A stretch of 64,000 bases of DNA from a virus. Its lineage: Duplodnaviria > Caudoviricetes. The stretch lies in IMG/VR virus record IMGVR_UViG_3300042892_002922, positions 192,001 to 256,000 of that record; one strand, 5' to 3'. Positions within the stretch are counted from its first letter, which is position 1, and the number at the start of each line of letters is the position of its first letter. The notes beneath the pieces were generated by a model. The model had not been told where the DNA came from, searched no databases, and saw only the letters and a list, made by a program, of their open reading frames with translations. Positions 1 through 64,000 of the stretch are shown piece after piece. A program made the position numbers and the translations under genes.

Positions 1-696
1 GCGGTTTACGCAGATAATTTATATATTTCAGGGCAAACGTTAGCCGAAGTCATTGCTGGATCAGGAACTGACGAATTAAATTTATATACAGCATCATTAA
101 AAAGTGCTATTGAACTTACTGGTTCAAATGTCACAATCAAGGGTGACTTATTGGTTAAAGGTACAACTACAGCGATACAGTCAAACACTGTTAGTATAGG
201 TGATAACATCATTGAATTAAATGGTTCAGCAGCTACTTTTGGTGGTTTATTGATAAAAGACCCAACTGCGCCAAATACTATCTCAGGTTCATTATTATGG
301 GACACTGTAAATGACCAATGGATTGCAGGCCCTGAAGGGTTTGAGGAAGCGATAATATTACAAGGTGATTATGACGCTTTTTCTAGTTCAGTTGCAATAG
401 CAATCAATGAAAGCGGTATTTGGAGACCAACTGGCTCATTTTATGCAACAACAAACGATTTAGAATTAACTGGTTCGTTAACAATTAAGGGTAATTTAAG
501 AGTTGAGGGTACAACTACGTTAATTCAAACCACTGATCCTAATAGAGAATCTTTAATTGTATCTGGGGCAATGAATATCGTTAAAAATCAAATAAATTCA
601 CAAGTTATTTCCGCATCATTAGCAATACAAGGACTAGGTAGGTTAGCTGACGCTAATCAGTTTGCAATTTTTGATTGTGGTGATGGATTTTTCTAA
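1..696 (+). CDS. C-terminal part of a virion structural/tail-fibre-type protein (5' truncated by window)
   Basis: Frame is open from base 1 (AVYADNLYISG...), so the track's TTG start at 151 is internal. The DNIIELN..GGLLIKD..LLWDTVNDQW motif recurs in the 738, 5259 and 50513 ORFs. Confidence 0.6.
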   Translation, partial: AVYADNLYISGQTLAEVIAGSGTDELNLYTASLKSAIELTGSNVTIKGDLLVKGTTTAIQSNTVSIGDNIIELNGSAATFGGLLIKDPTAPNTISGSLLWDTVNDQWIAGPEGFEEAIILQGDYDAFSSSVAIAINESGIWRPTGSFYATTNDLELTGSLTIKGNLRVEGTTTLIQTTDPNRESLIVSGAMNIVKNQINSQVISASLAIQGLGRLADANQFAIFDCGDGFF

Positions 697-708
697 TTAA
701 AAATAAAG

Positions 709-716
709 TATTTATA
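709..716 (+). promoter_or_regulatory. TATTTATA motif (putative phage late-promoter element)
   Basis: AGTATTTATA 21 nt upstream of ATG 738; same motif precedes several structural genes. Confidence 0.4.
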
Positions 717-737
717 TAAAACAACTAAAATTAAAAA

Positions 738-3488
738 ATGGCACAAATAATTAAACACAGAAGGGGTAGCGTCACACAACTGAAAGATGTTACAGCTAGA
801 ATAGGTGAACTGGTTATGGCCACCGGATCAATCGGTGACTTAAACGGACCTTTCCTATTTGTAGGTGAAACAGAAGGCGCAGCAGGTGCTTACCGCCCAA
901 CTTCAAAAATTTATCAGGGTTCAGCCGCCCCAACATTAACTGTTGGTTCACATGGTTCGGTACTTGATGGAACACCATTTTATGCGTCAGGAAATGAATC
1001 ATTGTACGTATTAAGTAAAGACGGTAATAGTAGATTAGATTTAACAGGTAACATCGAAGGAAATTTAATTTCTGGTGTAACAATTAACAATTTAACTGGT
1101 AGTAACGCCAATTACACAAACCTAACGGGAAACACGTTTACTAGTACTAACGCTAATATTACATCACTTACTGGTAGTAACGCCAATTACACAAACCTAA
1201 CAGGAAACACATTTACTAGTTTTAATTCTAATATTACATCACTTACAGGTAGTAACGCTAATATTTCAAATATTACTGGAACTACACTTACAAGTACAAA
1301 TGGTAATATAACATCACTTACTGGTAGTAACGCATTTGTTACAAATATAACTGGTGGAACTTTAACAGTTACAGGTACAACTAATTTAAATGGTGATCTT
1401 TTAATTAGCGGTAATACCATCCAAACAGGATCAATAGATTTAACGGGTAACATCGTTTTAGGTGGTAACATTACAATTGGTGATCAAACAACAGATATTA
1501 TCCAATTTGGTGGTGAAGTTAGTTCTTCAATTATACCAATTGTGGATAATTCGTTTGATTTAGGTTCAACGAATAAAAACTGGAGAAATTTACACGTAAG
1601 TGGAACTGCATATGTCAATACTTTAGAAGCACAACAAGTTAATTTTAATAACTTAGGAATCTTAACTGACTTAGTTGTAAGTGGTAGCACTTATTTAGGT
1701 AATGGTGGTGACGTAACCGTTATTAGTGGTTCATTATATAATGATCAATTGACTGAAAAGAGAATGGTTGTTGTGGGTGCTGATGGTTTATTAACTGATT
1801 ATAGTGGTTTAACTTTCGATAATGGTAATTTAAATTTATCTGGAGCTCTTGAGGTTACAAACATTCAAGGTACAGGTTCATTATATTTGAAACCCGATTT
1901 AAATGACTCTAGATTATTTGAAATTTATAATAGTGCAGGACCTTCAGGTTATACAGATATTCATCTTGTGGGTAATGCAGATTTAAATTTCTTCGGTGAT
2001 GATACAAATTATTTAAAAATAGATGATTATGCACAAACAGCAACACTTGTTGGTGTAAATGGTGTAATTGTTAGTTCTTCATTACAAGTAACAGGTTCAG
2101 TGTTCACTGACAAAATTTTAGGTACTGGTTCACTTTATTTACAACCCGATCAAATCGACGGAAGATATTTTGAAATTTATAATACCGCGGCGAGTGATGT
2201 ACACATTAAATCTAATAATGGTTTAAGTTTCTTTGGTGATGATACCAATTATTTATTAATTAATGATGGCGCACAAACAGCAACAATTGTTGGTGTAAAC
2301 GGTGTGTTTATTAGTTCATCATTAAATGTTACAGGTTCAACAACTTTAAATTCAACATTAGAAGTTAAAGGAGCGGCAGGACTTAACTCAACTTTGGATG
2401 TTACAGGTTCAGCAATTTTAAAATCAACATTAGAAGTTCAAGGGGCAACAGGACTTAACTCAACTTTGGATGTAACAGGTTCAGCAATTTTAAAATCAAC
2501 ATTACAGGTTGATTCAACATCAGAACTTAAAGGTGCTGTAGGTATGAACTCAAGTTTGGATGTAACTGGTTCAGCTCAATTTAAATCCACAATTAATGTT
2601 GATGGTGAAGCAACTTTATCATCTGCAACAGTTGAAGATTTAACACAGGATAGAATTGTTACAGTAGGTGCGGGCGGTTCATTAATTGACAGTTCAGGAT
2701 TTACATATAATGGCACTCTTTTCAAAATTGGAAATGGCCAATTTGAAGTTGATACAAATGATGGTGATATTAGAACATCAGGTTCGTTAACTGTTAATGG
2801 TGGACAAACAATTAATGGTAACACCACAATAAATGGTGTACTAACAGTAACAGGTAACACACAATTACAAGCAAACCTATATGTTTCAGGTAACTTAGAA
2901 GTATTAGGGTCATCCACAGAAGTACACATTCAATCACAAACAATTGAATTAGATGATAATATAATTAGATTAAACGCATATTCACCTTTTGAAAGATATG
3001 CGGGATTTGAAGTTATGGATTCGGGTTCTTCTGGTGTTTCAGCATCTTTGGTATGGGATTCATTAAATGATTATTGGATGTTTGTTTCCGCTAGTGGTCA
3101 ATCAAGTAAATTGATTGGTACAACTGCTGGAACTTATGGTTCTGAAACAAGTTTAACTAGTGGTACAATCCCTAAAGCGACTGGTGCCAACACAATTGGT
3201 GATAGTTTATTAACAGATGATGGAACAACATTAAGTTATAATACGAATAAATTCCAAGTAACATCAACAAACGGAAATACTTTAATAGCTGGTAATGTTA
3301 CATTATCTTACTCAGGTGGAACCGATAATGGAACTAAAACATCTGCGATTGTTTTCAAAAACAGTTCGAATGTACTTGGTTACGTTTCAACAACTGTTGT
3401 TACAGAAGTAACTGATGGTTTATTAGGTTACAAAGTATCTAATGGTGCACTAGTATTCTCCGACTTAATTGACGGTGGTTCGTATTAA
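738..3488 (+). CDS. Long tail-fibre-like beta-repeat protein
   Basis: N-terminal MAQIIKHRRG..GELV anchor-like motif, T/G/S/N-rich internal repeats, DNIIRLN..WDSLNDYW motif, C-terminal IDGGSY. Confidence 0.65.
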   Translation: MAQIIKHRRGSVTQLKDVTARIGELVMATGSIGDLNGPFLFVGETEGAAGAYRPTSKIYQGSAAPTLTVGSHGSVLDGTPFYASGNESLYVLSKDGNSRLDLTGNIEGNLISGVTINNLTGSNANYTNLTGNTFTSTNANITSLTGSNANYTNLTGNTFTSFNSNITSLTGSNANISNITGTTLTSTNGNITSLTGSNAFVTNITGGTLTVTGTTNLNGDLLISGNTIQTGSIDLTGNIVLGGNITIGDQTTDIIQFGGEVSSSIIPIVDNSFDLGSTNKNWRNLHVSGTAYVNTLEAQQVNFNNLGILTDLVVSGSTYLGNGGDVTVISGSLYNDQLTEKRMVVVGADGLLTDYSGLTFDNGNLNLSGALEVTNIQGTGSLYLKPDLNDSRLFEIYNSAGPSGYTDIHLVGNADLNFFGDDTNYLKIDDYAQTATLVGVNGVIVSSSLQVTGSVFTDKILGTGSLYLQPDQIDGRYFEIYNTAASDVHIKSNNGLSFFGDDTNYLLINDGAQTATIVGVNGVFISSSLNVTGSTTLNSTLEVKGAAGLNSTLDVTGSAILKSTLEVQGATGLNSTLDVTGSAILKSTLQVDSTSELKGAVGMNSSLDVTGSAQFKSTINVDGEATLSSATVEDLTQDRIVTVGAGGSLIDSSGFTYNGTLFKIGNGQFEVDTNDGDIRTSGSLTVNGGQTINGNTTINGVLTVTGNTQLQANLYVSGNLEVLGSSTEVHIQSQTIELDDNIIRLNAYSPFERYAGFEVMDSGSSGVSASLVWDSLNDYWMFVSASGQSSKLIGTTAGTYGSETSLTSGTIPKATGANTIGDSLLTDDGTTLSYNTNKFQVTSTNGNTLIAGNVTLSYSGGTDNGTKTSAIVFKNSSNVLGYVSTTVVTEVTDGLLGYKVSNGALVFSDLIDGGSY
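1095..1333 (+). repeat. 75-bp (25-aa) imperfect tandem repeat, about 3.2 copies, in-frame
   Basis: Units start at 1095, 1170, 1245, 1320 (acwggtagtaacgc...acatcactt). Confidence 0.85.
2352..2504 (+). repeat. 72-bp (24-aa) tandem repeat, 2 copies plus partial, in-frame
   Basis: tcaacatta units at 2352, 2424, 2496 encoding STLEVxGAxGLNSTLDVTGSAILK. Confidence 0.85.
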
Positions 3489-3507
3489 CATAGAATTTCA
3501 ATAATAC

Positions 3508-3539
3508 AAAAGGGAGAGTTTAATACTCTCCCTTTTTTT
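3508..3539 (+). terminator. Rho-independent terminator, probably bidirectional
   Basis: AAAA-GGGAGAGT-ttaat-ACTCTCCC-TTTTTTT, 20 nt after stop of 738-3488. Confidence 0.85.
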
Positions 3540-3632
3540 GTTTATATAGTTTATTCAGCTTCAATCATTTTTAATATGAACTAAGTAAGATAATTTTTCT
3601 TGGATTTCGTTTATTTAATCCTAATTTTTATG

Positions 3633-3640
3633 TATTTATA
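3633..3640 (+). promoter_or_regulatory. TATTTATA motif (putative late promoter)
   Basis: Downstream of the terminator and upstream of ORF 3706. Confidence 0.4.
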
Positions 3641-3643
3641 AGA

Positions 3644-3681
3644 AGACCTACATAGGTCTAATTAACCGTGGTACATACCAC
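3644..3681 (+). promoter_or_regulatory. Twin stem-loops with identical TACATA centre in the leader of ORF 3706
   Basis: AGACC-TACATA-GGTCT (3644-3659) and GTGG-TACATA-CCAC (3668-3681). Confidence 0.5.
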
Positions 3682-3705
3682 AAAACATAGGAGAGAACCA
3701 TATAT

Positions 3706-5175
3706 ATGGCACAAATAGTAAAACTGCGTAGGAGTAGTGTATCCGGTCAAAAACCCACTAACTCGAATTTACAATTGGGAGAATTAGCATTAAACACTAC
3801 TGACGGTAAGGTTTATATGGCTAAATCTGGTTCTCTCGGGCCATCGGTTGAGGAATTAATTTTAACAAACACGGTTAATACAGGTTCAATACATCTTACT
3901 GGGGCTGTAACAGCGTCAAACTTTTCAGGTTCATTTATTGGTAATGCTAGCGGATTAACAACAGTACCATTTCATATATCTGGTTCAGATATTAGTGGAA
4001 CAACAGTAAATAAAACATTTACAAAGTTACAATTTGATGATAGTACTGGATTAAATGTTGAAGAAACAGATCCAGGCACAGCATTCGTTTCAATCGGTTC
4101 ACACTTCAAAGACATATTTGTGTCTGGTTCATCAATATTAAGAGCAACAGGTTCTGATGCTTTTGAAATTATTCCGGCAGGTGGGATTGAAATTACAACA
4201 TCAACTAGTGATACCAATGGTAATGGTTATATTAAAGAATTAAACATTAGCGCGACATCGTTATCGTCATCACTAAATGATAGAATTGATATTATAACTG
4301 GTTCAATTACTAGTTTATCATCATCTATCATCACAACATTAGATATTATAACAGGTTCCGTTGATTCTTTAAATTTATTCACATCAAGTGTAGTTTTAAC
4401 AAGTGAAACAGGATCAATGACCGTGTTAAGTTCATCATATGCCTTAACTGCTTCATTTGCGTTAAATGCTGGAGGTGGTGCCGAAGGTAGGACAGCTAAA
4501 CTAACACAATCATCACCTGCAACAACTTGGACATTTAACCACAATTTAGGAGAACAATACCCAGAAGTTACTGTTTATGACAGTTTAGGTTATGTGGTTA
4601 TTCCTACCAATATATTGGCATACAGTAATAACCAAATGATTATCACATTCTCAAGTGCACAATCTGGTACGGTTACAGCAACAGTTGGTGGTGGTTTGCC
4701 GGAAATTAGTGCGAGTTATGCTGGTTATGTATTATCAAATAATGGGACAGTACCTTCTTGGAAATCTGGAATCGTTAGTGGTTCATTACAAATAACTGAA
4801 TTTGGTTATGCAATTACTGGTTCAAACACATTTACAGCTAATCAAACAATTAATGGAACCTTAACCATTAACAACGCAAAAATAGGAACAACTTGTGTGT
4901 CTTTAGCGTCAACAACGACTGTTTTAAATTTAAGCACATTTGATGGCGTGAATATAGATTATGTTATCAAAAAAAGTGGTAATATGCGAGCAGGTAATGT
5001 TATGGGTGTATGGAATGGAAGCACTGTAAAATATAGTGAAACGTCAACAATGGATATTGGAGATACTAGCGAATTTACATTTACAATTAACAATACTGGG
5101 GCTGTTACAGCCAATTTCACAACTGGAACTTGGGTTGTTGAAATATTTTATAGAGCGATTGGCGGGTGCTCTTAA
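3706..5175 (+). CDS. Tail fibre/baseplate-associated protein
   Basis: N-terminal IVKLRRSS..GQKP..LQLGELALNTTDGKVY (typical phage fibre N-terminal motif); internal WTFNHNLG.YP.VTVYD module. Confidence 0.65.
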   Translation: MAQIVKLRRSSVSGQKPTNSNLQLGELALNTTDGKVYMAKSGSLGPSVEELILTNTVNTGSIHLTGAVTASNFSGSFIGNASGLTTVPFHISGSDISGTTVNKTFTKLQFDDSTGLNVEETDPGTAFVSIGSHFKDIFVSGSSILRATGSDAFEIIPAGGIEITTSTSDTNGNGYIKELNISATSLSSSLNDRIDIITGSITSLSSSIITTLDIITGSVDSLNLFTSSVVLTSETGSMTVLSSSYALTASFALNAGGGAEGRTAKLTQSSPATTWTFNHNLGEQYPEVTVYDSLGYVVIPTNILAYSNNQMIITFSSAQSGTVTATVGGGLPEISASYAGYVLSNNGTVPSWKSGIVSGSLQITEFGYAITGSNTFTANQTINGTLTINNAKIGTTCVSLASTTTVLNLSTFDGVNIDYVIKKSGNMRAGNVMGVWNGSTVKYSETSTMDIGDTSEFTFTINNTGAVTANFTTGTWVVEIFYRAIGGCS

Positions 5176-5213
5176 AATTAATTATTTAATACCCATTTAA
5201 TTCGTTTAAAATT

Positions 5214-5222
5214 AGTATTTAT
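5214..5222 (+). promoter_or_regulatory. AGTATTTAT motif (putative late promoter)
   Basis: 36 nt upstream of ATG 5259. Confidence 0.35.
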
Positions 5223-5258
5223 TAGTAACACATTAGTGGAAAGTGAAACTAATAGATT

Positions 5259-8200
5259 ATGGCAAACGAATTTAAAATTAAGAACGGACTCATTGTGTCC
5301 GGCTCTGCGGAAATTGAAAATAATTTAATCGTACATGGTACATTAACAGCGGATTTGGTAAACATCTCTCTTGTTAGTTCATCAGTACTTTATGAAAGTG
5401 GCTCAACCAAATTTGGTAACACTTCAGACGATTTTCATGAATTTACAGGTTCATTATCTATTAGTGGTTCGTTAAACATTAACGGAACATCTTATACTTC
5501 AGCAACAAGCGGAACATCAGGTACTTCTGGAACGTCTGGAACTAGTGGTTCATCAGGAACTGCCGGATCTAGTGGTACGTCAGGTACATCTGGAAGTTCA
5601 GGAACTGCTGGTACTTCGGGTTCTAGTGGCTCAAGCGGAACATCAGGAAGTTCAGGTTCTTCAGGGACGAGTGGAAGCTCAGGTACGTCTGGGTCTTCTG
5701 GTTCAAGTGGAACATCGGGAACGAGTGGGTCTTCAGGAAGTTCTGGTTCGTCAGGAACGAGTGGTACATCTGGTACTAGTGGCACGTCAGGTTCGTCAGG
5801 TAGTTCGGGGTCAAGTGGAACTTCAGGTTCTTCAGGTTCGTCTGGAACATCAGGAAGTTCGGGGTCTAGCGGAACGGCTGGTACTAGTGGAACATCAGGT
5901 TCTTCAGGTAGTTCTGGAACAAGTGGTAGTTCAGGGTCAAGTGGTACGTCTGGGACGAGTGGCACATCCGGGTCTTCAGGTTCTAGTGGCACATCAGGTA
6001 GTTCAGGTTCATCTGGAACAAGTGGCACTTCAGGTACGTCAGGGTCTTCTGGTTCTAGTGGTACATCAGGGTCTTCTGGTAGCTCAGGAACGTCAGGTTC
6101 TAGTGGTACTAGTGGTAGTTCAGGTTCTAGTGGAACATCAGGTTCTTCAGGTAGTTCTGGAACAAGTGGAACTTCTGGTACATCGGGATCAAGTGGATCT
6201 AGTGGAACATCGGGATCAAGTGGATCTAGTGGAACATCAGGTTCTTCGGGTTCAAGTGGTACCAGTGGTACATCTGGCTCTAGTGGATCTAGCGGTACTG
6301 TAACAATGACTGGAACACAAGATAACGGTATCTTAACACTTAATGGTTCCTCACCAAATGCTACAGTTGAAAGTAATCTAAGATTTGATGGCTCATTACT
6401 AACGGTTGTCGGCAATGAAACTATATCAGGTTCATTAATTGTTACAAACGACTTTACAGTATTAGGTTCTTCTTCAATATTATATGTAACATCATCACAA
6501 CTTAGAATTGCAGATAATATTATCACGGTTAACACTTCAAATCCAGGCGCCAGATTTGGTGGTTTAGAGGTATTTGATTCTGGTTCAATTAATAATGCCA
6601 CCGGATCAATTCTTTGGGATTCTGTTAATAACAGATGGATATATCAAAATTCAAGTGATGCTGGTTATGGTGGGGGTATGTTTTTATCTGGACCACGTAG
6701 TTCAGGGTCTTTAGGGTCTGAATTATCGTTAACAAGTGGTAAAATAGCAAAATCGGCAGGTGGTGACCATCTTGACGATTCAAATATAACTGATACGGGT
6801 ACTTTAGTATCAATAAATTCAAATACAGAAATAACAGGTACGTTAAGAGTAACTTCAAATTTATTTATTAACGGAACTTCATATACTGCTGCTACTTCAG
6901 GTACTTCGGGTACATCAGGTTCAAGTGGTACGTCTGGAACATCCGGTTCATCGGGAACTGCGGGTTCATCTGGAACATCAGGTTCCTCTGGGTCAAGCGG
7001 AACTTCAGGTTCTAGTGGGTCTAGTGGGACATCGGGTTCAAGTGGTACATCAGGTTCTAGTGGGTCAAGCGGAACTTCAGGTTCTAATGGCTCATCGGGA
7101 ACATCAGGAACAAGCGGAACCTCTGGTTCTTCTGGCTCTAGTGGTACATCGGGTAGTTCAGGGTCATCAGGTACTAGTGGAACGTCAGGTTCTTCTGGTA
7201 GTTCGGGGTCAAGTGGAACGTCAGGTTCTTCTGGTAGTTCGGGGTCAAGTGGAACGTCAGGTTCTTCTGGGTCAAGTGGCACTTCGGGATCAAGCGGGTC
7301 TAGTGGGACGTCAGGTTCTAGTGGTTCTAGCGGCACATCAGGCAGTTCTGGTTCTTCTGGTTCATCAGGTACTTCTGGCTCTAGCGGATCTTCTGGCACT
7401 TCAGGATCTAGTGGGTCTTCAGGAAGTTCTGGTTCATCGGGAACATCAGGTTCAAGCGGATCTAGTGGAACATCGGGGTCTAGTGGAAGTTCAGGAAGTT
7501 CTGGTTCTAGTGGGTCTTCAGGAAGTTCTGGTTCGTCAGGTTCTAGTGGGTCTTCTGGCACGTCTGGATCTAGTGGTTCATCAGGTTCATCAGGTTCATC
7601 AGGTTCATCAGGTTCATCGGGAAGTTCTGGTTCATCAGGCGCTGCAACAATTAATAGTAATGTAAACGATTATGTTTTAACAGCAACAGGAACCGCCGGA
7701 CTAATTCAAGGTGAATCAAATTTAACATTTGATGGTTCAACATTATCAACGAGTAACGTTACCGCTACTGGTACGTATAATACAAATGCGTCATCAAGTA
7801 GAAACAAATATAACGTTTATTCAACGGGTGCAAGTCCTTATGCTATTGGTATGCAATCGGCAATCACTTATGGTGGTTTAAATGACTGGGGAATGACCTT
7901 CCAATTTAATAACGACAGCGGTAGAGGATTCTGGTGGGGTGACGAAGGACATTCAACAGCACAAGGTGCTATGGCATTAACTACTGACGGTAGATTAACA
8001 GTGGCAAATAATGTTAGAATCGGTTATGGTGAATCTGACGTCACAACACCAACACTACCATTACAAGTATATGGTTCTGGTGGAACAATTGTTGACATTC
8101 AAGGTTCTAGTGGACAGTTATTCTCGGTAACAGATGATTTAACAGGTGACATATTCTCTATTTCAGATATATCAGGTATACCATTTATAAATGTTAACAC

Positions 8201-8453
8201 AACGAATGGTACTAGTTTTGGATATCATATATTCCCATCAGTTAACAATACCTATAACTTAGGTACATCAGCACTTAGATGGGCGAACGTTTATACGAAT
8301 GACTTACATTTAAGTAACGAAGGCAAAGAGGGTGGAAATGATATTGACGGAACAACAGGTAACTGGACAATTCAAGAAGGTGAAGAAAATCTGTATATTG
8401 TCAATAATAAGAATGGTAAGAAGTTCAAAATCAATTTAACCGAAATAGAATAA
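5259..8453 (+). CDS. Fibre protein 1 with two Gly-X-Ser collagen-like tracts and conserved phage fibre C-terminal domain
   Basis: Two (X-S-G)n tracts; C-terminus WANVYTNDLHLSN...GNWTIQEGEENLYIVNNKNGKKFKINLTEIE resembles the terminal domain of T4-like cyanophage fibre proteins. Confidence 0.7.
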   Translation: MANEFKIKNGLIVSGSAEIENNLIVHGTLTADLVNISLVSSSVLYESGSTKFGNTSDDFHEFTGSLSISGSLNINGTSYTSATSGTSGTSGTSGTSGSSGTAGSSGTSGTSGSSGTAGTSGSSGSSGTSGSSGSSGTSGSSGTSGSSGSSGTSGTSGSSGSSGSSGTSGTSGTSGTSGSSGSSGSSGTSGSSGSSGTSGSSGSSGTAGTSGTSGSSGSSGTSGSSGSSGTSGTSGTSGSSGSSGTSGSSGSSGTSGTSGTSGSSGSSGTSGSSGSSGTSGSSGTSGSSGSSGTSGSSGSSGTSGTSGTSGSSGSSGTSGSSGSSGTSGSSGSSGTSGTSGSSGSSGTVTMTGTQDNGILTLNGSSPNATVESNLRFDGSLLTVVGNETISGSLIVTNDFTVLGSSSILYVTSSQLRIADNIITVNTSNPGARFGGLEVFDSGSINNATGSILWDSVNNRWIYQNSSDAGYGGGMFLSGPRSSGSLGSELSLTSGKIAKSAGGDHLDDSNITDTGTLVSINSNTEITGTLRVTSNLFINGTSYTAATSGTSGTSGSSGTSGTSGSSGTAGSSGTSGSSGSSGTSGSSGSSGTSGSSGTSGSSGSSGTSGSNGSSGTSGTSGTSGSSGSSGTSGSSGSSGTSGTSGSSGSSGSSGTSGSSGSSGSSGTSGSSGSSGTSGSSGSSGTSGSSGSSGTSGSSGSSGSSGTSGSSGSSGTSGSSGSSGSSGSSGTSGSSGSSGTSGSSGSSGSSGSSGSSGSSGSSGSSGSSGTSGSSGSSGSSGSSGSSGSSGSSGSSGAATINSNVNDYVLTATGTAGLIQGESNLTFDGSTLSTSNVTATGTYNTNASSSRNKYNVYSTGASPYAIGMQSAITYGGLNDWGMTFQFNNDSGRGFWWGDEGHSTAQGAMALTTDGRLTVANNVRIGYGESDVTTPTLPLQVYGSGGTIVDIQGSSGQLFSVTDDLTGDIFSISDISGIPFINVNTTNGTSFGYHIFPSVNNTYNLGTSALRWANVYTNDLHLSNEGKEGGNDIDGTTGNWTIQEGEENLYIVNNKNGKKFKINLTEIE
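5505..6296 (+). repeat. (T/S)-S-G triplet tract, 88 triplets
   Basis: 792 nt, Gly every third residue, synonymous codons vary. Confidence 0.9.
6894..7640 (+). repeat. (T/S)-S-G triplet tract, 83 triplets
   Basis: 747 nt, Gly every third residue. Confidence 0.9.
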
Positions 8454-8456
8454 TAT

Positions 8457-9089
8457 ATGGCTTTTAACATTGGTGGTACAACCCTAAGTAGTTCAACAAT
8501 TACTCCTACAAGTGGATTGTTTACATTATCAAGCACTGAATTATCAGGAACAGGTTATGTGACAAAAGGAACAACAAAAGCATTTAGTGCTAATGGTAGT
8601 TCTGGTGGTGCTTATAGTAGTGGTTGGCAATATCCTAACAATAGTGGATGGGATGGTGCTGGCGCTTGGCAAGTATTTACAGGTTCAAAAATTGGTTGGG
8701 TAACCGATGCACAACGAGGTAGTGATTTTAGTACTTCAACGGGTCGATTTACTGCTTCAGTTGCTGGTTGGTATGTCTTTAACACAAGTGCATATGTGTT
8801 AAATGATTTAGCATCACCTTATAACACTGGTTCGGGTTATATTCACTTGCAATTTGCTAAAAACGGGTCAAGAGATTGGAATAATAGCTATTGCCCATAC
8901 ACAATTTATATGTACGGAGCGGCTGGTGGAAATTCGGGAGCTAGTAGTGGTTATGCCGATGGGGCGACAGCTTGTGGAGTAATGCAATTGGCTGTTGGTG
9001 ATTACGTTGAAGTTCATATGTACATAAACGCAAATACTACAAGAGTATATCCACAATATACTACGTTTTTTGGTGCACTAGTTGGTTAA
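8457..9089 (+). CDS. C1q/TNF-like head domain protein
   Basis: AFSA...TGRFTASVAGWYVF...LAVGDYV...FFGALVG pattern of the C1q jelly-roll. Confidence 0.65.
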   Translation: MAFNIGGTTLSSSTITPTSGLFTLSSTELSGTGYVTKGTTKAFSANGSSGGAYSSGWQYPNNSGWDGAGAWQVFTGSKIGWVTDAQRGSDFSTSTGRFTASVAGWYVFNTSAYVLNDLASPYNTGSGYIHLQFAKNGSRDWNNSYCPYTIYMYGAAGGNSGASSGYADGATACGVMQLAVGDYVEVHMYINANTTRVYPQYTTFFGALVG

Positions 9090-9092
9090 TAA

Positions 9093-9106
9093 TATTTATA
9101 TTTATA
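9093..9106 (+). promoter_or_regulatory. Two overlapping TATTTATA motifs
   Basis: tatttatatttata directly upstream of ATG 9118. Confidence 0.3.
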
Positions 9107-9117
9107 AAAAGTAAAAC

Positions 9118-9408
9118 ATGGTAACATACACAATTACACTATCAGATGCGGAAGACAAGGCATTAGGATACGTCGCATTATCACAACAAGATTGGATGGA
9201 AAATGCTGTTAAAGCAAGATGTGAAAACGCAATTCAAGAAATCTTCCAATTAGAGGTTGAAAGAAAGATTGCTGCGGGTGAATCTATAACTGGAACTAAA
9301 GAAGAAATTGTTTTAGCTGCTAATATTAGAAGTGCGGCTGAAAGAGCATCTGACCCAACACCAGACATTTATGGAATAACAAATATAATACCAGATCCTT
9401 TCGTATAA
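9118..9408 (+). CDS. Small phage protein accompanying C1q-like heads
   Basis: YTITLSDAEDKAL..V...QDWMENAV..R...A..EI resembles small proteins next to C1q-type genes in myophages; TAATG overlap with next gene. Confidence 0.5.
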   Translation: MVTYTITLSDAEDKALGYVALSQQDWMENAVKARCENAIQEIFQLEVERKIAAGESITGTKEEIVLAANIRSAAERASDPTPDIYGITNIIPDPFV

Positions 9409-9980
9409 TGGCAACATATATTGGTAGTAGCACTTTAACATCATCAACTTACACAGCATCAGGTAATTCACTTGGCGTTAGTGGAAACCTTGCTATTACT
9501 GGAAATGTTAGTATTAGCGGTCAACCAGCGTTTAATGCAAGAGGAACGGGTGGTTTTATTTATAACAGTAGTTTTTCAGGTGCTGGATGGGGTGAATTAG
9601 GTTCTGGAATGGGTTGGGTGGTAAATCAACAGGGTGCGGGTTCATATGGATTCAGCACTAGTACTGGTAGATACACCGCGCCAATAACTGGAAAATATTA
9701 TTTTCACGCTTCAACACATTATTATAATGATACTAATGCTACAGCAAATTACATACATTGGCTTTTTGGTGTAAACGGATCACCAAGTTGGAATGTTGGG
9801 AACACACCATATAATATTTATGCACACGGAGAAGTCGCTAACTATGCAGATGGTATTAATGTATCAGGTGTCATTAGTTTAAGTCAAGGAGATTATGTGA
9901 GTTTACGCCCCTATTGGGCTGGTAGTGGTGGTAAAATGTATGGTTATTATACATTATTTTGTGGGCATTTAATTATGTAA
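9408..9980 (+). CDS. C1q/TNF-like head domain protein
   Basis: QPAFNA...TGRYTAPITGKYYF...LSQGDYV...FCGHLI. Confidence 0.65.
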   Translation: MATYIGSSTLTSSTYTASGNSLGVSGNLAITGNVSISGQPAFNARGTGGFIYNSSFSGAGWGELGSGMGWVVNQQGAGSYGFSTSTGRYTAPITGKYYFHASTHYYNDTNATANYIHWLFGVNGSPSWNVGNTPYNIYAHGEVANYADGINVSGVISLSQGDYVSLRPYWAGSGGKMYGYYTLFCGHLIM

Positions 9981-9983
9981 ATT

Positions 9984-10565
9984 ATGGGAATAAACGTAGG
10001 CGGGACAACATACAATGCAACAACATTCACACCAACAGGTGGGATATTAAACGTATCAGGTAATTTAACAATTGGTACGGATTTAAAATCATCTGGGCAA
10101 CCTTGGTTTAATTCTAGAGGTGCAGCAGGTGCTTGGAGATATGCGTCAGATTTTGGTGGTGTAAATGGTTGGAGGGAAATGGGTTCAACAATGTCATGGA
10201 CAAATAACCAACAAGGCGCTGGTTCATACGGCTTTAGTAATAGTACTGGTAGATATACCGCACCAGTTGCTGGATATTATCTTTTTTACACATCAGATTA
10301 TTACCATAATGACAGTAATAGTACATCGAACTACATACATTATAATTTTTCCAGAAATGGTTCTTCTAGTTGGAACGCTAGCCAAAGTAGTCACACAATA
10401 TATGGTCATGGCACCGTTGCAAATCACGTTGATGGTGTTGTTAACTCGTGTATAATGTATCTAAACGTTGGTGATTATTGCAGTAATTTAATTTATTGGG
10501 GTAGTGGTGGTTCTGGAAGAATATATACTGATTATCACTTATTCTGCGGTATGTTAATCGGTTAA
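9984..10565 (+). CDS. C1q/TNF-like head domain protein
   Basis: QPWFNS...TGRYTAPVAGYYLF...LNVGDY...FCGMLIG; paralog of 9408. Confidence 0.65.
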   Translation: MGINVGGTTYNATTFTPTGGILNVSGNLTIGTDLKSSGQPWFNSRGAAGAWRYASDFGGVNGWREMGSTMSWTNNQQGAGSYGFSNSTGRYTAPVAGYYLFYTSDYYHNDSNSTSNYIHYNFSRNGSSSWNASQSSHTIYGHGTVANHVDGVVNSCIMYLNVGDYCSNLIYWGSGGSGRIYTDYHLFCGMLIG

Positions 10566-10592
10566 ATAACCAATTTTATTCTATTTATAGTT

Positions 10593-11267
10593 ATGGGTTT
10601 ATATAGAGGACCAAAAATATTTACTGAAGGTTTAACATTTGCTTTAGACGCTGGAACCACAAGGTCATATCCTGGTACGGGGACATCTTGGACAGCTATT
10701 AGAGGTAATAGTGTTGGTACACTATATAATGGTGTTGGTTACACAACTGCCAAAGGTGGTGGTTTAACTTTTGATGGATCAAATGACTATGTTGAGTTAG
10801 ATAGAAATGACATTTTATTAGGCACAAACCCATTTACATTTGAATGCTTTTATACTATAAATGCAACTAATGGGGGTGGTGAAATATTTGGAACATATGG
10901 TTCAGGATATTCATCATCAAGTTATGTTTGGATATCTGGTGAATATGGATTTTATATTGGGGGTGCGGTTTATTTTCCCGGATACCCACTTGGTGCTGGA
11001 ACATATTGCATGACAGTAACCAGAACAAGTTTTGGATACACAGTTTTGTATAAAAATGGCGTAGCTGTTAGTACCGGAACACTAACTGGAAGTTTAACTG
11101 CCGGACCAAATTATAGAATCGGTGCTGACACAACTAGTGCAGGTGGTGTTGGTGGTGAGAGATTAAATGGGACTGTTTATTCAATAAAAGTATATGACCG
11201 AGATTTTACAGCGGATGAAGTTTTAAATAATTATAATGCACAAAAATCAAGATACGGATTAACTTAA
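10593..11267 (+). CDS. LamG/concanavalin A-like lectin domain protein
   Basis: GLTFALDAG..SYPGTGT.W; FDGSNDYV; IKVYDRDFTADEVLNNY..K.RYGL. Confidence 0.7.
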   Translation: MGLYRGPKIFTEGLTFALDAGTTRSYPGTGTSWTAIRGNSVGTLYNGVGYTTAKGGGLTFDGSNDYVELDRNDILLGTNPFTFECFYTINATNGGGEIFGTYGSGYSSSSYVWISGEYGFYIGGAVYFPGYPLGAGTYCMTVTRTSFGYTVLYKNGVAVSTGTLTGSLTAGPNYRIGADTTSAGGVGGERLNGTVYSIKVYDRDFTADEVLNNYNAQKSRYGLT

Positions 11268-11277
11268 AATTAAAAAT

Positions 11278-11607
11278 ATGTTAGAAAATAGAAGATGGTT
11301 AGTAATACCAACAAGCACAACTGGTTCAATAAATTTTGACCAAGTAAAAGAGTCAAGTATCGATAGTTTAAGGTTATCTGTCGATGGGTCTAAGACGTTT
11401 GTTAAATACGATGTGATGGTTGTTGAAACAACCACAACTGAAACTCAAATAAACGCAGAAACTGGCGATGAAATGACAATTACAACTGAAGCTGGAATTT
11501 ATGGTAGACCAGACATATACTCAGAAGAATATCCTGAGTATACTCATGAAGCAATTTTAGAATTATTAAGCACAACTGAATGGACAACGCCAATAGAAAA
11601 TAAATGA
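11278..11607 (+). CDS. Small acidic phage protein accompanying LamG heads
   Basis: FDQV.ESS..SLRLSVDGSKTFVKY...YTHEAILELLST.EWT pattern; position between LamG genes. Confidence 0.5.
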   Translation: MLENRRWLVIPTSTTGSINFDQVKESSIDSLRLSVDGSKTFVKYDVMVVETTTTETQINAETGDEMTITTEAGIYGRPDIYSEEYPEYTHEAILELLSTTEWTTPIENK

Positions 11608-12833
11608 GTGTAAACATACCAAACATAACAAGCGATGGATTAGTTTTTGGATATGACGCACATCCTAGTAGTAGGTTTGCGCCAGGACCTCCATTGAGAA
11701 ATGTTGCAGCATCAATATCATTTGGTTATGGTAATCAAAATAGTTCACTGTTTAAAAAACAAAATTCAATATACACGGCGGTAATCCCTAATGTTGGAAC
11801 AAGAACAGTGTATGCTGTTGAAACATATAATGATTATAATGGTGGATCGGGCAACTGTTGTTTATCACTTTTTAATTTTGGTGGTGGCGTTAGTGTTTCA
11901 TCAAGCACACCATACACTTATCAAATAATATACCGTACAAAAAACGATAATGTTGGTACGAATTATATGTATCATTATGAATATGGTCCTAGTGGTTACT
12001 TAACAGAATATGGTTTACATAGTACAAGTACTAGGACAGCTTTAGGTGATGGATGGTGGCACGCTTGGGGTCAATTCACATCTCACGCAAGTGCAACCTC
12101 ATTTGGTTTATATCTTTTTCATTATGAATATGGTGTACATAATAAAGTTGAGGTTGCGGATGTTTCATTAACTGCTGGTAGTAGTATTTTAAAACCATCA
12201 CAATTTCCAACAGTTGGAACAACACGTGCAAGTACTTCGTCGTTATTGGATTTAAAAGGTGCTACTGCAATTAGTACCGCTGACATTAGTTATAACTCAA
12301 ATGGGCTACCATTTTTTGATGGGACAAATGATTGGATAAATTTAGATAGTTATGCAACAACGGTCCCGAATGGTAACATAACTGTGGAGGCGGTTGTTAA
12401 ATTCACGGCAATGAATGCAAATAAAGTAGTTGTAGCACATGGTGGTAATGGTTCAAATGATAAAGGGTTTTTGTTCTTATATGAAAACTCAACTTATGGT
12501 TTAGCATTTGCAATCTACGACAATCCAAATTTTGGTTGGGCTAGAACCGGTATTGGTAGCCCTGCAACACAATACGTGAATCAATACATTCATATGGTTG
12601 GTACATATGATAATGAATATGTTAGATTGTATATTAATGGTACGTTAATCCAAACAGTACAATTTACTGGTGGATTTGAAAGACAAAACACATTTAGGAT
12701 TGGTAATGAAGTTAATAGAAGTTATTTTATGAGTGGCGAAATACCTGTTGTTAAATTGTATAATAAAGCATTAACGGCAACAGAGATAAAAAATAATTAT
12801 AATGGATATAAAGGTAGATATGGTTTAACATAA
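11604..12833 (+). CDS. LamG-like protein with additional carbohydrate-binding-like domain
   Basis: GLVFGYD N-terminus; FDGTNDW; HMVGTYD; EIPVVKLYNKALTATEIKNNY. Confidence 0.65.
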   Translation: MSVNIPNITSDGLVFGYDAHPSSRFAPGPPLRNVAASISFGYGNQNSSLFKKQNSIYTAVIPNVGTRTVYAVETYNDYNGGSGNCCLSLFNFGGGVSVSSSTPYTYQIIYRTKNDNVGTNYMYHYEYGPSGYLTEYGLHSTSTRTALGDGWWHAWGQFTSHASATSFGLYLFHYEYGVHNKVEVADVSLTAGSSILKPSQFPTVGTTRASTSSLLDLKGATAISTADISYNSNGLPFFDGTNDWINLDSYATTVPNGNITVEAVVKFTAMNANKVVVAHGGNGSNDKGFLFLYENSTYGLAFAIYDNPNFGWARTGIGSPATQYVNQYIHMVGTYDNEYVRLYINGTLIQTVQFTGGFERQNTFRIGNEVNRSYFMSGEIPVVKLYNKALTATEIKNNYNGYKGRYGLT

Positions 12834-14362
12834 TGAATATAGGTCCAAGAAATATTACCAACGGTTTAGTTTTCGGATATGATACTGGAGACGATAATAG
12901 ATTTTATCCTGGTGAACCAACAACAAACTTATTGCCAAGTCCAGAACATAATGGTAGATTTTCAACAAGTAATGGTTGGGGTTCATATAATACAAACAAA
13001 TATTGTGGTAACAATGGTTGTGCGGTACATTGGACAATCCCATCAATATCAAGCGTATCAAGTAATATTATAACAACATCAAGTGCCCATCAAATATTAT
13101 CATTTGATGTTATTCAACCTAACGCAACTGGAGGCGGTGTAAATGCTGGACAAAATTATGTTGCTAAAAAAATAAGTGATACACAATTTTCATTACATGA
13201 ATATAATGGTTCTCAAGATGGTTCACAAGGTTATATAAACCCAACGACTGGATTTTTTAAAGTACATGATGCATATGCTAATGATACTAGAATATCTGTA
13301 AGCGCTTCTGGATTTCCGACTGGGTGGTGGGGTGCGCCACATTTACCAAATTCAGGTTTAATTAAAGAAGTAGTTACCGGTGGTGGCAGAATACCCGGAA
13401 CAAATTGTATGAGATTACATGCTTATAGACCAGATGGTGTGACTGACGGTATGGCATATGGTGTGTATACTCCGGTAACCGCTGGACAAATAATAACATT
13501 ATCATTTTGGCATAAAGCAGCGTCACCAACATCTGTTGGACAAAGTCATAGCTGGAGTACATATTTTTATGGATACTCAGCACCAAGTGCGGGTTTCACA
13601 ACAGGAGAAAAATGGCAAAAACACCAAACTACTTGGACAGCATCACTTACCTGTAGTTTTTATTTTTATATGTGGCCTTCGGCTTTATCAACATTTGATA
13701 TCGCTGATTTACAAGTGGAGGTTAAAGACCACGCAACACCATTTACATTAACATCTAGATCTAATACAACAGCATTATTAGATATGACAGGGACATGTTC
13801 AATTGATGTTTCTAACGCGTCATTTAACATTTCTGGTAGACCTTACTTTGATGGTACAAATGATAGTATAATAGTAACAAACAATGCGGTGCTAAAAAAT
13901 AATGTAACATCCATTGAGTTTATTGTCAAATACAACGGTGCACCTAATGGTGATATTATTCAAATGGGTGTCGGTAGTGGTTCATATGCACAATATTACT
14001 ATAGAGCGTATAGTGGTAATTCATATTGGAATTTTTTCCCAACAGGAACATCAGCTTATGGTAGTATAACAATACCAAATTCAGCATTCACGATTGGACA
14101 ATATTATCATGTTGTTTTAGTTGGTAGGTCTGATAGTTCGGTTTCGTTTTATATTAATACGGTTGCGCAATCTGGCGCGGCGGTAAGTGCAACAAGTGCC
14201 GTTGGTTCTTGGACCCCAGCAAATCTAACAATTGGCGGTTTTACTTGGGATGGTTATTCAAATTCAGAAATACCTGTTGTTAAAATTTATAATAGGGAAC
14301 TATCAGCGGCTGAAATTAAACAACACTATTACTCATACAAAACCAGATTTGGTTTAAGTTAA
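12833..14362 (+). CDS. Multi-domain LamG-like protein
   Basis: GLVFGYD N-terminus; FDGTND; EIPVVKIYNRELSAAEIKQHY; paralog of 11604. Confidence 0.65.
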   Translation: MNIGPRNITNGLVFGYDTGDDNRFYPGEPTTNLLPSPEHNGRFSTSNGWGSYNTNKYCGNNGCAVHWTIPSISSVSSNIITTSSAHQILSFDVIQPNATGGGVNAGQNYVAKKISDTQFSLHEYNGSQDGSQGYINPTTGFFKVHDAYANDTRISVSASGFPTGWWGAPHLPNSGLIKEVVTGGGRIPGTNCMRLHAYRPDGVTDGMAYGVYTPVTAGQIITLSFWHKAASPTSVGQSHSWSTYFYGYSAPSAGFTTGEKWQKHQTTWTASLTCSFYFYMWPSALSTFDIADLQVEVKDHATPFTLTSRSNTTALLDMTGTCSIDVSNASFNISGRPYFDGTNDSIIVTNNAVLKNNVTSIEFIVKYNGAPNGDIIQMGVGSGSYAQYYYRAYSGNSYWNFFPTGTSAYGSITIPNSAFTIGQYYHVVLVGRSDSSVSFYINTVAQSGAAVSATSAVGSWTPANLTIGGFTWDGYSNSEIPVVKIYNRELSAAEIKQHYYSYKTRFGLS

Positions 14363-14397
14363 TTTTTATTTTTAAATAATTTTCATTATATTGTCGA

Positions 14398-15138
14398 ATG
14401 GACAATATTGGCTTTGGAATATTCTGCTTTGGCGAAAATTATTATTATAAGGGAACTATTGAGAAGATGGATAAGATTCTTGATAGCGGGTATTCTTGTT
14501 ATATTTTAACAGATACCCCCGATTATTTCACCGAGAGAGAAAATTTAACAATATTGACCTATCATAGAGAATTTAAATCTTATTATGATAAGATGTTGTT
14601 ACCCAAGACAATACTAAAAGAAAAAGACATCTGCATCTTACTTGATGCCGACATATATGTTAAAGATTATTCATTTTTAGAGGAATTAAAAACGTATAAT
14701 TTTTTACCGGGGATTACCTATGCTGAAACATTAGAAAGACACCCTGGAAAGAAGAAAACGGTTAACGATATTGGAATGACAGATAGGGAATGGACATCAT
14801 ATAAATTATATGCTGAAAAGATTAGTCCAAACTTTAAAAGTTTTAATACAATATGGGAATACATATTGATAATCAACAAGATAGGATTTCAACAAAAAAG
14901 ATTTTATAAAGTTTACGAGAAACTGCAAATAGCAAAAGAGTTCTCTGACTTGGAATTAAACAAAGAAGTTAACGGTGCCGGCGAAGGTGTTTCAATATCA
15001 ATCGCCGCACAATTATCTAGTAGTGACATTCAATTAGACCCTAAGTTATTTGAAATTGTAAAAGATAAAATGGTTAGTGTTTCTAGAAGATTTACAAATC
15101 CAGAATATTTGCCCGACTTTATGAAAGATGATATCTAA
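14398..15138 (+). CDS. Putative GT-A fold glycosyltransferase
   Basis: CYILTD and ILLDADIYV (DxD) motifs; first gene of the enzyme block. Confidence 0.45.
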   Translation: MDNIGFGIFCFGENYYYKGTIEKMDKILDSGYSCYILTDTPDYFTERENLTILTYHREFKSYYDKMLLPKTILKEKDICILLDADIYVKDYSFLEELKTYNFLPGITYAETLERHPGKKKTVNDIGMTDREWTSYKLYAEKISPNFKSFNTIWEYILIINKIGFQQKRFYKVYEKLQIAKEFSDLELNKEVNGAGEGVSISIAAQLSSSDIQLDPKLFEIVKDKMVSVSRRFTNPEYLPDFMKDDI

Positions 15139-15856
15139 TTCCGACTATATTAAACAATATATCACTAACAATGATGATACCGCGGTACCTTATCGTTGGA
15201 CTCATGGTGCCACTGATTTACATTTAGGTGACGGTATTGTCGTTTACTCATTAATACAGCATATGAGGGCTAAGAATTGCGTCTGTATTGGTTCTGGTGG
15301 TGGGTTTATACCTAGAATAATCACACAAGCCAGACATGACTTACATAAAGAAGGTATTTTTGAGGGTGATGATAATTTAAGTTGGGGTGATATTGGGGTT
15401 ACTTACGTTGTTGATGCGTGTAACGGTATTGGCGGACCCAATGACCTAGAAAATGAAGAATCTTTTTATAGAAAACACTTTCACCCACGATTTATTAAGG
15501 ACACATCTGAAAACGCCTTTTATAATTTTTTTATTCTTCAGGATATCAAAATAGATTTTTTGTTTATTGATGGTGACCATTCATATGAAGGTGTAAAAAA
15601 AGATTTCGACCTTTATTCCACAATATTATCTGAAAAAGGTGTGATAGTTATTCACGACACTGATGAAAAATACGAAGAATCGTTAATAATTTCAGAAGAC
15701 GCAAAAAAAGACCATTTCCCCTTTGATGGTCCAGCTAAATTAGTTAAAGAATTACAAAATAATTCCGCCTGGAACTTGATTAATCTACATAATTTTCGTA
15801 TATTACCTACAAAACCGGCATCAACTGGGATTACAATTATTAACAGAAAATTATGA
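15128..15856 (+). CDS. Class I SAM-dependent methyltransferase (Methyltransf_24-like)
   Basis: CIGSGGG; IDFLFIDGDHSYEGVKKDF...GVIVIHD. Confidence 0.8.
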   Translation: MISNSDYIKQYITNNDDTAVPYRWTHGATDLHLGDGIVVYSLIQHMRAKNCVCIGSGGGFIPRIITQARHDLHKEGIFEGDDNLSWGDIGVTYVVDACNGIGGPNDLENEESFYRKHFHPRFIKDTSENAFYNFFILQDIKIDFLFIDGDHSYEGVKKDFDLYSTILSEKGVIVIHDTDEKYEESLIISEDAKKDHFPFDGPAKLVKELQNNSAWNLINLHNFRILPTKPASTGITIINRKL

Positions 15857-16704
15857 TTCGATTAGTTACAGTTATTGGGCATGGAGTCAAACTGCTACCG
15901 CATTTCATTAAACATTATCAAAAACATGTTGATGAAATTAATATTGTTGTATATGAAACAGAAAACAATAGATTAATTGGTAATGAAGTTAAAGAAATTA
16001 TTGATGGCTACGAAAAGGTTAATATCGTTAAAGTTGTCAAGGATCGTGTTTTTGATTGGGAAAAGGTCACCTATCTATACAATAAAACAAAAAACAAACA
16101 TCCAAATGATTGGTGGGTTATTGCCGATATAGATGAGTTTCATTTATATCCAAACGATGATTTAAAGATGTTAATAACAAATTGTAACAAATATGGTTGG
16201 GATTTAGTCAGAGGTGGTTTTATAGATAGAATTGGTCCTGATGGTGAGTTTGTTGAATTGAAAGATGATGAATTCATATGGGAACAATATCCAAACGCAG
16301 GGTTTTTTAGATATCCAATGAGTAATGCTAATCCTAATAAGATTTGTGTTATGAAAGGGTATGTTGAATTAACAAGCGGGCAACACTACGCCAAGTTAGA
16401 TGGTTTCACAACATGGAAGTGGCAAGGATGGAATCATCCACTAATATATGATTCTGGTGAAGTACAAGTCCATCATTTTAAATGGGATAAAACATCTATT
16501 GATAGAATTAAGGATGTTGCAAATGTTAAGCAAGCATATGCTTACTCTGACGAATATCAAGTGATGTATGATAAACTAAGAAAGAGTAAATTTAAGATAG
16601 ATTTAAATAAATCAGAATTTATGTTTGAATTGGGGGTTAAAACACCAGAATATAAAACATATAGAAACTGGAATAAACTAATAAAAAAAATAAAAACAAT
16701 ATGA
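15853..16704 (+). CDS. GT2-like glycosyltransferase (Glyco_tranf_2_4/GT92-like)
   Basis: LLPHFIKHY; WWVIADIDEF; HHFKW. Confidence 0.65.
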   Translation: MIRLVTVIGHGVKLLPHFIKHYQKHVDEINIVVYETENNRLIGNEVKEIIDGYEKVNIVKVVKDRVFDWEKVTYLYNKTKNKHPNDWWVIADIDEFHLYPNDDLKMLITNCNKYGWDLVRGGFIDRIGPDGEFVELKDDEFIWEQYPNAGFFRYPMSNANPNKICVMKGYVELTSGQHYAKLDGFTTWKWQGWNHPLIYDSGEVQVHHFKWDKTSIDRIKDVANVKQAYAYSDEYQVMYDKLRKSKFKIDLNKSEFMFELGVKTPEYKTYRNWNKLIKKIKTI

Positions 16705-16916
16705 GCAAAGAAGTAACACTTAAAGACGAAAAACTTGAGGCACAACTTTTAGAACAAAGAAAAGTTAAATCCTTAGAAAAAATTGCAGCGTCATTAGACG
16801 CATTAGCCATTTGGTTTGAAGAAATAGATAAGGAAGAATGGAGTGATAGAATACAATATTATTTATCTGAATTCCATGGCGTGGTAAAACCAGAAGACCC
16901 AACAATAAATGGTTAA
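16701..16916 (+). CDS. Hypothetical protein
   Basis: ATGA-coupled in operon, no recognised motif. Confidence 0.5.
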   Translation: MSKEVTLKDEKLEAQLLEQRKVKSLEKIAASLDALAIWFEEIDKEEWSDRIQYYLSEFHGVVKPEDPTING

Positions 16917-18300
16917 AAAATTAGGTATTATAGTTCCATACCGAAATCGGTATGAGCATTTAGAAGTGTTTAAAGAAAAAATACCCGCGTATTTTAAAAA
17001 ATTAGACATCCCTTATGAAATTATAGTTGTTAATCAGGATAACGCTAAACTTTTTAATCGTGGTATGCTTTTAAACATTGGATTTAAACGAGCAGAAAAA
17101 TTAAAATGTGATTATGTAGTTTTTCATGATGTTGATATGATACCGTTAAACGTTGATTATACTTACTCCAATGTCCCATTACATTTAGCAAGTAATTTTA
17201 TAAAACCAAAAGAAACGTTTGATTCTTATTTTGGTGGCGTAACATTATTTCCAATGGATTTATTTAAAAAAGTTAATGGTTATTCAAACAAATATTGGGG
17301 ATGGGGCTACGAAGACACTGATTTACTTTTACGCTGTGTTAAAAAGAATATTTCATTAAACGAAGTTAAACTAATTAATCAAACACCTAAAACTAAGGCA
17401 TTAAAATTTAATGGTATTAATTCATACGTAAAAAGTAAAAACAACATTAATTTAAATAAAAACCAAACAATTTTTATTTCATTTTACCCTAATAAAACAA
17501 CATTTGACCACACAAAACCTGTTGATGATTACAATGCATTCACAATTCCAGGTTACGACACAGCTTTTAGTTATAATTCTTTTCAAAGGTACAATTTTTG
17601 TACATTTGATTATAAGAATAATGCATTATATGCTAATTCAAAAATAAAGACGGAGTATAAAACAAATATGTGTGTGACGATTGATTTTTATTCAAACGAA
17701 ATATTGGTATATCAAGACGGTATTTTGGTCGATAAAATTAAAGGGTTAAGGAAGTTAATGAATTATAAAAAAGAACCATTTTTTTATTTAGGTGTAGGTG
17801 ATCCGGAAAGATTGGATAATGCTAAATTTTTTAAAGGTTATATTGATTCATTTGCGATAATACCTGAGATATTAAATGAAAAGGAAATATTTGATTTATC
17901 ACAAAATCCAAGTTATGTTTTGAACAAAGTTCAAGAATCTTTGGACATATATTATGATGCTAATTTTATTGAAGGGTATAAATTAGTTGATTTATCAGGT
18001 AATGATAATCTTGGTGAAATTGTTAATTGTGAAATTGTTGACTTAGAAGTCGACGAACATAAATCACTTAAAATTCCACACAGAAGAGATTGCACATTTT
18101 ATTTACTAGAACATGAAGAAAATGGATTCCAAGACAATAGATGGAAAACCGATGCCACAAGATGGAATCAATTAAGATACCACAATGAAGTATCAATGAA
18201 TGATGAACTATTAGAAAATGATGGATTATCTGACTTAGAATATATAGAACACGGCATAGAAGTCGTAGATAACATAACACAAATTAACGTTGGAATATGA
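16909..18300 (+). CDS. GT7 (beta-1,4-galactosyltransferase-like) with inserted LamG-like domain
   Basis: IIVPYRNR; FNRGMLLN; FHDVDM; FGGV; GYSNKYWGWGYEDTD; then about 240-aa beta insert; C-terminal H..N...RW..N...DGLSDLEY. Confidence 0.8.
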   Translation: MVKKLGIIVPYRNRYEHLEVFKEKIPAYFKKLDIPYEIIVVNQDNAKLFNRGMLLNIGFKRAEKLKCDYVVFHDVDMIPLNVDYTYSNVPLHLASNFIKPKETFDSYFGGVTLFPMDLFKKVNGYSNKYWGWGYEDTDLLLRCVKKNISLNEVKLINQTPKTKALKFNGINSYVKSKNNINLNKNQTIFISFYPNKTTFDHTKPVDDYNAFTIPGYDTAFSYNSFQRYNFCTFDYKNNALYANSKIKTEYKTNMCVTIDFYSNEILVYQDGILVDKIKGLRKLMNYKKEPFFYLGVGDPERLDNAKFFKGYIDSFAIIPEILNEKEIFDLSQNPSYVLNKVQESLDIYYDANFIEGYKLVDLSGNDNLGEIVNCEIVDLEVDEHKSLKIPHRRDCTFYLLEHEENGFQDNRWKTDATRWNQLRYHNEVSMNDELLENDGLSDLEYIEHGIEVVDNITQINVGI

Positions 18301-19727
18301 ATCATAAATTAGGTATTTGTGTACCATATAGAGATAGAAAAGAACACCTTGATAGATTAATCCCACATTTATCTAAACATTTAGATTCCCAAGGAATTGA
18401 TTATAAATTTTATGTTGCACATCAAGTAGATGATAAACTTTTTAACAGAGGTGCAATGAAAAATATTGCAGCTAAACACGCATTAGAAGATGGTTGTGAT
18501 TATATTGCTTGGCACGACGTGGATATGTTGACGTTTGAAGATAGTGATTATTCATATCCAGAAGAAACTCCGATTCATATTGCAACTATGCTGTCAAAAT
18601 ACAATTATGGTATAAACTATGATCAATACTTTGGCGGAGTAGTGTTGTTTAATAAAGAACATTTAGAAAAAACAAATGGGTACTCAAACGACTATTGGGA
18701 TTGGGGTATGGAAGACGATGATTTGTTTTGGAGATGTTATTATGAAAATTATACAACAGGAAAAATAAAACGTTCATATACCAATAAACAATACGCGGAA
18801 TTTAATGGCGTTACATCTAAAATAGAAATACCAAGTACTAGGGAATTAGTTAATTTATTACATAATGACCACACAATTTCTATTTTATTTAATGCGGAAC
18901 AACAACAAGAAAAGGTTCCAATTTGGATGATTGGTGATGAACAAAAGCGCTTCATTGAATACCCCATATTTAGAAAAACCGGAGGGTATAATTACGGTTT
19001 ATCTTTTAATAATTCTAGGGCAGTTACAATGTGTTTGTTTAACGAAAGGAGACAAACAATCTACAATTGGCTGAAAAGATTTGAAAACATGTGGACGTGG
19101 GTTACACTGACATATAATAAAGAAGAGGAACGAATATTCTTTTATCTAAATGATGAATTTGGTAGGAATATGAATGGAATCAAAGAAGACGCTTATTTCC
19201 CAGCGTTTGGTAAACTTCTTAGGTACAATACAACAACCCCATTTTATTTAGGGCATGATTCAGACATGAACACATTCTTTAAGGGTAAAATAGCCGAAAT
19301 TAAGATATATGACAAGTTTTTTCCACACGTTGATATCGGTCAAGTGTTTGATACTGAGAAAGATGGATTAATTTTACACCACGATTTCTCAAATAGAGAA
19401 AATAATATTATATTTGATAATGTGGATGCTCACGAATGCATTGGAATCGATATTGTTTATGGTTCAGAGGATGTTGATGTGATTGAAAACGTAGTGCCAT
19501 TTAGACGAGAGGGTAAATTTTATTGTTTACCACACGTAGATGAGGGGTTTGTTGCTGGAAGGTGGGCTAAGGGTGAAACCACAGCTAAAAACGAAAAAAG
19601 ATTTGTTACAGAAATGCAACAGAAAAAAATAAATTACAAAGACGATGGGTTGTCAACATTAAAATATGAATTGGTTAGCGTTGAAAACTATAGTGACAAA
19701 TGTGTAATGATAAACACAAAATTATAA
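18297..19727 (+). CDS. GT7-like glycosyltransferase with inserted LamG-like domain (tandem paralog)
   Basis: VPYRDR; FNRGAMKN; WHDVDM; GYSNDYWDWGMEDDD; DGLSTLKY. Confidence 0.8.
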   Translation: MNHKLGICVPYRDRKEHLDRLIPHLSKHLDSQGIDYKFYVAHQVDDKLFNRGAMKNIAAKHALEDGCDYIAWHDVDMLTFEDSDYSYPEETPIHIATMLSKYNYGINYDQYFGGVVLFNKEHLEKTNGYSNDYWDWGMEDDDLFWRCYYENYTTGKIKRSYTNKQYAEFNGVTSKIEIPSTRELVNLLHNDHTISILFNAEQQQEKVPIWMIGDEQKRFIEYPIFRKTGGYNYGLSFNNSRAVTMCLFNERRQTIYNWLKRFENMWTWVTLTYNKEEERIFFYLNDEFGRNMNGIKEDAYFPAFGKLLRYNTTTPFYLGHDSDMNTFFKGKIAEIKIYDKFFPHVDIGQVFDTEKDGLILHHDFSNRENNIIFDNVDAHECIGIDIVYGSEDVDVIENVVPFRREGKFYCLPHVDEGFVAGRWAKGETTAKNEKRFVTEMQQKKINYKDDGLSTLKYELVSVENYSDKCVMINTKL

Positions 19728-19728
19728 A

Positions 19729-21144
19729 ATGGCGAAGAAAAAAATCAATAAGGGTGAGAATCCTTTATATGTTGAAACAAAAGACAAACTAGACAAAATA
19801 GGTCCGGGCATGTGTTTGGCAAAATGGACACAAGTTACGATACATTTACAAAATGGTCATAACCACTCTTGCCATCACCCTACGACTCATAAAATATCTG
19901 ATAAGGAAATTATAAGAAACCCATCAGCTCTACATAATACTCGATATAAGAAAGAGAAAAGAAGAGAAATGTTGGATGGTAAAAGACCTGAAGAATGTGA
20001 TTATTGCTGGAGCGTAGAAGATAACTCTGATAGATTCTCTGATCGTGTTTTCAAGTCAAGTGAGAAATGGTCTTTACCACACTATGATGCAATTGCAAAT
20101 TCTGACTGGAGAGATGACATCAACCCAAAGTATGTTGAGGTAGCATTTTCCAATGCGTGCAACTTTAAATGTTCATATTGCGCACCACAGTTCTCGTCAC
20201 AATGGACGGCTGAAATTGAAAAATTTGGTGGTTACAAAACAAGCACAAAGTTTAATGACCCAGAGCACATGTTAAGGGAAAACACCAAGCCGTTCTTACA
20301 TACGGATAGTAATCCATACGTTGATGCTTTTTGGAAATGGTGGCCGGATTTATATCGTGACTTATATACGTTTAGAATCACTGGAGGAGAACCGCTATTA
20401 TCAAAAGATACTTGGGGTGTTTTAGATTATATCATAGAACAAAAAGAACCAAATAGAGAATTGAATTTAGCTATTAATTCAAATCTAGGTGTGCCAGATA
20501 AATTGATAGATGAATTTATTGAAAAAATATCAAGAATTACCGAAGAAAATCGTGTAAAAGAATTTGTTATTTTCACATCATGCGATGCCTGGGGAGAACA
20601 AGCTGAGTACATTAGAAATGGTTTAGTGTTTAACAGGTTTTGGGATAATGTAAACAAAATACTTACTAAATGTCCTAGAGTAACTCTAACATTTATGGTG
20701 ACATATAATGCGTTATCTGTGTTCTCATTTAATAAGTTAATTAAAGGGGTCTATGATTTAAAAAACCAATATGGTTCCAATCAAAGATATTGGGATTCAG
20801 CGGTTTTCTTGGACACATCATACCTAAGATACCCATTCCATCAAGCAGTTCAAGTGTTGCCATATCAATTTTCTAATAATGTTTTAGAACAAGCAATTAA
20901 TGCTGAGTTCTTAGGTACATTGGAATTTACAAATGACTATATTGGTTACACCGATATTGAAATTCAAAAATTAAAAAGGACATATGATTGGATGATATCA
21001 CCACAAGATGCTAATAAACAAATGGCAAATAGAAAAGATTTTCACACGTTTTTTACTGAACATGATAGAAGACGTGGGACCGATTTCCTTAAAACCTTTC
21101 CAGAACTAGAAGAGTTCTATAACTTTTGTGGAACCATAAAATAA
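19729..21144 (+). CDS. Radical SAM protein with N-terminal Twitch/SPASM-like domain
   Basis: CLAKW..SCHH; CDYCW; NACNFKCSYC (CxxxCxxC); ITGGEP. Confidence 0.85.
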   Translation: MAKKKINKGENPLYVETKDKLDKIGPGMCLAKWTQVTIHLQNGHNHSCHHPTTHKISDKEIIRNPSALHNTRYKKEKRREMLDGKRPEECDYCWSVEDNSDRFSDRVFKSSEKWSLPHYDAIANSDWRDDINPKYVEVAFSNACNFKCSYCAPQFSSQWTAEIEKFGGYKTSTKFNDPEHMLRENTKPFLHTDSNPYVDAFWKWWPDLYRDLYTFRITGGEPLLSKDTWGVLDYIIEQKEPNRELNLAINSNLGVPDKLIDEFIEKISRITEENRVKEFVIFTSCDAWGEQAEYIRNGLVFNRFWDNVNKILTKCPRVTLTFMVTYNALSVFSFNKLIKGVYDLKNQYGSNQRYWDSAVFLDTSYLRYPFHQAVQVLPYQFSNNVLEQAINAEFLGTLEFTNDYIGYTDIEIQKLKRTYDWMISPQDANKQMANRKDFHTFFTEHDRRRGTDFLKTFPELEEFYNFCGTIK

Positions 21145-21149
21145 TAACT

Positions 21150-21884
21150 ATGAATTTAACAGTTAAACATAAGAAACCGTATTCAATTGTTCCATTAGAC
21201 AAATACAATATTTGTAAATACACCGCAAACCCTGTAATGAATGAAAAATCTTACACGTTATTTGTTGATGTTAAAATAAATAAAGATGAGTGTGATAAAG
21301 AAGCTGGAATAATTGTTAGACCAGGTATGCACGCTGGGTTTTTATTTGCACAACCTAATCTTCTAAAGTTTGGTTTCTGGTTTTTTAAAAACGATGAACC
21401 AATTTATAAAGAGGTTTTCAAATTATTAACTGACGATGATTTTGATGAACATTTGTTTTGTGTAGCAACCGATGACGCAGATACAAAGATTATAAAAGTA
21501 TACGTTAATAGCAATTTAATTGGTGAGATTGATTACAGTGAATATGATAGAAAACACAGCTACGTTGGTACACCTTATTATTTTGGTGTTGCTAATCCAT
21601 TCTTAGTTGCTAGACCTTTTGATTATTATGGTTCATTTAATTATAGATTTGCGGGTTTATTAGATGTGGTTGTTGACGATATTGAGGAATTAAAACAAAT
21701 ACAGGAGCACATTACAGTACATCCAAGATTAGAATATAATATCTTCAAAGAAGATTATAAATATAAACCAAATTTTGTATTTTACTTTGATTTTGAAAAC
21801 CAAAGCAATTACAAGGTCTGGGATGTTTCTGAGAACAATAATTTTCTATGCAGGATTTTAGATAGAGACAATAATTTAATTTAA
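21150..21884 (+). CDS. Stand-alone LamG-like beta-sandwich protein (start refined from 21126 to ATG 21150)
   Basis: KVYVNSNLIG..TPYYFGVANP resembles the inserts in the two GT7 genes. Confidence 0.4.
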   Translation: MNLTVKHKKPYSIVPLDKYNICKYTANPVMNEKSYTLFVDVKINKDECDKEAGIIVRPGMHAGFLFAQPNLLKFGFWFFKNDEPIYKEVFKLLTDDDFDEHLFCVATDDADTKIIKVYVNSNLIGEIDYSEYDRKHSYVGTPYYFGVANPFLVARPFDYYGSFNYRFAGLLDVVVDDIEELKQIQEHITVHPRLEYNIFKEDYKYKPNFVFYFDFENQSNYKVWDVSENNNFLCRILDRDNNLI

Positions 21885-21892
21885 TATATTTT

Positions 21893-22522
21893 ATGATTAA
21901 GAATTTAGAACAATACAAAATTGTTAAAGACCCACAATATACCAAAGAAGATTTGGTTAATTTTGAAACCTTAATTAGTGAACACTGGGAAGGTGGTAAG
22001 ATTAGAGGACCAGTGCATTTATCTGACGGTAACGAAGAACCGTTAATTGAAATTTTTAAAAGAGTAAAAAAAACCGACTGGGTATTTTCAACTTGGCGAT
22101 CACACTACCATGCATTACTCAAAGGTATTTGTCCTGTTTGGTTAGAAGAAGAAATCTTGGCCGGTAAGTCAATTACTATTTGTAACATACCAGAAAGATT
22201 TTACGCATCAGCAATCGTTGGCGGTATACTACCAATCGCTTTAGGTGTTGCAAAAGGAATTAAAATGAGTGGTGGAGATGAAAAGGTTTGGTGTTGTATT
22301 GGTGATATGACATTTGAAAGTGGATTATTTTATGAAGTCCACAAATACGCTAGACGTTTTGATTTACCATTGCACTTTATTGTTGAGGATAATGATAAAT
22401 CAACCAACACACCTACATTATCAACGTGGAAAGAAAAACGCGAATTACCAGATGATGTGATATATTACAAATATGAATCAAAATACCCTCATTATGGAAC
22501 TGGAAAGTGGATTAACTTTTAA
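21893..22522 (+). CDS. TPP-dependent enzyme, E1-alpha-like subunit (short)
   Basis: GPVHLSDGNEE; STWRSHYH; IVGG; CIGDM..ESG.FYE...EDN (GDG..N-type TPP motif). Confidence 0.85.
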   Translation: MIKNLEQYKIVKDPQYTKEDLVNFETLISEHWEGGKIRGPVHLSDGNEEPLIEIFKRVKKTDWVFSTWRSHYHALLKGICPVWLEEEILAGKSITICNIPERFYASAIVGGILPIALGVAKGIKMSGGDEKVWCCIGDMTFESGLFYEVHKYARRFDLPLHFIVEDNDKSTNTPTLSTWKEKRELPDDVIYYKYESKYPHYGTGKWINF

Positions 22523-23885
22523 AATAGCTTATGACTATTGGAATCCAATTACAAATATGCCCTTCCCTAACGGATGGGCAAAATTTTTAAGAGAGGATTT
22601 TATTGAAAATGGTAAGCACAACCCACAGTACCAATATTCATCAACACATAGCGAACTTAACAATCAGTTTAAGTATAGAAATAGAGAAGACGTTGGTGGA
22701 ATCCACATCATAACCGAAAAATATGACGAGGATATCACCTATTTCTATTTACTAGAGGGTGTGGGATGTGATTTCCGCCTTTTCATGGATATTAGTCAGG
22801 ATAATCGATATAGCACACTCCTTATTAAAAATATGAGCCCTAAGGCGCTTAAAATGGCTCAGGATGGGCAGTTAAAAATTGTTATTAACTATTCACACGA
22901 ACCTATAGGTGATGATTTGTTATTTGACCTAATTGGTGAGTTCTGTTCTAGAAATGGAATACTAGAAGAAAATATTATGTTTTTCACTGGATGTATGAAT
23001 ATCAATCATTTGTGTCAACAAAGTTTATCAAAATACAAGTTTAAAGTTTATACGGATAATGTTGTTATGTCAACTTCTGGACAATCACTTAGGAATCTGA
23101 TGGATGGCGGAAAACATAACGAATTAAACTATGAAACGACCTTAATAACGGAATCTGAAATTAAAACAGACGTTAGAGATAAACATTTTATTTGTTTAAA
23201 TAGAAATAGCCATAAAGGACATCGATTAAATCTTGGATTGTTTGTTGAAAGTGAAAATCTATGGGATAAATTCTATATTAGTTTTTTAGAGGATCTTAAA
23301 TCACATGATAGAATCCATAACACCACACACGGGTTTAGAAATATGGAGTTTAGAAATCGATTACTAGACGCATTACCTGATTTTATAAAAAAAACACCAT
23401 TAGAGCTTGATACACAATCACTTAATGATGAACAAAGAATGTGTTTTAGTGTTGTGAGAGCGTATCGTAAAGATTTATATCTGAACAGTTACATTTACGT
23501 GGTTACAGAAACCAAATTTGATAAACATATCTATTTTTCAGAGAAAATCTGTAATCCAATGATAGTTCTACAACCGTTTATTGTATTTGGCGCTGCACAC
23601 TTCTTAAAATACCTTAAAAAACTTGGATTCAAAACATTTAGTCCGTTTATCGATGAGACATATGATGATGAAGAAAATGACGAAAAAAGATTGATGTTAC
23701 TATGTAATTTAATCAAAAAATTAAGTAAATTGGATAGGTTAGAAATACATGAATGGTATAACTCTATCAAGGACATATTAGTCCATAATAGAACCTTACT
23801 TTATCAAATGTCGTTCAATAATAACTTCGAAAATAGGTTTATAGAAACTTTAAATTATGAAAAAAATATTAGTAACAGGGTGTAA
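22494..23885 (+). CDS. Conserved phage protein, FxxLNR/SEK family paralog 1 (possible GT-B-like; start 22473 or 22494)
   Basis: FICLNR; FSEKICNP..LQPFIVFG..FLKYLKKLGFKTFSPFIDETYD. Confidence 0.45.
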   Translation: MELESGLTFKIAYDYWNPITNMPFPNGWAKFLREDFIENGKHNPQYQYSSTHSELNNQFKYRNREDVGGIHIITEKYDEDITYFYLLEGVGCDFRLFMDISQDNRYSTLLIKNMSPKALKMAQDGQLKIVINYSHEPIGDDLLFDLIGEFCSRNGILEENIMFFTGCMNINHLCQQSLSKYKFKVYTDNVVMSTSGQSLRNLMDGGKHNELNYETTLITESEIKTDVRDKHFICLNRNSHKGHRLNLGLFVESENLWDKFYISFLEDLKSHDRIHNTTHGFRNMEFRNRLLDALPDFIKKTPLELDTQSLNDEQRMCFSVVRAYRKDLYLNSYIYVVTETKFDKHIYFSEKICNPMIVLQPFIVFGAAHFLKYLKKLGFKTFSPFIDETYDDEENDEKRLMLLCNLIKKLSKLDRLEIHEWYNSIKDILVHNRTLLYQMSFNNNFENRFIETLNYEKNISNRV

Positions 23886-25761
23886 CGGTTTGGTAGGTAC
23901 ACATTTAGTTAAGAAATGCACAAACATGGGCTATGACGTTATTGGTGTAGACATTACCCCAGTAACCAATTTACAAAATGTAAATAACTTTAAGTTTATC
24001 CAAGCGGATTTAACGAAAGGAGATGTCATTGAGCAAATTTTTAATGAAAATAACTTAGATGCAGTGTTTAACACTTTTGGTGTTAAAGGTTCACCGTTAA
24101 AGGCGAAAAATCAGCCAGTATCTTTTTTATATCCATCATTTAAAATTAACACAGAGATTATTAACCAATGTGCTAAAAAACAAATTTGGTTAGTGTTTGT
24201 AAGTTCTGTTGGGGTATATGCACCTGCTGAAAAATTTGTTGAGGATACCGTATGGAGCACTTTACCATCTGATGCGGATTGGTTCCCATCTTGGAGCAAA
24301 AGAATGGGTGAACTTTTATTAGAAGCATATAAGGTTCAATACAATTATAATAATTGGGCTATTATTCGCCCAGCAAATATTTTTGGTGAGTATGATGATT
24401 TTGAAGGTAACGGAACAGTAATTGCATCCACAATTAAAAAGGTATTTGAAGCTAATAATGAAATTGAAGCATGGGGCGATGGTACACCAATCAGAGATTT
24501 TGTATATGCTGGTGATGTTGCAGATGCTATTATAGATTTATACTTAAACGACAAGCGCATCACAGTTAACTTCGGTGCCGGTGAAGAAATTACTATCAAA
24601 CAAATGATTGATACCGTTATCAAGGTAAGCGGTAAATCGTTGGCTGTTAAATGGGATTCAAGTAAACCTAATGGTGATATGAGAAGACAAATGGATATCA
24701 CCAAACAAAAGGAAAATAATTTATTACCAAAATTAGGTTTTGAAAATGCGATAAGTGAAACCTATTCACATTATAAAAAAACACAACAAATGATAACTAA
24801 AAATTCTAAGATACTAATCACCGGTGGATCTGGATTAGTGGGCCAAAACTTAACCAATAAATTAGTTAGTGAGGGCTACAGAGATATTCGCGTAACAATA
24901 CACAGAAAAATGCCAAGAATACAACATCCTAATGTTGAATATCTAATGATTGATTTAGAAACAAGAGAAGGTGCTTTAGAAGCCACTAAAAATGTTGATG
25001 CGGTGTTTCATTGCGCGGCATCCACATCTAATGCGGTAGATACTGTTGTTGATCCGTTGGCGCACGTTACACCGAATGTGGCGATGAATAATTTTCTTAT
25101 TGACGCCGCCTGGAGAAATAAAGTTAAAAAATATATCTTCTTATCGTCAAATACAATATACCCACCAAAAGGTGATGAACCAGTGGTTGAAACCGATTTT
25201 GTATTCAGTGACATTTACCCAGTTTATTTCCCAGTCGGTTGGATGAAAAGATATGCGGAAATTCAATGTGAATTATATTCCAAATACCTACCAGAAAAGA
25301 TGGTTACAGTTATTGTTAGACCAGCAAATCTTTTTGGACCACATGACAAATATGATTTCAATAAATGTCATGTAACACCAGCAACAATCAGAAAGGTTGC
25401 AGATAAACTGAATCCAATACCAGTATGGGGTGATGGGTTAGAAGTTAGAGATTTATTATTCATTGATGACTTTGTTGACGCGTTATTATTAATCTTAGAG
25501 AAACAAGAAACACACGATGTGTTCAATGTTGGTTCAAATAAGGGGTATACCGTAAATGATGTGTTAACAACAATGAAAAACATTGCAGAATATGATGCAC
25601 CAATTGAATATGTTCAAGGAAAACCATCAATGATTCCTGTTAGATATATTGATTCAAATAAAATTAATAAAGTACTTGGTTGGGAACCTAAAACAGAACT
25701 ATCTGTTGGACTTAAAAAGGCGTACGATTGGTATTTAACAAATAGAGAAGAATTTAATTAA
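23857..25761 (+). CDS. Tandem fusion of two NAD-dependent epimerase/GDP-fucose-synthase-like domains
   Basis: ILVTGCNGLVG at N-terminus and ILITGGSGLVG after internal Met312 (24790); each has RPAN.FG and WGDG...RD. Confidence 0.85.
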   Translation: MKKILVTGCNGLVGTHLVKKCTNMGYDVIGVDITPVTNLQNVNNFKFIQADLTKGDVIEQIFNENNLDAVFNTFGVKGSPLKAKNQPVSFLYPSFKINTEIINQCAKKQIWLVFVSSVGVYAPAEKFVEDTVWSTLPSDADWFPSWSKRMGELLLEAYKVQYNYNNWAIIRPANIFGEYDDFEGNGTVIASTIKKVFEANNEIEAWGDGTPIRDFVYAGDVADAIIDLYLNDKRITVNFGAGEEITIKQMIDTVIKVSGKSLAVKWDSSKPNGDMRRQMDITKQKENNLLPKLGFENAISETYSHYKKTQQMITKNSKILITGGSGLVGQNLTNKLVSEGYRDIRVTIHRKMPRIQHPNVEYLMIDLETREGALEATKNVDAVFHCAASTSNAVDTVVDPLAHVTPNVAMNNFLIDAAWRNKVKKYIFLSSNTIYPPKGDEPVVETDFVFSDIYPVYFPVGWMKRYAEIQCELYSKYLPEKMVTVIVRPANLFGPHDKYDFNKCHVTPATIRKVADKLNPIPVWGDGLEVRDLLFIDDFVDALLLILEKQETHDVFNVGSNKGYTVNDVLTTMKNIAEYDAPIEYVQGKPSMIPVRYIDSNKINKVLGWEPKTELSVGLKKAYDWYLTNREEFN

Positions 25762-26798
25762 TGAAATACGTACTAACATCTGGATGCTCATTTACTAGGA
25801 TAGGTTTCTTTAACGGAATGTCAGTTACTAGTGATTTTAAACAAATCCACAAACAAGGCAATCCTAACCTTTTTAAATGGACTGATTGGTTACAAGAATC
25901 ATTGGGTGAGGAGTATTCTGTAATCAACCTAGCGTCACAAACAAATGATAATGTTACAATCTCTAGAACAATATTTTATTGGGTTAACGAGTTAATGAGT
26001 AAGGGTGTTAACCCAGAAGATATTCATGTGATTATTCAATGGAGCACACCACAAAGAACCAATTTTTATGTACCAAAGGATAAATTGCCGAGAGGTAAAG
26101 AATACTATGGACATACTAGTCATTATTTAAAAAATGATGACATATATGACAATGGTGTTTTTTATTTGAGTGGTGGATTTAATTTACAAGATGCTAGTGA
26201 GAAGTTTAAAATTAGAGAATTATTAAAGGAGTACATCTATTATTATGGCAGTGATAGAGGTATGGTTAATCAAACGCTTGCTTGGTTGGAAAACTGGTCA
26301 AATCTTAAATTATTTTTTGATAAACATAAGATAAAAAATAACTACATTTCAATGTGTGATATTTTATCTGAATCTATGCAAAGAACTGGTTTTGGATTTT
26401 ACGCTGGACTTAAAGAGCACGAGTTTGAACGCGCTGTTTTGGATGAGAAACTAATTGCAGATACAAGCAAGGATCAATGTTGGTTAGAACAGAATGAGTT
26501 ATTTAGACCGTATATAAATAACATAGGGCTATATGATGATTTTTGGTTATTTAAAACGCCTACACACAAGTATGGTGGATTATTAGAATGGACAATAAAA
26601 AATTATGATAAGGTTAATCTAGAAAAATACGTTAATTTTAACGAACACCAATTAGATGTTACAATCTATGAAGAATGTATTCAACAGAAAATTAATGAAA
26701 GAGATTATTTAAAATCCGGAAGATGGTACGGACATACATCATCAATAATGGCTAGAAAATTTGTAATTGAGGAATTACTACCAACATTAAATTTGTAA
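25761..26798 (+). CDS. SGNH/GDSL-like protein
   Basis: LTSGCSFT near N-terminus, INLAS..NDN, C-terminal GH. Confidence 0.5.
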   Translation: MKYVLTSGCSFTRIGFFNGMSVTSDFKQIHKQGNPNLFKWTDWLQESLGEEYSVINLASQTNDNVTISRTIFYWVNELMSKGVNPEDIHVIIQWSTPQRTNFYVPKDKLPRGKEYYGHTSHYLKNDDIYDNGVFYLSGGFNLQDASEKFKIRELLKEYIYYYGSDRGMVNQTLAWLENWSNLKLFFDKHKIKNNYISMCDILSESMQRTGFGFYAGLKEHEFERAVLDEKLIADTSKDQCWLEQNELFRPYINNIGLYDDFWLFKTPTHKYGGLLEWTIKNYDKVNLEKYVNFNEHQLDVTIYEECIQQKINERDYLKSGRWYGHTSSIMARKFVIEELLPTLNL

Positions 26799-26800
26799 AA

Positions 26801-27577
26801 ATGAATACATTAATTGAAAATGGTTACATAATCGAAGATGCTAAAGATTTACTATCTGAAGAACATTTTAAAGAATTAGACACGTTATGTGATTCCATCA
26901 GTACATCCGAAAAAAAATACACAAAATTCTATGAATTTGAATATTGTTTTACAAAAGAAGACACAAGTTATTTTGGTTTAACTGGCGAAAATTCTAGTGT
27001 TAAATTTGTAGATAAAATTGATGTTGGTGATAGTCCAGAAAAAAAATTTTCAGTTAAAATGAAAAAAAAACTAATTCAAAAATACTTTGATTCGGTGCAA
27101 ACATATGCTGAAAGTTTTTATGAAATAGATAGGTTTTCTTATTTATGTGATAAAATGTCACATGCAATTGCTGACAAATATTATTCACATATTTTTAATT
27201 TAGATAATTTTAGAAAAAAAGAAATACACAGCACCACTAAAAGGATTGCAACATATGATGAAGATTGTCATATTGCTAAACATAAAGATGGTTTTAACAA
27301 TAAAAGGTTATTTGTTATTTTAGTATACCTAAATAAAGAATGGGAAGATACCAATGGTGGAGATTTAGTTATTTACTCTAAAAACAATGATAAAATTTCA
27401 TTAACACCAAAAGCCCCAAGCGTTTGTGTTTTAGATTTCACAAAAAATAATTTAGAACATGAGGTGTTAAAAGTTATAGATGGTACAAGATACACATATG
27501 TGTCTTTTTATGAGGTGTCAGAATCTTTAATGATAACAGACGAATGGAAAAAACACAAGATAAAAAAAATGATATAA
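26801..27577 (+). CDS. 2OG-Fe(II) oxygenase (prolyl-hydroxylase-like)
   Basis: HKD; LVYLNKEWEDTNGGDL; HEV...RY. Confidence 0.8.
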   Translation: MNTLIENGYIIEDAKDLLSEEHFKELDTLCDSISTSEKKYTKFYEFEYCFTKEDTSYFGLTGENSSVKFVDKIDVGDSPEKKFSVKMKKKLIQKYFDSVQTYAESFYEIDRFSYLCDKMSHAIADKYYSHIFNLDNFRKKEIHSTTKRIATYDEDCHIAKHKDGFNNKRLFVILVYLNKEWEDTNGGDLVIYSKNNDKISLTPKAPSVCVLDFTKNNLEHEVLKVIDGTRYTYVSFYEVSESLMITDEWKKHKIKKMI

Positions 27578-28761
27578 TGACAGAAACATTTTGCCCACTA
27601 CCATTTATTCATTTTAACGCATATCCAGACAAACAAATTAAACCTTGTTGCTACTCGCAATCATTTTTTGAAAATACCACATTAAAAAATCAAGATATTG
27701 TTACCGCTTTTAATTCTGAAGAATACCAGAAACTACGAAATGATTTACTAAATGGCGTTGAACACAAGTTCTGTGATGTTTGTTGGAAAACAGAAAAAAA
27801 TGGTGGAGAAAGCCAAAGAATTAAATGGTCAAAATTTTATGAAGATAAAAAAGAAGATATTATTGAAAGAACACAAGAAGATGGATATTACCAACCCGAC
27901 TTTGTTTCGTTAGATTTAAGACCTTCAAATATATGTAATTTCAAGTGCAGAACTTGTACCCCAGATTTTTCAACAACTTGGATTGATGAGAGAACAAAAT
28001 TTAGGGAAATTATGGGTAACGATGTTATAGATTATAAAACACAAGTTACATCATTTGATATTCCGCAAGAAAACATCAATAATCTAGAGAAAATCTATTT
28101 TGCTGGTGGTGAACCTTTATATATGGATGATATGTATAAGTTTATTGACAAGATTAAAAATAAAGAAAAGGTTGAATTATACTTTAACACGAATTTCAGT
28201 ATAATAAAACATAAAAATAAATCTGTTTTTGATTTATTTAAAGATTTCAAAAAAGTACATATTGGAATATCCTGCGATGGATACGGACCTATTGGTGAAT
28301 ATGTTAGAACCAATTTTAAATGGGAAACATTTAAAGAGAATGTGTATAAATTGGGTAATGCAATAAACAACGGCGCCAATTTTTCATATGGTTTTCAATA
28401 TACATCATCAATACTTAATTGTTTTCATTTTTTTGACTTCAGAGATATGTTATATGATATAAAATTCATATCAAATGATGGGCAATTACAATTTGGTGTT
28501 GCTGAGTATCCATTTTGGTTGAATCCAGCACATTTTGATTTAAAAGATGAGGTTATCACATATTTTGAGGGTAAAATAGATACGATACAAAATGATTCAC
28601 TGCGCACCGAGTTGAACAATTATATAATTTACTTGAAAACCTTCAATGACCCTCATTTTTATGCCTTGAATTATTTAAAAAATTTCATTAAATTAGGTGA
28701 TGAGACCAATAACACGGTTTTACCAGAAGAATTAACATATCTAAAAAAATATCTTATATGA
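27577..28761 (+). CDS. Radical SAM protein with N-terminal Twitch/SPASM-like domain (start refined from 27544)
   Basis: CPLPFIH..PCC; CDVCW; LDLRPSNICNFKCRTC; FAGGEP; TAATG coupling at 27577. Confidence 0.85.
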   Translation: MTETFCPLPFIHFNAYPDKQIKPCCYSQSFFENTTLKNQDIVTAFNSEEYQKLRNDLLNGVEHKFCDVCWKTEKNGGESQRIKWSKFYEDKKEDIIERTQEDGYYQPDFVSLDLRPSNICNFKCRTCTPDFSTTWIDERTKFREIMGNDVIDYKTQVTSFDIPQENINNLEKIYFAGGEPLYMDDMYKFIDKIKNKEKVELYFNTNFSIIKHKNKSVFDLFKDFKKVHIGISCDGYGPIGEYVRTNFKWETFKENVYKLGNAINNGANFSYGFQYTSSILNCFHFFDFRDMLYDIKFISNDGQLQFGVAEYPFWLNPAHFDLKDEVITYFEGKIDTIQNDSLRTELNNYIIYLKTFNDPHFYALNYLKNFIKLGDETNNTVLPEELTYLKKYLI

Positions 28762-29279
28762 CCTACAAAGACGAATTAACTAGAGCCATGACATATATTG
28801 GAGAACAAGAAAACAGTGTCTTCATGGGGCAATCTGTGGCTTTCCCTGGTACATCATTATACAGTACATTAACAAATGTATCTAAAGAAAAATTAATCGA
28901 ATTTCCAGTACTAGAAGAAACACAAACAGGGGTTGCGTTAGGTATGAGTTTAACCGATAAATGTGTAGTGTCAATTTACCCAAGATGGGACTTTTTAATA
29001 TTGGCAACTAATCAATTAGTAAACCACATAGATAAGTTTGAATTGATGACAGGACACGCACCACACGTAATCATTAGAGTTGGTGTTGGTAGCACAAACC
29101 CATTGGACCCAGGACATCAACATAAAGCAGATTATACCGAAGCATTTAAATTATTAATGCAACAAGTAGAGGTTGTAAATTTAACTGAAGCAAATCAAGT
29201 TTTTGATACGTATAAAAGGGCGTACGATAATAAAAAACCAATAATCATTTGTGAATACCCCGACCTATACAATGCATAG
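28758..29279 (+). CDS. TPP-dependent enzyme, E1-beta/transketolase pyrimidine-binding-like subunit (no C-terminal domain)
   Basis: EFPVLEETQTGVALGMS; YPRWDFL..ATNQLVNHIDK; LDPGHQH. Confidence 0.85.
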   Translation: MTYKDELTRAMTYIGEQENSVFMGQSVAFPGTSLYSTLTNVSKEKLIEFPVLEETQTGVALGMSLTDKCVVSIYPRWDFLILATNQLVNHIDKFELMTGHAPHVIIRVGVGSTNPLDPGHQHKADYTEAFKLLMQQVEVVNLTEANQVFDTYKRAYDNKKPIIICEYPDLYNA

Positions 29280-30633
29280 ACCAACTTTTGGATACGATAT
29301 TATAACACCCAGAGGTGAATTACCTAATGGACTTGATCCTGCTAGGTTTAAATTCATCTATGACCAAGTTAAATGGAATTTTAGGGAGATATTATATTTT
29401 AATAGTTTAGACACTAATCCAGTTTATTTAGCTGGGCACTTTGACCACAAAATAATTAAAAAAAGTGTTTATGAAATCCACAAAAATAGACAACAAGGTA
29501 TAAACGAAGTATGGTATTATACAATAGAACCATTTGGTAATTTCAGAGGATTTTTGGGTCTGTTAAATGGTAAAGTGGATGATGAATTCACTATACATAT
29601 GTCAGATATTGCAAAACACGAAATAATCTCAGGGAACGGTCGTTTATTGATCAATTACACTATTGATGGGGGTATCGATGTTAATAGAAACACAATAACT
29701 AAATTGTTTGAACTTTTAAAAGCAACAAACATCCCATTTCGTAAGATTTACTTTCTTATGAATGATATTAATTTTAAAGGTAATCTTGAAAAAATTAGTG
29801 GGATTCAAAATTTAAATGTGTTTCATTTTAATTTAGCGTTGATGCAAAAGTCAAATGAAATATATAATACATTATTACATGAAGGTCGTTATTTCTTTTG
29901 GAAAAATAATACTTCATTTGTTTCCAAAGTTACACGTATTGAAGATTTCGAATTAAATTTAACCAAAAAGGATAAGAAATTTTTGATGTTAAATCGTAAC
30001 TGGAAGATGCATAGATTGGAGTTAATTAAAACACTCAGGGATAACGGTTTATTGGAAGATTCATTGGTATCGTGGGATAAGAATATGGTTAGCCACAGCG
30101 AAGCAAGAGCATTTATTGAAAAATATGACGATACCGAGTTAATGGAAATCATGAAGAACGAATCATCGATTTTAGATTATCCAGATATCGCAAATGTTCA
30201 TGGTTATGGTTTTGAAACAAAAGAAATATACTTACAAAGTTTTTTTCATATTGTTGGTGAAACTATTTATTATCAAGATGACACACCATCTGGATACGTT
30301 TCAGAAAAACCGTTTAAACCAATGGCACACTTTCAACCATTTATATTTGCGGGACCGGCCGGTGTTATTAAACATTTGAATGAATTAGGTTTTAAATCTT
30401 TTCATCCATATATTGATGAAACATATGATTCGATTACGGATGATAATGAGAGAATGAAAGCAATTAGTAACGAAGTCATTCGTCTAGGTAAACTAACTAA
30501 AGATGAGATGATTGATATTACGATGAAATTAAAAAGTGTTTTATACCACAACTATAGGATGCTATTTAATATTGGGTCACCAAAGCTCCAAGACGATAAT
30601 AGAAATAACGTAATTGAATTTTTAAATAAGTAA
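29272..30633 (+). CDS. FxxLNR/SEK family paralog 2 (start refined from 29251)
   Basis: FLMLNR; VSEKPFKP..FQPFIFAG..LNELGFKSFHPYIDETYD. Confidence 0.45.
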   Translation: MHRPTFGYDIITPRGELPNGLDPARFKFIYDQVKWNFREILYFNSLDTNPVYLAGHFDHKIIKKSVYEIHKNRQQGINEVWYYTIEPFGNFRGFLGLLNGKVDDEFTIHMSDIAKHEIISGNGRLLINYTIDGGIDVNRNTITKLFELLKATNIPFRKIYFLMNDINFKGNLEKISGIQNLNVFHFNLALMQKSNEIYNTLLHEGRYFFWKNNTSFVSKVTRIEDFELNLTKKDKKFLMLNRNWKMHRLELIKTLRDNGLLEDSLVSWDKNMVSHSEARAFIEKYDDTELMEIMKNESSILDYPDIANVHGYGFETKEIYLQSFFHIVGETIYYQDDTPSGYVSEKPFKPMAHFQPFIFAGPAGVIKHLNELGFKSFHPYIDETYDSITDDNERMKAISNEVIRLGKLTKDEMIDITMKLKSVLYHNYRMLFNIGSPKLQDDNRNNVIEFLNK

Positions 30634-32312
30634 TGAGTTATATAATTGGGATATCGGCATACTATCACGATTCTTCAGCTTGTTTGTTGAAGGATGGCGA
30701 ATTGTTGTTTGCATGTGAAGAAGAAAAATTCACAGGTATAAAACATGATAGTTCATTCCCAAATAAAACCATTGAATACATCTTTAAAAAGTATAATTTA
30801 ACTAAAAAAGATATTGAGGCGGTATGTTATTATGAAGATTTAGATTTAAAAGTACAAAGAGTTATTAATAATTCAAAAAAAGTTTTCCTTAAGACACCAA
30901 TATATTCTATTAAGAGTGTATATAATGTTTTAAAGAACAAAAAAGATGTTAAGAAGAATTTAGCAAAAATATCTGATAAAGTTTTCTACTCTAAACATCA
31001 CGACTCACATACATACTATTCATTTTATACATCACCATTTAATGACGCTGTTGTTTTATCGGTTGATGGTGTTGGTGAAAGTGAAACAATACAAATTGCC
31101 ACAATCTATAATAATAAGTTATATCAAATACCACACACAGAATACCCAAACTCATTAGGGTTATTTTATTCTGCTATGACATCTTTCTTAGGGTTTAAAC
31201 CCAATGAAGGTGAATATAAAGTAATGGGTTTGGCATCTTATGGAAACCCTAAAAAATATAGACAAAAAATAGATTCATTAATTTCATACAAACAAGGGTT
31301 TTTAACTTGCAATATGGATTGTTTTGTTTGGGATAGAAGTGACAAGGTTATGTTCAACCATAATCTATCAAAAAAATTAGGGATTGAAAATAGATTACCA
31401 GATGAAAAACTAACAGTACAACATCACGATTTAGCGGCCGCGGTTCAAGAAACCTACGAGGTTATTTTAAGTAAAATACTAGAAGAGATATCAATATTAA
31501 CTAACACTAGAAATTTATGTCTTAGCGGTGGCTGTGCTTACAACGGATCAGCAAATGGAAAGTTAACAAATAACGGTTGGTTTAAAAATTTATGGATACC
31601 TCCAGCACCATCTGATGCAGGATCGGCTATTGGTGCGTGTTTAAATTATCTGGACACTAATAATAAACTAACAAAAAAGATTGACACAACACCGTTCTTA
31701 GGCCCAGAATACACTAATGAGGAATACTTGTCGGTTATCGATGAAGAAATAGTGAGATACAGTGAAATAAGTAGAGAAAAACTATTAAAATTAATTTCTA
31801 CCGAATTATATAATGGCAAAGTTGTTGGATGGTTCCAAGGTAAAATTGAATTTGGTTCTAGAGCATTGGGTAACAGGTCGATACTAGCAAATCCAATGAT
31901 AATTGGTATGCAAAAGAAGATTAATCGTGTTATAAAGAAGCGAGAACTTTTTAGACCATTTGCACCTATGGTGACAAAAGAAAATCAAACAAAATATTTT
32001 CTATATGACAAGGATGTGCCATATATGAATCAAGTTGTTAAGGTTAAAAAGGAATACGTTGGTAAGTTAATAGCAACAACTCACGTTGACGATACAGCTA
32101 GAATTCAAACAGTTACAAGTGAAAATAACGTATATGACTTATTAATTGAATTTGAAAAGATTAGTGGTGTATCAGTATTATTGAACACATCGTTTAACGT
32201 TAAAGATAAAACAATGGTATTAACGCCACAAGATGCTATGGATACATTTTTAGACACGGAAATGGATATCTTAGTATTAGGTAATAACGTAATTTATAAA
32301 AAAACAATATGA
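30633..32312 (+). CDS. Carbamoyltransferase (NodU/CmcH/TobZ family)
   Basis: YHDSSA; HHDSH; GEYKVMGLASYG; LSGGCAYN; EFGSRALGNRSILA; FRPFAP; HVDDTARIQTV; LLNTSFN. Confidence 0.92.
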   Translation: MSYIIGISAYYHDSSACLLKDGELLFACEEEKFTGIKHDSSFPNKTIEYIFKKYNLTKKDIEAVCYYEDLDLKVQRVINNSKKVFLKTPIYSIKSVYNVLKNKKDVKKNLAKISDKVFYSKHHDSHTYYSFYTSPFNDAVVLSVDGVGESETIQIATIYNNKLYQIPHTEYPNSLGLFYSAMTSFLGFKPNEGEYKVMGLASYGNPKKYRQKIDSLISYKQGFLTCNMDCFVWDRSDKVMFNHNLSKKLGIENRLPDEKLTVQHHDLAAAVQETYEVILSKILEEISILTNTRNLCLSGGCAYNGSANGKLTNNGWFKNLWIPPAPSDAGSAIGACLNYLDTNNKLTKKIDTTPFLGPEYTNEEYLSVIDEEIVRYSEISREKLLKLISTELYNGKVVGWFQGKIEFGSRALGNRSILANPMIIGMQKKINRVIKKRELFRPFAPMVTKENQTKYFLYDKDVPYMNQVVKVKKEYVGKLIATTHVDDTARIQTVTSENNVYDLLIEFEKISGVSVLLNTSFNVKDKTMVLTPQDAMDTFLDTEMDILVLGNNVIYKKTI

Positions 32313-32425
32313 AAAAATTAATTAAATGGTTCTTAGATAAGATTGAAAGAATCAAAAGAGATCGTAAACTTAAAAAGAAAATTGCTGAGTTAAAGAAGAG
32401 AGACCCATTCATTTATAAACACTAA
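32309..32425 (+). CDS. 38-aa basic peptide, not in ORF track (MKKLIKWFLDKIERIKRDRKLKKKIAELKKRDPFIYKH)
   Basis: ATGA overlap with carbamoyltransferase stop; fills the gap before 32437. Confidence 0.7.
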   Translation: MKKLIKWFLDKIERIKRDRKLKKKIAELKKRDPFIYKH

Positions 32426-32436
32426 AAACATTACAA

Positions 32437-33558
32437 TTGGAAAACAAGGAAATATTAAAAGATTACGTTTGCTTAATGCCATTCTTATCCACCGACGTTC
32501 AGCAAGCATCACAATTCGTTTGTTGCCCATCTTGGTGCTTTAAAAGTTTAAGAGTAGATGAGAATGGCGAAGAAGAAGATTGGGCATCTTACTTTGACAC
32601 TAGCGCAGACGTAATGAGGAACTGGACATCAACGCCAGCACATGACATTAGAAAATCAATGGTTGATGGTTCATACAGACATTGCAATCATGTAGTATGT
32701 CCAAGATTAAATCAATTAATCAATGGTAGTGAGACCACGCCATATATGTTTATGAAGAAGGAAGAATTTCAAAAAACCTTTAACATATATAATGAGGACG
32801 ATTTAAAAAAGTTTGACACGCCACCAGAAGAAATATTGTTTGGGTTTGATAGAAGTTGCAATCTTAAATGTCCGAGCTGTAGGGTAAACTTAATACCAAA
32901 TGACAATGTCGAATCTGAGGATTATAAAAATAAATTACATCTACTAAACTCAATCGAGAAGAATTTTGCTAGTAATTTAAAAAGAATAATGATAACCGGT
33001 AGTGGTGATCCGTTCTATTCTAAAATCTATCGCGATTACTTAATAAATTTTGACAGTAGTAAGTATCCCAAGTTAGAAGCGTTACAGATTATAACCAATG
33101 GTAACCTATTAAATGAAAAAATGTGGAACTCAATGAAAGCAACTCCACACATTAAAATCATTGAGATTAGTATTGACGCCGGAACTAAAGACACATATGA
33201 GAACAAAACAAGGTTAAATGGTAAATGGGATGTGTTAATGGAAAATCTACGTTTTTTAAGTACCCAGAATCACATTATTGAGGAATTTGTGTTATCAATG
33301 GTGGTTAGTAAACACAATTATAAAGAAATGTATACGTTCTATGAATTGATAACTGACATATTTAAAAATTCAAATTTTAAATGGGGACTATCAATCAACT
33401 ACAGACAATTGGTTGACTGGGGCACATTTTCAAAAGAAACGTTAGAAGAATTACAGGTCTTTAACACAGAACACCCTGAATATCAAGATTTTATGTCTGA
33501 ATTAAAAAAGATACACAACCAACCGTTTGTTAATCATAATTTCAACCATCTTCTATAG
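32437..33558 (+). CDS. Radical SAM protein with N-terminal SPASM-like Cys motifs (TTG start)
   Basis: YVCLMPF..VCCPSW; CNHVVCP; DRSCNLKCPSCR; ITGSGDPF; N-terminus aligns with paralog 41496, supporting TTG start. Confidence 0.85.
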   Translation: MENKEILKDYVCLMPFLSTDVQQASQFVCCPSWCFKSLRVDENGEEEDWASYFDTSADVMRNWTSTPAHDIRKSMVDGSYRHCNHVVCPRLNQLINGSETTPYMFMKKEEFQKTFNIYNEDDLKKFDTPPEEILFGFDRSCNLKCPSCRVNLIPNDNVESEDYKNKLHLLNSIEKNFASNLKRIMITGSGDPFYSKIYRDYLINFDSSKYPKLEALQIITNGNLLNEKMWNSMKATPHIKIIEISIDAGTKDTYENKTRLNGKWDVLMENLRFLSTQNHIIEEFVLSMVVSKHNYKEMYTFYELITDIFKNSNFKWGLSINYRQLVDWGTFSKETLEELQVFNTEHPEYQDFMSELKKIHNQPFVNHNFNHLL

Positions 33559-33590
33559 GTTTTTTGACTTTTTTTAGTTATATTAGTAAT

Positions 33591-34025
33591 ATGATATACT
33601 GGTTAACAGGCCAACCCGGCGCAGGAAAAACAACCTTAGCAAAATACTTAGTGGAATACTTTCCGAAAGATGAGGTTACTCACATCGATGGGGATGACTT
33701 AAGGGACATCTTTAAAAACAAGGACTATTCCATAACAGGTAGAAGATTAAACATCCAAAGAGCACAATACATTGCACAATTTATGCATAGTAAGGGACAT
33801 AATGTTATTGTGTCCTTAGTTTCACCATATAGAGACCAAAGAGAAGAATTTAAATTTAGTACATCGGTTGTCGAGATTTATGTACATACCACAGAAGATA
33901 GAGGTAGAAACCAATTCCATGTTGAGGAATATGAACCACCATTAGAAAATTTTATAGACATAGATACAACAATAAAAAACGAAACAGATTCGTATTTTGA
34001 ACTATTAAAAAAATTATCATTATGA
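33591..34025 (+). CDS. cysC: Adenylyl-sulfate (APS) kinase (start refined from 33564)
   Basis: IYWLTGQPGAGKTT P-loop; IDGDDLR; VIVSLVSPY...R; VEIYV. Confidence 0.8.
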   Translation: MIYWLTGQPGAGKTTLAKYLVEYFPKDEVTHIDGDDLRDIFKNKDYSITGRRLNIQRAQYIAQFMHSKGHNVIVSLVSPYRDQREEFKFSTSVVEIYVHTTEDRGRNQFHVEEYEPPLENFIDIDTTIKNETDSYFELLKKLSL

Positions 34026-34537
34026 TGACAAATGGTATTATCATTGACAATTTTTTAGACAATGTTGATGAAATAAGAGAGGAAGCGTTGTTATTAGATT
34101 ATACTAAATCATTACCTGAAAGTGAAGGTTGGAAAGGGTTTAGGTGTTTAAATGGAAACATGTTGACACTTGATTTACATGAAAAGATTAAAGAAAAGTT
34201 AGTTGAAACTAATATAAAATTTGATAATTGTGATATGAGGTGTTTTTTTCATTATACATTGGAAGAACATAATGTAGGTAAAAAAAACACACATCGTGAT
34301 TATGGTTTTGATTATGCTGGGGTTTTATACCTAGCACCAAACCCACAAAAAAATTCAGGTACGTCTTTTTATAATGATTTAGGTGAAGAAACCGGTTACT
34401 TGGAAAACGTTTATAATAGATTAGTAATTTATCCAGCGAATGAGTTACACTCTTTAAAAGAATCTTTTGGTAACGATATTAATAATGGTAGATTAACTTT
34501 CACGTTTTTTTGTAAATTAAAAAATAACAATATATGA
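34022..34537 (+). CDS. 2OG-Fe(II) oxygenase-like protein
   Basis: IIIDNFLDN; HRD; GVLYL..P..NSGTSFY; YNRLVIYP...H; RLT. Confidence 0.7.
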   Translation: MMTNGIIIDNFLDNVDEIREEALLLDYTKSLPESEGWKGFRCLNGNMLTLDLHEKIKEKLVETNIKFDNCDMRCFFHYTLEEHNVGKKNTHRDYGFDYAGVLYLAPNPQKNSGTSFYNDLGEETGYLENVYNRLVIYPANELHSLKESFGNDINNGRLTFTFFCKLKNNNI

Positions 34538-34914
34538 GTAAGAAATATGCAATGTACATCGGTAGGTGGCAAAATTGGCATAAAGGTCACGAATGGTTGA
34601 TCCGTCAACAAATGGACCAAGGTAAGAACATATGGGTAGCTATTAGGGATGTTGAAGTTGACGAGAACAACCCTAAAACAGCTCAAGAGGTTTTTCAAAT
34701 GTTAATCCAGGAGCCCTTTTTTAACGAGAATTTTGATAAGATTTTACTATCAATTATCCCAGATATCGAATCGGTTAATTACGGTAGAGGTGTTGGTTAC
34801 GATGTAATTTATCATGAGCCACCGGCGGATGTTGCGGTAATAAGTGGAACTGCGATTAGAACTGGACATATGACCGCTGATGGTTCAATAAAATATGACC
34901 AAACAAAAGGATAA
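34534..34914 (+). CDS. HIGH-family (cytidylyltransferase-like) nucleotidyltransferase
   Basis: YIGRWQNWHKGH (HxGH); ISGTAIR C-terminal motif. Confidence 0.75.
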   Translation: MSKKYAMYIGRWQNWHKGHEWLIRQQMDQGKNIWVAIRDVEVDENNPKTAQEVFQMLIQEPFFNENFDKILLSIIPDIESVNYGRGVGYDVIYHEPPADVAVISGTAIRTGHMTADGSIKYDQTKG

Positions 34915-35129
34915 TGATTGTAGAACGTAAACGACATATTGCGAAAACAATATCCTATCGCATTATAAGCACTATAATAGGTTTCCTTATAATGTGGTGG
35001 GTTAGTGGATCAATTAAGATTGGCGCGACCTTTGGTGTGGCTGAATTGGTGTACAAACCTATTCAATATTACCTACACGAAAGGATTTGGTATAGATGGA
35101 TAAAGTTCGGGGTAAAAGATAAAAAATAA
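34914..35129 (+). CDS. DUF2061-like small membrane protein
   Basis: RHIAKTISYRIIST...YYLHERIW. Confidence 0.75.
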   Translation: MIVERKRHIAKTISYRIISTIIGFLIMWWVSGSIKIGATFGVAELVYKPIQYYLHERIWYRWIKFGVKDKK

Positions 35130-35138
35130 GTATTTATA
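35129..35138 (+). promoter_or_regulatory. AGTATTTATA motif (putative late promoter) inside the enzyme block
   Basis: Identical to motif upstream of structural gene 738; 15 nt upstream of ATG 35154. Confidence 0.45.
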
Positions 35139-35153
35139 TATAAATTAGAAAAT

Positions 35154-36641
35154 ATGAGAACAGTATTGATAGGATCAGATTTTATGTACGATAAGGATGG
35201 TAATTTAAGACCCATCGAAATAAACACTGCGGTTGGTTGGGATGGTCCCGAAAAAGTGGAAGACGATGCAGATTGTTTGGATTTAACAAGTTTATATCAA
35301 TTTGTTGAGGATAATAATTTCCAAACGATACATTATGTTGGTGATATTGGTCCATTACACGTGACATTAATGACACATTATAGCGGAAGTTCTGTTACAT
35401 ATGAATTTCATGGGGTTGGAGCTACTTCCATTACAGTTCCATACATAGAAGATACTGAAACGACTTTAATTATTAGGAGTGCATATGACACAACAGCACT
35501 AGTGGATGACACATATTGTAAGGATAAAATAGAGTTCATGAATCTAATTAAAGATTCTTCTTTTGGCTCCCAATTTGCGTACATTGACGAAAATAACACA
35601 TTGGTGTCAAATATCACATCTATAAATGATAACGGCGAACACCCTAATTTTATTTTAAAATCTAGATTTCCAGGTTATGACAAGTTAATTTATCCAAAAT
35701 TTTTTAAAGTTACAACTCAATCTGAATTAGACACTATAATAGCAAATAATGTTACAAGTGAGTATTTTTTAATGGAGTACCTATGTAACGTCAATAAACT
35801 ATGGGAAGGGCATTTAACGGTTATAAGAAGTTTAAACATTTTAGTCCCACCAAATTTAGAATCAATTCAAATTGGCCAATATACAAAATTGAATCAAAAT
35901 ATGTTACTAGATAATGTGACATATGATTCAATCACATTTGAAGTATATTCAGATTTCAAAGAGAGTTATAGTACAAACCCACCTACCGGTTTTCAACCTA
36001 AATTATTGAATACTGATATGGTAGAAATGGCAGATGGGACATTAAAAACTGCATTGGATTTACAAATTGGGGACGTTATTAAAACAATTGAAATACCAAA
36101 TGAAAAGGGAACTAGTATAGATAGTTACGTATCCTCCGAATTTGGGCTTACGTACGATACGTTGGTAAGTGATGCAATATATACAACTAATGTCGTAACC
36201 AAAAAACAAAAAGTAAACACCTTAACTTTTATAAATGAATTAACATTTGAAGATGCTAGTACCTGGGAAGATACTATGGGCTCAAAGTATTTGATAGACA
36301 GAGAAGGTGTGGTTATGTTTAAATCATTATGGGGGATATTTCCAGGAGATGTGGTTATATTATTAGATACTACTGATGATAATATAAATTTTGTAAGAAA
36401 AACAGTTACATCAAATATTCAAGTTAAGAGAGTGTTCTCTGGTTGGTTTATTTCAGTTGATACCGCTATGTTATTTTTAACTAAAACAGCCGGGTCAACC
36501 AATAACGAATCATATGTTTCAATTGAACATAACCTTATATCTTGTCCCAATTGGACATGTACAAACGTTTGCTGGTCCGTCTGTCCATCATGTCCGAAGT
36601 ATATGTCTTGTCAATCTAATTACTGTTTTCCAGTATGTTAA
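35154..36641 (+). CDS. Circularly permuted ATP-grasp-like domain + degenerate Hint domain + C-terminal 8-Cys peptide
   Basis: N-terminal SDFMYDKDGNLRPIEINT (D..ExN), FILKSR, YFLMEYL; residues 283-460 KLLNTDMVEMADG.LK...DLQIGD...YVSIEHN; tail LISCPNWTCTNVCWSVCPSCPKYMSCQSNYCFPVC. Confidence 0.6.
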   Translation: MRTVLIGSDFMYDKDGNLRPIEINTAVGWDGPEKVEDDADCLDLTSLYQFVEDNNFQTIHYVGDIGPLHVTLMTHYSGSSVTYEFHGVGATSITVPYIEDTETTLIIRSAYDTTALVDDTYCKDKIEFMNLIKDSSFGSQFAYIDENNTLVSNITSINDNGEHPNFILKSRFPGYDKLIYPKFFKVTTQSELDTIIANNVTSEYFLMEYLCNVNKLWEGHLTVIRSLNILVPPNLESIQIGQYTKLNQNMLLDNVTYDSITFEVYSDFKESYSTNPPTGFQPKLLNTDMVEMADGTLKTALDLQIGDVIKTIEIPNEKGTSIDSYVSSEFGLTYDTLVSDAIYTTNVVTKKQKVNTLTFINELTFEDASTWEDTMGSKYLIDREGVVMFKSLWGIFPGDVVILLDTTDDNINFVRKTVTSNIQVKRVFSGWFISVDTAMLFLTKTAGSTNNESYVSIEHNLISCPNWTCTNVCWSVCPSCPKYMSCQSNYCFPVC

Positions 36642-36670
36642 TAACCTTCTTAAATAAATTTAAATAAAAA

Positions 36671-36760
36671 ATGGCAACAATTATATCAAATACAGACATC
36701 AATACTTTAAACACCACAATTACAACAATAGGTAGTTTAATTGTAACAGCAAACAGTTAG
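36671..36760 (+). CDS. 29-aa Thr/Ile/Asn-rich peptide, not in ORF track (MATIISNTDINTLNTTITTIGSLIVTANS)
   Basis: ATG after A-rich leader taaataaaaa, TAG at 36758-36760; fills a gap in an otherwise gap-free operon. Confidence 0.6.
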   Translation: MATIISNTDINTLNTTITTIGSLIVTANS

Positions 36761-36783
36761 TATAAAATCTAATAAGTTATTTT

Positions 36784-37317
36784 ATGATACATTTCATACC
36801 AAATATTCTTACTAAGGATGAGTGTGAATACTTAACGAATCAATTTGATTTCGAAAGAAAATATCAAATCTCGGTGGATAATGAATATACTGGCACCAAT
36901 ATATCATATGGGTTTGCCCCTTCATTTGCGTTTAATACCTATTTAAATAAATTAAAATCAAAAGTGTTAGAATATAACAATAATTTTGATGATTTATTCA
37001 ATGTAAACACATTTGTTAGGGAATATATGAACACCTCAATGTTAAAAAAACATTTAGATAGAAAAGACATTAGTGTTACTATGTCTATATGTTTAGAATC
37101 CACAATAAATAAAGAATGGCCGTTATGTGCGGAAATCGGAAATAAGGAATATTGTTTCAACACAAATATTGGTGACGGTATTTTATTATTTGATGCGGAT
37201 AAAATCACACATTGGAGGGAACCCTTAATATGTCTGGAGAAAGAAAGAGTTGTCCAATTTTTTTTACATTGGAAACCTTCTGATTACGTCGCAAAAAAAA
37301 CAAAATCATTATTATAA
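36784..37317 (+). CDS. 2OG-Fe(II) oxygenase-like; ends KKTKSLL
   Basis: LKKHLDR; ISVTMSI; GDGILLF...HWREP. Confidence 0.75.
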   Translation: MIHFIPNILTKDECEYLTNQFDFERKYQISVDNEYTGTNISYGFAPSFAFNTYLNKLKSKVLEYNNNFDDLFNVNTFVREYMNTSMLKKHLDRKDISVTMSICLESTINKEWPLCAEIGNKEYCFNTNIGDGILLFDADKITHWREPLICLEKERVVQFFLHWKPSDYVAKKTKSLL

Positions 37318-37328
37318 AAAAATAAATT

Positions 37329-37913
37329 ATGCCATTTACATATACAATAGAGTCAACCTTTTTAACAAAAGAAGAATGTGATTTAATATTAGATTTTTCA
37401 TTAAAAGAATTAAAATTAGTACCATCGGAAATTCTTACCAATTACACCGATGGTGGCGACGTTAATACCGATATTAGAAAATCAAATCAAGTATTTTACC
37501 CCTATTATAAAAAATTTCCATTTTTATTAGAAAAAATGAGTAAATTATTAAATCAACATATTTTTGTTAAAGGGTTCGATTTAGATTTTAAAGAAAGTCA
37601 ATTTCAGTTTACTGAGTATCATCCAGGCGGACATTTTGGCTGGCATAGAGATGCTCATGGAAAAAAAATAACGGATTATGACAGGTATTGTTCATTAGTG
37701 ATACAACTAAATGATGAGTATGGAGAGGGTGATTTACAAATAAAAGATGATCAGAATGGGACCCTAACAGTTGAAAAGGGTACAGGAAATTTGATATTAT
37801 TTTTATCAAATATTGAACATAGAGTAGTGCCAGTAAAAAGTGGGATTAGATATACACTAGTTAATTGGGTGAAATTAAAACAAAAAAAAGATTATAAAAA
37901 AACACTTTTATAG
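37329..37913 (+). CDS. 2OG-Fe(II) oxygenase (PKHD/prolyl-hydroxylase-like); ends YKKTLL
   Basis: QFTEYHPGGHFGWHRD; EGDLQI; HRVVPVKSGIRYTLVNW. Confidence 0.85.
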   Translation: MPFTYTIESTFLTKEECDLILDFSLKELKLVPSEILTNYTDGGDVNTDIRKSNQVFYPYYKKFPFLLEKMSKLLNQHIFVKGFDLDFKESQFQFTEYHPGGHFGWHRDAHGKKITDYDRYCSLVIQLNDEYGEGDLQIKDDQNGTLTVEKGTGNLILFLSNIEHRVVPVKSGIRYTLVNWVKLKQKKDYKKTLL

Positions 37914-37914
37914 T

Positions 37915-38232
37915 ATGAAAATAAATTTTAAAGAAATATTAAATGCGTGGTATAATGTTATAAATCACACACCAGAACAAAAGGAATTAGCAGATAAAAG
38001 ATTCGCAATATGTTTAGAATGCCCCTCTAAAATAGAAATTTTAAAATACAAGAAATGGCTTTTTAAATGTAAAGAATGTGGTTGCCCTTTAGGCGCAAAA
38101 GTTTACACTGAAACAACATATCTTACTAAAGACAAATCTTGTCCACTTGATAAATGGAAAGAAGTTGAAATGGAATTTATGAGTAAACATAGTGACACGA
38201 TTAAATATAAAACTAAAAAAACATTTCTTTAG
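37915..38232 (+). CDS. Small Cys-rich (putative metal-binding) protein; ends TKKTFL
   Basis: RFAICLECP; CKECGCPL.AK; CPLDKW. Confidence 0.6.
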   Translation: MKINFKEILNAWYNVINHTPEQKELADKRFAICLECPSKIEILKYKKWLFKCKECGCPLGAKVYTETTYLTKDKSCPLDKWKEVEMEFMSKHSDTIKYKTKKTFL

Positions 38233-38234
38233 TT

Positions 38235-38924
38235 ATGGGTTATTTAATAAACGATGACCTTTTATGGGTGATCACCCCTAAATGTGCTAGCGACTCAATA
38301 GAAACTGCATTATTAAACTCAAGTTTAAATTTAAAAAAATATAGCGAACACTTCGAACAACATACCCATATGCATATACCACTAAACGAGTGCTTAACTA
38401 AGTTTGGTAAAAAAGAAACAATATGTATCACTAGAGATTGGTTTGAAAAATGGTTAAGTTCATTAAATTTTATTTGGGATTATATAGAATTATATAGTGA
38501 ATATGAACCAGTATGTAAATGGGAGGACATCAATAATAATGTTATTTATGAGATATTTGATAGCGAATTTGTAAATAAACTTTACTCATTAAATCATACC
38601 TCTAATGAAGAATGTTTTTTGAAATTATTAAAAAGGAACACCGAAGATATTATAAACGTACCCAAAGAAATTTATGGAATAATAATAACTCTAATATCTG
38701 AACGCTATTGGAAAAGTAATGTAAAATGCACATATGAATTTGATATTAAAAAATTAGACGATTTTGTCAATTTCATTGAAAATAGGTTTGGTGAAAAATT
38801 AATAATAGAAAAGAAAAACGTATCTACAAAAAGACCAAATAAATTAATAGTAAATAATGAATTGAAATCTTTTGTTTGGGAAAAATTTGAAAAAATATTT
38901 GAAAAAAGAAATCAATTAATTTAA
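38235..38924 (+). CDS. Sulfotransferase-family protein; ends KRNQLI
   Basis: WVITPKCASDSI (5'-PSB-like); TRDWFEKWLSS (3'-PB-like). Confidence 0.65.
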   Translation: MGYLINDDLLWVITPKCASDSIETALLNSSLNLKKYSEHFEQHTHMHIPLNECLTKFGKKETICITRDWFEKWLSSLNFIWDYIELYSEYEPVCKWEDINNNVIYEIFDSEFVNKLYSLNHTSNEECFLKLLKRNTEDIINVPKEIYGIIITLISERYWKSNVKCTYEFDIKKLDDFVNFIENRFGEKLIIEKKNVSTKRPNKLIVNNELKSFVWEKFEKIFEKRNQLI

Positions 38925-38925
38925 T

Positions 38926-39594
38926 ATGGCAACTATTTGGACATTTGGGGATTCATTTACTTCTGGAGACGGGTGTGTAGAAAACCTAAGAATTAGAGAC
39001 GGTGATTTTAGATATTATAACGAATATAAAAAACTAGGCAGTGATATATGGCCTAATTTATTAGGTAAAACTTTAGGATATGACGTAAAAAATCTAGGAA
39101 AAAGCGGTGCAAGTAATGACTATATTTTAGATTCTATTATTGATAATTTTAACATGATAGAACCAAATGATGTGGTGATAATTGAAAAAACATTTTACCA
39201 AAGATTTGATATACCTAAATCAACGGGTGATGGGTTTCAAACAATTTATGCTGAAGGACTTTATCAACTTTCTATTGATTTAAAAATGGAAAGATATTTT
39301 TGTGAAGATAAATTAGAAATTGAAACGGTATTAAATTATGGTGTTTTATTTTCCGACAATAAATTATTTAAAGAAAGACAAGATAAACGATTTGAATTTA
39401 TACAAGCACAATTAAATAATAAAACAGATAAAATATTAATATGGGATGTTTTAGATTTTTTAGACGGTAAAATTGAAACAATAGGTCAACACACTGAGGG
39501 TAATATAAAAGATTATCATTTTAGTTTTAATGGTCATAAAAGATTTAGCGAATTTCTATATAAAAAATTATATATTAAACCCTCATTAGTTTAA
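38926..39594 (+). CDS. SGNH/GDSL-like protein; ends KPSLV
   Basis: TFGDSFT; NLGKSGASND; DYHFSFNGH. Confidence 0.7.
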   Translation: MATIWTFGDSFTSGDGCVENLRIRDGDFRYYNEYKKLGSDIWPNLLGKTLGYDVKNLGKSGASNDYILDSIIDNFNMIEPNDVVIIEKTFYQRFDIPKSTGDGFQTIYAEGLYQLSIDLKMERYFCEDKLEIETVLNYGVLFSDNKLFKERQDKRFEFIQAQLNNKTDKILIWDVLDFLDGKIETIGQHTEGNIKDYHFSFNGHKRFSEFLYKKLYIKPSLV

Positions 39595-40326
39595 ATGTTA
39601 GTCGATAAAAAATTTATTTTTATAAGTTTACCAAGATGCGCATCAACATCATTTATGATTAGGTGTGTTAAAAACAAAATACCAATAGAGCATTTCAACT
39701 CAAACCATGATAATCAGTTGATTAAAATCAATGAATGGGAAAAAATGGGTAATGAAGAATTGGCGGATAGATTAGTACATGCGCACGAACCATTACATAT
39801 GTTACAAGAAAAATTTGGGACGAACAACCAAATTATTTCAATAAAACGAAATAAGTACGATAGATTTTTATCTTTATGGAAACACATCATAGACGAATTA
39901 CACAGAATTAACAAACTTGATATTGCTGACATCTTTTCAAAATTAACAACTAATGATCTGTTTGTTAATATTAAACCAAATGACATTTATAATTCGGAAA
40001 ATAGAATTAAAGTTATTGATAATTTTTTATCTAGGTTAGAAATTTCAAAAGAAGAATCTTACACTAAAAATATGTTAGATATATTGTTTATGCCAGTAGT
40101 TGAACTTACAAATAACGACCCAAATATTATCTGGTTTGATATTAACAGTTTGAGAGATTTAGAAAATTGGGTGTCAAAAAAACTAAATAGAGATTTTAAA
40201 ATGGAAAAAATAAATTCAAGTAAACATTTTAATTCAGTAATGGAGAACGATGATAATTTTAAACAGAAATATGATAATCTTTATAAAGAATTTGACCAAA
40301 GAAAAACAACTAAAACATTATTGTAA
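39595..40326 (+). CDS. Sulfotransferase-family protein; ends TTKTLL
   Basis: FIFISLPRCASTSF; KRNKYDRFLSLW. Confidence 0.65.
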   Translation: MLVDKKFIFISLPRCASTSFMIRCVKNKIPIEHFNSNHDNQLIKINEWEKMGNEELADRLVHAHEPLHMLQEKFGTNNQIISIKRNKYDRFLSLWKHIIDELHRINKLDIADIFSKLTTNDLFVNIKPNDIYNSENRIKVIDNFLSRLEISKEESYTKNMLDILFMPVVELTNNDPNIIWFDINSLRDLENWVSKKLNRDFKMEKINSSKHFNSVMENDDNFKQKYDNLYKEFDQRKTTKTLL

Positions 40327-41495
40327 TGGAAATTCAATTTTGGTATAGCGATATTTTACCAAATACAAATATTAGAAATTCAATCGAAAAAATAGATAGT
40401 GACATCTTATTTAAAAATATCCACACCGATAAGGTAGATGTTACAAAATTAAATTTTTTATTTTTTTTGTTAGAAACTGAATGGACTAATTCCGATATCC
40501 CAAACATAGCGTATACTCATTCTAGTGAATTTATTGAATTACTAATTAAGTTACAATCTGAAAATTTCTATTTTATGTGTAATAATTCTGGGGAAGCCGA
40601 ACTTTGGGTGGATAATTTATCCTTGAATTTTTTTAATTTGTTAAAAAAAAATAAAATTGATTTTAACAGATTAATAATTGTAAATAACGATTCATCTAAA
40701 ATTGGTATAGGTAAAACAAAATATGGGGATTTTATATTAAACACCTGTTTTTTTCCTAATTTCTTTTTATCTACCTATGAGCATTTAAAGTCATATGTAA
40801 CTGAATTAAACCCTAACACCATACCTGATAAAAAATTCTTATGTTTAAATAGAAGAATGGGTTATGAAAAATATAAATTAATCGAGAGGTTATATCATAT
40901 GGGGTTGTTAAATGACACCAGATTTTCTTGGGTAAAAAATAGCACGAATAAAAATCTGTTAAATAAAGAATTACTTAATGAATTAAACATAGATGTTGAT
41001 AACTTTAACCCTATTCAGTTAGAAGATGATGTAATGTATGGTGCTGATTTAGTTATGGAAAAGTATCTTTACACCATAAACCCCAAATGGTATTATAAAA
41101 GTAAAGTTAATATTATATTGGAAACAATGCTATACCCAAATTCAATTCATCTGACAGAAAAAACCTGGAAAGCAATTTATTTAGGTGTCCCGTTTGTTAT
41201 ATATTCACCATCTAAACACTATCTTAAAACCTTAAGGGATATGGGATTCAAGACATTTAATTCTGTGATTAATGAGGATTATGATGAGATGCTAGGTAAA
41301 GATAAAATAACACAAGTTATAAAAAGCGCTGAAGAACTGGCTAGTATCTATGACACCCCCAAAGTATTAGATATATGTAGATTTAACCAAGAATTATATT
41401 TTAATTTTCAACACAGAAAAAAAATATATAATGAGTTTTTTTTAAATAAAATTTGTGATGTTAAAAACTTAACAATTCCTAAAACATTAATTTAA
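40326..41495 (+). CDS. FxxLNR/SEK family paralog 3; ends PKTLI
   Basis: FLCLNRR; LTEKTWKAI..GVPFV..LKTLRDMGFKTF..INEDYD. Confidence 0.45.
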   Translation: MEIQFWYSDILPNTNIRNSIEKIDSDILFKNIHTDKVDVTKLNFLFFLLETEWTNSDIPNIAYTHSSEFIELLIKLQSENFYFMCNNSGEAELWVDNLSLNFFNLLKKNKIDFNRLIIVNNDSSKIGIGKTKYGDFILNTCFFPNFFLSTYEHLKSYVTELNPNTIPDKKFLCLNRRMGYEKYKLIERLYHMGLLNDTRFSWVKNSTNKNLLNKELLNELNIDVDNFNPIQLEDDVMYGADLVMEKYLYTINPKWYYKSKVNIILETMLYPNSIHLTEKTWKAIYLGVPFVIYSPSKHYLKTLRDMGFKTFNSVINEDYDEMLGKDKITQVIKSAEELASIYDTPKVLDICRFNQELYFNFQHRKKIYNEFFLNKICDVKNLTIPKTLI

Positions 41496-42545
41496 ATGGG
41501 TAATAAAATTGATTTAAAAAATTATACGTGTAGTGTGCCATTTACATCATTAGAAATACATAACAATGTTTGTTTTGTGTGCTGTCCATCCTGGTTACCA
41601 AACAAAGTAGAACTTAGTGAAATTCCATTAAAAGATGTTTATAATAGCGAACCAATTATTGATATAAGAAACTCGATATTAGATGGTTCATTTAGATATT
41701 GTAGTCAAGAGCTTTGTCCTTATTTAAGTAAATTAGTGAAGTATGGTGCGGAATCTGGGCCAGTCACTTTAAAATCAAATTCAAATGTTAATAGCCCTAT
41801 TGTAAAAAATAACGCACCAGATTATTTGATGATGAATTTTGATAGAACATGTAACTACAAATGTCCATCATGTAGAGTTGATTTAATAGTTGAAAATAGT
41901 GAGGGTATAAAACGTGTAGAAAAAACAATAGAGGAGATTGATAATCACTACTCGAAATATGTTAAAACCCTATATATTACTGGATCAGGGGATCCGTTTG
42001 TTTCTGTCGGATTCAGAAATTATCTAAGAAATTTTAACCCTAAAAAATACCCAAACTTAAATTCCATACACCTACACACAAATGCGTCTATGTGGAATAA
42101 AGAAATGTGGGATAGTATGCCAAACATACACGGATATGTCCACTCTTGTGAAATTAGCATCGACGCTGGTACAAAAGACACCTATGAAAATAAAACCAGG
42201 TTGGGTGGTAAATGGGATAATTTAATTGATAATTTAAAATTCATAAGCACTCTACCAATTTCAGTTAAAACATCATTTGTGGTTCAAGATTCCAATTACA
42301 TGGAAATGGGTATTTTTTACAACTTAATGTACTCAATATTTGGTAAAAGAGTAAATGTGTTTTTTGGTAAGATAACTAATTGGGGGACATTTTCAGAAGG
42401 TGAATTTAAATTAAAACAAGTATGGGATACGGAACATCCAGAACATGAGTTATTTAAAAAAGAGTTTAATAAAGTATGGAAAAATGAAAACCTTTTTCAT
42501 AATTTATATGAGTTTATTGACAACACAAATAAAACTTTAATATAG
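41496..42545 (+). CDS. Radical SAM protein, paralog of 32437; ends NKTLI
   Basis: YTCSVPF..VCCPSW; CSQELCP; DRTCNYKCPSCR; ITGSGDPF. Confidence 0.85.
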   Translation: MGNKIDLKNYTCSVPFTSLEIHNNVCFVCCPSWLPNKVELSEIPLKDVYNSEPIIDIRNSILDGSFRYCSQELCPYLSKLVKYGAESGPVTLKSNSNVNSPIVKNNAPDYLMMNFDRTCNYKCPSCRVDLIVENSEGIKRVEKTIEEIDNHYSKYVKTLYITGSGDPFVSVGFRNYLRNFNPKKYPNLNSIHLHTNASMWNKEMWDSMPNIHGYVHSCEISIDAGTKDTYENKTRLGGKWDNLIDNLKFISTLPISVKTSFVVQDSNYMEMGIFYNLMYSIFGKRVNVFFGKITNWGTFSEGEFKLKQVWDTEHPEHELFKKEFNKVWKNENLFHNLYEFIDNTNKTLI

Positions 42546-43106
42546 ATGAGAATTTTAATACTATCACATACAAGATGTGGTTCTACCACATTATGTAAAT
42601 GGATATCAAAAGAATTGAATTTTGAAGTAGATTATGATCATTACGATGCTAACACATTTAATTCAATTTTCATTAAAAATAATATAATAAAAAAAATTGT
42701 TATCGAAGAATACAATCCACCAAATGAAGTTATTGAAAAATTTGATAAAGTTATTTGTTTAAGTAGGGAAAATAATATTGACAGTGCCATAAGTTTTATT
42801 AATGCTGATAACAAAAGCAGGTGGCACGACATATATGAAATAACAAATGAGTGGATTGAAGATAATAAAAATAAAATAATAGAAACTGTTTACAAATATG
42901 AACAATTAAAAACCTTATTAAAAAATAAAGATTTATTTCAAATAACGTATGAAAATATGTATATTAATAAAATAGACGTTAATAGAGTTATTAGTTATTT
43001 AAACATTGAAAACCCAAAACATTTGGATATGCTTGATTATGATAAAAAATATAGAAAAGACACATATACTTTAACACATGATTTTAAGAGAAAAAATATC
43101 ATTTAG
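42546..43106 (+). CDS. Sulfotransferase-like (Stf0-type) protein; ends RKNII
   Basis: ILILSHTRCGSTTL; LSRENNIDSAIS; ITYENM. Confidence 0.6.
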   Translation: MRILILSHTRCGSTTLCKWISKELNFEVDYDHYDANTFNSIFIKNNIIKKIVIEEYNPPNEVIEKFDKVICLSRENNIDSAISFINADNKSRWHDIYEITNEWIEDNKNKIIETVYKYEQLKTLLKNKDLFQITYENMYINKIDVNRVISYLNIENPKHLDMLDYDKKYRKDTYTLTHDFKRKNII

Positions 43107-43608
43107 TAAAGATGAGTGTGATTACATAATAAATTTATCCAAAGAGTTGGATGAACTTAAACCATTTGGTTATGATGACAATGTTAATAAAGAAAAAATA
43201 ACAATTAGATATTTTGTTTGGGTTATCAATAGAAACAATAAAACCCAATGGATATTTGATAAAATTCAAACGTATTTTATAAATAAAACTAATATAAAGA
43301 TAAAAAAAGAATTAGATAAAATATATATACACAAATATGACACCGGCCAACAATTTGAAAAACATGCTGACACATATTATAAAACACAAATACACAATGT
43401 AGGGGTATGTTTAAACAATGATTATGATGGAGGTGAATTTGTTTTATATAATCCAGAAGAACAATTACCAAAAGAAACGGGTAACATATATACTTTCCCT
43501 AGTCAAAGAATACATGAAGTAAAAAAAATAATAAAGGGTGAAAGGTGGAGCATTATTGGATTTTTACATATTGATAATTTAGATTTCCCTAAAAAATCAC
43601 TAATATGA
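43078..43608 (+). CDS. 2OG-Fe(II) oxygenase; ends KKSLI
   Basis: FEKHAD; LNNDYDGGEF; HEVKKIIKGERWSII. Confidence 0.85.
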   Translation: MILREKISFSKDECDYIINLSKELDELKPFGYDDNVNKEKITIRYFVWVINRNNKTQWIFDKIQTYFINKTNIKIKKELDKIYIHKYDTGQQFEKHADTYYKTQIHNVGVCLNNDYDGGEFVLYNPEEQLPKETGNIYTFPSQRIHEVKKIIKGERWSIIGFLHIDNLDFPKKSLI

Positions 43609-44162
43609 AAATTGGAATAACAGGACATTCTAACGGAATTGGAAATGACATTTATTCAAATTTAATAAAAGAATATGATGTTATAGGATTTAGTAGAAGT
43701 AATGGTTTTGATATTAAAAATACGGATAAAATTATAGAACAATTGGATGATTGTGATATTTTTATAAACAACGCTTACGAAGGAAACTATCAAACAATAT
43801 TATTTGAATTAATTTTTGATAAATGGAAATTTTTACCAAAAACAATTATTAATATGAATAGCAGTTGTGTGTATCATTCATCCGATTGGTCGCCAGAATA
43901 TGCAAATAATAAAAAAGAGTTAAAAGAAGTATCTTTAAATGCGATTAGAAATAATAAAAATAAAAAAGTTAGGGTCATAAATTTATATCCATCCACCTTA
44001 TCAACTCATATGGGGTTTGAAAGTTTAAATAAATTAGATACTGAAAATCTTGCAAAAATTATAAATTGGTTAATAAAACAACCACAAGAAATAGAAATTA
44101 GAGAGATGAGTATATATTGTACAACATTGGAGAAAGAATTTAAAACAAATAAATTAATATGA
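43605..44162 (+). CDS. Short SDR/Rossmann oxidoreductase; ends TNKLI
   Basis: IGITGHSNGIG; FINNAY; YANNK (YxxxK). Confidence 0.75.
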   Translation: MKIGITGHSNGIGNDIYSNLIKEYDVIGFSRSNGFDIKNTDKIIEQLDDCDIFINNAYEGNYQTILFELIFDKWKFLPKTIINMNSSCVYHSSDWSPEYANNKKELKEVSLNAIRNNKNKKVRVINLYPSTLSTHMGFESLNKLDTENLAKIINWLIKQPQEIEIREMSIYCTTLEKEFKTNKLI

Positions 44163-44929
44163 AATCAATAAAATTTTGGAATAAAAGCGGATTCGATGTT
44201 GCAACTTATAAATGGAATTTATCAGAAAGACGTAATAAAACATTTAATGGCTCTGGTTCGGATGATAGTGAAACCAATACCTACACATATAATGAACTAG
44301 GATTCAGAGGTGATTCAATATACAAGGATGGTTTTAGAATTCTGTCTGTCGGTTGTTCACATACGGAAGGTGTGGGGGTAAATGACTGGGAAACTTGGCC
44401 GCATATATTTTCTAGGTTAATACCTAATGGTATTGATTTAAATGCTGGGTTTGGTGGTAGAAGTAATGATTACATTGCTAGGTGTATTGTGTCCTTAATT
44501 GACACCTTTAGACCCAATCTGGTTAATCTAATGTACACATACCCCTCAAGAAAAGAATACTACAAGTTTAATGGGGATTTAGAGCCCTTTCATATGACCC
44601 CCTGGGGATATTTCAAAGAAGATTCGGAAGGTGTTGATGAATACAAGGCAATCGCAAAGATAACCCATGATGAAAATGATTTGATTAATTGGTATAAAAA
44701 TCATTTATTAATAACCAATTTCCTATCACTAAGAAAAATCCCATATACTTGGAATGGTTCTTTTCTAATGGATGAAGTTATATCAGATAAACATCGTTTT
44801 GATGGTGACTATGGTAACTTCAGAGAGTTTTCCGTTGACGGTAAACATGCAACAGGAAAACACAATGAAGAATATGCCAAAAATTTATATGACTTCATTA
44901 AGAAAAACTTCCCAACATATATCCCTTAG
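44159..44929 (+). CDS. SGNH/GDSL-like protein
   Basis: YNELGFRG; VGCSHTEGVG; NAGFGGRSND; DGKHA. Confidence 0.65.
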   Translation: MKSIKFWNKSGFDVATYKWNLSERRNKTFNGSGSDDSETNTYTYNELGFRGDSIYKDGFRILSVGCSHTEGVGVNDWETWPHIFSRLIPNGIDLNAGFGGRSNDYIARCIVSLIDTFRPNLVNLMYTYPSRKEYYKFNGDLEPFHMTPWGYFKEDSEGVDEYKAIAKITHDENDLINWYKNHLLITNFLSLRKIPYTWNGSFLMDEVISDKHRFDGDYGNFREFSVDGKHATGKHNEEYAKNLYDFIKKNFPTYIP

Positions 44930-44970
44930 GGGCTTGGTTTTCTTACAAATTTTCCTTATTTTAGGTACTA

Positions 44971-47691
44971 ATGAATATATTAGCACATACGTCGTTTATT
45001 GGTACCACTGGGTATGCCAATCATGCAAGGTCGTTTTTCTGCGCCTTAAACAAGTATCACAAAGTAAGGGTTAGAAACCTTACCATTGGTAATAGTTGGA
45101 ATGATTATAATGAAAAGCCACACGAAGGCGAATCATATATCACTGATGAGATGAAGGATATGTTAATCCTTCAAAGTTTGTTTAACGCTGATGGTTCAAC
45201 TAGTGATTATCCAATTTATAACTTTAAAAAAGATTTTGTTCCAGATGTCCACATTGTTTTGGTGGAAACCGACAACATTTATTTTTATCATGATTATGAT
45301 GGCTATAAAATAGCGTACAATGTTTGGGAATCAACATTATATCCAGATAATTTCTTCAAGCGACTATTTTACTTTGATGAGGTTTGGGTGCCGACCAAGT
45401 GGCAGTTTGATTGTTTAGTTGCGCAAGGGTATCCTGCTGAAAAAATATCTATAGTTCCAGAAGGTGTTGATGTTGACACATTTAAACCAATAGAAAAATA
45501 CCCACAAAGAGATAAGATTAGATTTGTGTATTTTGGTCGTTGGGATTATAGAAAAGGAACGACTGAAGTACTCAGAGCTTTTGGTGAGGTCTTTAAAGAT
45601 GTTGATGATGTAGAATTAATTGCATCTGTTGAGAACCCGTACCCGAACGATGGTTTAAAGTCAACAGAGGAACGAATTAAAAAACACGAAATTGATACAG
45701 AGAAAATAACGTTTCTTAATTTTCCATCGAGAGAAGAATATGTAAAATACTTACAAGAAGCACATGTATTTGTTTCTTGTGCTAGAAGCGAAGGTTGGAA
45801 TCTACCGCTTATTGAAGCGATGGCTTGCGGTACGCCGGCCATTTATTCTAATTGGGGTGGTCAACTAGAATTTGCTGAAGGTAAAGGTGTTCCGGTTAGT
45901 ATCAAGGAATTAAGACCTGCTAACATAGAAAGAAAAGAATTTCCAGGTGAATATTGTGAACCAGATTGGGATGACCTTAAATGGAAAATGAGACAAGCGT
46001 ACGATTATCAAACAGCTATGTGGATTAAATCCAGATCTGATGCTAAAGATATTCACAAGAACTTTAATTGGGAAACAATAGCTGAAAACGCATCAAAAAT
46101 AATCAACTCTAGATTCAAGTCATTTGCATTTGTTACAACTGGTAACTTACAATATATGCCGGTTATTGAAAAGTTGGTACAATCATTAATGATGTTTTCA
46201 AGACACAAGATAATTGTTTATGGTGTTGATTGTGAAGTGCCGTTTGATTATCCTAATGTGATTAGAAAAACAATCAATCCACCCAAAATATCAGAACACG
46301 ATAAATGGTATTGGAAACAATGGGCTTGTTTGGAATCATTAAACGAAGATTTTGATTATTATATTTGGGTTGACGGTGATGTTGTTGTTAATTACAATAT
46401 CGATACCGTTACAAAATATTTCAAACATGTTGGTAGATATCCATTGTCGGATATACATGTTCAAGAAGAATTCTTTGGAACATATGATGACGGTAAAACG
46501 CAATTGTTTAATGAAGAGTTAGCTAAAAGATGGGGTGTTGAAAAACAACAACCATACATGCATATTTGTTTCTACATTTACAATCAAGGTTCAAGAGCAT
46601 TTTTTGATGGTATATTGGGATATTATGACACAATGATGAAAGGTAGCCCTGAAGATTATAAACGATATTTTTTATGGAATGATGAAGGTATTGATAATGC
46701 AATAAGATGGAACCACGGTTTTACTAATCATTTACCTATATCAAATTTTGACACATCATCATATGATGGGGATGAAGGGTTTATTGATAAAACGTTACAT
46801 CAGTTTTATAAGTTCTGGAATGAAGATGGTCCACAAAACTTCAATAGAATATTTGGGTATCAATTTATACCAGAAGATAAATCAAATATATTATATTTCC
46901 ACGGGAATAAGAATGCTGAGATATCGGACAAGATGATTGAGTTTATTAAAATGAAAAGAGATGATTCATTTTATAAGTCATATTGTTTTTATACTGACGT
47001 ATATAAATTGGAAAACTTTAATCAATATTTCAATATTGAAGGGGGTACAATTGAGATAGCAAACAAACATGGTTGGTTTGTTGCCATATTTCACGAGATA
47101 TTTAATCTTTTGGATTATTATAAAAATAGAGAGAGAAGAATCTTTGATGGCGACGTTGTAGTTGAGTTGGGTGGGAATATCGGCATCTTTAATAGATGGG
47201 CGTACAGTCAAGGTGCTAGCAAAGTTATTTCGTTTGAGCCAGATAAAAGATACTTTAAACTTCTCTCATTAAATGCTGATCCGCGTTCTGTATTATTCAA
47301 TGCTGCGGGAAGTGATTCTATTGGTGAATTAAGTTTATTTGAGAGCACACACATAGGTGGATCTAATTTATTTGGAACACAGGAAGGTGCTAAAGAATAT
47401 AAGGTAAGAACATATACGCTAGATTATCTTTTTGAAACGGGGTTAGTTGATAAAATAGATTTTCTAAAGGTAGACATTGAGGGAGCAGAACATCACGCGT
47501 TCAAAGGTATCAGCGATGAAAACCTAATGAAAGTTAAAAACATTTCAATGGAATATCACCATAGCCACTTTGATTATGACGAAGAATTGAGACAAGATTT
47601 AATTAATCGTATGGTTAGATTAGGTTTTAACCCCTACACATTGTTTATGGGTGACAATAACGCACTACAAATGATATATTTTACAAGATGA
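44971..47691 (+). CDS. Tri-domain fusion: GT4 (GT-B) + GT-A-like domain + FkbM methyltransferase
   Basis: FVSCARSEGWNLPLIEAMACGTP (GT4); YIWVDGD (DxD); VELGGNIG..FEP...IDFLKVDIEGAE..ISMEYH (FkbM). Confidence 0.85.
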   Translation: MNILAHTSFIGTTGYANHARSFFCALNKYHKVRVRNLTIGNSWNDYNEKPHEGESYITDEMKDMLILQSLFNADGSTSDYPIYNFKKDFVPDVHIVLVETDNIYFYHDYDGYKIAYNVWESTLYPDNFFKRLFYFDEVWVPTKWQFDCLVAQGYPAEKISIVPEGVDVDTFKPIEKYPQRDKIRFVYFGRWDYRKGTTEVLRAFGEVFKDVDDVELIASVENPYPNDGLKSTEERIKKHEIDTEKITFLNFPSREEYVKYLQEAHVFVSCARSEGWNLPLIEAMACGTPAIYSNWGGQLEFAEGKGVPVSIKELRPANIERKEFPGEYCEPDWDDLKWKMRQAYDYQTAMWIKSRSDAKDIHKNFNWETIAENASKIINSRFKSFAFVTTGNLQYMPVIEKLVQSLMMFSRHKIIVYGVDCEVPFDYPNVIRKTINPPKISEHDKWYWKQWACLESLNEDFDYYIWVDGDVVVNYNIDTVTKYFKHVGRYPLSDIHVQEEFFGTYDDGKTQLFNEELAKRWGVEKQQPYMHICFYIYNQGSRAFFDGILGYYDTMMKGSPEDYKRYFLWNDEGIDNAIRWNHGFTNHLPISNFDTSSYDGDEGFIDKTLHQFYKFWNEDGPQNFNRIFGYQFIPEDKSNILYFHGNKNAEISDKMIEFIKMKRDDSFYKSYCFYTDVYKLENFNQYFNIEGGTIEIANKHGWFVAIFHEIFNLLDYYKNRERRIFDGDVVVELGGNIGIFNRWAYSQGASKVISFEPDKRYFKLLSLNADPRSVLFNAAGSDSIGELSLFESTHIGGSNLFGTQEGAKEYKVRTYTLDYLFETGLVDKIDFLKVDIEGAEHHAFKGISDENLMKVKNISMEYHHSHFDYDEELRQDLINRMVRLGFNPYTLFMGDNNALQMIYFTR

Positions 47692-48344
47692 GTACACTAG
47701 ATAAATTAGCAAAAATGCACGGAACTGATAAGAGTTCTGATATACACAATTACTGTGTTAAGTATGAAAAGTATCTACCATTTAATCGTTATGATAAGTT
47801 AATGATGATGGAGATTGGTGTGTTAGATGGTAAATCCTTATTAACTTGGAAGGATTATTTTTATCGTTCACACATTCTAGGTATTGATATAAATCCTGAA
47901 TGTAAAAAATACGAAGAAGAAAGAATTACAATTGAGATTGGTTCTCAAGCTGATGGTGGTTTCTTATCTAGAACCAGCGAACATTATGGGCCATTTGACA
48001 TCATTTTAGATGATGGTTCACATATGAATGACCATGTAACTTATTCTTTCCAGCATTTATTTGATTCAGTAAAACCAGGTGGCGTTTATATTGTTGAAGA
48101 TTGTGCCACGGCTTACTGGGATGAATATGGTGGCGGTTATTTAAAACCAAGTACAAGTATAGAATATTTTAAATCCTTATCAGATGATTTAAACTTCCGT
48201 GGACTAATGAATCACAACAAACCAAATGTACACGCAAGAAGGGAAGATTGGTTAATTGAAAATTCAAAAAGCATCCCAACATGTAGAACGGATATTGAAT
48301 CCATAAATTTCCTAAATGGAATTATTATTGTAACTAAGAGATAA
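47688..48344 (+). CDS. Class I SAM-dependent (sugar O-) methyltransferase
   Basis: HGTDK..HNY; MEIGVLDGKS; FDIILDDGSH; GGVYIVED. Confidence 0.8.
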   Translation: MSTLDKLAKMHGTDKSSDIHNYCVKYEKYLPFNRYDKLMMMEIGVLDGKSLLTWKDYFYRSHILGIDINPECKKYEEERITIEIGSQADGGFLSRTSEHYGPFDIILDDGSHMNDHVTYSFQHLFDSVKPGGVYIVEDCATAYWDEYGGGYLKPSTSIEYFKSLSDDLNFRGLMNHNKPNVHARREDWLIENSKSIPTCRTDIESINFLNGIIIVTKR

Positions 48345-50467
48345 TGTACACACAATTCACTGAAGATATATTTGTAATTGATTGTTGGCTTGACACTAAA
48401 GAGAAAGAGCTAGCACTAACTAATTTAATTGAAAGGGTTAAAGTTTATAATATACCAATAATACTATGTGGTCACTACCCAATTAAACCTGAGTTCCAAG
48501 AAATGGTTGATTATTGTATCTATGACAAGAACAATGACATTTTAGAAGAAAAGGATTTTGAAGAGTATGGTGTTGTTAGTGATAGATGGACAGAGACAGA
48601 CGATTTTAAAATAAGTAACAAGGTTACATTTCACCATGATTATGCTATATGGTTAACAATGAAGAATGCTTTTAACCTAGCAAATCAATTGGGTAAGAAA
48701 TACATACACTTTCTTGAGTACGATAACCTACCAGATGAGATTCAATATCGTCAAGCGTTTATTGAATACATCAGACATCACGATGCGGTTGTTTATGAAT
48801 ATAGTGAAGGATCAACTAATGAACCATCACCCTTTTCGGCTACGTACATATTTTCAATTAAAACTGACATCGCATTAAGTTTGGTTAATAAGATTAATAG
48901 TAAGAAGGAGTTCTTTTTACGAAAACAACATGAATGGCAATTAGAAAAAACATTCTACCAAACATTACAAACTGTAACTAAAAGAATATTTGTTACAAAA
49001 TACATAGCAAATGATGACGAGTTAAATCTTTTTGCTGCTTGGAATAGGGATGGTATTAATAGAAACGGCGCTAGATTTCAAACATATCTATGTGTTGATG
49101 ATAATGAAGATTTGTCAATCCATTTTATATCTGGTTTTAATGATAAACCGGCCACACAAGATTATGTGGTTGAAATCAACTATGGTGATGTTAAAGAGTT
49201 TTACAAAATTATCATAGGTAATTTTCATTTAAAAAAACTTGGTAAATACATTAAAGGATTACCTGTTATAGTTTATTATCAAGGCGTACAAGTATTTTCT
49301 GATTTACTTATTGATGATGTTAAAGAATTTAAACGAAAGAATAATATAACAAGAAAAAACAAAGAGATATCAAAAAACATTAATGTTAATTTTGTTGATG
49401 GACCATTCATTGAGATACTAGAAAAAACCGCCAAAGAATATCGTATTGAATTTATTGATAATAAAAGTGGAAGAGTTTTACATGAAACAAATATTAAAAG
49501 TAATCACTGGGCGAAAGCATCAATAAAATATTATGTTGATTGGTTAATTAAGGTGAGTGGTGTTGATAACGATTTTTATTTTGAGCATAAATTTAACCCT
49601 AATGAAAATAGATTCTTCATTAGTTTTGAGAGCAAATCATTAGGTGACAGTTTAGCATTTATACCATATGTGGATGAGTTTAGAAAGAAACATAATTGTT
49701 CAGTTGTTTGTTCAACATTCTTTAACGATTTATTTAAAAATGAATACCCAGAAATTGAGTTTGTTTCACCTGGTTCAACTGTTAATAACATCTACGGTCT
49801 TTATCGAATCGGTATGTTCTATAATGATTCTAAAATGATTGATTATGATAAACATTTGACCGACCCCAAAAAGGAGCCATTATTAAAAATTGCATCAGAT
49901 ATTTTAGGTTTAGATTATAAAGAGGTTAGACCTAAGTTACCAAAAATTGGTAACACTAAACAGAAATTAGTAACTATAGCAATTCATTCTACAGCACAAG
50001 CGAAATATTGGAATAACCCAACTGGTTGGCAAGATGTTGTTGATTACTTAATTGGTAAAGGATACGAGGTTAGGTTGTTATCAAAAGAAGAAGACGGTTA
50101 CATGGGTAACATTCATCCAAAAGGTATAACACAACAACCTGCTGGTGATTTAAACAGCGTAATTAAGACAATACAAGAATCAGAATTCTTTATTGGGATT
50201 AGTAGCGGGTTGAGTTGGTTGGCGTGGGGATGTGGAACACCAACAATATTAATATCCGGATTTACAGATGTATTTGCAGAACCATTTCAAAACATTTACC
50301 GAGTAATAAATAAAGAAGTTTGTAATAGTTGTTGGTCCGATTATGATTTTGACGCCGGTAACTGGAAGTGGTGCCCAGTACATTCAAATACTGATAAACA
50401 ATTTGAATGTTCTAAACAAATAACATCAAAACAAGTTATAGGGGAAATTGATAAATTAATTAACTAA
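48344..50467 (+). CDS. N-terminal GT-A-like domain fused to a TibC/Aah-like (autotransporter strand-loop-strand) O-heptosyltransferase domain
   Basis: From residue 345: NINVNFVDGPFIEI; KSLGDSLAF (Asp435); FIGISSGLSWLAW; four-Cys iron finger CNSCW(660,663)..WCP(677)..FEC(689). Confidence 0.8.
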   Translation: MYTQFTEDIFVIDCWLDTKEKELALTNLIERVKVYNIPIILCGHYPIKPEFQEMVDYCIYDKNNDILEEKDFEEYGVVSDRWTETDDFKISNKVTFHHDYAIWLTMKNAFNLANQLGKKYIHFLEYDNLPDEIQYRQAFIEYIRHHDAVVYEYSEGSTNEPSPFSATYIFSIKTDIALSLVNKINSKKEFFLRKQHEWQLEKTFYQTLQTVTKRIFVTKYIANDDELNLFAAWNRDGINRNGARFQTYLCVDDNEDLSIHFISGFNDKPATQDYVVEINYGDVKEFYKIIIGNFHLKKLGKYIKGLPVIVYYQGVQVFSDLLIDDVKEFKRKNNITRKNKEISKNINVNFVDGPFIEILEKTAKEYRIEFIDNKSGRVLHETNIKSNHWAKASIKYYVDWLIKVSGVDNDFYFEHKFNPNENRFFISFESKSLGDSLAFIPYVDEFRKKHNCSVVCSTFFNDLFKNEYPEIEFVSPGSTVNNIYGLYRIGMFYNDSKMIDYDKHLTDPKKEPLLKIASDILGLDYKEVRPKLPKIGNTKQKLVTIAIHSTAQAKYWNNPTGWQDVVDYLIGKGYEVRLLSKEEDGYMGNIHPKGITQQPAGDLNSVIKTIQESEFFIGISSGLSWLAWGCGTPTILISGFTDVFAEPFQNIYRVINKEVCNSCWSDYDFDAGNWKWCPVHSNTDKQFECSKQITSKQVIGEIDKLIN

Positions 50468-50481
50468 CATTCAAACGAACA

Positions 50482-50490
50482 AGTATTTAT
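50482..50490 (+). promoter_or_regulatory. AGTATTTAT motif (putative late promoter)
   Basis: 22 nt upstream of ATG 50513. Confidence 0.4.
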
Positions 50491-50512
50491 CTAAGTATAA
50501 TACCATATTTAG

Positions 50513-53500
50513 ATGAATATATTTGACGCACACATATCGGGATCATTATCCGTATCAAGTTCAGCCGAAATTTCGGGTGATTTAAAAGTTTTAGGAACAA
50601 TTAGTGGTTCCTTTAGTGGTGATGGCTCTAATATCACAAACATCCCAGCGGGTGGTGTTGTTGGACTTAATTTAACACGAATAGCTGACGGTGCATCAAC
50701 AGCATCAATTTCAAATACAGATGGTTTAAGAATTAATACAAATTCAGAAATTACTGGTTCATTAATTATAACCGGTGATTTAATTATAAGTGGAACATCT
50801 TTTAATGCCGCGACCTCAGGTACATCTGGTACATCAGGAACCTCAGGTACATCTGGAACCTCAGGGTCTTCAGGTTCAAGTGGAACATCAGGTACTAGTG
50901 GAACTAGCGGAACCTCAGGAAGTTCAGGATCAAGTGGAACATCGGGATCAAGTGGAAGTTCTGGTTCTAGCGGAACGTCAGGTACGAGTGGTTCTTCAGG
51001 TACATCTGGCACATCAGGAACCTCAGGTTCATCGGGAAGTTCGGGTACGTCTGGAACCAGCGGAAGTTCTGGGTCATCAGGTACAAGTGGAACATCTGGT
51101 TCATCCGGAAGTTCTGGTTCTAGTGGAACATCGGGATCAAGCGGTACCTCAGGCACTAGTGGAACCTCAGGATCAAATGGTAGTTCGGGCACGAGTGGTT
51201 CTTCGGGTTCATCTGGAAGTTCGGGTACGTCAGGTACTAGTGGAAGTAGCGGTTCTTCAGGAACATCTGGTTCTTCAGGAACATCAGGTTCAAGTGGTAG
51301 TTCTGGTACTAGTGGAAGTAGTGGTTCTTCAGGAACCGCTGGAACTTCAGGAACCTCAGGTTCTAGTGGTAGTTCTGGAACATCAGGTTCTAGTGGATCT
51401 AGCGGAACCGCTGGTACAAGTGGTACATCGGGATCTTCTGGTTCTAACGGGTCGTCAGGTACTTCAGGAACAAGCGGAACATCTGGTTCATCAGGAACTT
51501 CAGGTTCATCAGGTTCTAGTGGAACGAGCGGTAGTTCTGGTTCATCAGGAACATCAGGTTCTAACGGGTCGTCAGGTACTTCAGGAACAAGCGGAACATC
51601 TGGTTCATCAGGAACTTCAGGTTCATCAGGTTCTAGTGGAACATCTGGGTCTTCAGGGTCAAGCGGTACATCAGGTTCAAGCGGAAGTTCAGGAACATCC
51701 GGAAGTTCAGGGTCTAGTGGTACAGCGGGGACATCAGGAACCTCAGGTTCTAGTGGATCTAGTGGATCTAGCGGAACCGTAACAATGAGCGGAACACAAG
51801 ACAATGGTGTTCTAACACTTAATGGTTCCTCACCAAACGTAACTGCGGAAAATAATTTAAGATTTGATGGTTCACTTTTAACCGTTGTTGGTAACGAAAC
51901 AATATCTGGTTCCTTAATTGTGACAAACAATTTTACAGTATTAGGTTCATCCTCAATAACATACGTAACATCATCTCAATTAAGAGTTGAAGACAATATT
52001 ATCACAGTAAACACTGCTAGCCCTGGATCTAGATTTGGTGGACTAGAAGTTCATGATTCAGGATCGGTTGGTATTGCTACTGGTTCAATTCTTTGGGATT
52101 CTGTTAACAATAGATGGATTTATCAAAACTCAAGTGAGGCGGGTTATGGTGGCGGTGTATTATTGTCAGGTCCTAGAAGTTCTGGTTCACTAGGTAGTGA
52201 ATTAACATTAACTAGTGGTAGAGTTGCAAAGTCAGCGGGCGGAGACCACTTAAATGATTCAAATATAACAGACAACGGTACAACCGTTTCGATAAATTCA
52301 AATACAGAAATCACTGGTTCATTAATTGTTACTGGTGGTAATAAATTAGTTGTAAATGCTACTGGTGGTGATGAAGGTGGTGAAATTTTATTAGGGAAAG
52401 CGTTAACTAATACAACACTTGTTGGTGAGGGAGTTACAGTAGATATTTGGCAAAATAGATTAAGATTTTTTGAACAAGGTGGAACTGCGAGAGGTGCATA
52501 TATTGATATCTCAAGTTTAGCGGCAGGTGTTGGTACCAACCTGGTTGGTGCTGGTTCATCAGGTACTTCTGGAACTAGTGGTACCTCTGGCACATCGGGT
52601 TCTAGTGGAACATCAGGATCTAATGGTTCGTCTGGTACGTCAGGTTCATCAGGAACAAGTGGTACAAGTGGTAGTTCAGGATCTAATGGTTCATCTGGCA
52701 CGTCAGGGTCTTCAGGGTCTAGCGGAACATCGGGATCTAATGGTTCATCTGGCACGTCAGGAACATCGGGTTCTAATGGTTCTAGTGGAACATCAGGTTC
52801 TTCAGGTTCTAGTGGAACATCTGGTTCATCCGGAAGTTCTGGTTCAAGTGGGACCTCAGGTTCTTCAGGTAGTTCAGGTTCATCCGGAACAAGTGGAAGT
52901 TCGGGAACATCAGGTTCTAATGGTTCTAGTGGAACATCAGGTTCTTCAGGTAGTTCAGGGTCAAGCGGAACGTCTGGGTCTTCAGGTTCTAGTGGTACTT
53001 CGGGTACTTCAGGAAGCTCAGGAACAAGTGGGTCTTCAGGTTCTTCTGGATCTAGTGGAACATCGGGTTCTAACGGATCTAGTGGTACGTCGGGTTCATC
53101 AGGTTCTAGCGGTTCTAGTGGAACTTCAGGTTCTTCTGGTTCTAGCGGAAGTTCAGGAACAAGTGGATCTTCAGGGTCTAGTGGTTCAAGTGGAACCAGT
53201 GGTAGTTCGGGGAGTTCTGGTTCAAGTGGAACATCTGGGTCTTCAGGAAGTTCTGGTTCTAGCGGGTCTTCTGGTACGTCAGGTACTTCTTTTGCTAATA
53301 GTTTTAATATAAATCAAAATTTAGGAACAAGTAACTCACCAACATTTGGTGGTTTAACAATTACAGGTGGTGGTTCAGTTAGCACAGTATTAACAGGTGC
53401 TAACGTTGGTGACTTATTGTATGCATCAATTGCTGATAACGATTATTTCAGATTAAGAGTTGGTGGTACAGCAACAAATGCCGGTTATGTTGAAATAGCA

Positions 53501-54379
53501 ACTTCCGATGATGGTACCGAACCAATATATGTTAGACAATACACGGGTGTGTTTAGTAGTATAACTAGGACTGCAACATTACTAGATGGTAGTGGTAACA
53601 CATCATTTCCAGGTACAATTACAGCCCCAACATTCTCAGGAGCACTATCCGGAAACGCAACCACTGCAACCACTGCGGGCGCTTTAACATCAATGAACAT
53701 TTCACAGTTCACAAATAATAGTGCTTACATCACAGGTATATCTTTTGCAAACGTTTCATCAAAACCAACAACAATAAGTGGATATGGAATTACAGATGCA
53801 ATTACAACAGCTAACATTGGCTCTCAGTCCGTATCATTTGCAACAAGTGCTACAAGCGCAACTACTGCGGGTAGTGCACCAAACGCTAGTAATTTAAACG
53901 CATCTTATGGTGTATCAACGGGTAATGGAAACGGATTAAAATTTTGGGGAGGTTCCGACACGTATAAAATTCATATGGGTAGTTCATCTGAATATTATTA
54001 TGGCCCTGTTACAGATTACTCCATAAAGTGTAATATAGATAGTAATAGTTCGACAAGAGGTTTCACTTGGGGACAAAGTGGAGTAACACCAATTGCCGCG
54101 TTAAACGTAGGAAATGGAAATATGCAAATCGCAGGTACATTCACATCAGGTGGAAGTATATTACCATTAAGTAATGGTACGTTAAACTTAGGTTCATCTG
54201 GAGCAAGATGGAACACATTATTTACATCGGATTTATCGTTATCAAACGGTATTGGTGATTACACAATTGTTGAGGGTGAGGATGATTTGTTCTTATATAA
54301 TAATAAAAGAAATAAAGTATATAAATTTATGTTGCAAGAAGTAAAACCAGAAGATGCAACACCAAAGCGACCAGAATAA
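50513..54379 (+). CDS. Fibre protein 2 with two Gly-X-Ser collagen-like tracts (paralog of 5259)
   Basis: Two (X-S-G)n tracts; shared 181-aa inter-repeat module; C-terminus WNTLFTSDLSLSN..GDYTIVEGEDDLFLYNNK. Confidence 0.7.
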   Translation: MNIFDAHISGSLSVSSSAEISGDLKVLGTISGSFSGDGSNITNIPAGGVVGLNLTRIADGASTASISNTDGLRINTNSEITGSLIITGDLIISGTSFNAATSGTSGTSGTSGTSGTSGSSGSSGTSGTSGTSGTSGSSGSSGTSGSSGSSGSSGTSGTSGSSGTSGTSGTSGSSGSSGTSGTSGSSGSSGTSGTSGSSGSSGSSGTSGSSGTSGTSGTSGSNGSSGTSGSSGSSGSSGTSGTSGSSGSSGTSGSSGTSGSSGSSGTSGSSGSSGTAGTSGTSGSSGSSGTSGSSGSSGTAGTSGTSGSSGSNGSSGTSGTSGTSGSSGTSGSSGSSGTSGSSGSSGTSGSNGSSGTSGTSGTSGSSGTSGSSGSSGTSGSSGSSGTSGSSGSSGTSGSSGSSGTAGTSGTSGSSGSSGSSGTVTMSGTQDNGVLTLNGSSPNVTAENNLRFDGSLLTVVGNETISGSLIVTNNFTVLGSSSITYVTSSQLRVEDNIITVNTASPGSRFGGLEVHDSGSVGIATGSILWDSVNNRWIYQNSSEAGYGGGVLLSGPRSSGSLGSELTLTSGRVAKSAGGDHLNDSNITDNGTTVSINSNTEITGSLIVTGGNKLVVNATGGDEGGEILLGKALTNTTLVGEGVTVDIWQNRLRFFEQGGTARGAYIDISSLAAGVGTNLVGAGSSGTSGTSGTSGTSGSSGTSGSNGSSGTSGSSGTSGTSGSSGSNGSSGTSGSSGSSGTSGSNGSSGTSGTSGSNGSSGTSGSSGSSGTSGSSGSSGSSGTSGSSGSSGSSGTSGSSGTSGSNGSSGTSGSSGSSGSSGTSGSSGSSGTSGTSGSSGTSGSSGSSGSSGTSGSNGSSGTSGSSGSSGSSGTSGSSGSSGSSGTSGSSGSSGSSGTSGSSGSSGSSGTSGSSGSSGSSGSSGTSGTSFANSFNINQNLGTSNSPTFGGLTITGGGSVSTVLTGANVGDLLYASIADNDYFRLRVGGTATNAGYVEIATSDDGTEPIYVRQYTGVFSSITRTATLLDGSGNTSFPGTITAPTFSGALSGNATTATTAGALTSMNISQFTNNSAYITGISFANVSSKPTTISGYGITDAITTANIGSQSVSFATSATSATTAGSAPNASNLNASYGVSTGNGNGLKFWGGSDTYKIHMGSSSEYYYGPVTDYSIKCNIDSNSSTRGFTWGQSGVTPIAALNVGNGNMQIAGTFTSGGSILPLSNGTLNLGSSGARWNTLFTSDLSLSNGIGDYTIVEGEDDLFLYNNKRNKVYKFMLQEVKPEDATPKRPE
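50813..51775 (+). repeat. (T/S)-S-G triplet tract, 107 triplets
   Basis: 963 nt, Gly every third residue. Confidence 0.9.
52556..53284 (+). repeat. (T/S)-S/N-G triplet tract, 81 triplets
   Basis: 729 nt, Gly every third residue, several SNG triplets. Confidence 0.9.
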
Positions 54380-54428
54380 TATTGATTAAATAAAAAATAA
54401 TCATTATATTTTAACAAACCATAAACCA

Positions 54429-55202
54429 ATGCCTTTAGATATTAATAGTAATATAATCAGTTCATCAGATATAACAAGTACTGGTATTTTTAAAACTAAA
54501 GTGCAGAGAGATGGGATGGTTTTACATTTAGATGCCGGTGATCTTGATTCATATCCAGGTAGTGGAACTGCGTGGAATGATTTAAGTGGTAATGGTTATA
54601 ATTTTATTATAAACGCATCGGCTTACAATTCCTCTGGACCAAAATATATGGACTTTAATGGTTCATATGGTTGCGCAAAGAAAACAAGTTCAGATGTCCC
54701 TTTGTCTGGTAATGCAACATGTATTTGCTGGACTAGAGTTAAAAATAGTACTGCGGAATGGAGAACTTTATTACGAGGTTTAAGTTCAGGAGCAGACCAC
54801 CAAGTGATTATTCAATCAGGTGCGTGGGCAATCGGTATGTACGATAACACAAATGGTACAGGTTTTAATAGTAACGGATTTAGCCAACAAAGTTTACCAG
54901 CATATGGCACATCTTCTTGGGATATGTTAGTTTGGAGATGGTACGATGCTGAAGTTCCTTATCATCTCTTTAGTTATAATGAAACTGCGGGGGTTATACG
55001 AGGATCAATTTCAAGCTCAAATGCAAGATTTAAACATGGTTTTTGTTCTGTTGGCGCATACAACAACGGAGACCAAAATAACCCAAATGCATCAAGTCAA
55101 CCTTGGGGTGACATTGGAATGATATCACTATATGATAGAGTTTTACATCCTTACGAAATAAACGAATATTATCAAGCAACAAGAGCTAGATTTGGTAGAT
55201 AA
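54429..55202 (+). CDS. LamG-like protein
   Basis: GMVLHLDAG..SYPGSGTAWNDLSGN; LYDRVL...EI...Y.A.RARFG. Confidence 0.7.
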   Translation: MPLDINSNIISSSDITSTGIFKTKVQRDGMVLHLDAGDLDSYPGSGTAWNDLSGNGYNFIINASAYNSSGPKYMDFNGSYGCAKKTSSDVPLSGNATCICWTRVKNSTAEWRTLLRGLSSGADHQVIIQSGAWAIGMYDNTNGTGFNSNGFSQQSLPAYGTSSWDMLVWRWYDAEVPYHLFSYNETAGVIRGSISSSNARFKHGFCSVGAYNNGDQNNPNASSQPWGDIGMISLYDRVLHPYEINEYYQATRARFGR

Positions 55203-55211
55203 AATAATTTT

Positions 55212-56039
55212 ATGGGTATAGATATTGGCGGAAACGTATTTGATGCAACTGATTTTAACCCAAGCGGTGAGGCGGCAAGCCCTGCGGTTGTGACCAGAGG
55301 ATTGGTGTTATGGTTAGATAGTGGAAACAATGCATCATATATTAACACATCCAACTATTATGATTGTGGATATGGATGTCAATACTACTCATCAAATCCC
55401 GGCTGTACGAATTGTAACACTCAATGGAAAGATATGAGTGGTAATGGGTACGATGGAACATTCAACGGTGCTACGGCCATCTCATATAATGTTGGAGGTG
55501 GGTCAATTTATTTTAGTGGGTCTCCTGATTTTGTGAGTGCTGGTAATATAGGTTCATTCTCAACATTTACTGTTGAAATTTGGTTTAAATCAGATTCAGT
55601 TTCTAACTATAAAAATCCAATCGATTGTAATTTTTTAGTGTTTAATGGAGGGGCTAGTGGATATAGTAATATTGGACCAAGATTGGAACAAGATTCAAAT
55701 GGAACACTAGGTTGGGTTGTTGGAGATGCTGCGGGAAACTATACTGGAGTTAATGTTGTACCATCAGGATTGAGTTCCTCTGGAATACATTGTGCCGTTA
55801 TTACTAAAACAGGTGCAAGTAGTTTTTTAAGTTATTACAATGGGACTAATGCATCAAGTTTAACTTTTTCAAATTGGACGGGAACTATGGGTAACGTAAA
55901 TATTGGCAGAGGATTTAGCACAAGTGCGGAAAGATGGTTTAATGGTGGTGTGTCAATCGTAAGAATATATAATAGAGCATTATCCGCATCCGAAATTTTA
56001 CAAAATTATAATAATGGAAGAGCAAGGTTTGGAGTTTAA
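55212..56039 (+). CDS. LamG-like protein with Cys-containing insert
   Basis: GLVLWLDSG; YDCGYGCQYYSSNPGCTNC insert; VRIYNRALSASEILQNY. Confidence 0.7.
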   Translation: MGIDIGGNVFDATDFNPSGEAASPAVVTRGLVLWLDSGNNASYINTSNYYDCGYGCQYYSSNPGCTNCNTQWKDMSGNGYDGTFNGATAISYNVGGGSIYFSGSPDFVSAGNIGSFSTFTVEIWFKSDSVSNYKNPIDCNFLVFNGGASGYSNIGPRLEQDSNGTLGWVVGDAAGNYTGVNVVPSGLSSSGIHCAVITKTGASSFLSYYNGTNASSLTFSNWTGTMGNVNIGRGFSTSAERWFNGGVSIVRIYNRALSASEILQNYNNGRARFGV

Positions 56040-56053
56040 AATATTTAATTTAT

Positions 56054-57697
56054 ATGCCAGTACAGTTTAGAAGAACAAACATTTTAGATCCATACTCTTG
56101 GGCGGTAGGTTCAGGGGGTACTGGTGCTTTTGGTCAAAATGGTAGTACTGATGAAAACGAAAGAGTAATCGGCACAGACCCTTTTGGTAATAGTTCAGTT
56201 GTCTGGGAATCTAGACCAAACGGTTCCGCAGCTGATGATGGTGGTTGGGGCACAGGATTCTATGATGTGGATGAATATTCATTATATAGATGGTCAGTTT
56301 GGGTTAAAAGAACAACATCAAGTGCTGGAGGAACATCATATCTGGGACTTTACGGTAGTCCTAATGCTGTTATTAGAATAGATAACGGAGCACAAGAAGG
56401 TAACCCATATTTTGAATGTAGTGGTACTGGTGCGTATACTCAAAACGTTTGGTATCTACTTGTTGGACATTGTTTTCCATCTAATTACACTGGTGGTGCA
56501 ACAACACACCCTGATTCTGGTAGATACATAACAAGTGGTAGAAATGGTAGTGTTAATTTTTGTAACATTGGCGGTGACGTAAAATGGTATCCGGGAACAA
56601 CAGGTGGATATCATAGAGTATATCATTATTATTGTGGTGATAACACAACCAGATTACAATGGTTTGACCCAAGATTAGATAAATGTGATGGTTCAGAACC
56701 AACAATATCCGATTTATTAAACAACAGACAAGCAAAGTTAGAATCTACAACCGTGACAGTTGAAGGTGCCGCACTTAAACAACAAAAAGTAGTTGCAACA
56801 GGTGGTGTTATAACAACTGTTGGTGAGTATCGAGTTCATAGATTTAATAGTAGTGGAACATTTACCCTATCATCACTTAGATCGGGTTCAATAGAGGTTG
56901 AATATCTTATTGCTGCTGGTGGAGGTGGAGGTGGAACAAATATGGGTGGTGGCGGAGGTGGAGGAGGCGTTCTATTAGGAACAACAATTCTAACCCCAAC
57001 TTCATATGTAATAACTGTTGGTGGAGGTGGCGCAGGTGCGCCCGCGGGAACCACAGGTGGACACCCAACCGTAACAGGTGCTAATGGTGGTAATTCTTCA
57101 TTTAATGGTTTAACTGCTATAGGTGGTGGCTGGGGTGGCGTTTCATATAACACACAAGGATTAGGTATACATTTTGGTAATTCAGGTGGTTCAGGTGGTG
57201 GAGCTTCGGGTTATAATAATGATGGTGCAGCACCTGGAGCATATGGTTCAGGAGCGGGTACTTCAGGACAAGGATTTAGAGGTGGTTATCAAGGTAACTC
57301 ATACTACTCAGGTGGTGGTGGAGGTGCAGGCGCCGCAGGTGCAGATGGAAACAATAGACCCGATGGTGGTGCCGGTAAATTAACGGGAATTTTAGGTAAA
57401 CCATTTTATTTCGGAGGCGGTGGTGGTGGCGGAAGTTACTCACTATCTACAGGTGGTTATGGTGGTGTTGGCGGAGGTGGTGGTGGTGCGTTAGGTACCG
57501 CACTTGGTGGAAGAAATGGTTTAGCGTGGGGTTCTGATGGTGGTGGAGGCGCATGTTGTTCATGGGCTAACACACCTGGCGGAAATGGCGCAACAAACAC
57601 TGGTGGTGGCGGCGGAGGTGGTGCTCACTATAATGCAACAAATAAGGGTGGAGATGGTGGAAGTGGAATAGTTATAATAAGATACAAATATAGATAA
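56054..57697 (+). CDS. Virion protein: N-terminal beta-sandwich + glycine-rich domain
   Basis: YRVHRFNSSGTF..VEYLIAAGGGGGG...NTGGGGGG..GGDGGSGIVIIRY. Confidence 0.7.
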   Translation: MPVQFRRTNILDPYSWAVGSGGTGAFGQNGSTDENERVIGTDPFGNSSVVWESRPNGSAADDGGWGTGFYDVDEYSLYRWSVWVKRTTSSAGGTSYLGLYGSPNAVIRIDNGAQEGNPYFECSGTGAYTQNVWYLLVGHCFPSNYTGGATTHPDSGRYITSGRNGSVNFCNIGGDVKWYPGTTGGYHRVYHYYCGDNTTRLQWFDPRLDKCDGSEPTISDLLNNRQAKLESTTVTVEGAALKQQKVVATGGVITTVGEYRVHRFNSSGTFTLSSLRSGSIEVEYLIAAGGGGGGTNMGGGGGGGGVLLGTTILTPTSYVITVGGGGAGAPAGTTGGHPTVTGANGGNSSFNGLTAIGGGWGGVSYNTQGLGIHFGNSGGSGGGASGYNNDGAAPGAYGSGAGTSGQGFRGGYQGNSYYSGGGGGAGAAGADGNNRPDGGAGKLTGILGKPFYFGGGGGGGSYSLSTGGYGGVGGGGGGALGTALGGRNGLAWGSDGGGGACCSWANTPGGNGATNTGGGGGGGAHYNATNKGGDGGSGIVIIRYKYR

Positions 57698-57698
57698 T

Positions 57699-58088
57699 AT
57701 GGCACATTTTGCACAAATAGATTCTAACAACGTAGTTGTTGATATTTTAGTTGTTCCCGATGAACAACAACATAGAGGAAATGATTATTTATCCAGTGAT
57801 TTACAATTAGGTGGAACATGGATTCAAACATCATATAATGGTAATATAAGAAAAATGTATGCCGGAATTGGGTATTGGTATTTACCTGAATTAGACATTT
57901 TTTTACCACCCAAACCATTTGAATCGTGGTCTTTAGATACAGTTAATCAAATTTGGAAAGCACCAATTGAATGCCCTGAACAAGAAGAAGGTAAAGTTCA
58001 TATTTGGGACGAAGAACCCCAACAATGGAGAACCGAAATTTTACCAATTGCAGATGTTAATAATTTACCAGAACAAGCATTACCTTAA
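57699..58088 (+). CDS. Small partner of glycine-rich virion protein
   Basis: MAHFAQID..WIQTSYNGNIRKMYAGIGY..F.PPKPFESW.L..W.AP..P, a pattern typically found next to phage Gly-rich domain genes. Confidence 0.6.
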   Translation: MAHFAQIDSNNVVVDILVVPDEQQHRGNDYLSSDLQLGGTWIQTSYNGNIRKMYAGIGYWYLPELDIFLPPKPFESWSLDTVNQIWKAPIECPEQEEGKVHIWDEEPQQWRTEILPIADVNNLPEQALP

Positions 58089-58101
58089 TTAGAAATTTAA
58101 A

Positions 58102-58263
58102 ATGGGAGAAGTAACAAACATAGAAATTTATTTAGAAAACCAATGTTGGTACGTAAAATACTTACAAGATGGTGAAACAATTATAAGTAATCCATTTATG
58201 GAAGAACAACACGCAATTAATTATTGTGCTAGGTACTTACATCAAACAAATATAGATACATAA
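58102..58263 (+). CDS. 53-aa hypothetical protein, not in ORF track
   Basis: ATG 58102 to TAA 58263, MGEVTNIEIYLENQCWYVKY... Confidence 0.45.
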   Translation: MGEVTNIEIYLENQCWYVKYLQDGETIISNPFMEEQHAINYCARYLHQTNIDT

Positions 58264-58340
58264 AATCTCGTACCACTTGTTAATTTAAAACTTTACATTT
58301 AATAGAAAAATATTTACATTTATTATCAAGTTTATATAAA

Positions 58341-58607
58341 ATGAAACAAGAAACTAAAGGTAAATTTATTAAATCAGAAAAAACTTTGGTAGTTCTAGAA
58401 ACTATCGGTGTAATAATGAGAATTATGGCATTCGGTATGTTATCCATATTAAACAAGGATACACCGTTTTTATTGATGTGGATATGGAATACTATCGATG
58501 CGTTAATATTAACTTATTGTGCCTGGGAAAGAAGCAACACACCATATATCATACTTAACATATTCTGGTTAATAGTTGGTGCTGTTGGGATTTATAACAG
58601 TATTTAA
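58341..58607 (+). CDS. Small membrane protein (about 3 hydrophobic segments)
   Basis: Hydrophobic helices ending YIILNIFWLIVGAVGIY; stop overlaps the convergent stop at 58604. Confidence 0.55.
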   Translation: MKQETKGKFIKSEKTLVVLETIGVIMRIMAFGMLSILNKDTPFLLMWIWNTIDALILTYCAWERSNTPYIILNIFWLIVGAVGIYNSI

Positions 58608-59707
58608 ACTTTTCTCTTAATCTCAATTTTCATATTACCAGTACGATATTCACCCGGATCATATTGTGGTATACTTAATCTTAAACGATAAAGTGTCATA
58701 ATATCTTCTGGTGTAAATTCACCTTCTTCATATACCATAACATCAACAGTTTCAGCGAACAAGAATTTACTTCTTAAATCATAATTAGTTGTCTTCTGTT
58801 GAACTTCAATATAATCTTCTGGTATCTCACCCAAATCAATTTTGTCGAAGAATGGCTCTATCTCAAATAAGCGATTTCTATTTCTAGTTGTTAACCCCAT
58901 TGAGAATGTTTTAAATACAAAAACAGAATCTTCCCAATATCTAATTTCATTAAACATCGAAATAGGTAATCCCCATTTCCTCACAAAATTTCTATTAGAA
59001 TTCATTTCGATTTGAATTCTATTGTGTTTAAATTCTTCGCTGAATCTAGATGTTTGACTAACAAAATGATAAACAACCGCTCTATTAGTCGTCTTTAAAT
59101 CATAACCCTTTAGTTTGGTTCTGATAATAAAATCATCATCTTCACAAAACGCTGGGAAAAAACTAAATCCATCGAAGTGTCCAACATCCTCGAATAATTT
59201 TTTATATCCACTCATAAAGAATGTACCACCGCTAACAATCTTGCTCTCACGGTTTCTTTGTTCCAGATATTGATTAAATAAATCGTACCTAAAATCAAGA
59301 AATGATGAGCCGAGGTCCATGATTTCTTTCCCCGGCCTAATATGACCTTTAAATATCGGGGGCTCAACAGTCGTGTAACATAATAATGTCTTTTCATCTA
59401 AATCTTCTTCTAATGCTTCTAAAAAACCATTACCAATAACCATATCATTATGGATTAGAACCAATTTCTCGGTGTCTACCAGCTTGATTCCGGCGTTATA
59501 TGTATCGGAGAATGGTAACTTATCATCGTCGTGAATAAATGACAAATTTTCATCCATTAACGACTCTAACCATTCTTTGGTACCATCATTAGAACCACCA
59601 CTACTAATCACTAATGGTGTTGTTGGATACAACTCCCTTAAGTATTTATAACATTCTTTAGTTATAGATAGGTTATTGTAAACAGCTAATACGAAACTTA
59701 TATTCAT
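58604..59707 (-). CDS. GT2 glycosyltransferase
   Basis: FVLAVYN; SSGGSNDGT; LIHNDM; FCEDDDF; VYHFVS. Confidence 0.85.
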   Translation of the reverse strand: MNISFVLAVYNNLSITKECYKYLRELYPTTPLVISSGGSNDGTKEWLESLMDENLSFIHDDDKLPFSDTYNAGIKLVDTEKLVLIHNDMVIGNGFLEALEEDLDEKTLLCYTTVEPPIFKGHIRPGKEIMDLGSSFLDFRYDLFNQYLEQRNRESKIVSGGTFFMSGYKKLFEDVGHFDGFSFFPAFCEDDDFIIRTKLKGYDLKTTNRAVVYHFVSQTSRFSEEFKHNRIQIEMNSNRNFVRKWGLPISMFNEIRYWEDSVFVFKTFSMGLTTRNRNRLFEIEPFFDKIDLGEIPEDYIEVQQKTTNYDLRSKFLFAETVDVMVYEEGEFTPEDIMTLYRLRLSIPQYDPGEYRTGNMKIEIKRKV

Positions 59708-60536
59708 TTATGTAATCTTCAATATTTTTTTGTGGTTTCCACCCCAATAATTTTTTAGCTAACGAACTATCGCACAGTGTGTTTTGTGCTTCACCAGGTT
59801 TATCGTCCATGTATACTCTCTCACCGCCAAACATATCTGCAATTTGGTTAATGGAGTAATTTTTACCTCGACCAAGTTCAAAGGTATTCCCCCAAGATTC
59901 ATTTTCTTTAATTTTAATTAAACCATCAACAATATCGTCAACGTGTGTAAAATCTCTTTTCTTTTTACCATTACCATAAATTGTTAATGGTTCATTCTTT
60001 TCTGTTAAGTTTTCCCATCTACCGATTAATGTTGTGTAACCACCAGTTTTAAGGTGATGTGGTCCGTATACATTATAAAACCTAGCTATGGATGATTTAA
60101 GATTATAATGTTCCTGATTCAATGCAATAATTTCTTCACCAATACTTTTACTAAAGGTATAAGGGTTTTTAAATTTACCACTATGGTGTGAACTACTACC
60201 TGCATAAATTAATGGTATATTATACTCACCACAAAAATGCGCTAATAGAAATGTAGCGGTAGCGTTATTGTTAAAATAAGTTACAGGTCTTTCAAATGAT
60301 GGTTGAATTCTAGCGATAGCGGCTAAATGGTAAACAACATCTATTGTGTCACCAAAATACGCCTTACCGATGCTTTCTTTAATGTCATGTTCAATGTACT
60401 CAGCACCTTCAACATGATTTGATTTAACACCTGTTGTATAATTGTCGAATGATGTCACTGTGTGACCTTCAGCAATTAATCTTTTAATTAGATTAGTGCC
60501 AACAAAGCCGGCACCACCAGTTACAACTACATTCAT
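59673..60536 (-). CDS. NAD-dependent sugar epimerase/dehydratase
   Basis: VTGGAGFVG; YHLAA; PYTFSK (YxxxK); RFYNVYG; RDFTHVDD. Confidence 0.9.
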   Translation of the reverse strand: MNVVVTGGAGFVGTNLIKRLIAEGHTVTSFDNYTTGVKSNHVEGAEYIEHDIKESIGKAYFGDTIDVVYHLAAIARIQPSFERPVTYFNNNATATFLLAHFCGEYNIPLIYAGSSSHHSGKFKNPYTFSKSIGEEIIALNQEHYNLKSSIARFYNVYGPHHLKTGGYTTLIGRWENLTEKNEPLTIYGNGKKKRDFTHVDDIVDGLIKIKENESWGNTFELGRGKNYSINQIADMFGGERVYMDDKPGEAQNTLCDSSLAKKLLGWKPQKNIEDYINEYKFRISCLQ

Positions 60537-60542
60537 TATTTT

Positions 60543-61310
60543 TTAGATTAAGTTAAAATTTTTTAAACCACTATTTTCGCTATCAATGTTTGAGTTTTGA
60601 GTGCCAGATATATAACCTCTTTCACCTTCAACACAAAATTCTGAAACTCTATAATATGGTGAACCCTGTAAAACTTTAATACGGTTTTTATTTATAAAAT
60701 TCATTAATGGGTAAACAGTATTATTCCAGTCACTAACTTGATGTACATCCCTATTACCAAATTTCTCACCAACCCTTGTTAATTTTACCATAGATAAATC
60801 AAATTTACCACCAATTTTCTCTATCATAGATTTTTTAAAAAATTCACAAGAACCTCTTAACATACCAATTGGCGCACCCACACTGTTTGTCCATATTTCC
60901 CATTTGTCAAATAGTTCGTGTTCAATAACTTTTTTAAACCAATCATCTTTAAGGATCAAATTATCGTCATGTGTAAATAACATGAACTCATAATTTTGAT
61001 AATCATATTCTTCTAACCATTGATTGGAACATCCCCAATCACCAACAGTGTTTGGATATTCTTTATAAGTCCAACCTAGATTTTCAATTTCTTCAATTGT
61101 TGCAATTTTAGAATATAGTTTTTCATCTAAATGTTTTCTATCACCTTTTAAAACCACATCTTTCTTTTCTATTTCAGAATATTGTGGATCTCTATGTGAA
61201 ACACAAAACATATCCATTGACCAATCATCTGGAAGTATTTGTTTAGATATACTTTCATAAAAATGTAATGGGTAGTGCCACCCAGAACACACTACTGCAA
61301 TTTTTTTCAT
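60543..61310 (-). CDS. Putative GT-A-like protein
   Basis: LFTHDDN motif; glycosylation-cluster context. Confidence 0.4.
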   Translation of the reverse strand: MKKIAVVCSGWHYPLHFYESISKQILPDDWSMDMFCVSHRDPQYSEIEKKDVVLKGDRKHLDEKLYSKIATIEEIENLGWTYKEYPNTVGDWGCSNQWLEEYDYQNYEFMLFTHDDNLILKDDWFKKVIEHELFDKWEIWTNSVGAPIGMLRGSCEFFKKSMIEKIGGKFDLSMVKLTRVGEKFGNRDVHQVSDWNNTVYPLMNFINKNRIKVLQGSPYYRVSEFCVEGERGYISGTQNSNIDSENSGLKNFNLI

Positions 61311-61864
61311 AATAATATTTTTGAAACTGATGGAAAATTTTGATTCAAAACCTCGTAGTTTATTTTATTCTTGATTGAATTTATTGGTATTTTATTATAC
61401 TTTTTCATCCATTCAATATTATCTCTTTCTATAGAACCACCTTCAAATATCATTGTTGCACCATTCTCAAGATTATTTTTAACCTTATTAAAAACATCTG
61501 TTATTGTGTTACCATCATTTGATATGTCTAAATGAAGTAAATCAAAATCTTCAACATCCCAGTCACTTATATTCATTTGTTTTAATTCAATAAAATCAAG
61601 TAATGAATACTTTTTAAGCGATTCCTTTGTTTTATCAATTGTTGAATGTTTATATGGATAGGCATCCCACAAATCATAACAGATTATTTTACCACCGTTA
61701 TTAATTTCTTGTAACGCCATTCCCATACTAATTGCAGAATAACCATTTAACGTACCGAATTCAATTATTTTCTTTGGTTTTAATTCTAAAACTAAATTAT
61801 ATAATGTTTGTCCGATATCATGTTCACTATACGAACTTTCAACCTCAGGATTTTTATAAATCAT
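61307..61864 (-). CDS. Class I SAM-dependent methyltransferase
   Basis: IIEFGTLNGYSA; YDLW; FDLLHLDISND; FEGG. Confidence 0.7.
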   Translation of the reverse strand: MIYKNPEVESSYSEHDIGQTLYNLVLELKPKKIIEFGTLNGYSAISMGMALQEINNGGKIICYDLWDAYPYKHSTIDKTKESLKKYSLLDFIELKQMNISDWDVEDFDLLHLDISNDGNTITDVFNKVKNNLENGATMIFEGGSIERDNIEWMKKYNKIPINSIKNKINYEVLNQNFPSVSKILL

Positions 61865-61865
61865 A

Positions 61866-63050
61866 CTACCAACCTTTTTTTATACAATCAACAATATATT
61901 CTCTTTCTTCTTTAGAAACCCACCAACCAACTGGTATTGATGACACTTTTTTAATTGTGTTATCTAAATTAGGTAATATATTTTTATATTCTCTAACACA
62001 AGAATGAACATCATTTCTTTCATGAACCTGAGATGTTGCGATACCCTTTTCAGACATATATCTTTGAAAATCATCTCTGTTGTCAACAAGAACACTATAA
62101 ATCCAAAAAGAAGATTCTCTGTCTTTATGTCTTTCTAATAACTCAACACCACTAACATTTTTAAGTTCCTTATCGTAAAATTTAGCATTCTCCTTATGTT
62201 TAGATGTAATTTCGTCAACGTGTTTAAAATTCTCATTACCTATGGATGCATTTATGTCATTCATATGGAATTTAAAACCCCATTCAGATATGTCAGATTC
62301 ACATCTAAAATCTTTTCTGTTCCCATCTCTATCAATACCATACCATCTTAATAACTTTGCTCTTTTGTAAAGATCATCATGTGGTAAAAATAATAAACCA
62401 CCATCACCAGAAGTAATGTGCTTTATTGCTTGTAAACTAAAGGTACATATATTTCCGTGAGTACCTATAAATTTATTTTTATATTTACTACCCATAGCAT
62501 GTGCACAGTCCTCAATAATTGCTGGCTTAAATCCATATAACCTATATGATTGTTCTTGTATGTCTTTTAATTTATCTAAATCAATAGGATAACCACCCCA
62601 ATGCACAACAAAAATCGCTTTAGTTTTTGGTGTGATTTTTCTTGCTAAGTCATCTAAATCCATATTTAATGTCTTTGGATCGATGTCTACCCATTTAATA
62701 TTGAAGCCATTTGCAATTATAGGCCAATTAGTTGCGGTGCACGTTAATGGTGTTGTCAATATTTCATCACCAGGTTCAATCCCAGGCCAACTTGATTCGT
62801 ATTGTGCGTATCCATCAATGCCTTTTAAAAATTTATTGGGTTTTTTTAATAAGTGTAACGCTAAATGTTCAGCAGATGTTGCTGAATTTAGAGTTAATAT
62901 TTTATCATGTCTAAAATATTGTTTTACATTTTCTTCAAAAGCATCAACAACTGGACCCTGACCGATAAAACCACTTTTTAGCACCTCGGCTACTTTATCA
63001 GTTACGGTATCTGACATAAAAACCTTAAATAACGGTATACTTTTTTTCAT
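61866..63050 (-). CDS. DegT/DnrJ/EryC1/StrS PLP-dependent sugar aminotransferase
   Basis: LNSATSA; TPLTC.AT; VHWGG; IEDCAHA; FSLQAIKHITSGDGG. Confidence 0.9.
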   Translation of the reverse strand: MKKSIPLFKVFMSDTVTDKVAEVLKSGFIGQGPVVDAFEENVKQYFRHDKILTLNSATSAEHLALHLLKKPNKFLKGIDGYAQYESSWPGIEPGDEILTTPLTCTATNWPIIANGFNIKWVDIDPKTLNMDLDDLARKITPKTKAIFVVHWGGYPIDLDKLKDIQEQSYRLYGFKPAIIEDCAHAMGSKYKNKFIGTHGNICTFSLQAIKHITSGDGGLLFLPHDDLYKRAKLLRWYGIDRDGNRKDFRCESDISEWGFKFHMNDINASIGNENFKHVDEITSKHKENAKFYDKELKNVSGVELLERHKDRESSFWIYSVLVDNRDDFQRYMSEKGIATSQVHERNDVHSCVREYKNILPNLDNTIKKVSSIPVGWWVSKEEREYIVDCIKKGW

Positions 63051-63095
63051 TTACTATTTTATTTATTACAATTTAATTATTTTTTTTTATATTAT

Positions 63096-63116
63096 AAAGG
63101 GGTTTAAATGCACCCC
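63096..63116 (-). terminator. Weak possible terminator hairpin after 63120 ORF
   Basis: Minus strand GGGGT-gcatttaa-ACCCC-TTT just after the stop. Confidence 0.3.
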
Positions 63117-63119
63117 CAT

Positions 63120-63818
63120 TTAATACTTTAAATGTCTTCCTTGGTCGTCAAAGTAATCATTACCACTTTTCTGTCCTTCCATTGTGAAAAGATTGGCATA
63201 TCCCTTTAATCGTTTTCTTTTTAGTTTATTACCCATCTTCCATAAGCAAAATGGTAAACTGATTTGATCCCTAGACGAGAATTTAGAAATCTGTTCCCAC
63301 CACATTAGTTGAAATTCTTTTGTTGCGTTAGTTGTTTTAACTATAAATGTCGACATCTCGTACAACCCCAACTTCTCAGGTACCCCTAACGACTTATAAT
63401 ATCTAAATTGCAACTCAACTAACTCACGATAATCTAATTGCCACTGAGCAACAGCTTGCATTTCTTCATAGGTACACTTCCTATCTGGATGTTTAAATAA
63501 AAGAATATCATTGTCATCTCCGTACTCGTCAATTATAAGTTGTGGGTTCATCTTTAATTGATGATTACCATCTTCCCATATTATGTATTCATACTGTGGG
63601 AACATTATTGCTGATAATATTTTATACGTTTTAGCATTTCTTCTATTAATGTATTTGTCTAAGGATGAGAATTTTAAAACCGGTCTTTGTTCCCAAACTT
63701 TAACATCGTATTCTTTATCAACAAATGCTATGTAATCACAGTTATCAAAAACTTGAGGTGGATCTATTAGTTTATCCTTACCGTCTGTGATAGATGTTAA
63801 AACTAAAAATTTTTTCAT
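63120..63818 (-). CDS. DUF616/TOD1-MUCI70-like glycosyltransferase
   Basis: IWEDGN; FKHPDRKCTYEE; RDQISLPF. Confidence 0.75.
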   Translation of the reverse strand: MKKFLVLTSITDGKDKLIDPPQVFDNCDYIAFVDKEYDVKVWEQRPVLKFSSLDKYINRRNAKTYKILSAIMFPQYEYIIWEDGNHQLKMNPQLIIDEYGDDNDILLFKHPDRKCTYEEMQAVAQWQLDYRELVELQFRYYKSLGVPEKLGLYEMSTFIVKTTNATKEFQLMWWEQISKFSSRDQISLPFCLWKMGNKLKRKRLKGYANLFTMEGQKSGNDYFDDQGRHLKY

Positions 63819-64000
63819 ATTGAATTATAGTACTTATTTTGTTTTTCTTGCTTTGAAATTGTTTTGTGATGTTGGATGCAATATACAGAATTTGTTGGTA
63901 ATGTTGAAAAATTCTGTCCACCAATAATCTTCTCATGAACTCTGCCATACCAAGACATATGTTTTCTATAAACTCTGCCTTGCCAATCAGGAAAGTTAAC
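63815..64000 (-). CDS. C-terminal fragment of GT2-like glycosyltransferase (runs off window), not in ORF track
   Basis: VNFPDWQGRVYRKHMSWYGRVHEKI...; TGA overlaps ATG of 63818. Confidence 0.7.
   Translation of the reverse strand, partial: VNFPDWQGRVYRKHMSWYGRVHEKIIGGQNFSTLPTNSVYCIQHHKTISKQEKQNKYYNSI

Follow-up and report, generated by a model that had tools for sequence, protein, structure and literature searches.

Gene content of the locus

The window, by which we mean the whole stretch of 64,000 nt that was analyzed (positions 192,001 to 256,000 of IMG/VR record IMGVR_UViG_3300042892_002922, Caudoviricetes), contains a co-directional island of modification-enzyme genes (Table 1), among them radical SAM, 2OG oxygenase, carbamoyltransferase, epimerase, and glycosyltransferase-like types. 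Both flanks of the island (5259–8453 and 50513–54379) match tail-fibre PHROGs. Within the island, four overlapping or abutting genes on the plus strand fill positions 33591–35129. They encode an APS-kinase-like protein, a DUF6445/2OG protein, a 126-amino acid HxGH protein, and a DUF2061 protein. We use the name mini-HIGH for the family of the HxGH protein.

Table 1. Position and assignment of the features of the window that are discussed here.
Feature	Position	Strand	Basis or remark
Modification-enzyme island, ~36 kb, co-directional	14398–50467	+	Sits between tail-fibre genes
Lid-less APS-kinase-like P-loop kinase (CysC-like), 144 aa	33591–34025	+	PF01583, 63.2 bits
DUF6445 / 2OG-Fe(II) oxygenase-like protein, 171 aa	34022–34537	+	PF20043, 38.2 bits
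Mini-HIGH/HxGH nucleotidyltransferase (126 aa); may be a third type of ATP sulfurylase, modeled as a strand-swapped homodimer	34534–34914	+	
DUF2061 small membrane-type protein, 71 aa	34914–35129	+	PF09834, 57.8 bits
Sulfotransferase-fold protein 1, 229 aa (Sulfotransfer_2-like family; possible consumer of PAPS)	38235–38924	+	
Sulfotransferase-fold protein 2, 243 aa	39595–40326	+	PHROG and family profile matches
Sulfotransferase-fold protein 3 (Sulfotransfer_3/Stf0/NodH-like), 186 aa	42546–43106	+	Family Pfam matches

A preliminary description of this DNA had named the APS kinase, the HxGH protein, and DUF2061, together with three sulfotransferase-like genes 3–8 kb downstream, and had noted the lack of CysD/CysN and of a full-length Sat. 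This gene inventory holds: the first three genes share the plus strand, the PF01583 and PF09834 cut-offs are passed, and the sulfotransferase-like genes start at 38235, 39595, and 42546, that is, 3.1–7.4 kb away. CysD, CysN, and Sat were found neither in the window (tblastn and HMM search) nor in 80 related viral loci (tblastn). The description had passed over the DUF6445/2OG gene (34022–34537), which separates the kinase gene from the mini-HIGH gene. It is a local insert outside the conserved module; in most viral loci, the kinase gene directly abuts the mini-HIGH gene, and in some another 2OG gene lies between the two.

A protein identical to the mini-HIGH of the window is present on contigs of up to 287 kb, and the Atlas clusters of this protein are 96–100% viral among members with assigned taxa. 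A promoter scan of the window returned 28 sites versus 26.7 expected, and no terminators or tRNA genes were found. At ∼58000–58600, GC skew and gene direction switch, and a second glycan-modification cluster starts on the minus strand.

The region downstream of the four genes has features of its own. Positions 35154–36641 encode a 495-amino acid protein without a family match, in which one segment looks Hint-like by eye and the C terminus is a Cys-rich peptide with ∼8 cysteines in 30 residues. Homologues occur in 42 of 80 related loci, and the protein is possibly a RiPP-like or self-processing precursor, as judged from its sequence. An uncalled, Thr/Ile-rich ORF of ∼29 codons (36672–36761) lies between this gene and a run of eleven main consecutive genes (36784–44162), whose products end in a similar basic-hydrophobic tag (KTLL, KTLI, KSLI, or KSLL-like). 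In other phages, 33 of 49 and 21 of 51 members of the two sulfotransferase-like families carry the tag, whereas it is absent from all APS kinases, mini-HIGH proteins, and DUF2061 proteins.

The kinase and the sulfotransferase-fold proteins

The kinase of the window scores well above the PF01583 cut-off of 21.1 bits, but reaches only 60.2 bits with the apsK equivalog (cut-off 138.7) and stays below all NCBIfam cut-offs. It carries a deletion of ∼20–25 residues in the lid, so that its substrate may have shifted. It does retain the residues that align with the conserved Arg/Asn positions of canonical APS kinases. The same pattern is seen in the viral homologues, all 56 of which show the P-loop, DGDxxR, RxxNI, and SP(Y) motifs and none of which shows the FTG lid motif. 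Among the cellular kinase partners of mini-HIGH, the lid motif (GLY...FTG) is kept in 32 of 71.

The three downstream proteins are very divergent in sequence, and none has a Pfam sulfotransferase match when searched singly. They are covered by two families whose members match Sulfotransfer_1/2/3 and Stf0. Proteins 1 and 2 belong to one family by HMM, and the profile of this family matches heparan sulfate 2-O-sulfotransferase (E = 7e-4). Protein 2 itself matches the PHROG galactose-3-O-sulfotransferase (E = 4.8e-5), and one family member matches PF03567 (E = 1.1e-5). In the family of protein 3, PF13469 is matched by 6 of 34 members (best E = 2.5e-7) and PF00685 by 5 of 34, next to weak matches to the NodH and CurM sulfotransferases. 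With conserved columns that resemble the 5′-PSB and 3′-PB motifs, Pfam matches in some relatives, and a best PDB match at E = 7e-4, the three proteins are candidates for a sulfotransferase fold. Sulfotransferase-like genes occur in 38 of 40 long viral loci (at least 15 kb).

Sequence and fold of mini-HIGH

The mini-HIGH protein of the window has the catalytic motif HKGH at residues 16–19 and, searched alone, no Pfam match. Its best NCBIfam model is an NMNAT (31.5 bits versus a cut-off of 127), and another NMNAT-type model scores 24.2 versus 181.2. The family is large, with 5,420 clusters near this length and 795 representatives with E-values of at most 1e-10. Across 132 diverse members, Gly-10, Arg-11, His-16, Gly-18, His-19, Arg-38, Pro-47, Asp-77, Gly-84, Arg-85, Val-87, Gly-88, Tyr-89, Ser-104, Thr-106, and Arg-109 are near-invariant (His-16, 98%; His-19, 100%; Ser-104, 98%; Thr-106, 92%; Arg-109, 99%).

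Among solved structures, NadM-type NMN adenylyltransferases come closest (profile match to 1f9a at E = 6e-16), and mini-HIGH shares with NadM/NMNAT the GRxQPxHxGH and SxTxIR motifs and the Rossmann-like HIGH fold. We compared the AlphaFold model (pLDDT 93.3) with known folds. NMNAT (Z = 9.4, rmsd 2.6, 111 aligned residues) and PPAT (Z = 9.3) rank ahead of the Sat structure 1v47 (Z = 7.7, rmsd 3.1, 114 aligned residues).

The preliminary description had argued for APS synthesis on the ground that Sat belongs to the HIGH superfamily. This reason is weak, as mini-HIGH is NadM/NMNAT-like and not a reduced Sat. HxxH and SGTxxR of Sat are present, but SGTxxR also occurs in NMNAT and hence is not diagnostic. 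PF01747 (Sat) does not match the window protein and matches 4 of 24 relatives weakly (best E = 1.8e-4). At the place of the Sat QxRN motif, mini-HIGH has G-R-W/F/Y-Q-P with the arginine out of register, and none of the elements that bind sulfate in Sat (the Gln and the Arg of QxRN, the loop GxxKxxD, and the His-Ala that follows GRD) is matched in register. Gly-84 (98%) and Arg-85 (97%) are kept in the 132 sequences, whereas the aspartate of GRD is found in 17% and His-Ala is absent; hhalign leaves this loop unaligned. Comparing profiles with the catalytic domains of Sat yields a probability of 19%, and QxRN and GxxKxxD are missing, so that mini-HIGH is not a Sat by membership. We also considered a truncated Sat and rejected it on the same hhalign value and on the higher-scoring NMNAT and PPAT folds.

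Mini-HIGH is no normal NMNAT either, as judged from its sequence: the NMN-binding segment is gone, and the scores lie far below the cut-offs. Strands β3 and β4 are linked by 8 residues (profile positions 80–87) versus 33 in 1f9a (residues 77–109, Methanocaldococcus). The link is so short that β4 is unable to pair beside β1 of its own chain. The deleted segment includes the helix that holds the nicotinamide-stacking tryptophan of NMNAT.

When two copies are modeled, residues 78–83 of one chain pair with residues 5–8 and 90–94 of the other. This homodimer model scores 0.85 versus 0.00 for the best control, its contacts agree to at least 97% between runs, and pLDDT is at least 87; of 30 proteins solved as pairs, 20 attain the mark for this score, as does 1 of 23 solved as single chains. 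The prediction supports a strand-swapped dimer in which each subunit would receive the Gly-84–Arg-85 loop from its partner, and in the model this loop appears to occupy the position of the GRD loop of Sat.

Five proteins (P0129, P0169, P0198, P0236, and P0254) carry mini-HIGH domains behind endonuclease-like, Cys-rich N-terminal domains (PF02945 in P0129). These fusions are perhaps homing endonucleases that target the mini-HIGH gene.

Gene neighborhoods and fusions

Among the 80 viral loci, DUF2061 is found in 77 and APS kinase in 56, always at most three genes away, indicating that the linkage is non-random. Of 80 cellular loci, 70 contain APS kinase. The two domains are also joined in single chains: 60 of 76 homologues of at least 200 amino acids carry an APS kinase domain, either first (47) or last (13), and one such fusion clears the curated apsK cut-off (182.5 versus 138.7). 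Marine Flavobacteriales have cysC, mini-HIGH, CysQ, and several sulfotransferase genes in one run, and operons of the order cysC-miniHIGH-cysQ-sulfotransferases are seen at L153, L156, L157, and L159. At another cellular locus (L111), a mini-HIGH fusion directly adjoins cysDN.

Cultured phages with a mini-HIGH domain are Xylella phage Bacata, Xanthomonas phages Seregon and AhaSv, and Stenotrophomonas phage DLP_6. In the three that were examined (Bacata, Seregon, and DLP_6), the domain is part of a kinase/mini-HIGH fusion (phrog_10255, “kinase”). A weak Sulfotransfer_4 match lies two genes upstream of the fusion in Bacata. In the 55-kb Salvovirus phages Bacata (L206:7142–8318) and Seregon (L208), the fusion directly follows COG3236 (NADAR-type) and weak Sulfotransfer_4 genes.

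In ∼19 viral loci, mini-HIGH and DUF2061 follow a UV endonuclease gene and have no kinase nearby, many of them with sulfotransferases upstream. No distant kinase was found on five contigs with such a mini-HIGH (15–73% complete). In this second phage context, mini-HIGH and DUF2061 lie after a UV-endonuclease-like and before a peptide-deformylase-like gene (L020, L023, L024, L027, L047, L048, L066, L069–L076, and L078), with no APS kinase in the fetched DNA.

Apparent displacement of CysDN and Sat in cellular genomes

We followed the sulfurylase genes in a sample of 121 genomes of marine Bacteroidetes (G049 family, Flavobacteriaceae-like by gene content). APS kinase occurs in 61 of them. All 59 without mini-HIGH have CysD, in 50 cases directly behind cysC, whereas the two with mini-HIGH carry it behind cysC and lack CysD. 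Among 50 carrier genomes, which are incomplete, Sat is found in 1, CysD in 8, and neither in 41; kinship inflates these counts as well as those for the G049 family and for DUF2061, and the Fisher values for the latter two are not independent tests. In a largely overlapping set, NadD is found in 42 of 47 and CoaD in 38 of 47 carriers. The absence of Sat and CysD is therefore not explained by genome incompleteness, and mini-HIGH is no stand-in for NadD or CoaD. A phylum-wide sample of Marinisomatota contained only 3 carriers.

DUF2061, for which the window protein clears the PF09834 cut-off of 23.1 bits, follows CysD in the G049 family sample, being present in 94 of 97 CysD-positive and 0 of 24 CysD-negative genomes. 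The bacterial gene lies just upstream of cysH-cysD or cysC-cysD, and in this sample and at L210–L215 single-domain copies precede cysH-cysD and tandem two-domain copies precede cysC-cysD. DUF2061 is thus a candidate accessory or uptake protein of sulfate activation. As it tracks CysD, the phage cysC-miniHIGH-DUF2061 set corresponds to the DUF2061-cysC-cysDN cassette of bacteria, with mini-HIGH in the place of cysDN.

A second case comes from the APS reductase loci of Nitrospirales. These 30 loci read sir-cysH-cysD-cysN (14), sir-cysH-ybiB-cysD (9), or sir-cysH-miniHIGH-ybiB (5), and 2 end before the slot. The cysH product of the mini-HIGH loci clears the APS reductase cut-off, and CysD is absent from the five carrier genomes. 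Thus, mini-HIGH is partnered by a kinase elsewhere and by APS reductase here. To our knowledge, APS is the only metabolite that these two enzymes have in common, which points to APS synthesis. The five carriers probably form one clade, and we count them as one event.

A separate Sat-APSK fusion, however, is present in all five Nitrospirales carriers versus 3 of the other 56 genomes, so that Sat could be the real substitute for CysD. We therefore rejected Nitrospirales as a clean absence of other sulfurylases. The case is partly restored by decay of the motifs QxRN and GRDH, which bind APS in Sat (PMC3779200, PMC6607087). Both are altered in three carriers, QxRN alone in a fourth, and neither in the fifth; one of the three doubly altered copies also lacks the first histidine. 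The kinase halves are 84–90% identical. Judged from these sequences, Sat-APSK is probably turning into a kinase-only protein in Nitrospiraceae, with graded decay of the Sat half and a conserved kinase half between sister genomes (L193–L196 and L202; G005–G008 and G180).

Proposed function of mini-HIGH

The proposal of the preliminary description that the small HIGH protein makes APS gains strong support from comparative genomics. Mini-HIGH is fused to canonical APS kinases, stands in the place of cysDN in two lineages that are unrelated to each other, rarely co-occurs with Sat or CysD, and travels with DUF2061, which marks sulfate activation. On the strength of these sequence comparisons, we consider it likely that mini-HIGH has ATP sulfurylase activity and feeds PAPS to phage sulfotransferases. 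There is also a fairly good chance that it represents a third, independently evolved ATP sulfurylase class. These NadM-derived enzymes of 110–130 residues would act as strand-swapped dimers, would stand in for CysDN/Sat in assimilatory sulfate reduction as well as in PAPS supply, would make phages autonomous in sulfation, and would occur widely among large phages of aquatic habitats and among streamlined marine bacteria and archaea.

In the proposed mechanism, the mini-HIGH dimer would convert ATP and sulfate to APS and PPi, as its genomic context suggests. The scaffold probably derives from a NadM/NMNAT-like enzyme, and the alignment shows a deletion of the nicotinamide-binding segment. ATP would be held by the observed HxGH and SxTxxR motifs that are common to all HIGH enzymes. 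Strand β4 with the near-invariant Gly-84–Arg-85-x-Val-Gly-Tyr loop is predicted to come from the second subunit, and this loop may bind ribose and sulfate together with the family-specific Arg-38. The lid-less kinase would then phosphorylate APS to PAPS and so pull the unfavorable first step, with DUF2061 as a putative accessory of sulfate activation. PAPS may in turn be consumed by the three sulfotransferase-fold proteins, whose acceptor would be a product of the phage, probably one of the glycans or proteins made by the island. Against this reading stand the closest sequences and folds, which are those of NMNAT/PPAT rather than Sat, the lack of the Sat sulfate ligands, the 9 of 50 carriers that also hold CysD or Sat, the Sat-APSK gene of the Nitrospirales carriers, the ∼19 viral loci with no nearby kinase, the missing lid of the phage kinase, and the G049 family contrast, which rests on 2 carriers.

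It is unlikely that mini-HIGH handles APS without making it, as an APS-binding accessory or regulator or by removing APS (reverse reaction or hydrolysis), with host CysDN or Sat as the source. Such a role would fit those 9 cellular genomes, the cysDN genes adjoining the fusion at L111, and the Sat-APSK of all five Nitrospirales carriers, and host APS is open to a phage. However, 41 of 50 carriers have no other source of APS, the catalytic residues His-16, His-19, Ser-104, Thr-106, and Arg-109 are 92–100% conserved, and mini-HIGH substitutes for cysD in operons instead of joining it.

The lid-less kinase raises another alternative. Cytidine diphosphoramidate kinase is an APS-kinase homologue. 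The Campylobacter MeOPN pathway in which it acts (cited in PMC6429109) offers a precedent for activation of a non-sulfate anion, e.g. phosphoramidate or phosphonate, by mini-HIGH and the kinase, with 3′-phosphorylation to a PAPS-like donor for the sulfotransferase-fold enzymes. The missing lid, the scores below all NCBIfam cut-offs, and the divergence of the sulfotransferase-like proteins in the window would agree with it. Nevertheless, we regard this as quite improbable, because homologues of 40–55% identity occur in fusions with canonical APS kinases and in sir-cysH operons, the kinase retains the canonical Arg/Asn residues, and DUF2061 marks sulfate activation.

Automatic annotation suggests a small NMN/NaMN or phosphopantetheine adenylyltransferase for NAD or CoA salvage, in line with the top profile, PDB, and fold matches, some database names, and the NADAR-type gene that precedes the fusion in phage Bacata. 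We hold this to be very unlikely in view of the scores far below cut-offs, the 8 residues in place of the 33 of NMNAT, the NadD and CoaD that carriers keep, and the lack of any recurrent NAD or CoA gene among the identified neighbors. It is extremely improbable that mini-HIGH serves the glycan genes around it as a cytidylyltransferase for sugar or polyol phosphates: although CTP_transf_like matches 18 of 24 family members weakly and many carriers lie in polysaccharide clusters, cytidylyltransferases rank below NMNAT/PPAT in the fold comparison. In addition, APS kinase is the sole constant neighbor; in Nitrospirales its place is taken by APS reductase, and there mini-HIGH has no flanking glycan genes.

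If ATP sulfurylase activity of mini-HIGH is confirmed, a third ATP sulfurylase, one third the size of Sat, has been missed by annotation (as hypothetical protein, NMNAT, or PPAT). It would close the gap of “APS kinase without sulfurylase” in many genomes, as in the 41 carriers here. Reconstructed metabolism would have to be revised for marine Marinisomatota, Flavobacteriales, Poseidoniia, and Nitrospiraceae, and the cysC “AMG” that is common in phages would become one of two halves of a system that supplies PAPS for the sulfation of phage products.

Comparison with known systems

The APS-forming reaction and the phage cysC gene are already known. Among 7,334 freshwater phage genomes, 62 cysC genes were reported and read as assimilatory sulfate reduction, with no mention of a sulfurylase or sulfotransferase partner (PMC10914622). 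The kinase gene described here is of the same type and from the same kind of large phage, but its context points to sulfation; Sat was not found in the long related phage contigs tested, nor were PF01507 (cysH/cysD) members in five of them. A literature search, with most subscription papers outside its reach, returned no paper describing the mini-HIGH family.

By sequence and fold, mini-HIGH is closest to NadM (TIGR01527, PRK01153; PDB codes 1f9a, 1ej2, and 2qjo), with which it shares GRxQPxHxGH, NP, and SxTxIR. Unlike NadM, it lacks ∼25 residues between β3 and β4, has its own invariant Arg-38 and GRxVGY, and is linked to sulfate genes and not to NAD genes. The APSK-HIGH and HIGH-APSK fusions resemble bifunctional PAPS synthases (human PAPSS, Aquifex-type Sat-CysC, and CysN/CysC), but they comprise 245–330 residues versus 550–630, their sulfurylase half is NadM-like, and in the phage of the window the two halves are separate genes.

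Two types of ATP sulfurylase have been described, Sat and CysDN (PMC3779200), and sat is found in one of seven SAR11 strains (PMC3448164). With Sat (PF01747, EC 2.7.7.4; PDB codes 1v47, 1g8h, and 4dnx), mini-HIGH shares the HIGH-superfamily fold, the motifs HxxH and SGTxxR, a Gly-Arg that is predicted to follow core strand four, the operon partners, and, as we infer, the reaction. It differs from Sat as a single domain of 126 residues versus three domains and ∼390 residues, without the N-terminal PUA-like and C-terminal domains, without QxRN, GxxKxxD, and GRDHAG, and in its predicted strand-swapped dimer. Like CysDN (TIGR02039/TIGR02034), it fills the cysD(N) slot behind cysH or cysC in two lineages. 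The fold of CysDN (PP-loop and GTPase), however, is unrelated, tblastn of the window and 80 viral loci gave no similarity match to CysD/CysN, and mini-HIGH has no GTP coupling subunit. Mini-HIGH thus probably works like Sat or CysDN, yet belongs to neither.

Follow-up and report, generated by a model that had tools for sequence, protein, structure and literature searches.

A conserved phage cassette with a predicted self-cleaving, ATP-grasp-like Hint protein and a C-terminal tag shared by the neighbouring enzymes

Positions 192,001 to 256,000 of the IMG/VR virus record IMGVR_UViG_3300042892_002922 (Caudoviricetes), a stretch of 64,000 nucleotides referred to here as the window, contain a run of genes in which a protein with a hypervariable, cysteine-rich C-terminus is followed by eleven proteins, enzymes among them, that end in nearly the same four residues. 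The question raised by this locus is whether the tagged enzymes act on the cysteine-rich peptide and what, in that case, the shared tag is for.

Anatomy and conservation of the cassette

The cassette is conserved within a clade of large, uncultured tailed phages with AT-rich genomes. All of the elements named in the initial annotation were found on the + strand at the coordinates given there and recur in over 100 related viral contigs, and the single co-directional run that it described (motif, precursor gene, 29-aa ORF and 11 tagged genes) has the same order here. The upstream genes, the motif and the first two ORFs of the run are as follows.

33564..34025, + strand: APS (adenylyl-sulfate) kinase, untagged (Pfam APS_kinase, E = 2.5e-17; NCBIfam adenylyl-sulfate kinase, E = 3e-19)
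34022..34537, + strand: DUF6445 protein, untagged (Pfam DUF6445, E = 1.9e-9)
34534..34914, + strand: small HxGH-type nucleotidyltransferase (NMNAT-like), 126 aa (NCBIfam NMN adenylyltransferase, E = 1.2e-7)
34914..35129, + strand: DUF2061 small membrane protein (Pfam DUF2061, E = 1.5e-15)
35130-35138, + strand: promoter-like motif GTATTTATA, 24 nt ahead of the precursor ATG at 35154
35154-36641, + strand: precursor ORF, 495 aa (ATP-grasp-like, then Hint/BIL, then hypervariable tail)
36671..36760, + strand: 29-aa ORF, conserved small partner (a 24–51 aa ORF in nearly all related loci)

As regards the PAPS module proposed upstream of the run, the APS kinase is clear, as is the DUF2061 protein, but the 126-aa protein is just NMNAT-like; its gene adjoins that of the APS kinase in relatives too, and it may act as a sulfate adenylyltransferase (sulfurylase). 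The putative late motif is indeed conserved: almost all related loci carry it 11–30 nt upstream of the precursor homologue, it also stands ahead of structural genes at 738, 3706 and 9118 of the window, and in a complete relative 62 of its 107 copies lie within the 70 nt ahead of a gene start, with terminase and fibre genes among the genes concerned. Judged by its positions, the TATTTATA motif appears to behave as a phage promoter that the cassette shares with terminase and fibre genes, and the cassette is probably expressed late. The 29-aa peptide gene is real and conserved; the type of small ORF co-varies with the type of precursor, and its homologues in distant relatives stand immediately ahead of the precursor gene. 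The tagged genes follow.

36784..37317, + strand: tagged protein 1, 177 aa, ends KSLL (no family match; 95% of orthologues tagged)
37329..37913, + strand: tagged protein 2, P4H-type 2OG-Fe(II) oxygenase, ends KKTLL after a variable linker (Pfam 2OG-FeII_Oxy_3, E = 1e-13)
37915..38232, + strand: tagged protein 3, 105 aa, Cys4 zinc-ribbon-like (DUF6171-like; weak Pfam DUF6171), ends KKTFL
38235..38924, + strand: tagged protein 4, sulfotransferase-like, ends RNQLI (Atlas feature search, Sulfotransfer_2 clusters, score 0.96–0.97)
38926..39594, + strand: tagged protein 5, SGNH/GDSL-like hydrolase, ends KPSLV (weak Pfam Lipase_GDSL_2, E = 5e-4)
39595..40326, + strand: tagged protein 6, sulfotransferase-like, ends TKTLL (paralogue of protein 4, same cluster)
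40326..41495, + strand: tagged protein 7, 389 aa, no function given, ends PKTLI (paralogue of the untagged 29251-30633, BLASTP E = 8e-13)
41496..42545, + strand: tagged protein 8, radical SAM (twitch type), ends NKTLI (Pfam Radical_SAM; NCBIfam twitch rSAM, E = 7e-14)
42546..43106, + strand: tagged protein 9, Stf0/NodH-like sulfotransferase, ends RKNII (Atlas sulfotransferase clusters, score 0.95–0.97; weak NodH and Stf0 PDB matches)
43078..43608, + strand: tagged protein 10, 2OG-Fe(II) oxygenase, ends KKSLI (Pfam 2OG-FeII_Oxy_3, E = 6e-11)
43605..44162, + strand: tagged protein 11, short-chain dehydrogenase-like, ends TNKLI (weak Pfam adh_short, E = 3e-5)
44159..44929, + strand: 256-aa protein at the end of the block, untagged here (TYIP end; 58% of orthologues tagged)

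The three sulfotransferase calls (38235, 39595 and 42546) come from Atlas Sulfotransfer_2, Sulfotransfer_3 and Stf0 clusters (score 0.95–0.97), the corresponding HMM matches being weak (NodH, E = 0.11; Stf0, E = 0.05). The reported duplication of enzyme families with and without the tag is real and is seen both in the radical SAM proteins, of which tagged protein 8 shares 38% identity with the untagged 32437-33558, and in the pair formed by 29251 and 40326. With its P4H-like 2OG oxygenases and sulfotransferase-like proteins, the tagged set leans to protein modification, and the additional tagged families of relatives include an Asp/Asn β-hydroxylase and SET domains. Sulfotransferases, SGNH hydrolases, short-chain dehydrogenases (SDRs) and radical SAM enzymes are just as typical of glycan tailoring.

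In a profiling sample of 35 radical-SAM-seeded loci, each of at least 18 kb, the ATP-grasp-Hint precursor gene is present in 35 of 35, and tagged genes occupy offsets +1 to +10 counted from it. The idea that the cassette is inherited as a unit is borne out in this sample but not in distant relatives, which keep only a core of precursor, small ORF and DUF6171-like protein, with the enzyme block absent. In these distant phages the homologue of protein 3 still trails the precursor, ends in NRLV or TILV, and is the sole tagged protein retained beside it.

The precursor and its hypervariable tail

The precursor family comprises at least 475 clusters at 50% identity; it is without a Pfam model, and cultured phages gave no match. 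The AF2 model of the window's protein (pLDDT 84.5) and the aligned relatives divide it into three parts.

35154..35999, + strand: residues 1–282, ATP-grasp-like ligase domain (Foldseek and invariant residues)
36000..36533, + strand: residues 283–460, Hint/BIL-type domain (Foldseek, AFDB and invariant His459-Asn460)
36534..36641, + strand: residues 461–495 and stop, hypervariable tail of 35 aa with 8 Cys and one Lys in a C-P-K motif

Residues 2–277 matched glutathione synthetase (1m0t, E = 1.4e-5) and YjfC (7uk6) in Foldseek; the ATP-grasp matches have E values of 1e-5 to 3e-4 but low TM scores of 0.24–0.34. D9, E22, N24, R108, K169 and R225 are invariant, and E22-x-N24, alongside D9, is a candidate for the acidic-x-Asn motif that binds Mg/ATP. 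Pfam returned nothing significant for this domain (RimK, E = 0.085, in two of 49 sequences), and the N-terminal part is described here as ATP-grasp-like on the basis of the low-TM structural matches and the conserved motifs.

For residues from about 280 to 460, Foldseek found BIL2 (6y75), a BIL domain (2lwy) and many inteins, with E of about 1e-6 and TM by target of 0.65–0.73; the wider set of Hint-fold matches (BIL, intein and Hedgehog structures) spans E values of 1e-6 to 1e-4 and TM by target of 0.6–0.73, and the AFDB matches are named 'Hint' and 'Pretoxin HINT'. His459 and Asn460 are invariant in 49 aligned sequences and present in the family representatives. The domain starts with P-K-L-L-(D/N)-T-D, without Cys or Ser at its N-terminus, and the +1 residue after it is Leu here and G, A, V, K, S and others elsewhere. 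A splicing intein is ruled out, since Cys, Ser and Thr are missing at position 1 and the +1 residue is widely variable. As judged from these residues, the domain is of the C-terminal-cleavage-only type: with the terminal His-Asn kept and no N-terminal nucleophile, the predicted cut is solely after Asn460, via Asn cyclisation, and would release the tail.

The identity of the tail is 0.24–0.44 where that of the Hint domain is 0.64–0.83, and its length across the family is 25–55 aa. The number of Cys residues is even in all 108 distinct tails, mostly six or eight; at least one Lys is present in every one of them, exactly one in 70%; and 26 of the 108 lack any Asp or Glu. Graspetides were considered and rejected, because the Asp/Glu needed for their side-chain macrocycles is missing from those 26 tails. 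No correlation was seen between enzyme complement and tail composition.

Other members of the family depart from this form. In some, a cargo of 1100–1667 aa replaces the peptide. In others, a second, Cys1-bearing Hint domain directly follows the peptide, which would, from its sequence, yield a C-terminal thioester; these peptides are without Lys, the protein ends in HN-K, and the ATP-grasp domain is retained. Tandem canonical Hint precursors without the Cys-rich tail also occur, with tagged SET, 2OG, radical SAM and sulfotransferase neighbours, and no other Cys-rich ORF was found near these loci. The tail therefore cannot serve as a universal substrate of the tagged enzymes.

The C-terminal tag and its possible roles

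The eleven tagged proteins reported after the 29-aa peptide were recovered in full: eleven consecutive genes (36784-44162) end in [KN]-[TSKNQ]-[LIF]-[LIV]-stop, compared with three of the 51 other genes of the window (Fisher p = 7e-10). The corresponding figures for a complete relative of 335 kb are 9/13 locus genes and 18/389 genes elsewhere (p = 4e-9). Gene families are bimodal, about 20 being tagged at 74–100% and the remainder at about 0%. In an alignment of protein 2, K-K-T-L is invariant after the variable linker. The tag is encoded with all four Thr codons, with TCN and AGT for Ser, with TTA, CTA, TTG and CTT for Leu, and with all three stop codons; in protein 9 it lies within a 29-nt overlap with the following gene. 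Synonymous heterozygosity in tag versus conserved body columns is 0.61–0.63 versus 0.56 for Thr, 0.2–0.55 versus 0.42 for Leu and 0.26–0.56 versus 0.43 for Ile. As synonymous sites are free to vary, selection acts on the tag at the amino-acid level.

The tagged enzymes may plausibly modify the released peptide, and the locus shows the generic arrangement of a RiPP cluster, a variable-core precursor adjoining tailoring enzymes. Our tentative reading, to which we give somewhat less than even weight, is that the tag is a docking motif that recruits the enzymes to the tethered tail in a RiPP-like cassette. The core consists of the precursor, predicted to process itself, the partner peptide of roughly 30 aa and the zinc-ribbon protein of roughly 100 aa, and the lineage of the window has acquired 8–13 tailoring enzymes in addition: P4H-like 2OG oxygenases, three sulfotransferase-like proteins beside PAPS-supply genes, a twitch radical SAM enzyme, an SGNH hydrolase and an SDR. 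The tag would be read by a candidate receptor within the cassette, most probably the precursor body; the docked enzymes would hydroxylate, sulfate and cross-link the tail while it is still tethered, and the Hint domain would free it after modification. Recognition would then be inverted relative to RiPPs, with the tag on the enzymes and the receptor on the substrate, and one C-terminal motif of four residues would direct about twenty unrelated enzyme families to a substrate protein that cleaves itself.

Alternatively, the tagged enzymes may tailor collagen-like or Ser/Thr-rich virion fibres or fibre glycan, the precursor gene being a neighbour with a separate function and the tag serving to assemble a metabolon or to time turnover by way of a host C-terminus reader (a PDZ-type protease or ClpX). 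The tag fits the PDZ class I ligand form, [ST]-x-hydrophobic-COOH, and its basic-then-aliphatic end resembles the MuA-type ClpX tag. A PDZ receptor (PF13180, PDZ_2) was not detected in the records of three related phages, of which two are complete, and the tag is almost identical across divergent precursor types, as expected of a conserved host receptor. The kinds of enzyme present would be at home in glycan or collagen tailoring, a glycan island and collagen-like fibre genes flank the cassette, and the tagged enzymes remain where the precursor has no tail. The bacterial neighbourhoods described by Iyer et al. (2010; PMC2938197), in which β-hydroxylases, sulfotransferases and PAPS synthetases are joined with tail-collar and collagen-like proteins, point the same way. 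However, the tag begins right after the precursor gene, with the upstream glycan enzymes and paralogues untagged; the precursor co-occurs in every profiled locus; and the ancestral tagged protein is the constant neighbour of the precursor in phages without the enzyme block. We regard this alternative as unlikely, though by no means far-fetched.

An ATP-driven ligation of protein to peptide appears improbable. In such a scheme, the ATP-grasp domain would activate the C-terminal carboxylate of the tags or of the tail and join it to the tail Lys or to the N-terminus that Hint cleavage exposes, giving protein–peptide conjugates or a cyclised, disulfide-rich, cyclotide-like peptide. The invariance of catalytic-type ATP-grasp residues, the ever-present and mostly single Lys, the flexible linkers that carry the tags and the best PDB match, a BIL domain of a ciliate BUBL conjugation locus, are all consistent with it, and the tails without acidic residues imply that any carboxylate partner must be a C-terminus. 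The pairing of would-be thioester-forming Cys1 Hint domains with Lys-free peptides and an HN-K end also fits, but these two-Hint variants keep the ATP-grasp domain, so that the two activations are not simple alternatives; moreover, the purpose of joining eleven enzymes to a peptide is not obvious, and some members carry very large cargos. If true, this would be ubiquitin-like or cyclotide-like chemistry of phage invention.

It is very improbable that the tag has no protein function and simply reflects a nucleic-acid signal at the junctions (translational coupling, a recombination site or AT-rich codon bias): the junctions resemble one another in DNA sequence (AAAACATTAATATAATG-like), stop codons touch or overlap the following start, and K, N, T, L and I all have A/T-rich codons, but synonymous tag sites vary as freely as elsewhere, Ser comes from unrelated codons, the stop-to-start spacing runs from -29 to +11 nt, closely coupled genes at other places in these AT-rich genomes are untagged, and the tag tracks gene family rather than junction.

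Comparison with known systems

As a docking or ligation handle, the tag would represent a previously unrecognised organisation of a multi-enzyme modification pathway. The precursor family suggests that abundant environmental phages produce diversifying, conotoxin-like peptides late in infection, which would be relevant to phage–host and phage–phage conflict. The parts might also be turned into tools: a scaffold for displaying peptides that release themselves, and a minimal tag for recruitment.

In T4-like cyanophages (Iyer et al., 2010; PMC2938197), tandem arrays likewise bring multiple P4H-like 2OG oxygenases together in a hyperplastic region, with about 30% identity; their homologues align at most to residue 181 of the 194 of protein 2, and the linker and tag are not shared.

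None of the known RiPP classes fits the cassette. In common with RiPP clusters, a hypervariable, Cys-rich, gene-encoded peptide lies near radical SAM, oxygenase and transferase genes and has built-in release. In contrast, the 'leader' here is a 460-aa ATP-grasp-Hint protein, release is predicted through Hint Asn cyclisation instead of a protease, and an RRE or leader-binding domain was not seen here, the shared recognition element lying on the enzyme C-termini.

The pre-toxin Hint domains of polymorphic toxins and bacterial intein-like (BIL) domains similarly precede a hypervariable C-terminal module, keep His-Asn and have a co-varying small gene adjacent, features that the precursor locus shares; a trafficking domain and a recognised toxin fold were not found in the precursor. 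An ATP-grasp-like enzyme stands here where the trafficking domain stands there, and the cargo is usually a disulfide-type peptide of 25–55 aa in a probably late phage operon with tailoring enzymes.

In the ciliate BUBL loci, where BIL domains flank a ubiquitin-like domain, BIL2 of BUBL1 is the best structural match of the precursor Hint domain, and some relatives resemble BUBL loci and engineered SICLOPPS in having an HN-ending Hint upstream and a Cys1-starting Hint downstream of the peptide; unlike BUBL loci, the ubiquitin-like domain is absent here and the window's protein has a single Hint.

Finally, encapsulin cargo-loading peptides, microcompartment encapsulation peptides and PTS1 are, as here, short terminal motifs common to unrelated enzymes of a single operon. 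No shell gene for encapsulin- or microcompartment-style loading was found, and, compared with these motifs and those of PDZ and ClpX, the tag of the cassette is four residues long and has a sequence of its own.

The tag and its distribution

The analysis concerns the following features of the window.

33564-34025, APS kinase gene
35154-36641, precursor of 495 aa, with an ATP-grasp-like domain, a Hint/BIL domain and a hypervariable Cys-rich tail
36671-36760, small ORF of 29 aa
36784-44162, eleven genes whose products carry the tag, a C-terminal four-residue motif [KN]-[TS]-[LIF]-[LIV]-COOH
37329-37913, tagged 2OG oxygenase
37915-38232, zinc-ribbon protein (tagged protein 3), 105 aa, Cys4, with a weak DUF6171 hit

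In gene order, the eleven products end in KSLL, KTLL, KTFL, NQLI, PSLV, KTLL, KTLI, KTLI, KNII, KSLI and NKLI. The run of eleven consecutive tagged proteins described in the initial annotation was borne out. The loose pattern is found in 11 of 11 cassette genes versus 3 of the 51 other genes of the window (p = 7e-10). In a complete 335,630-bp genome among the IMG/VR relatives (loci L111-L127), the 13 genes that follow the precursor homologue include 9 tagged ones, versus 18 of 389 elsewhere (p = 4e-9). The tag is therefore no product of genome-wide composition or translation.

Using the tagged radical SAM and the 495-aa protein as seeds, 110 loci were recovered from IMG/VR, on contigs of up to 335 kb; several are related or overlap on one contig, so that locus counts are not counts of independent events. 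The family statistics come from crude ORF prediction in the recovered loci (first ATG, minimum of 60 aa, overlaps filtered greedily), with protein families defined as BLAST single-linkage clusters. The families are bimodal: about 20 are tagged at 74-100% and all others at about 0%. The tagged families include the 2OG oxygenases, the radical SAM, two sulfotransferase-like families and the zinc-ribbon protein, as well as SGNH, SET, cupin and Asp/Asn beta-hydroxylase families, and orthologues show conservative substitutions with the tag retained. The tag is most frequent one to four genes after the precursor (offsets +1 to +4, about 80% tagged) and becomes rarer by +12. Of the radical-SAM-seeded loci, 35 are at least 18 kb long; each of them contains the precursor, and in most a trio of APS kinase, nucleotidyltransferase and DUF2061 genes lies upstream of it.

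A DNA- or RNA-level origin of the tag was rejected on the basis of the varied codons (all four for Thr; TCN and AGT for Ser; TTA, CTA, TTG and CTT for Leu; all three stops), a synonymous heterozygosity in tag columns equal to that in conserved gene-body columns, the variable linker of 8-10 residues that precedes an invariant K-K-T-L in the 2OG family, and the stop-to-next-start spacing in the tagged run, which varies between a 29-nt overlap and +11 nt. The alignment with cyanophage 2OG homologues ends at residue 181 of 194. The tag behaves like other short linear motifs, here carried on a free C-terminus. The RKNII tag of the gene at 42546-43106 is dual-coding, as it lies inside the 29-nt overlap with the start of the next gene (43078-43106).

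Tag 'dialects' were compared by lineage, and the sole feature beyond permutations was 'last residue = L' (1/500, with related loci that are non-independent). In L132, the locus of a more distant relative with 33% GC, the whole cassette lies at 9349-13695, and Phe and Met are commoner in the tags across its enzymes (KSFL, RNFI, IKLF, KTLF, KTLM, PKFI, RNFI and KSLI), which may represent a lineage-specific variant. The APS kinase family, comprising the window gene and its orthologues, has a conserved end of its own, K-K-L-x-[LI], in a register that differs from that of the tag (KLSL, KLTL, KLKI and KLNI).

The precursor and its tail

Neither Pfam nor PHROG gave a hit for the precursor, Pfam gave nothing significant for any of its 49 homologues, and a profile search of PDB sequences returned chance-level hits only. 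The structural model, built on the 49-sequence alignment, is confident (pLDDT 84.5). Residues 2-277 give a low-TM match to ATP-grasp enzymes, namely glutathione synthetase and YjfC-type enzymes, and the invariant residues of this first domain include D9, E22, N24, R108, K169 and R225. For residues ~280-460 the matches are to BIL domains, inteins and the Hint domains of Hedgehog proteins, with an invariant H459-N460 at the end of the domain. In inteins and BIL domains, established chemistry allows Asn to form a succinimide, which breaks the bond that follows it. Since the Hint domain of the precursor starts with P-K-L-L-(D/N)-T-D, without Cys or Ser, and the residue following Asn460 is variable among homologues, cleavage after Asn by succinimide formation should, by analogy, be its only reaction.

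Cys, Pro, Gly, Ser, Tyr and Trp are abundant in the hypervariable tail; where two precursors share 0.64-0.83 identity over the Hint domain, their tails share 0.24-0.44. Searched with a profile, a set of 1.84 billion representatives yielded at least 475 clusters of the precursor family, of which 217 reached E <= 1e-30. Short tails pooled from the family representatives and the loci gave 108 distinct tails, every one of which has an even number of Cys residues (six in 47, eight in 55) and at least one Lys (exactly one in 70%); Asp and Glu are absent from 26. Pairing of the Cys residues, in disulfides or at metal sites, is suggested by the even counts, and the obligatory Lys suggests a reactive or recognised residue. 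No pattern linked the enzyme complement to tail composition among the few independent loci.

In a subset of precursors (loci L062, L063, L065, L074-L076 and L080; family representatives P0026, P0031-P0033 and P0038), the first Hint domain is followed by one to three further canonical ones (Cys1 ... VHN). In some, the second, Cys-starting Hint domain directly follows the peptide and the protein ends in HN-K or HN-KK, an arrangement reminiscent of an intein inserted into the C-terminal end of the peptide; the five inter-Hint peptides contain 6-8 Cys and no Lys. In tandem-Hint variants, 0-7 residues separate the Hint domains. Other variants have cargos of 1100-1667 aa, a large C-terminal region with a faint BACON hit replacing the peptide after the His-Asn of the Hint domain (L128 150-5153, which is representative P0116; also P0108, P0111, P0126 and P0127). 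One such member lies directly upstream of a tail sheath gene.

Genomic setting and promoter-like motif

The GC content of the window is ~30% and falls to 25-29% over 36-44 kb; it carries genes for virion structural proteins and collagen-like tail fibres, together with a long series of sugar and tailoring genes that all point the same way. Among cultured phages, a near-identity DNA search with the window and protein searches with the radical SAM and the precursor gave no matches.

The small ORF is kept as an ORF of 24-51 aa in an unusual gap of 100-260 nt after the precursor, and its type varies with the type of precursor tail. In the window, this gap (36641-36784, 142 nt) is the sole sizeable one in the run and contains only the small ORF; no intrinsic terminator was found around the precursor, the gap included. 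In distant phages (~39% GC), a similar small ORF lies immediately upstream of the precursor, and even there the zinc-ribbon protein, ending in NRLV or TILV, follows it. The small ORF, the precursor and the zinc-ribbon protein therefore constitute the minimal ancient unit, and the tagged enzyme block was accreted in the low-GC lineage, being already complete in the 33% GC relative with Phe-richer tags. In all five distant contexts (L128-L132) the cassette comes just before the tail sheath gene, and so holds a constant position bordering the structural module.

In nearly all loci, RTATTTATA is found 11-30 nt upstream of the precursor start. The raw number of copies in the window equals the chance expectation, but five of the six + strand copies lie in gaps directly 5' of genes. 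These genes and the copies of the promoter-like motif TATTTATA are located as follows.

708, TATTTATA
738, virion structural gene downstream of RTATTTATA
3632, TATTTATA
3706, virion structural gene downstream of RTATTTATA
9092, TATTTATA
9118, gene downstream of two overlapping RTATTTATA copies
35130, TATTTATA
35154, precursor gene, downstream of RTATTTATA

TATTTATA acts as a promoter-like motif throughout the genome of the complete relative: of its 107 copies there, 62 lie within 70 nt upstream of a same-strand gene, including genes for the large terminase, fibres, baseplate-like proteins and a homing endonuclease. The putative late motif proposed earlier is conserved and precedes terminase and fibre genes; its late timing is inferred from the analogous promoters of T4-type phages.

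Possible roles of the cassette

The tagged proteins of the window comprise two P4H-type 2OG oxygenases, one twitch-type radical SAM, three sulfotransferase-like proteins (Atlas feature scores of 0.95-0.97, with weak HMM support), one SGNH-like, one SDR-like and two without assigned function; in relatives, a cupin, an Asp/Asn beta-hydroxylase and SET domains join the set, all of them tagged. As the initial annotation had proposed, enzyme families are duplicated with and without the tag. The untagged paralogues are located upstream, in the glycan island.

The best-supported reading is that the tag is a cassette-specific recognition motif that would tie the enzymes to the precursor module. It is weakened by relatives that lack the Cys-rich tail and keep the tagged enzymes. 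Complex prediction for the precursor and the tagged 2OG oxygenase, each with its own alignment, gave a median score of 0.29 against a mark of 0.32 in a run without controls and so speaks neither for nor against an interaction, and a PDZ_2 domain search of three related phage records found none. The main rival, in which fibres or glycan would be tailored and a host factor would read the tag, fits the enzyme types, the surrounding genes and the neighbourhoods described in PMC2938197. In a more radical and unlikely reading, the fused ligase would use the tags or the tail's own end as carboxylate substrates and join them to the obligatory Lys or the freed N-terminus.

In the literature searched, neither the ATP-grasp-Hint-Cys-tail architecture nor a C-terminal tag shared across an operon is described, though descriptions outside that literature may exist. 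In conclusion, if the tag serves as a recognition motif, the cassette would encode a RiPP-like pathway in which the address is carried by the enzymes.

Follow-up and report, generated by a model that had tools for sequence, protein, structure and literature searches.

A gene in viral DNA encodes a 495-aa protein that modelling and sequence comparison divide into an ATP-grasp ligase domain, a Hint domain and a short tail rich in cysteine. The fusion is a real, conserved gene and not a chance arrangement, and C-terminal self-cleavage by its Hint domain, which would release the tail, is well supported by the residues that the family retains. Our best explanation as a whole, to which we give slightly less than an even chance, is that an uncultured tailed phage encodes a three-part, self-processing protein of ligase, Hint and Cys cargo, which serves to make a modified peptide or conjugate. 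The original prediction of a self-releasing peptide fused to its putative ligase is partly supported. The gene and its parts are as follows, numbered within the window, i.e. the whole stretch of 64,000 nt that was analysed.

35154-36641, + strand: three-part fusion gene (ATP-grasp-Hint-Cys peptide), an ORF of 495 aa
35154..35987, + strand: predicted ATP-grasp amide-ligase domain, aa 1-278, from the AF2 fold, structure matches and invariant residues
36000..36533, + strand: predicted Hint/BIL-type autoprocessing domain, aa 283-460, from structure matches, column statistics and Pfam matches in relatives
36534..36641, + strand: 8-Cys cargo peptide, aa 461-495 (35 aa), and stop codon, from tail statistics; predicted scissile bond N460-L461

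The fusion protein has 767 homologs, which form 328 clusters at 50% identity, and those with a known source are viral (50 IMG/VR loci). No match to the fusion gene was found by tblastn and megablast in 50,697 records of cultured phages, nor a relative in the GTDB species-representative genomes, which were scanned with close-relative patterns only. Comparison of the protein with Pfam and PHROGs gave no meaningful match, a profile search of PDB sequences found nothing, and no description of the ligase-Hint-Cys peptide layout and its neighbourhood was found anywhere. Even a conservative reading defines a large, previously unannotated viral protein family of hundreds of clusters. The AlphaFold (AF2) model built from a deep alignment of 113 sequences reached a pLDDT of 89.6 and a pTM of 0.87; an earlier model from 21 close sequences had a poor N-terminal domain (pLDDT 60), which the deeper alignment cured. 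Residue conservation was counted over 113 diverse family members with identities down to ~25%.

Residues 1-278, modelled at pLDDT >90, are assigned by their predicted fold to the ATP-grasp ligases of the circularly permuted topology found in glutathionylspermidine synthetase (GspS), YgiC and eukaryotic GS. In VIA-align this domain matched YgiC (7uka), GS-like proteins (5oet/5oeu), GspS (2io7), 3k1t, 3n6x and Cp1B (9cjn) with Z of ~7-8.1 over 190-223 residues, and the alignments were colinear with YgiC, GspS and the GS-like proteins, as anticipated by the original assignment to a circularly permuted, glutathionylspermidine-synthase-type ligase. Foldseek matched yeast GS 1m0t (E 1.5e-5) and also 3kak. 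Alignment with the non-permuted ATP-grasps (LysX/ArgX, RimK, TTL) begins only at ~residue 55 of the fusion protein. The metal motif does lie at the extreme N-terminus as first described, but its spacing is D-x12-E-x-N and not D-x9-E-x-N, because the residues of the Mg2+ triad that are invariant across the 113 members are D9, E22 and N24. R108, D118 and R225 are also invariant, and K169 is kept in 112/113; K169 and R225 occupy plausible strand positions and are candidate nucleotide- or phosphate-binding residues. With E values up to 10 allowed, the Pfam ATP-grasp models (GSP_synth, GSH_synth_ATP, RimK and others) matched neither the query nor 8/9 diverse relatives; residues 1-30 of the relative P0248 resemble positions 142-170 of the 188 in the RimK profile (E 0.036), which are its C-terminal metal-binding part. 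As the Z values of 7-8 are moderate and a Pfam ATP-grasp match is lacking, what carries the assignment is the agreement among the hits together with the motifs.

The model gives residues 283-460 a Hint/BIL fold. VIA-align matched them to inteins, the C. thermocellum BIL domain, Tetrahymena BIL2 and hedgehog with Z of 13-14.7 over 136-148 residues, placing K283 opposite intein residue 1 and N460 opposite the terminal Asn, and Foldseek returned E values of ~1e-6. Both folds that the original prediction had named were thus recovered by modelling and structure search, and so were the details given for the Hint domain, namely Lys at position 1, TMGS in block B and a terminal His-Asn. Relatives have PT-HINT or Intein_splicing matches in Pfam; PF07591 (PT-HINT) did not match the query and matched the relative P0192 below the cut-off (E 3.4e-4), and neighbouring Atlas clusters are 75-100% PT-HINT.

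Position 1, K283 here, is H, K, L or I in the family, with S or T in only 10/113 members. Block B (T-x-x-H) reads T374-M-G-S377, and its His position is occupied by S, T or A in the family; F:4 is S434 here and D, S, T or N elsewhere, never a conserved Cys, while F:13 (M439) is not conserved. The terminal His-Asn is retained even by distant homologs, with H459 in 107/113 and N460 in 111/113. Judging from these columns, the Hint domain has lost everything required for N-terminal thioester chemistry and splicing and has kept the His-Asn; the residues for N-terminal chemistry, on whose absence rests the claim that it can neither splice nor cleave at its N-terminus, are missing family-wide. A class-3-intein-like mechanism with a block-F nucleophile was rejected on the unconserved F:4 residue. 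Residue +1 is L461, and in the family it is Y, L, F, A, G, S, V, D, P or others, with the first Cys at +2 to +5. Since the +1 Cys/Ser/Thr is absent, the fusion protein is not an intein, and C-terminal cleavage alone appears possible. Asn cyclisation can bring about cleavage of this kind even when the N-terminal steps do not take place (PMC4031507). Among the residues that assist Asn cyclisation only His G:6 remains, and the usual block-F helpers are replaced by S434 (F:4) and M439 (F:13).

The tail holds eight Cys residues (464, 469, 473, 477, 480, 486, 491 and 495). Its earlier description as a +1 Leu followed by 35 aa with 8 Cys was right about the Leu and the Cys count but not about the length, for the 35 aa include L461. 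The tail is ≤80 aa long in 182/220 family members, with 8 Cys in 132, 6 in 38 and 10 in 5, and is made up of C (19%), P, S, G and Y, with D at 2.6% and E at 1.8%. Where the ATP-grasp domains are 0.93 and 0.84 identical, the non-Cys positions of the tail are 0.60 and 0.44 identical, so homologs do keep the enzyme and vary the Cys tail, as the original prediction had proposed to check. The C-terminus of the tail is unconserved, and the tail by itself found no usable match in the Atlas. By these comparisons the tail is a hypervariable, fast-evolving segment on a fixed, even-numbered Cys scaffold, and even read conservatively such tails form a new class of phage peptides, hypervariable and rich in cysteine. 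A tail that binds Zn was considered less likely than one with disulfides or cross-links, given counts of 6, 8 or 10 and only one CxxC pair in the clade.

Several relatives carry further domains around or in place of the Cys segment. In some it is bounded C-terminally by a second, canonical Hint (Cys1 and His-Asn), in others by a Peptidase_S74 autocleaving domain, and because its other side is bounded in this way, the release of the tail through Asn cyclisation, put forward in the original prediction, gains support beyond the retained His-Asn. In yet other relatives BACON domains replace the Cys cargo, and the BACON variant adjoins a tail sheath gene. Only 5-7 residues follow the His-Asn in P0230, P0234 and P0238, which retain ligase and Hint; the two short-tail relatives whose loci were read keep the same gene neighbourhood, so that the conserved core function does not require a Cys peptide.

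Such short-tailed variants, with ligase, Hint and neighbourhood in place, complicate a ligation or cyclisation of the freed peptide. So do the twin-Hint variants (Hint - Cys peptide - Hint), in which the ligase persists even though the peptide C-terminus could already be activated as a Hint thioester, and the 13/220 members whose +1 residue is Pro, a poor amine for ligation. A further complication is that the locus holds two other candidate carboxylate substrates, a micropeptide and the tags of neighbouring enzymes, which belong to the following features.

33564..35129, + strand: upstream syntenic module of APS kinase, DUF6445 (2OG-like), a small HxGH nucleotidyltransferase-like protein and DUF2061, from Pfam matches
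36671..36760, + strand: micropeptide gene, 29 aa, directly downstream of the fusion gene, from micro-ORF conservation and codon-position diversity
36784..44162, + strand: tailoring-enzyme block of 11 co-oriented genes (2OG-Fe(II) oxygenases, radical SAM, others), with C-termini as described below

The micropeptide is rich in Thr, Asn and Ile and ends in I-G-x-L-I-V-x-A-N-S. A micro-ORF of 25-45 aa occupies this position in 52/52 loci examined and is recognisably of the same kind in 49; the likeness is weaker in L002 and L005, and in L004 the ORF downstream of the fusion gene is unrelated and a likely micropeptide homolog lies just upstream of the fusion gene. Its nucleotide diversity by codon position (4.5 / 3.0 / 11.2) follows the pattern of a coding sequence. 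The micropeptide is under purifying selection and is present also beside the short-tail and BACON variants; in the most distant loci it ends in ...DTL, ...KHL or ...KHT as against ...ANS. We rejected the micropeptide as a split-intein C-fragment, as the first Hint is structurally complete and the micropeptide has no block-F motifs.

The products of the tailoring block share the C-terminus K-x-K-[TKNS]-L-[IL]-COOH, and in the family usually ~10 enzymes end in K-K-T-L-[IL]. Across the 52 loci this tag is found in 55-81% of the genes at +1 to +9 downstream of the fusion gene, compared with 6-26% of the genes upstream and 1.6% of internal 4-mers, and the homologs of the tagged enzymes in cultured cyanophages are without it. 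An origin of the tag as a by-product of the translation-initiation or overlap signal of the next gene was rejected as the main cause: tag codon usage is close to background, including the Leu, Thr and Ile codons, the stop codons vary, and where the next ORF is >30 nt away the tag rate is 29% against the background of 1.6%, so that the tag is not mainly a nucleotide-level signal. ATGA overlaps do add some bias to the final ATA or TTA codon of the tags. The two radical SAM enzymes found only sub-threshold, generic twitch/SPASM-type matches in NCBIfam.

Conservation of the module extends over lineages with 26-85% identity, and the same upstream genes precede the fusion gene in loci L001, L058 and L059. 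Every lineage has radical SAM and 2OG enzymes, and L005 has a Trp halogenase. The fusion gene itself lies between virion structural and glycosylation genes, in a fibre/glycosylation region. A conservative reading already yields a conserved module of a micropeptide and C-terminally tagged tailoring enzymes; taken together, the family, its peptides and this module point to organised pathways of peptide or protein tailoring that phages operate beside their fibre and glycosylation genes.

In the explanation that we tentatively prefer, Asn460 would form a succinimide and the N460-L461 bond would be cut, freeing the 35-aa cargo with a new alpha-amine, much as the Hint domains of polymorphic toxins are thought to free variable C-terminal modules. 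With its even number of Cys residues (8, 6 or 10), the cargo may then become a mini-protein that is knotted by disulfides or cross-linked in another way and is under diversifying selection. The subsequent step is the weaker one: as its characterised structural relatives couple an amine to a carboxylate that they activate, mostly the C-terminal one of a short peptide, the ligase domain probably forms an amide bond on the C-terminus of a peptide from the same module. Candidates for the carboxylate are the micropeptide (...A-N-S-COOH), the enzyme tags (K-K-T-L-[IL]-COOH) and the cargo's own C-terminus, and the amine unmasked by the Hint domain would be the obvious acceptor. The whole module, made up of the PAPS genes, the fusion protein, the micropeptide, the tagged oxygenases, radical SAM and sulfotransferase-like enzymes, lies within the fibre and glycosylation region of the phage, and its product is most likely a modified peptide or a conjugate of peptide and protein with a role late in infection or on the virion. 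A more specific version, in which the nucleophile-less Hint unmasks the cargo amine for a single-turnover ligation by the fused GspS-type ATP-grasp to the micropeptide end ...A-N-S-COOH or to the K-K-T-L-[IL]-COOH tag of the ~10 enzymes, we regard as unlikely. If it were true, ligase and Hint together would make up an ATP-driven conjugation logic of sortase- or ubiquitin-like kind. Should cleavage and ligation both hold, nature would here have paired a Hint that provides the new amine with a fused ATP-grasp that provides the activated carboxylate; conjugates of two peptides or of peptide and protein, or cyclic cysteine-knot peptides, would become accessible in a new way, and a compact tool for protein engineering might result.

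The same observations can be read in other ways. The Hint may do no more than free a cargo that acts alone, by host binding, against the host or as a virion decoration, while the ATP-grasp leaves the cargo untouched and has a separate job such as YgiC/GspS-like peptide-polyamine ligation or modification of the fibre glycan. Behind an N-terminal part that stays constant, unrelated cargo modules (Cys knot, BACON, a fibre-like segment) are indeed swapped, as they are in PT-HINT toxins (PMC3482391), and PT-HINT is carried by the nearest Atlas clusters; moreover, S74 and BACON cargos are typical parts of virion surfaces, and both the tail sheath gene beside the BACON variant and the position of the fusion gene among structural and glycosylation genes fit such a role. 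This account, which we also consider unlikely, does not account for the constant presence, in front of the Hint, of a fused ligase whose catalytic residues are intact, nor for the tail-less variants that keep both domains, and the next gene is not an immunity-like variable one but the conserved micropeptide. At the other extreme, the Hint would be a degenerate relic serving as a spacer or binding domain, and the tail an attached metal-binding or disulfide-stabilised knob. Many Hint relics exist, and the N-terminal nucleophile, the block-B His, the F:4 Asp and the F:13 His are all missing here. We nevertheless hold a non-cleaving protein to be very improbable, given that the His-Asn is 95-98% kept among relatives of ~25% identity while the other catalytic Hint positions drift, and that the junction is the exact site at which cargo modules are exchanged.

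The remaining readings concern the substrate, and each seems to us somewhat less probable still than a mere release of cargo. The true substrate may be the 25-45 aa micropeptide, acting as a scaffold or carrier to whose conserved C-terminus an amino acid, a polyamine or the freed peptide is coupled as the amine by the ATP-grasp; the tagged oxygenases, radical SAM and sulfotransferase-like enzymes would then tailor the attached group, and Hint cleavage would mainly activate or regulate the ligase. This resembles the logic of the LysW/LysX or pearlin systems. It would suit the micropeptide as the most constant partner of the fusion gene, selected and retained even with tail-less and BACON variants, the tailoring enzymes co-located in every lineage and the action of the ligase's structural relatives on peptide C-termini (PMC12568646), but the micropeptide C-terminus differs in the most distant loci and the hypervariable Cys cargo is left unexplained. 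Alternatively, the Cys tail may be the core of a RiPP-like precursor that is modified while attached by the radical SAM, 2OG and sulfotransferase-like enzymes, with ATP-grasp and Hint as an enzyme-sized leader docking the K-K-T-L-[IL] tags; Asn cyclisation would free the core, which the ATP-grasp may cyclise head to tail. The conserved body with its hypervariable tail is the pattern of leader and core, the tags travel with the fusion gene, the modifying enzymes occur in all lineages, with the Trp halogenase in one, and the twin-Hint variants mirror the engineered two-intein set-ups that cyclise peptides. However, tail-less variants would have no core, the tail C-terminus is not conserved, and the same enzyme classes could equally tailor a fibre glycan; a predicted complex of the full protein with ATP and the last 25 residues of a tagged 2OG oxygenase scored 0.02 (mark 0.32), which speaks neither for nor against docking of the tag.

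Among known systems, the ligase domain is closest to GspS, YgiC/YjfC, GS, homoglutathione synthetase and Cp1B, with which it is colinear and whose acidic/Asn metal motif likewise precedes the part that binds the nucleotide. Spermidine is joined to peptides by YgiC and YjfC, homoglutathione synthetase and Cp1B are ATP-grasps that form amides, and GspS, YgiC, GS and Cp1B join a carboxylate, mostly that of a peptide C-terminus, to an amine (PMC12568646). The phage domain differs from the GspS/YgiC/GS enzymes in having no detectable sequence-profile similarity to them, in lacking their ~90-300 N-terminal residues, and in being viral and joined to a Hint domain.

The layout at the C-terminus recalls the PT-HINT polymorphic toxins, in which a Hint lies immediately upstream of a hypervariable, exchangeable C-terminal module and, where variable toxin domains follow, has been read as an autopeptidase that sets them free (PMC3482391). 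PF07591 is matched by relatives and by the nearest Atlas clusters, whereas the query is below the reach of the model. Unlike in PT-HINT proteins, an enzyme stands at the N-terminus instead of a secretion or filament domain, the place of the toxin domain is mostly taken by a Cys scaffold of 30-60 aa, no immunity gene was seen at the phage locus, and the position-1 nucleophile is absent from the Hint.

BIL domains and the Tetrahymena BUBL BIL2 'single-ubiquitin-dispensing platform' are among the top structure matches (6y75/6tmm, 2lwy). Hints of this kind serve autoprocessing and conjugation, are not selfish inteins and flank a small cargo domain (PMC8616854). The twin-Hint phage relatives have the same layout as the BIL2 platform; BIL2, however, uses Cys1 thioester chemistry and no ATP, whereas the first phage Hint has no nucleophile and is fused to an ATP-dependent ligase. 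In graspetides/microviridins, PGM1-type ligases, LysW/LysX and pearlins, an ATP-grasp or ATP-dependent ligase stands beside small peptide genes and tailoring enzymes, and the graspetide, PGM1, LysW/LysX and pearlin systems form an amide bond at a peptide terminus. The phage ligase is of a different ATP-grasp class from theirs, with structural neighbours of the GspS/GS type, and its tail, poor in D and E, is without the Thr/Ser and Asp/Glu core of graspetides. Compared with these graspetide and carrier-peptide systems, the phage peptide is fused to its ligase through a putative self-cleaving domain, and the enzymes carry a common C-terminal tag.

The fusion gene and the micro-ORF directly downstream of it lie in an AT-rich window (GC ~25-44%) whose genes are mostly co-oriented.

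35154-36641, plus strand: fusion gene, 495 aa
36671-36760: micropeptide gene, 29 aa, Thr/Asn/Ile-rich, with the C-terminus I-G-x-L-I-V-x-A-N-S

Because collagen-repeat, Laminin_G_3, glycosyltransferase, sugar epimerase and PHROG virion structural protein genes are found here, this is where a tailed phage encodes its fibre and glycosylation functions. Neither Pfam nor PHROG gave an assignment for the fusion protein, and the cultured phages searched contained no match. We recovered 767 homologs from a set of 5.8 billion proteins, whose source names offered nothing beyond "hypothetical protein". The family forms 328 clusters at 50% identity; IMG/VR viral contigs, the longest of 335 kb, carry 50 relatives, the Atlas clusters holding relatives are 96-100% viral (Uroviricota), and a tail sheath gene adjoins one relative. 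A scan of species-representative bacterial and archaeal genomes, sensitive to close relatives only, found none.

From 21 close sequences AlphaFold2 gave a good model of the C-terminal half alone; with 113 diverse sequences, the model reached a pLDDT of 89.6 and a pTM of 0.87. The protein has three parts: an ATP-grasp domain (residues 1-278), a Hint domain (283-460) and a tail with eight Cys residues (461-495). By structure comparison, residues 280-460 matched inteins, the C. thermocellum BIL domain, Tetrahymena BIL2 and the hedgehog autoprocessing domain at Z 13-14.7, and Foldseek on this region gave E ~1e-6, which bears out the Hint domain placed at 283-460 in the original prediction. Its reading of Lys at position 1, TMGS in block B and an intact His-Asn likewise held: K283 aligns with intein residue 1 and N460 with the terminal Asn, and block B reads T-M-G-S. 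Among 113 relatives, position 1 holds H, K, L or I, with Ser/Thr in 10 and Cys in none; S, T or A stands in place of the block-B His; F:4 is occupied by D, S, T or N (in the fusion protein, S434) and F:13 by D or H (here M439). His G:6 is present in 107 of them and Asn G:7 in 111. The residue at +1 after His-Asn is highly variable, and the first Cys follows at +2 to +5. Given the residues at position 1, block B, F:4, F:13 and +1, thioester formation and splicing are ruled out on sequence grounds. The sole conserved catalytic feature is the one performing Asn cyclization, a reaction that can cleave at the C-terminal end even when the N-terminal steps do not take place (PMC4031507).

The tails after His-Asn are ≤80 aa in 182 of 220 full-length members; these short tails are rich in P, S, G, Y and N and contain eight Cys in 132 members, six in 38 and ten in five. 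Mean pairwise identity among 116 close homologs is 0.72 in the ATP-grasp domain, 0.64 in Hint and 0.23 at non-Cys tail positions, and pairs with 93% ATP-grasp identity share only 60% of non-Cys tail residues. In some distant members a second canonical Hint (Cys1 ... His-Asn, then KK) comes after the Cys segment, single-Hint cousins having a continuous ...GG-x-K end exactly where it is inserted, and one member has three tandem Hints. The inserted domain resembles a BIL or intein-like element whose +1 residue is non-nucleophilic. In the twin- and triple-Hint variants (P0231, P0232, P0235, P0206, P0180, P0220, P0253, P0178 and P0262), the second Hint brackets the Cys peptide between two self-processing domains.

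Peptidase_S74 is a self-cleaving intramolecular chaperone otherwise typical of trimeric tail fibres and spikes. Nine members (P0172, P0182, P0185, P0189, P0197, P0204, P0213, P0215 and P0233) carry a longer Cys-rich segment and then an S74-type domain, detected by Pfam in P0172 only (E 0.0021, below cut-off) and by the shared motif ...K-S-D-x3-K-x-N-I... in the other eight, which hints that some cargos are fibre-like or trimeric. BACON domains occur in the 700-1200 aa cargo of some members, and three (P0230, P0234 and P0238) have only 5-7 residues after His-Asn. As the cargo is a Cys segment, a second Hint, S74, BACON or 5-7 residues in different members, the junction after His-Asn is a point of module exchange. 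Self-cleaving domains often flank the Cys segment on both sides; this bracketing and the exchange point both fit cargo release, the role suggested for HINT domains that precede the toxin domains of polymorphic toxins (PMC3482391).

The structural matches ranking next below the Hint hits were all ATP-grasp amide ligases of a single type.

Structural matches to the ATP-grasp domain
YgiC with ADP (7uka): Z 8.1, model 1-276 to chain 94-378
Nematode GS-like proteins (5oet, 5oeu): Z 8.0
ATP-grasp match (3k1t): Z 7.8
E. coli glutathionylspermidine synthetase, GspS (2io7): Z 7.7, model 1-277 to chain 310-608
ATP-grasp match (3n6x): Z 7.4
Further matches of the same type: T. brucei GS, homoglutathione synthetase, Cp1B

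Foldseek independently matched yeast GS (E 1.5e-5). Alignments to YgiC/GspS/GS-type proteins run colinearly from the first residue onward, those to classical ATP-grasps (LysX/ArgX, RimK, TTL) begin only near residue 55, and in one relative the first 30 residues match the RimK profile in its C-terminal, metal-binding part (E 0.036), as the circular permutation originally proposed would predict. The predicted N-terminal metal motif is present, but with the spacing D-x12-E-x-N instead of D-x9-E-x-N. D9, E22, N24, R108, D118 and R225 are invariant in 113 relatives, and T25, D100, A115, Y121, P164, N165, K169 and P181 are at least 90% conserved. Because Z-scores of this size are moderate and this part matches no sequence model, an ATP-grasp fold with an intact active site is likely rather than proven. 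A protein annotated 'Piwi domain-containing' (AlphaFold DB cluster A0A7C5WAC9) matches the modelled ATP-grasp domain over its residues 202-492 (E 3.2e-9) and could carry a cellular relative of this truncated ligase domain, fused to other parts.

A close relative (77% identity) lies in a fully syntenic locus. 2OG-Fe(II) oxygenases and radical SAM enzymes (one B12-type) again flank relatives of 26-27% identity, where individual loci add a SET methyltransferase, Trp halogenase, APS kinase, small HxGH protein or DUF2061. A micro-ORF (25-45 aa) directly follows the fusion gene in 52/52 loci examined, many of them related, so that neither micro-ORF nor tag counts are independent events; at least six lineages with <50% identity nonetheless share the arrangement. 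It is recognizably of the same kind in 49/52 loci, the likeness being weaker in two (L002 and L005); in the BACON variant L004 the ORF 3′ of the fusion gene is unrelated, and a likely homolog is found immediately 5′ of the fusion gene. Nucleotide diversity by codon position in the micropeptide gene (4.5 / 3.0 / 11.2) is dominated by the third position, and the micro-ORF is thus a real coding sequence under purifying selection.

The products of genes 3′ of the fusion gene end in a tag, K-x-K-[TKNS]-L-[IL]-COOH, found on 55-81% of genes at positions +1 to +9, 6-26% of upstream genes and 1.6% of internal 4-mers. Some lineages have the tagged genes upstream of the fusion gene instead. Codon usage in the tag differs little from background, and the tag is still present where >30 nt separate a gene from the next ORF. 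Alignment to 2OG oxygenase homologs of cultured cyanophages ends at residue 181/194, and the tag is absent from the one cyanophage gene end examined. The tag is a protein-level feature that accompanies the ATP-grasp-Hint gene in lineages that are 26-85% identical. Basic-hydrophobic C-terminal recognition signals are exemplified by the ClpX signal of MuA, which the tag resembles, making such a signal a candidate alternative reading.

About ten consecutive enzymes of unrelated folds are tagged at 36784-44162 in the window, and tagged enzymes also occur in L001, L002, L005, L058, L059 and 45 IMG/VR loci. A Cys-rich tagged small protein (CxxC ... CxxCGCP ...) at 37915-38232 is conserved in L004 (11893-12078), beside the BACON-cargo variant that otherwise has no tagged block. 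APS kinase, a small HxGH nucleotidyltransferase-like protein and DUF2061 are encoded upstream of the fusion gene in the window (33564-35129), L001, L058 and L059, with other genes intervening in two of these three loci. This APS kinase, together with sulfotransferase-like proteins (N-terminal ...PR[TS]G) among the tagged enzymes, suggests that sulfation is part of the module. A second class of conserved C-terminus in the region, [KR]-x-R-[YF]-G-[LRV]-[TS]-COOH (e.g., ...KSRYGLT, ...KTRFGLS, ...RARFGV), is common to fibre or Laminin_G_3-type structural proteins at 10593-11267, 11604-12833, 12833-14362, 54429-55202 and 55212-56039.

The analysis shows the three-part build, which residues are kept and which are lost, the exchangeable and hypervariable cargo with its even Cys count, and the conserved partners. 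With fair confidence, cyclization of Asn460 would release the cargo with a free alpha-amine; the main argument for a cut at N460-L461 is the selective retention of His-Asn across deep divergence, and one rival reading takes Hint for a non-cleaving relic. By analogy, we weakly propose that the ligase would form an amide bond on a peptide C-terminus, for which the amine unmasked by Hint would be the natural acceptor and the conserved end of the micropeptide, the tags or the cargo's own end (head-to-tail cyclization) are candidate carboxylates. A single complex prediction of the fusion protein with ATP and a tag peptide gave no answer, neither for nor against.

Alternatively, the cargo may simply be released while the ligase does something else, or a scaffold-peptide pathway may be centred on the micropeptide, which is the most constant partner of the fusion gene. 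The Cys peptide may also be a RiPP-like core modified by the tagged enzymes; the tail-less members show that a Cys peptide is dispensable for the conserved core function. These readings and the relic are inseparable by computation alone.

A full-text literature search turned up just two papers combining ATP-grasp, Hint domain and phage, and neither concerns an ATP-grasp-Hint fusion, as judged by title and abstract. One uncharacterised protein in AlphaFold DB shares the two-domain layout (E 1e-20), and we therefore class the fusion as parts of known kinds, newly combined. There is a small but real chance that it represents an ATP- and Hint-driven conjugation system of a new kind. PMC12568646, citing Pederick et al. 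2023, describes YgiC and YjfC as peptide-spermidine ligases. The ligase part, which unlike GspS, YgiC and GS enzymes matches no sequence model, is comparable to them in its mode of working, and its characterised relatives join a carboxylate, mostly a peptide C-terminus, to an amine. The Hint part does not class as an intein and in its mode of working is comparable to the PT-HINT and BIL releasing domains.

What the first reader, a model, noticed from the sequence alone, without database searches (positions are those of the whole stretch)
48344..54379. TibC/Aah-like protein O-heptosyltransferase directly upstream of a Ser-rich fibre
Seen: catalytic-type LGD motif and four-Cys iron finger, 45 nt before a fibre with 188 Ser/Thr-Gly triplets. 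Established: TibC/Aah are iron-containing dodecamers that hyper-heptosylate Ser in adjacent-encoded bacterial autotransporters using ADP-heptose. Inference: the phage has adopted this enzyme-substrate gene pairing to prime O-glycosylation of its virion fibres, with a fused GT-A domain adding the next sugar. No gmhA/hldE genes are in the window, so the donor is host-derived, encoded elsewhere, or not heptose.
Basis: partly seen in the sequence, partly recalled or inferred. Interest (0 to 1): 0.85.

Follow-up and report, generated by a model that had tools for sequence, protein, structure and literature searches.

The report
Phage enzyme that sugar-coats collagen-like fibres
A widespread lake phage carries a true relative of the bacterial TibC/Aah protein heptosyltransferases, fused to a second sugar-transferase fold and placed just before a proline-free, serine-packed collagen-like fibre gene, so the phage most likely sugar-coats its own fibres, though no experiment has tested this.

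Summary
The 707-aa protein at 48344-50467 has a C-terminal half (342-707) that meets the curated TIGR04414 model (296 bits; cut-off 200). It superposes on TibC over the whole chain, beta-barrel included (Z 35.7). It keeps the catalytic Asp (D435), three of four donor-binding residues and all four iron-finger Cys. Its N-terminal half has a GT-A / nucleotide-diphospho-sugar-transferase fold (Z about 15) followed by a beta-sandwich.

The 1288-aa fibre gene starts 45 nt downstream. It holds 189 G-X-Y triplets with X = Ser or Thr, Y = Ser in 176, never Thr, and no Pro.

Comparative evidence links enzyme and repeats:
- 24 of 38 dereplicated related viral loci have such a fibre directly downstream.
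- Among fibres sharing this N-terminal domain, 19 of 19 with the repeats have the enzyme nearby. None of the 42 without repeats do.
- A tree separates a repeat-associated clade (phages plus Methylococcales and others) from a clade with no such neighbour.
- Some relatives encode HldD- and HldE-like ADP-heptose genes.

Activity, donor and acceptor remain untested. This scan has already noted the same theme on at least seven other genomes. My literature searches found no paper describing it.

The parts
44971..47691 (+). 906-aa GT4 glycosyltransferase, unassigned middle region and FkbM-type methyltransferase. First gene of the conserved cassette.
   Evidence: Pfam Glycos_transf_1 1.1e-16 and Methyltransf_21 1.6e-16. 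PHROG glycosyltransferase and methyltransferase. Collinear with the enzyme gene in all related loci with enough flank. Fused to the BAHT protein in Microcystis phage Mel-JY01.
47688..48344 (+). 218-aa SAM methyltransferase. Overlaps the upstream gene by 4 nt and the enzyme gene by 1 nt.
   Evidence: Pfam Methyltransf_24 and PHROG methyltransferase. Conserved position. Coordinates.
48344..49048 (+). N-terminal domain of P0001 (residues 1 to about 235) with a GT-A / nucleotide-diphospho-sugar-transferase fold. Candidate metal-binding E125-Y-D127 follows a beta-strand.
   Evidence: VIA-align Z 15.1-13.3 to mannosylglycerate synthase, GtrB, ArnC, Chlorella virus hyaluronan synthase and WrtF, and Z about 14 to IspD and GlmU, over model residues 1/8-235. 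No Pfam hit in any of 18 members. Invariant residues.
49076..49354 (+). Beta-sandwich linker domain (residues 245-337).
   Evidence: AF2 secondary structure is all-beta from 245 to 337. Foldseek hits to FN3 domains. The aligned range was not printed, so the assignment is inferred.
49367..50464 (+). BAHT (TibC/Aah-type) domain, residues 342-707: beta-barrel 343 to about 421, then a GT-B catalytic core with hairpin thumb and Cys4 finger.
   Evidence: TIGR04414 296 bits. PDB TibC E 1.7e-54. Foldseek E 5e-31, TM 0.80-0.82. VIA-align Z 35.7, rmsd 2.6 A over 351 residues.
49646..49648 (+). Codon of D435, the equivalent of the TibC catalytic base D110.
   Evidence: Alignment. Invariant in 17 of 17. 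Role of D110 from PMC4358343.
50321..50410 (+). Cys4 'iron-finger' segment (C660, C663, C677, C689, with F687 = TibC F368).
   Evidence: Alignment. Invariant. TibC C339/342/358/370 bind Fe. Low pLDDT here, as expected without the metal.
50468..50512 (+). 45-nt AT-rich spacer between the enzyme and fibre genes. It holds TATTTAT and TATAAT-like words. No terminator-like site was found.
   Evidence: Sequence. Terminator scan. A promoter function is not shown.
50513..54379 (+). 1288-aa virion fibre with two proline-free collagen-like segments. The proposed acceptor.
   Evidence: Pfam Collagen 8.5e-78. PHROG tail-fibre families. C-terminal 68 residues match the fibre protein gp28 of cyanophage P-SCSP1u, PDB 8i4m, E 5.7e-9.
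50819..51781 (+). Collagen-like run 1: 107 G-[ST]-S triplets (residues 103-423).
52553..53290 (+). Collagen-like run 2: 82 G-[ST]-S triplets (residues 681-926).
5259..8453 (+). Second fibre of the same kind (1064 aa, 171 G-[ST]-S triplets, Y never Thr). A probable second acceptor, 40 kb away.

Best explanation
P0001 is a two-enzyme fusion made late in infection in the host cytoplasm, together with the fibre encoded 45 nt downstream. Its C-terminal BAHT domain works like TibC/Aah. It binds an ADP-activated heptose, and with D435 as base it transfers the sugar onto serine hydroxyls of the G-[ST]-S repeats of the fibre, chiefly the invariant Y-position Ser. It probably also acts on the second fibre at 5259-8453. 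The Cys4 finger and the hydrophobic hairpin tip are kept, so it probably acts as an oligomer. The N-terminal GT-A-fold domain and the upstream GT4 enzyme then extend the sugar, and the FkbM-type and Methyltransf_24 methyltransferases methylate it. Each fibre would carry hundreds of short methylated glycans before it trimerises. Shown: family membership, conserved residues, folds, gene order, covariation and heptose-nucleotide genes in relatives. Inferred: the activity, the acceptor residue, the donor, the order of steps and the oligomeric state.
For: Family and fold:
- TIGR04414 scores above its cut-off.
- TibC matches over the full chain, beta-barrel included.
- D435, T550, K554, W625, the four Cys, F687 and the Y586-M587 tip are invariant.
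- S620 matches Aah Ser-294, which tolerates both heptose epimers.

Synteny:
- 24 of 38 dereplicated loci have a G-[ST]-S fibre 52-72 nt downstream, and 6 more have one elsewhere in the locus.
- The cassette GT4-FkbM / MT / N-domain-BAHT is collinear everywhere.
- GT4 and BAHT form one polypeptide in Mel-JY01, next to a Ser-rich structural protein.

Covariation:
- Among fibres with this N-terminal domain, 19 of 19 with repeats have the BAHT gene. None of the 42 without repeats do.
- Four large contigs with repeat-free fibres have no TIGR04414 hit.

Wider family:
- Stand-alone BAHTs of other phages also adjoin G-T-S fibres.
- In the tree, the clade holding the window has 42 of 60 collagen-like neighbours. 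The other clade has 0 of 50.

Acceptor logic:
- Y is Ser 176, Thr 0 of 189, while X is 44% Thr. Y-Ser uses all six codons.
- TibC/Aah modify Ser, not Thr, and accept Gly/Ser-rich peptides.

Donor:
- hldD-, rfaE-I- and rfaE-II-like genes occur in G001. hldD- and rfaE-I-like genes lie beside the cassette in L042.
Against: - No biochemical data exist.
- TibC R286, the adenine contact whose Ala mutant is inactive, is V/I/L in this clade.
- GmhA and GmhB were found in no related genome.
- The complete 271-kb relative G002 has no rfaE-like gene.
- The heptose-gene hits score below the curated equivalog cut-offs.
- The host is probably a Bacteroidota, on weak evidence, and its ADP-heptose supply is unknown.
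- Six dereplicated loci show no collagen gene within the locus.
- The covariation counts are not phylogenetically independent.
- The GT-A-type fold is shared by nucleotidyltransferases.
- A 340-residue N-terminal extension might not fit a TibC-like dodecamer.
Confidence: 0.65

Rival explanations
1. The acceptor is the same (fibre serines), but the BAHT domain transfers a sugar other than heptose, or heptose from a non-ADP nucleotide.
For: The adenine-contacting R286 of TibC is replaced by V/I/L in all 17 homologues. GmhA and GmhB are absent from the related genomes searched. G002 has no rfaE-like gene. The window has its own large nucleotide-sugar factory: a fused SDR pair, GT7 enzymes and a carbamoyltransferase.
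Against: T226, K230 and W305 equivalents and the epimer-determining Ser are invariant. The best NCBIfam hits of phage genes in G001 and L042 are the three ADP-heptose enzymes. In L042 they lie 0.8-1.6 kb downstream of the enzyme gene.
Confidence: 0.15
2. The cassette acts on something other than the fibre: another virion protein, a lipid-linked or free glycan, or the host envelope. It lies next to fibre genes only because both are late genes.
For: Six dereplicated loci have the cassette without a collagen gene in view. In the 46-48% clade the fibre lies 3-4.5 kb upstream rather than adjacent. GT9 relatives act on LPS.
Against: The association tracks the repeats, not the fibre scaffold: 19 of 19 against 0 of 42. 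It recurs with unrelated fibres, and in bacterial chromosomes with small secreted G-T-[SA] proteins. The TibC-specific beta-barrel and finger, which bind the protein substrate in TibC, are kept.
Confidence: 0.12
3. The N-terminal domain is not a second glycosyltransferase. It is a sugar-1-phosphate nucleotidyltransferase, or a non-catalytic module, that supplies or channels the donor to the BAHT domain.
For: IspD, GlmU and AGPase match at Z 13.5-14.4, almost as well as the GT-A glycosyltransferases. There is no Pfam glycosyltransferase hit. The domain is found only fused to BAHT.
Against: The top structural matches are glycosyltransferases at Z 15.1. An acidic E-x-D follows the fourth strand, where GT-A enzymes carry DxD. 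The only local hhalign match puts it on the DVD of the window's GT7, but without significance. Protein-language neighbours are GT25, GT2 and WavE-type clusters, which is a lead only. From my own reading, I see no G-x-G-x-R loop at strand 1.
Confidence: 0.15

Closest known systems
TibC and Aah, the bacterial autotransporter heptosyltransferases (BAHT family, TIGR04414; PDB 4RAP/4RB4; PMC4358343)
   Same: Same fold over the whole chain, including the N-terminal beta-barrel, the hairpin thumb and the Cys4 finger. Same catalytic Asp and three of the four donor residues. A cytoplasmic enzyme encoded beside a repetitive, Ser-rich substrate gene. Ser, not Thr, is the likely acceptor.
   Different: Encoded by a phage. 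Fused to a GT-A-fold domain and a beta-sandwich. Embedded in a cassette with GT4 and two methyltransferases. The neighbour is a collagen-like fibre, not an autotransporter. R286 is not conserved. About 30-33% identity. It falls in a separate clade from the Burkholderiaceae and Negativicutes homologues. TibC itself was not placed in my tree.
LPS heptosyltransferases WaaC and WaaF (GT9)
   Same: GT-B catalytic core and ADP-heptose-type donor site (Pfam PF01075 hit; Z 17-20).
   Different: They lack the beta-barrel and the Cys4 finger. They align only from residue 415 or 422. NCBIfam scores are 14-29 bits against cut-offs of 170-467.
Mycobacteriophage virion O-glycosylation (Freeman et al. 2023, as cited in PMC12619734)
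   Same: Phage-encoded glycosyltransferases that decorate the phage's own structural proteins in the host cytoplasm.
   Different: There the targets are the C-termini of capsid and tail-tube subunits, and no BAHT-type enzyme was mentioned in the text I read. Here the target would be hundreds of serines in a collagen-like fibre.
Glycosylated collagen-like proteins such as Bacillus anthracis BclA (own knowledge; BclA appears only as a weak PDB sequence hit)
   Same: Bacterial-type collagen repeats with a hydroxy-amino acid at the Y position that carries O-linked sugars.
   Different: BclA uses G-P-T repeats and rhamnose-based glycans made by unrelated enzymes. Here the repeats have no Pro and the enzyme is a BAHT.

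Membership tests
BAHT (TibC/Aah, TIGR04414) | Scores above the curated equivalog cut-off over the full model | tested here: met
   296 bits against 200, model positions 8-373 of 374.
BAHT (TibC/Aah, TIGR04414) | N-terminal flattened beta-barrel preceding the GT-B core, absent from LPS GT9 enzymes | tested here: met
   Model residues 343-707 superpose on TibC 21-388 (Z 35.7). WaaC, WaaF and 3tov align only from 415 or 422.
BAHT (TibC/Aah, TIGR04414) | Catalytic base Asp-110 | tested here: met
   D435, invariant in 17 of 17.
BAHT (TibC/Aah, TIGR04414) | Donor-binding Thr-226, Lys-230 and Trp-305 | tested here: met
   T550, K554 and W625 are invariant.
BAHT (TibC/Aah, TIGR04414) | Adenine-contacting Arg-286 | tested here: not met
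   V606 in the window and V/I/L in all homologues. An invariant K608 lies two residues on.
BAHT (TibC/Aah, TIGR04414) | Four Cys of the 1Fe-0S iron finger | tested here: met
   C660, C663, C677 and C689 align with C339, C342, C358 and C370 and are invariant. Metal binding itself cannot be tested here.
BAHT (TibC/Aah, TIGR04414) | Beta-hairpin thumb with two successive hydrophobic tip residues (F265, V266) | tested here: met
   Y586 (Y or F) and M587 (invariant). The hairpin is 3 residues shorter. Model confidence at the tip is low.
BAHT (TibC/Aah, TIGR04414) | Dodecameric ring | not testable with these tools
   My only complex job included the fibre fragment as a chain and was not folded, so oligomerisation was not tested.
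BAHT (TibC/Aah, TIGR04414) | Substrate is an adjacent-encoded autotransporter | tested here: not met
   The neighbour is a collagen-like phage fibre. The same holds in 24 of 38 relatives.
BAHT (TibC/Aah, TIGR04414) | ADP-heptose:protein Ser O-heptosyltransferase activity | not testable with these tools
   Indirect only: hldD- and rfaE-like genes in relatives.
GT-A glycosyltransferases (N-terminal domain) | GT-A / nucleotide-diphospho-sugar-transferase fold | tested here: met
   Z 13.3-15.1 over residues 1/8-235.
GT-A glycosyltransferases (N-terminal domain) | DxD metal-binding motif and membership of a described GT family | tested here: inconclusive
   E125-Y-D127 is nearly invariant. No Pfam family matches. 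hhalign to the window's GT2 and GT7 is not significant.
Collagen triple-helix repeat (PF01391) | Uninterrupted G-X-Y repeats | tested here: met
   Runs of 107 and 82 triplets. Pfam E 8.5e-78.
Collagen triple-helix repeat (PF01391) | Imino-acid (Pro/Hyp) content that stabilises the helix, and trimer formation | tested here: not met
   0 Pro in 378 X and Y positions. Trimer formation cannot be tested here.

The most novel reading that the evidence does not exclude
A whole subfamily of BAHT enzymes, in phages and in some free-living bacteria such as Methylococcales, is dedicated not to autotransporters but to proline-free G-[ST]-S collagen-like repeats. Dense O-heptosylation of the Y-position serine would take over the role of hydroxyproline in stabilising or stiffening the triple helix of virion fibres. 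This would be a new solution to collagen stability and a very common, unrecognised form of virion glycosylation in lakes.
Probability: 0.35. Interest if true: 0.85.

Novelty: new variant of a known kind. Interest (0 to 1): 0.7.

Why it matters
Protein O-heptosylation by BAHT enzymes is so far known as a virulence trait of a few Gram-negative pathogens acting on autotransporters. If the reading holds, there are three consequences:
- The family's largest natural radiation lies in environmental phages and targets collagen-like fibres (763 clusters at 50% identity with E below 1e-30).
- A common lake phage, near-identical in at least 24 runs from about 21 studies, carries heavily glycosylated fibres.
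- Proline-free collagen gets a testable stabilising mechanism.

The system is simple to test in E. coli, which makes both ADP-heptose epimers. It could also give a tool for dense, sequence-programmed glycosylation of G-S-S repeats.

Tried and rejected
There is no verdict.
- The search for related loci with the single protein found nothing. The first fibre alignment had no usable conserved stretch.
- The N-domain has no Pfam, PHROG or PDB-sequence match. A profile search finds it only fused to BAHT. hhalign against the window's own GT2 and GT7 is not significant.
- GmhA and GmhB were not found in related genomes. No rfaE-like gene was found in the window.
- No RNA run holds this DNA. Relatives' metatranscriptome scraps pile up on the repeats, with only two near-identical 151-nt pieces on the fibre's 5' end. 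This does not show transcription or an operon.
- The sigma-70 promoter scan was at shuffle level.
- Seven literature searches found no paper on phage BAHTs or glycosylated collagen-like phage fibres: TibC with phage, autotransporter heptosyltransferase with collagen, heptosyltransferase with collagen-like and phage, virion glycosylation, O-heptosyltransferase with phage, collagen-like tail fibre glycosylated, and Mel-JY01. The 'moraphage' paper (PMC12619734) mentions core glycosyltransferases but neither collagen nor heptose.
- I considered and rejected a giant eukaryotic virus as the source. The relatives have a T4-type gp23 capsid gene, and the genes are tightly co-oriented.

Full report
THE OBSERVATION. 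The window holds a 707-aa ORF at 48344-50467 (P0001) and a 1288-aa ORF at 50513-54379 (P0002), both on the + strand and separated by 45 nt.

The C-terminal half of P0001 (342-704) matches NCBIfam TIGR04414, 'autotransporter strand-loop-strand O-heptosyltransferase'. It scores 296 bits against a curated cut-off of 200 and covers model positions 8-373 of 374. LPS heptosyltransferase models reach only 14-29 bits. Against PDB sequences the only hits are TibC (4RAP, 4RB4), E 1.7e-54, over TibC residues 22-386.

An AlphaFold model was built from 17 homologues (mean pLDDT 82). It gives TibC as the top Foldseek hit (E 5e-31, TM 0.80-0.82). By VIA-align, model residues 343-707 superpose on TibC 21-388 at Z 35.7, rmsd 2.6 A over 351 residues. 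WaaC, WaaF and 3tov reach Z 17-20 and align only from residue 415 or 422, that is, without the beta-barrel.

RESIDUES. I read TibC numbering off the alignment and took residue roles from the eLife paper PMC4358343.

- D110, the catalytic base, corresponds to D435.
- T226, K230 and W305 correspond to T550, K554 and W625.
- C339, C342, C358 and C370 correspond to C660, C663, C677 and C689.
- The thumb tip F265-V266 corresponds to Y586-M587, and F368 to F687.

All of these are invariant or conservatively kept in 17 homologues.

[quoted passage not shown] Aah also has Ser at this position and accepts both epimers.

One defining residue fails. R286, the adenine N1 contact whose Ala mutant is inactive, is V606 here and V/I/L in all homologues, with an invariant K608 two residues later.

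THE N-TERMINAL HALF. Residues 1-340 have no Pfam, PHROG or PDB-sequence match. A profile search finds them only fused to BAHT domains.

Structurally, residues 1/8-235 match GT-A glycosyltransferases. These include mannosylglycerate synthase (Z 15.1), GtrB, ArnC, Chlorella virus hyaluronan synthase, WrtF and TarP. Nucleotidyltransferases of the same superfold (IspD, GlmU, AGPase) match nearly as well, at Z 13.5-14.4. Residues 245-337 are an all-beta sandwich.

A nearly invariant E125-Y-D127 follows a strand at the place where GT-A enzymes carry DxD. The 'fused GT-A domain' is thus right at fold level. Its catalytic role is inferred.

THE FIBRE. P0002 has 189 G-X-Y triplets in two runs, residues 103-423 and 681-926. 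X is Ser 106 / Thr 83. Y is Ser 176, Asn 9, Ala 3, Val 1. There is no Pro in the repeats.

Thr never occupies Y, although it fills 44% of X. The same holds in the second fibre at 5259-8453, where Y is Thr in 0 of 171 triplets. If Y used Thr as X does, the chance of none in 176 would be below 1e-40 (my calculation from the counts).

Y-Ser is spelled with all six codons: TCN 119 times and AGY 57 times. Serine at Y is therefore kept at the protein level, not by DNA-repeat homogenisation. This fits an enzyme that modifies Ser but not Thr, as shown for TibC and Aah.

The last residues of P0002 match the fibre protein gp28 of cyanophage P-SCSP1u (PDB 8i4m, E 5.7e-9). PHROG hits are tail-fibre families.

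CONTEXT IN THE WINDOW. The enzyme is the last gene of a translationally coupled run. The first gene is a GT4-FkbM fusion at 44971-47691. The second is a methyltransferase at 47688-48344, which overlaps its neighbours by 4 nt and 1 nt. The third is P0001.

The rest of the window is a large glycan and fibre island. It holds two GT7-LamG fusions, a fused SDR pair, radical SAM enzymes, 2OG oxygenases, a carbamoyltransferase, an APS-kinase-like gene and C1q-like and LamG proteins.

RELATIVES AND SYNTENY. The two-domain protein has more than 745 clusters at 90% identity in metagenomes. These are either about 707 aa or about 900 aa with an extra N-terminal methyltransferase. JGI's pipeline already names them O-heptosyltransferases.

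In 80 IMG/VR loci, the cassette GT4-FkbM / MT / N-domain-BAHT is collinear wherever the flank allows. After dereplication at 90% there are 38 clusters:

- 24 have a G-[ST]-S fibre 52-72 nt downstream.
- 6 have one elsewhere in the locus. Five of these lie 3-4.5 kb upstream, just before the GT4 gene. One lies about 2 kb downstream.
- 6 show none.
- 2 are too short to judge.

In all these fibres X is S or T and Y is S, and Pro is essentially absent in nearly all of them.

In Microcystis phage Mel-JY01, GT4, the N-domain, a methyltransferase and BAHT form one 1226-aa protein. It follows a Ser-rich 'structural protein'.

Stand-alone BAHTs of other phages, 47-52% identical, also adjoin G-T-S fibres.

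COVARIATION TEST. I searched IMG/VR with the conserved N-terminal domain of the fibre. Sixty-one loci had at least 3 kb of upstream flank.

- Of the 42 fibres without G-X-Y repeats, none has a BAHT gene within 9 kb.
- All 19 fibres with repeats have one, 15 of them within 200 nt (Fisher p 3e-16).

The loci are not phylogenetically independent, so the p-value overstates the case.

Four large contigs with repeat-free fibres (160-251 kb, 48-75% complete) have no TIGR04414 hit.

The window's fibre N-terminus is closer to repeat-free fibres (72-82% identity) than to the repeat-bearing fibres of BAHT relatives (38-47%). The enzyme therefore tracks the repeats rather than the fibre scaffold.

CELLULAR RELATIVES AND TREE. 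In one genome per species, the only full two-domain match is a 254-kb contig binned with a Bacteroidetes MAG.

BAHT-only homologues at 41-47% identity occur in Methylococcales, Polaromonas and others. Thirteen of them lie beside small proteins with S/T-rich G-X-Y repeats. In cultured Methylobacter luteus IMV-B-3098 the neighbour is a 287-aa protein with a signal peptide and G-T-[SA] runs.

A tree of 110 BAHT domains splits with full support into two clades. One clade holds Burkholderiaceae, Acetobacteraceae and Negativicutes, and 0 of 50 rows have a collagen-like neighbour. The other holds the phages, the window and the Methylococcales group, and 42 of 60 rows have one. TibC itself was not in the tree.

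DONOR. I found no rfaE-like gene in the window. The N-half of the protein at 23857-25761 is an HldD-like SDR (135 bits), fused to an Fcl-like half.

The complete 335-kb relative G001 has an operon of three genes whose best NCBIfam hits are ADP-heptose enzymes. HldD scores 203 bits, RfaE domain I 129 bits and RfaE domain II 93 bits. All are below the equivalog cut-offs.

In L042, hldD-like (191 bits) and rfaE-I-like (115 bits) genes lie 0.8-1.6 kb downstream of the enzyme gene.

GmhA and GmhB were found nowhere. The complete 271-kb G002 lacks rfaE-like genes. A first-stage note reports an HldD-like gene 29.8 kb beyond this window in the same genome. I could not read that DNA.

Heptose is therefore the best-supported donor, with part of the pathway left to the host.

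LINEAGE AND ECOLOGY. Relatives carry a T4-type gp23 capsid gene, and complete genomes are 271-335 kb. The nearest capsids are an uncultured huge phage (LR756508), Mel-JY01, Flavobacterium phage immuto and Rhodothermus RM378.

The enzyme gene is near-identical in at least 24 lake or freshwater metagenome runs from about 21 studies. No RNA run holds it, and relatives' metatranscriptome scraps do not show transcription.

MECHANISM AND COMPARISON. The most likely reading is cytoplasmic glycosylation of the fibre's serines by the BAHT domain, probably with heptose. The GT-A-fold domain and the GT4 enzyme would then extend the sugar, and the two methyltransferases would methylate it.

It works like TibC/Aah and passes most membership tests. 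It differs in substrate class, domain fusion, cassette and one donor residue.

My literature searches found no description of a phage BAHT or of glycosylated collagen-like phage fibres. This scan has reported the same theme on at least seven other genomes, with follow-ups that reached similar conclusions. Those are AI notes, not independent evidence. For the scan, this is another member of a recurring finding.

VERDICT. I class it as a new variant of a known kind, with confidence 0.65 and interest 0.7.

Noticed in passing
window:5259-8453 (+), with 8457-9089 and 9408-9980: A second 1064-aa G-[ST]-S collagen-like fibre (171 triplets, Y never Thr) is followed by two small proteins with weak C1q-domain hits. 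It lies 40 kb from the enzyme.
   Followed up: partly
window:23857-25761 (+): A 634-aa fusion of two SDRs. The N-half hits ADP-glyceromanno-heptose 6-epimerase (135 bits) and the C-half hits GDP-L-fucose synthase (288 bits). It may process a heptose or 6-deoxy nucleotide sugar.
   Followed up: partly
window:16909-18300 and 18297-19727 (+): Two tandem proteins combine GT7 (beta-1,4-galactosyltransferase-type) N and C domains with a LamG domain. GT7 is a mostly eukaryotic family, seen here in a phage.
   Followed up: no
window:30633-32312, 33564-34025, 32437-33558, 41496-42545: A carbamoyltransferase, an APS-kinase-like protein and several radical SAM enzymes lie in the same co-oriented island. 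They suggest carbamoylated and sulfated glycans or proteins.
   Followed up: no
L173:4995-5858 and 5899-7197 (Methylobacter luteus IMV-B-3098 chromosome): A cultured methanotroph encodes a 287-aa signal-peptide protein with G-T-[SA] runs directly before a BAHT homologue (43% identical to the window's domain). Similar pairs occur in 12 other Methylococcales, Polaromonas and related bacterial genomes. This is a tractable natural test system.
   Followed up: partly
L017:2350-3480 (G001, 335-kb relative): This relative has a second, stand-alone 376-aa BAHT paralogue a few genes upstream in the same cassette. In the window this slot holds three small ORFs instead (42546-44162).
   Followed up: partly
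L091-L135 (IMG/VR): The fibre's first 90 or so residues are 72-82% identical to those of 1300-1700-aa fibres that have no collagen repeats and no BAHT nearby. The fibre N-terminus is therefore a mobile module shared across phage lineages.
   Followed up: partly
L249:3988-7477 (Succiniclasticum ruminis DSM 9236): Two tandem BAHT paralogues lie next to an FkbM-type methyltransferase and a protein of more than 1300 aa cut by the contig end. The BAHT-FkbM partnership is thus not restricted to phages.
   Followed up: no
window:50816-51600: Freshwater metatranscriptome assemblies hold very many short contigs 80-95% like the G-[ST]-S repeat DNA, at summed depths of hundreds to thousands. Such repeat genes are evidently common in lakes. 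Transcription is not shown.
   Followed up: partly
L085:8469-8855 (-), G001: A 128-aa cupin-like protein lies directly upstream of the rfaE-II / rfaE-I / hldD-like operon, in a genome with no GmhA. Whether it replaces the missing isomerase is unknown.
   Followed up: no
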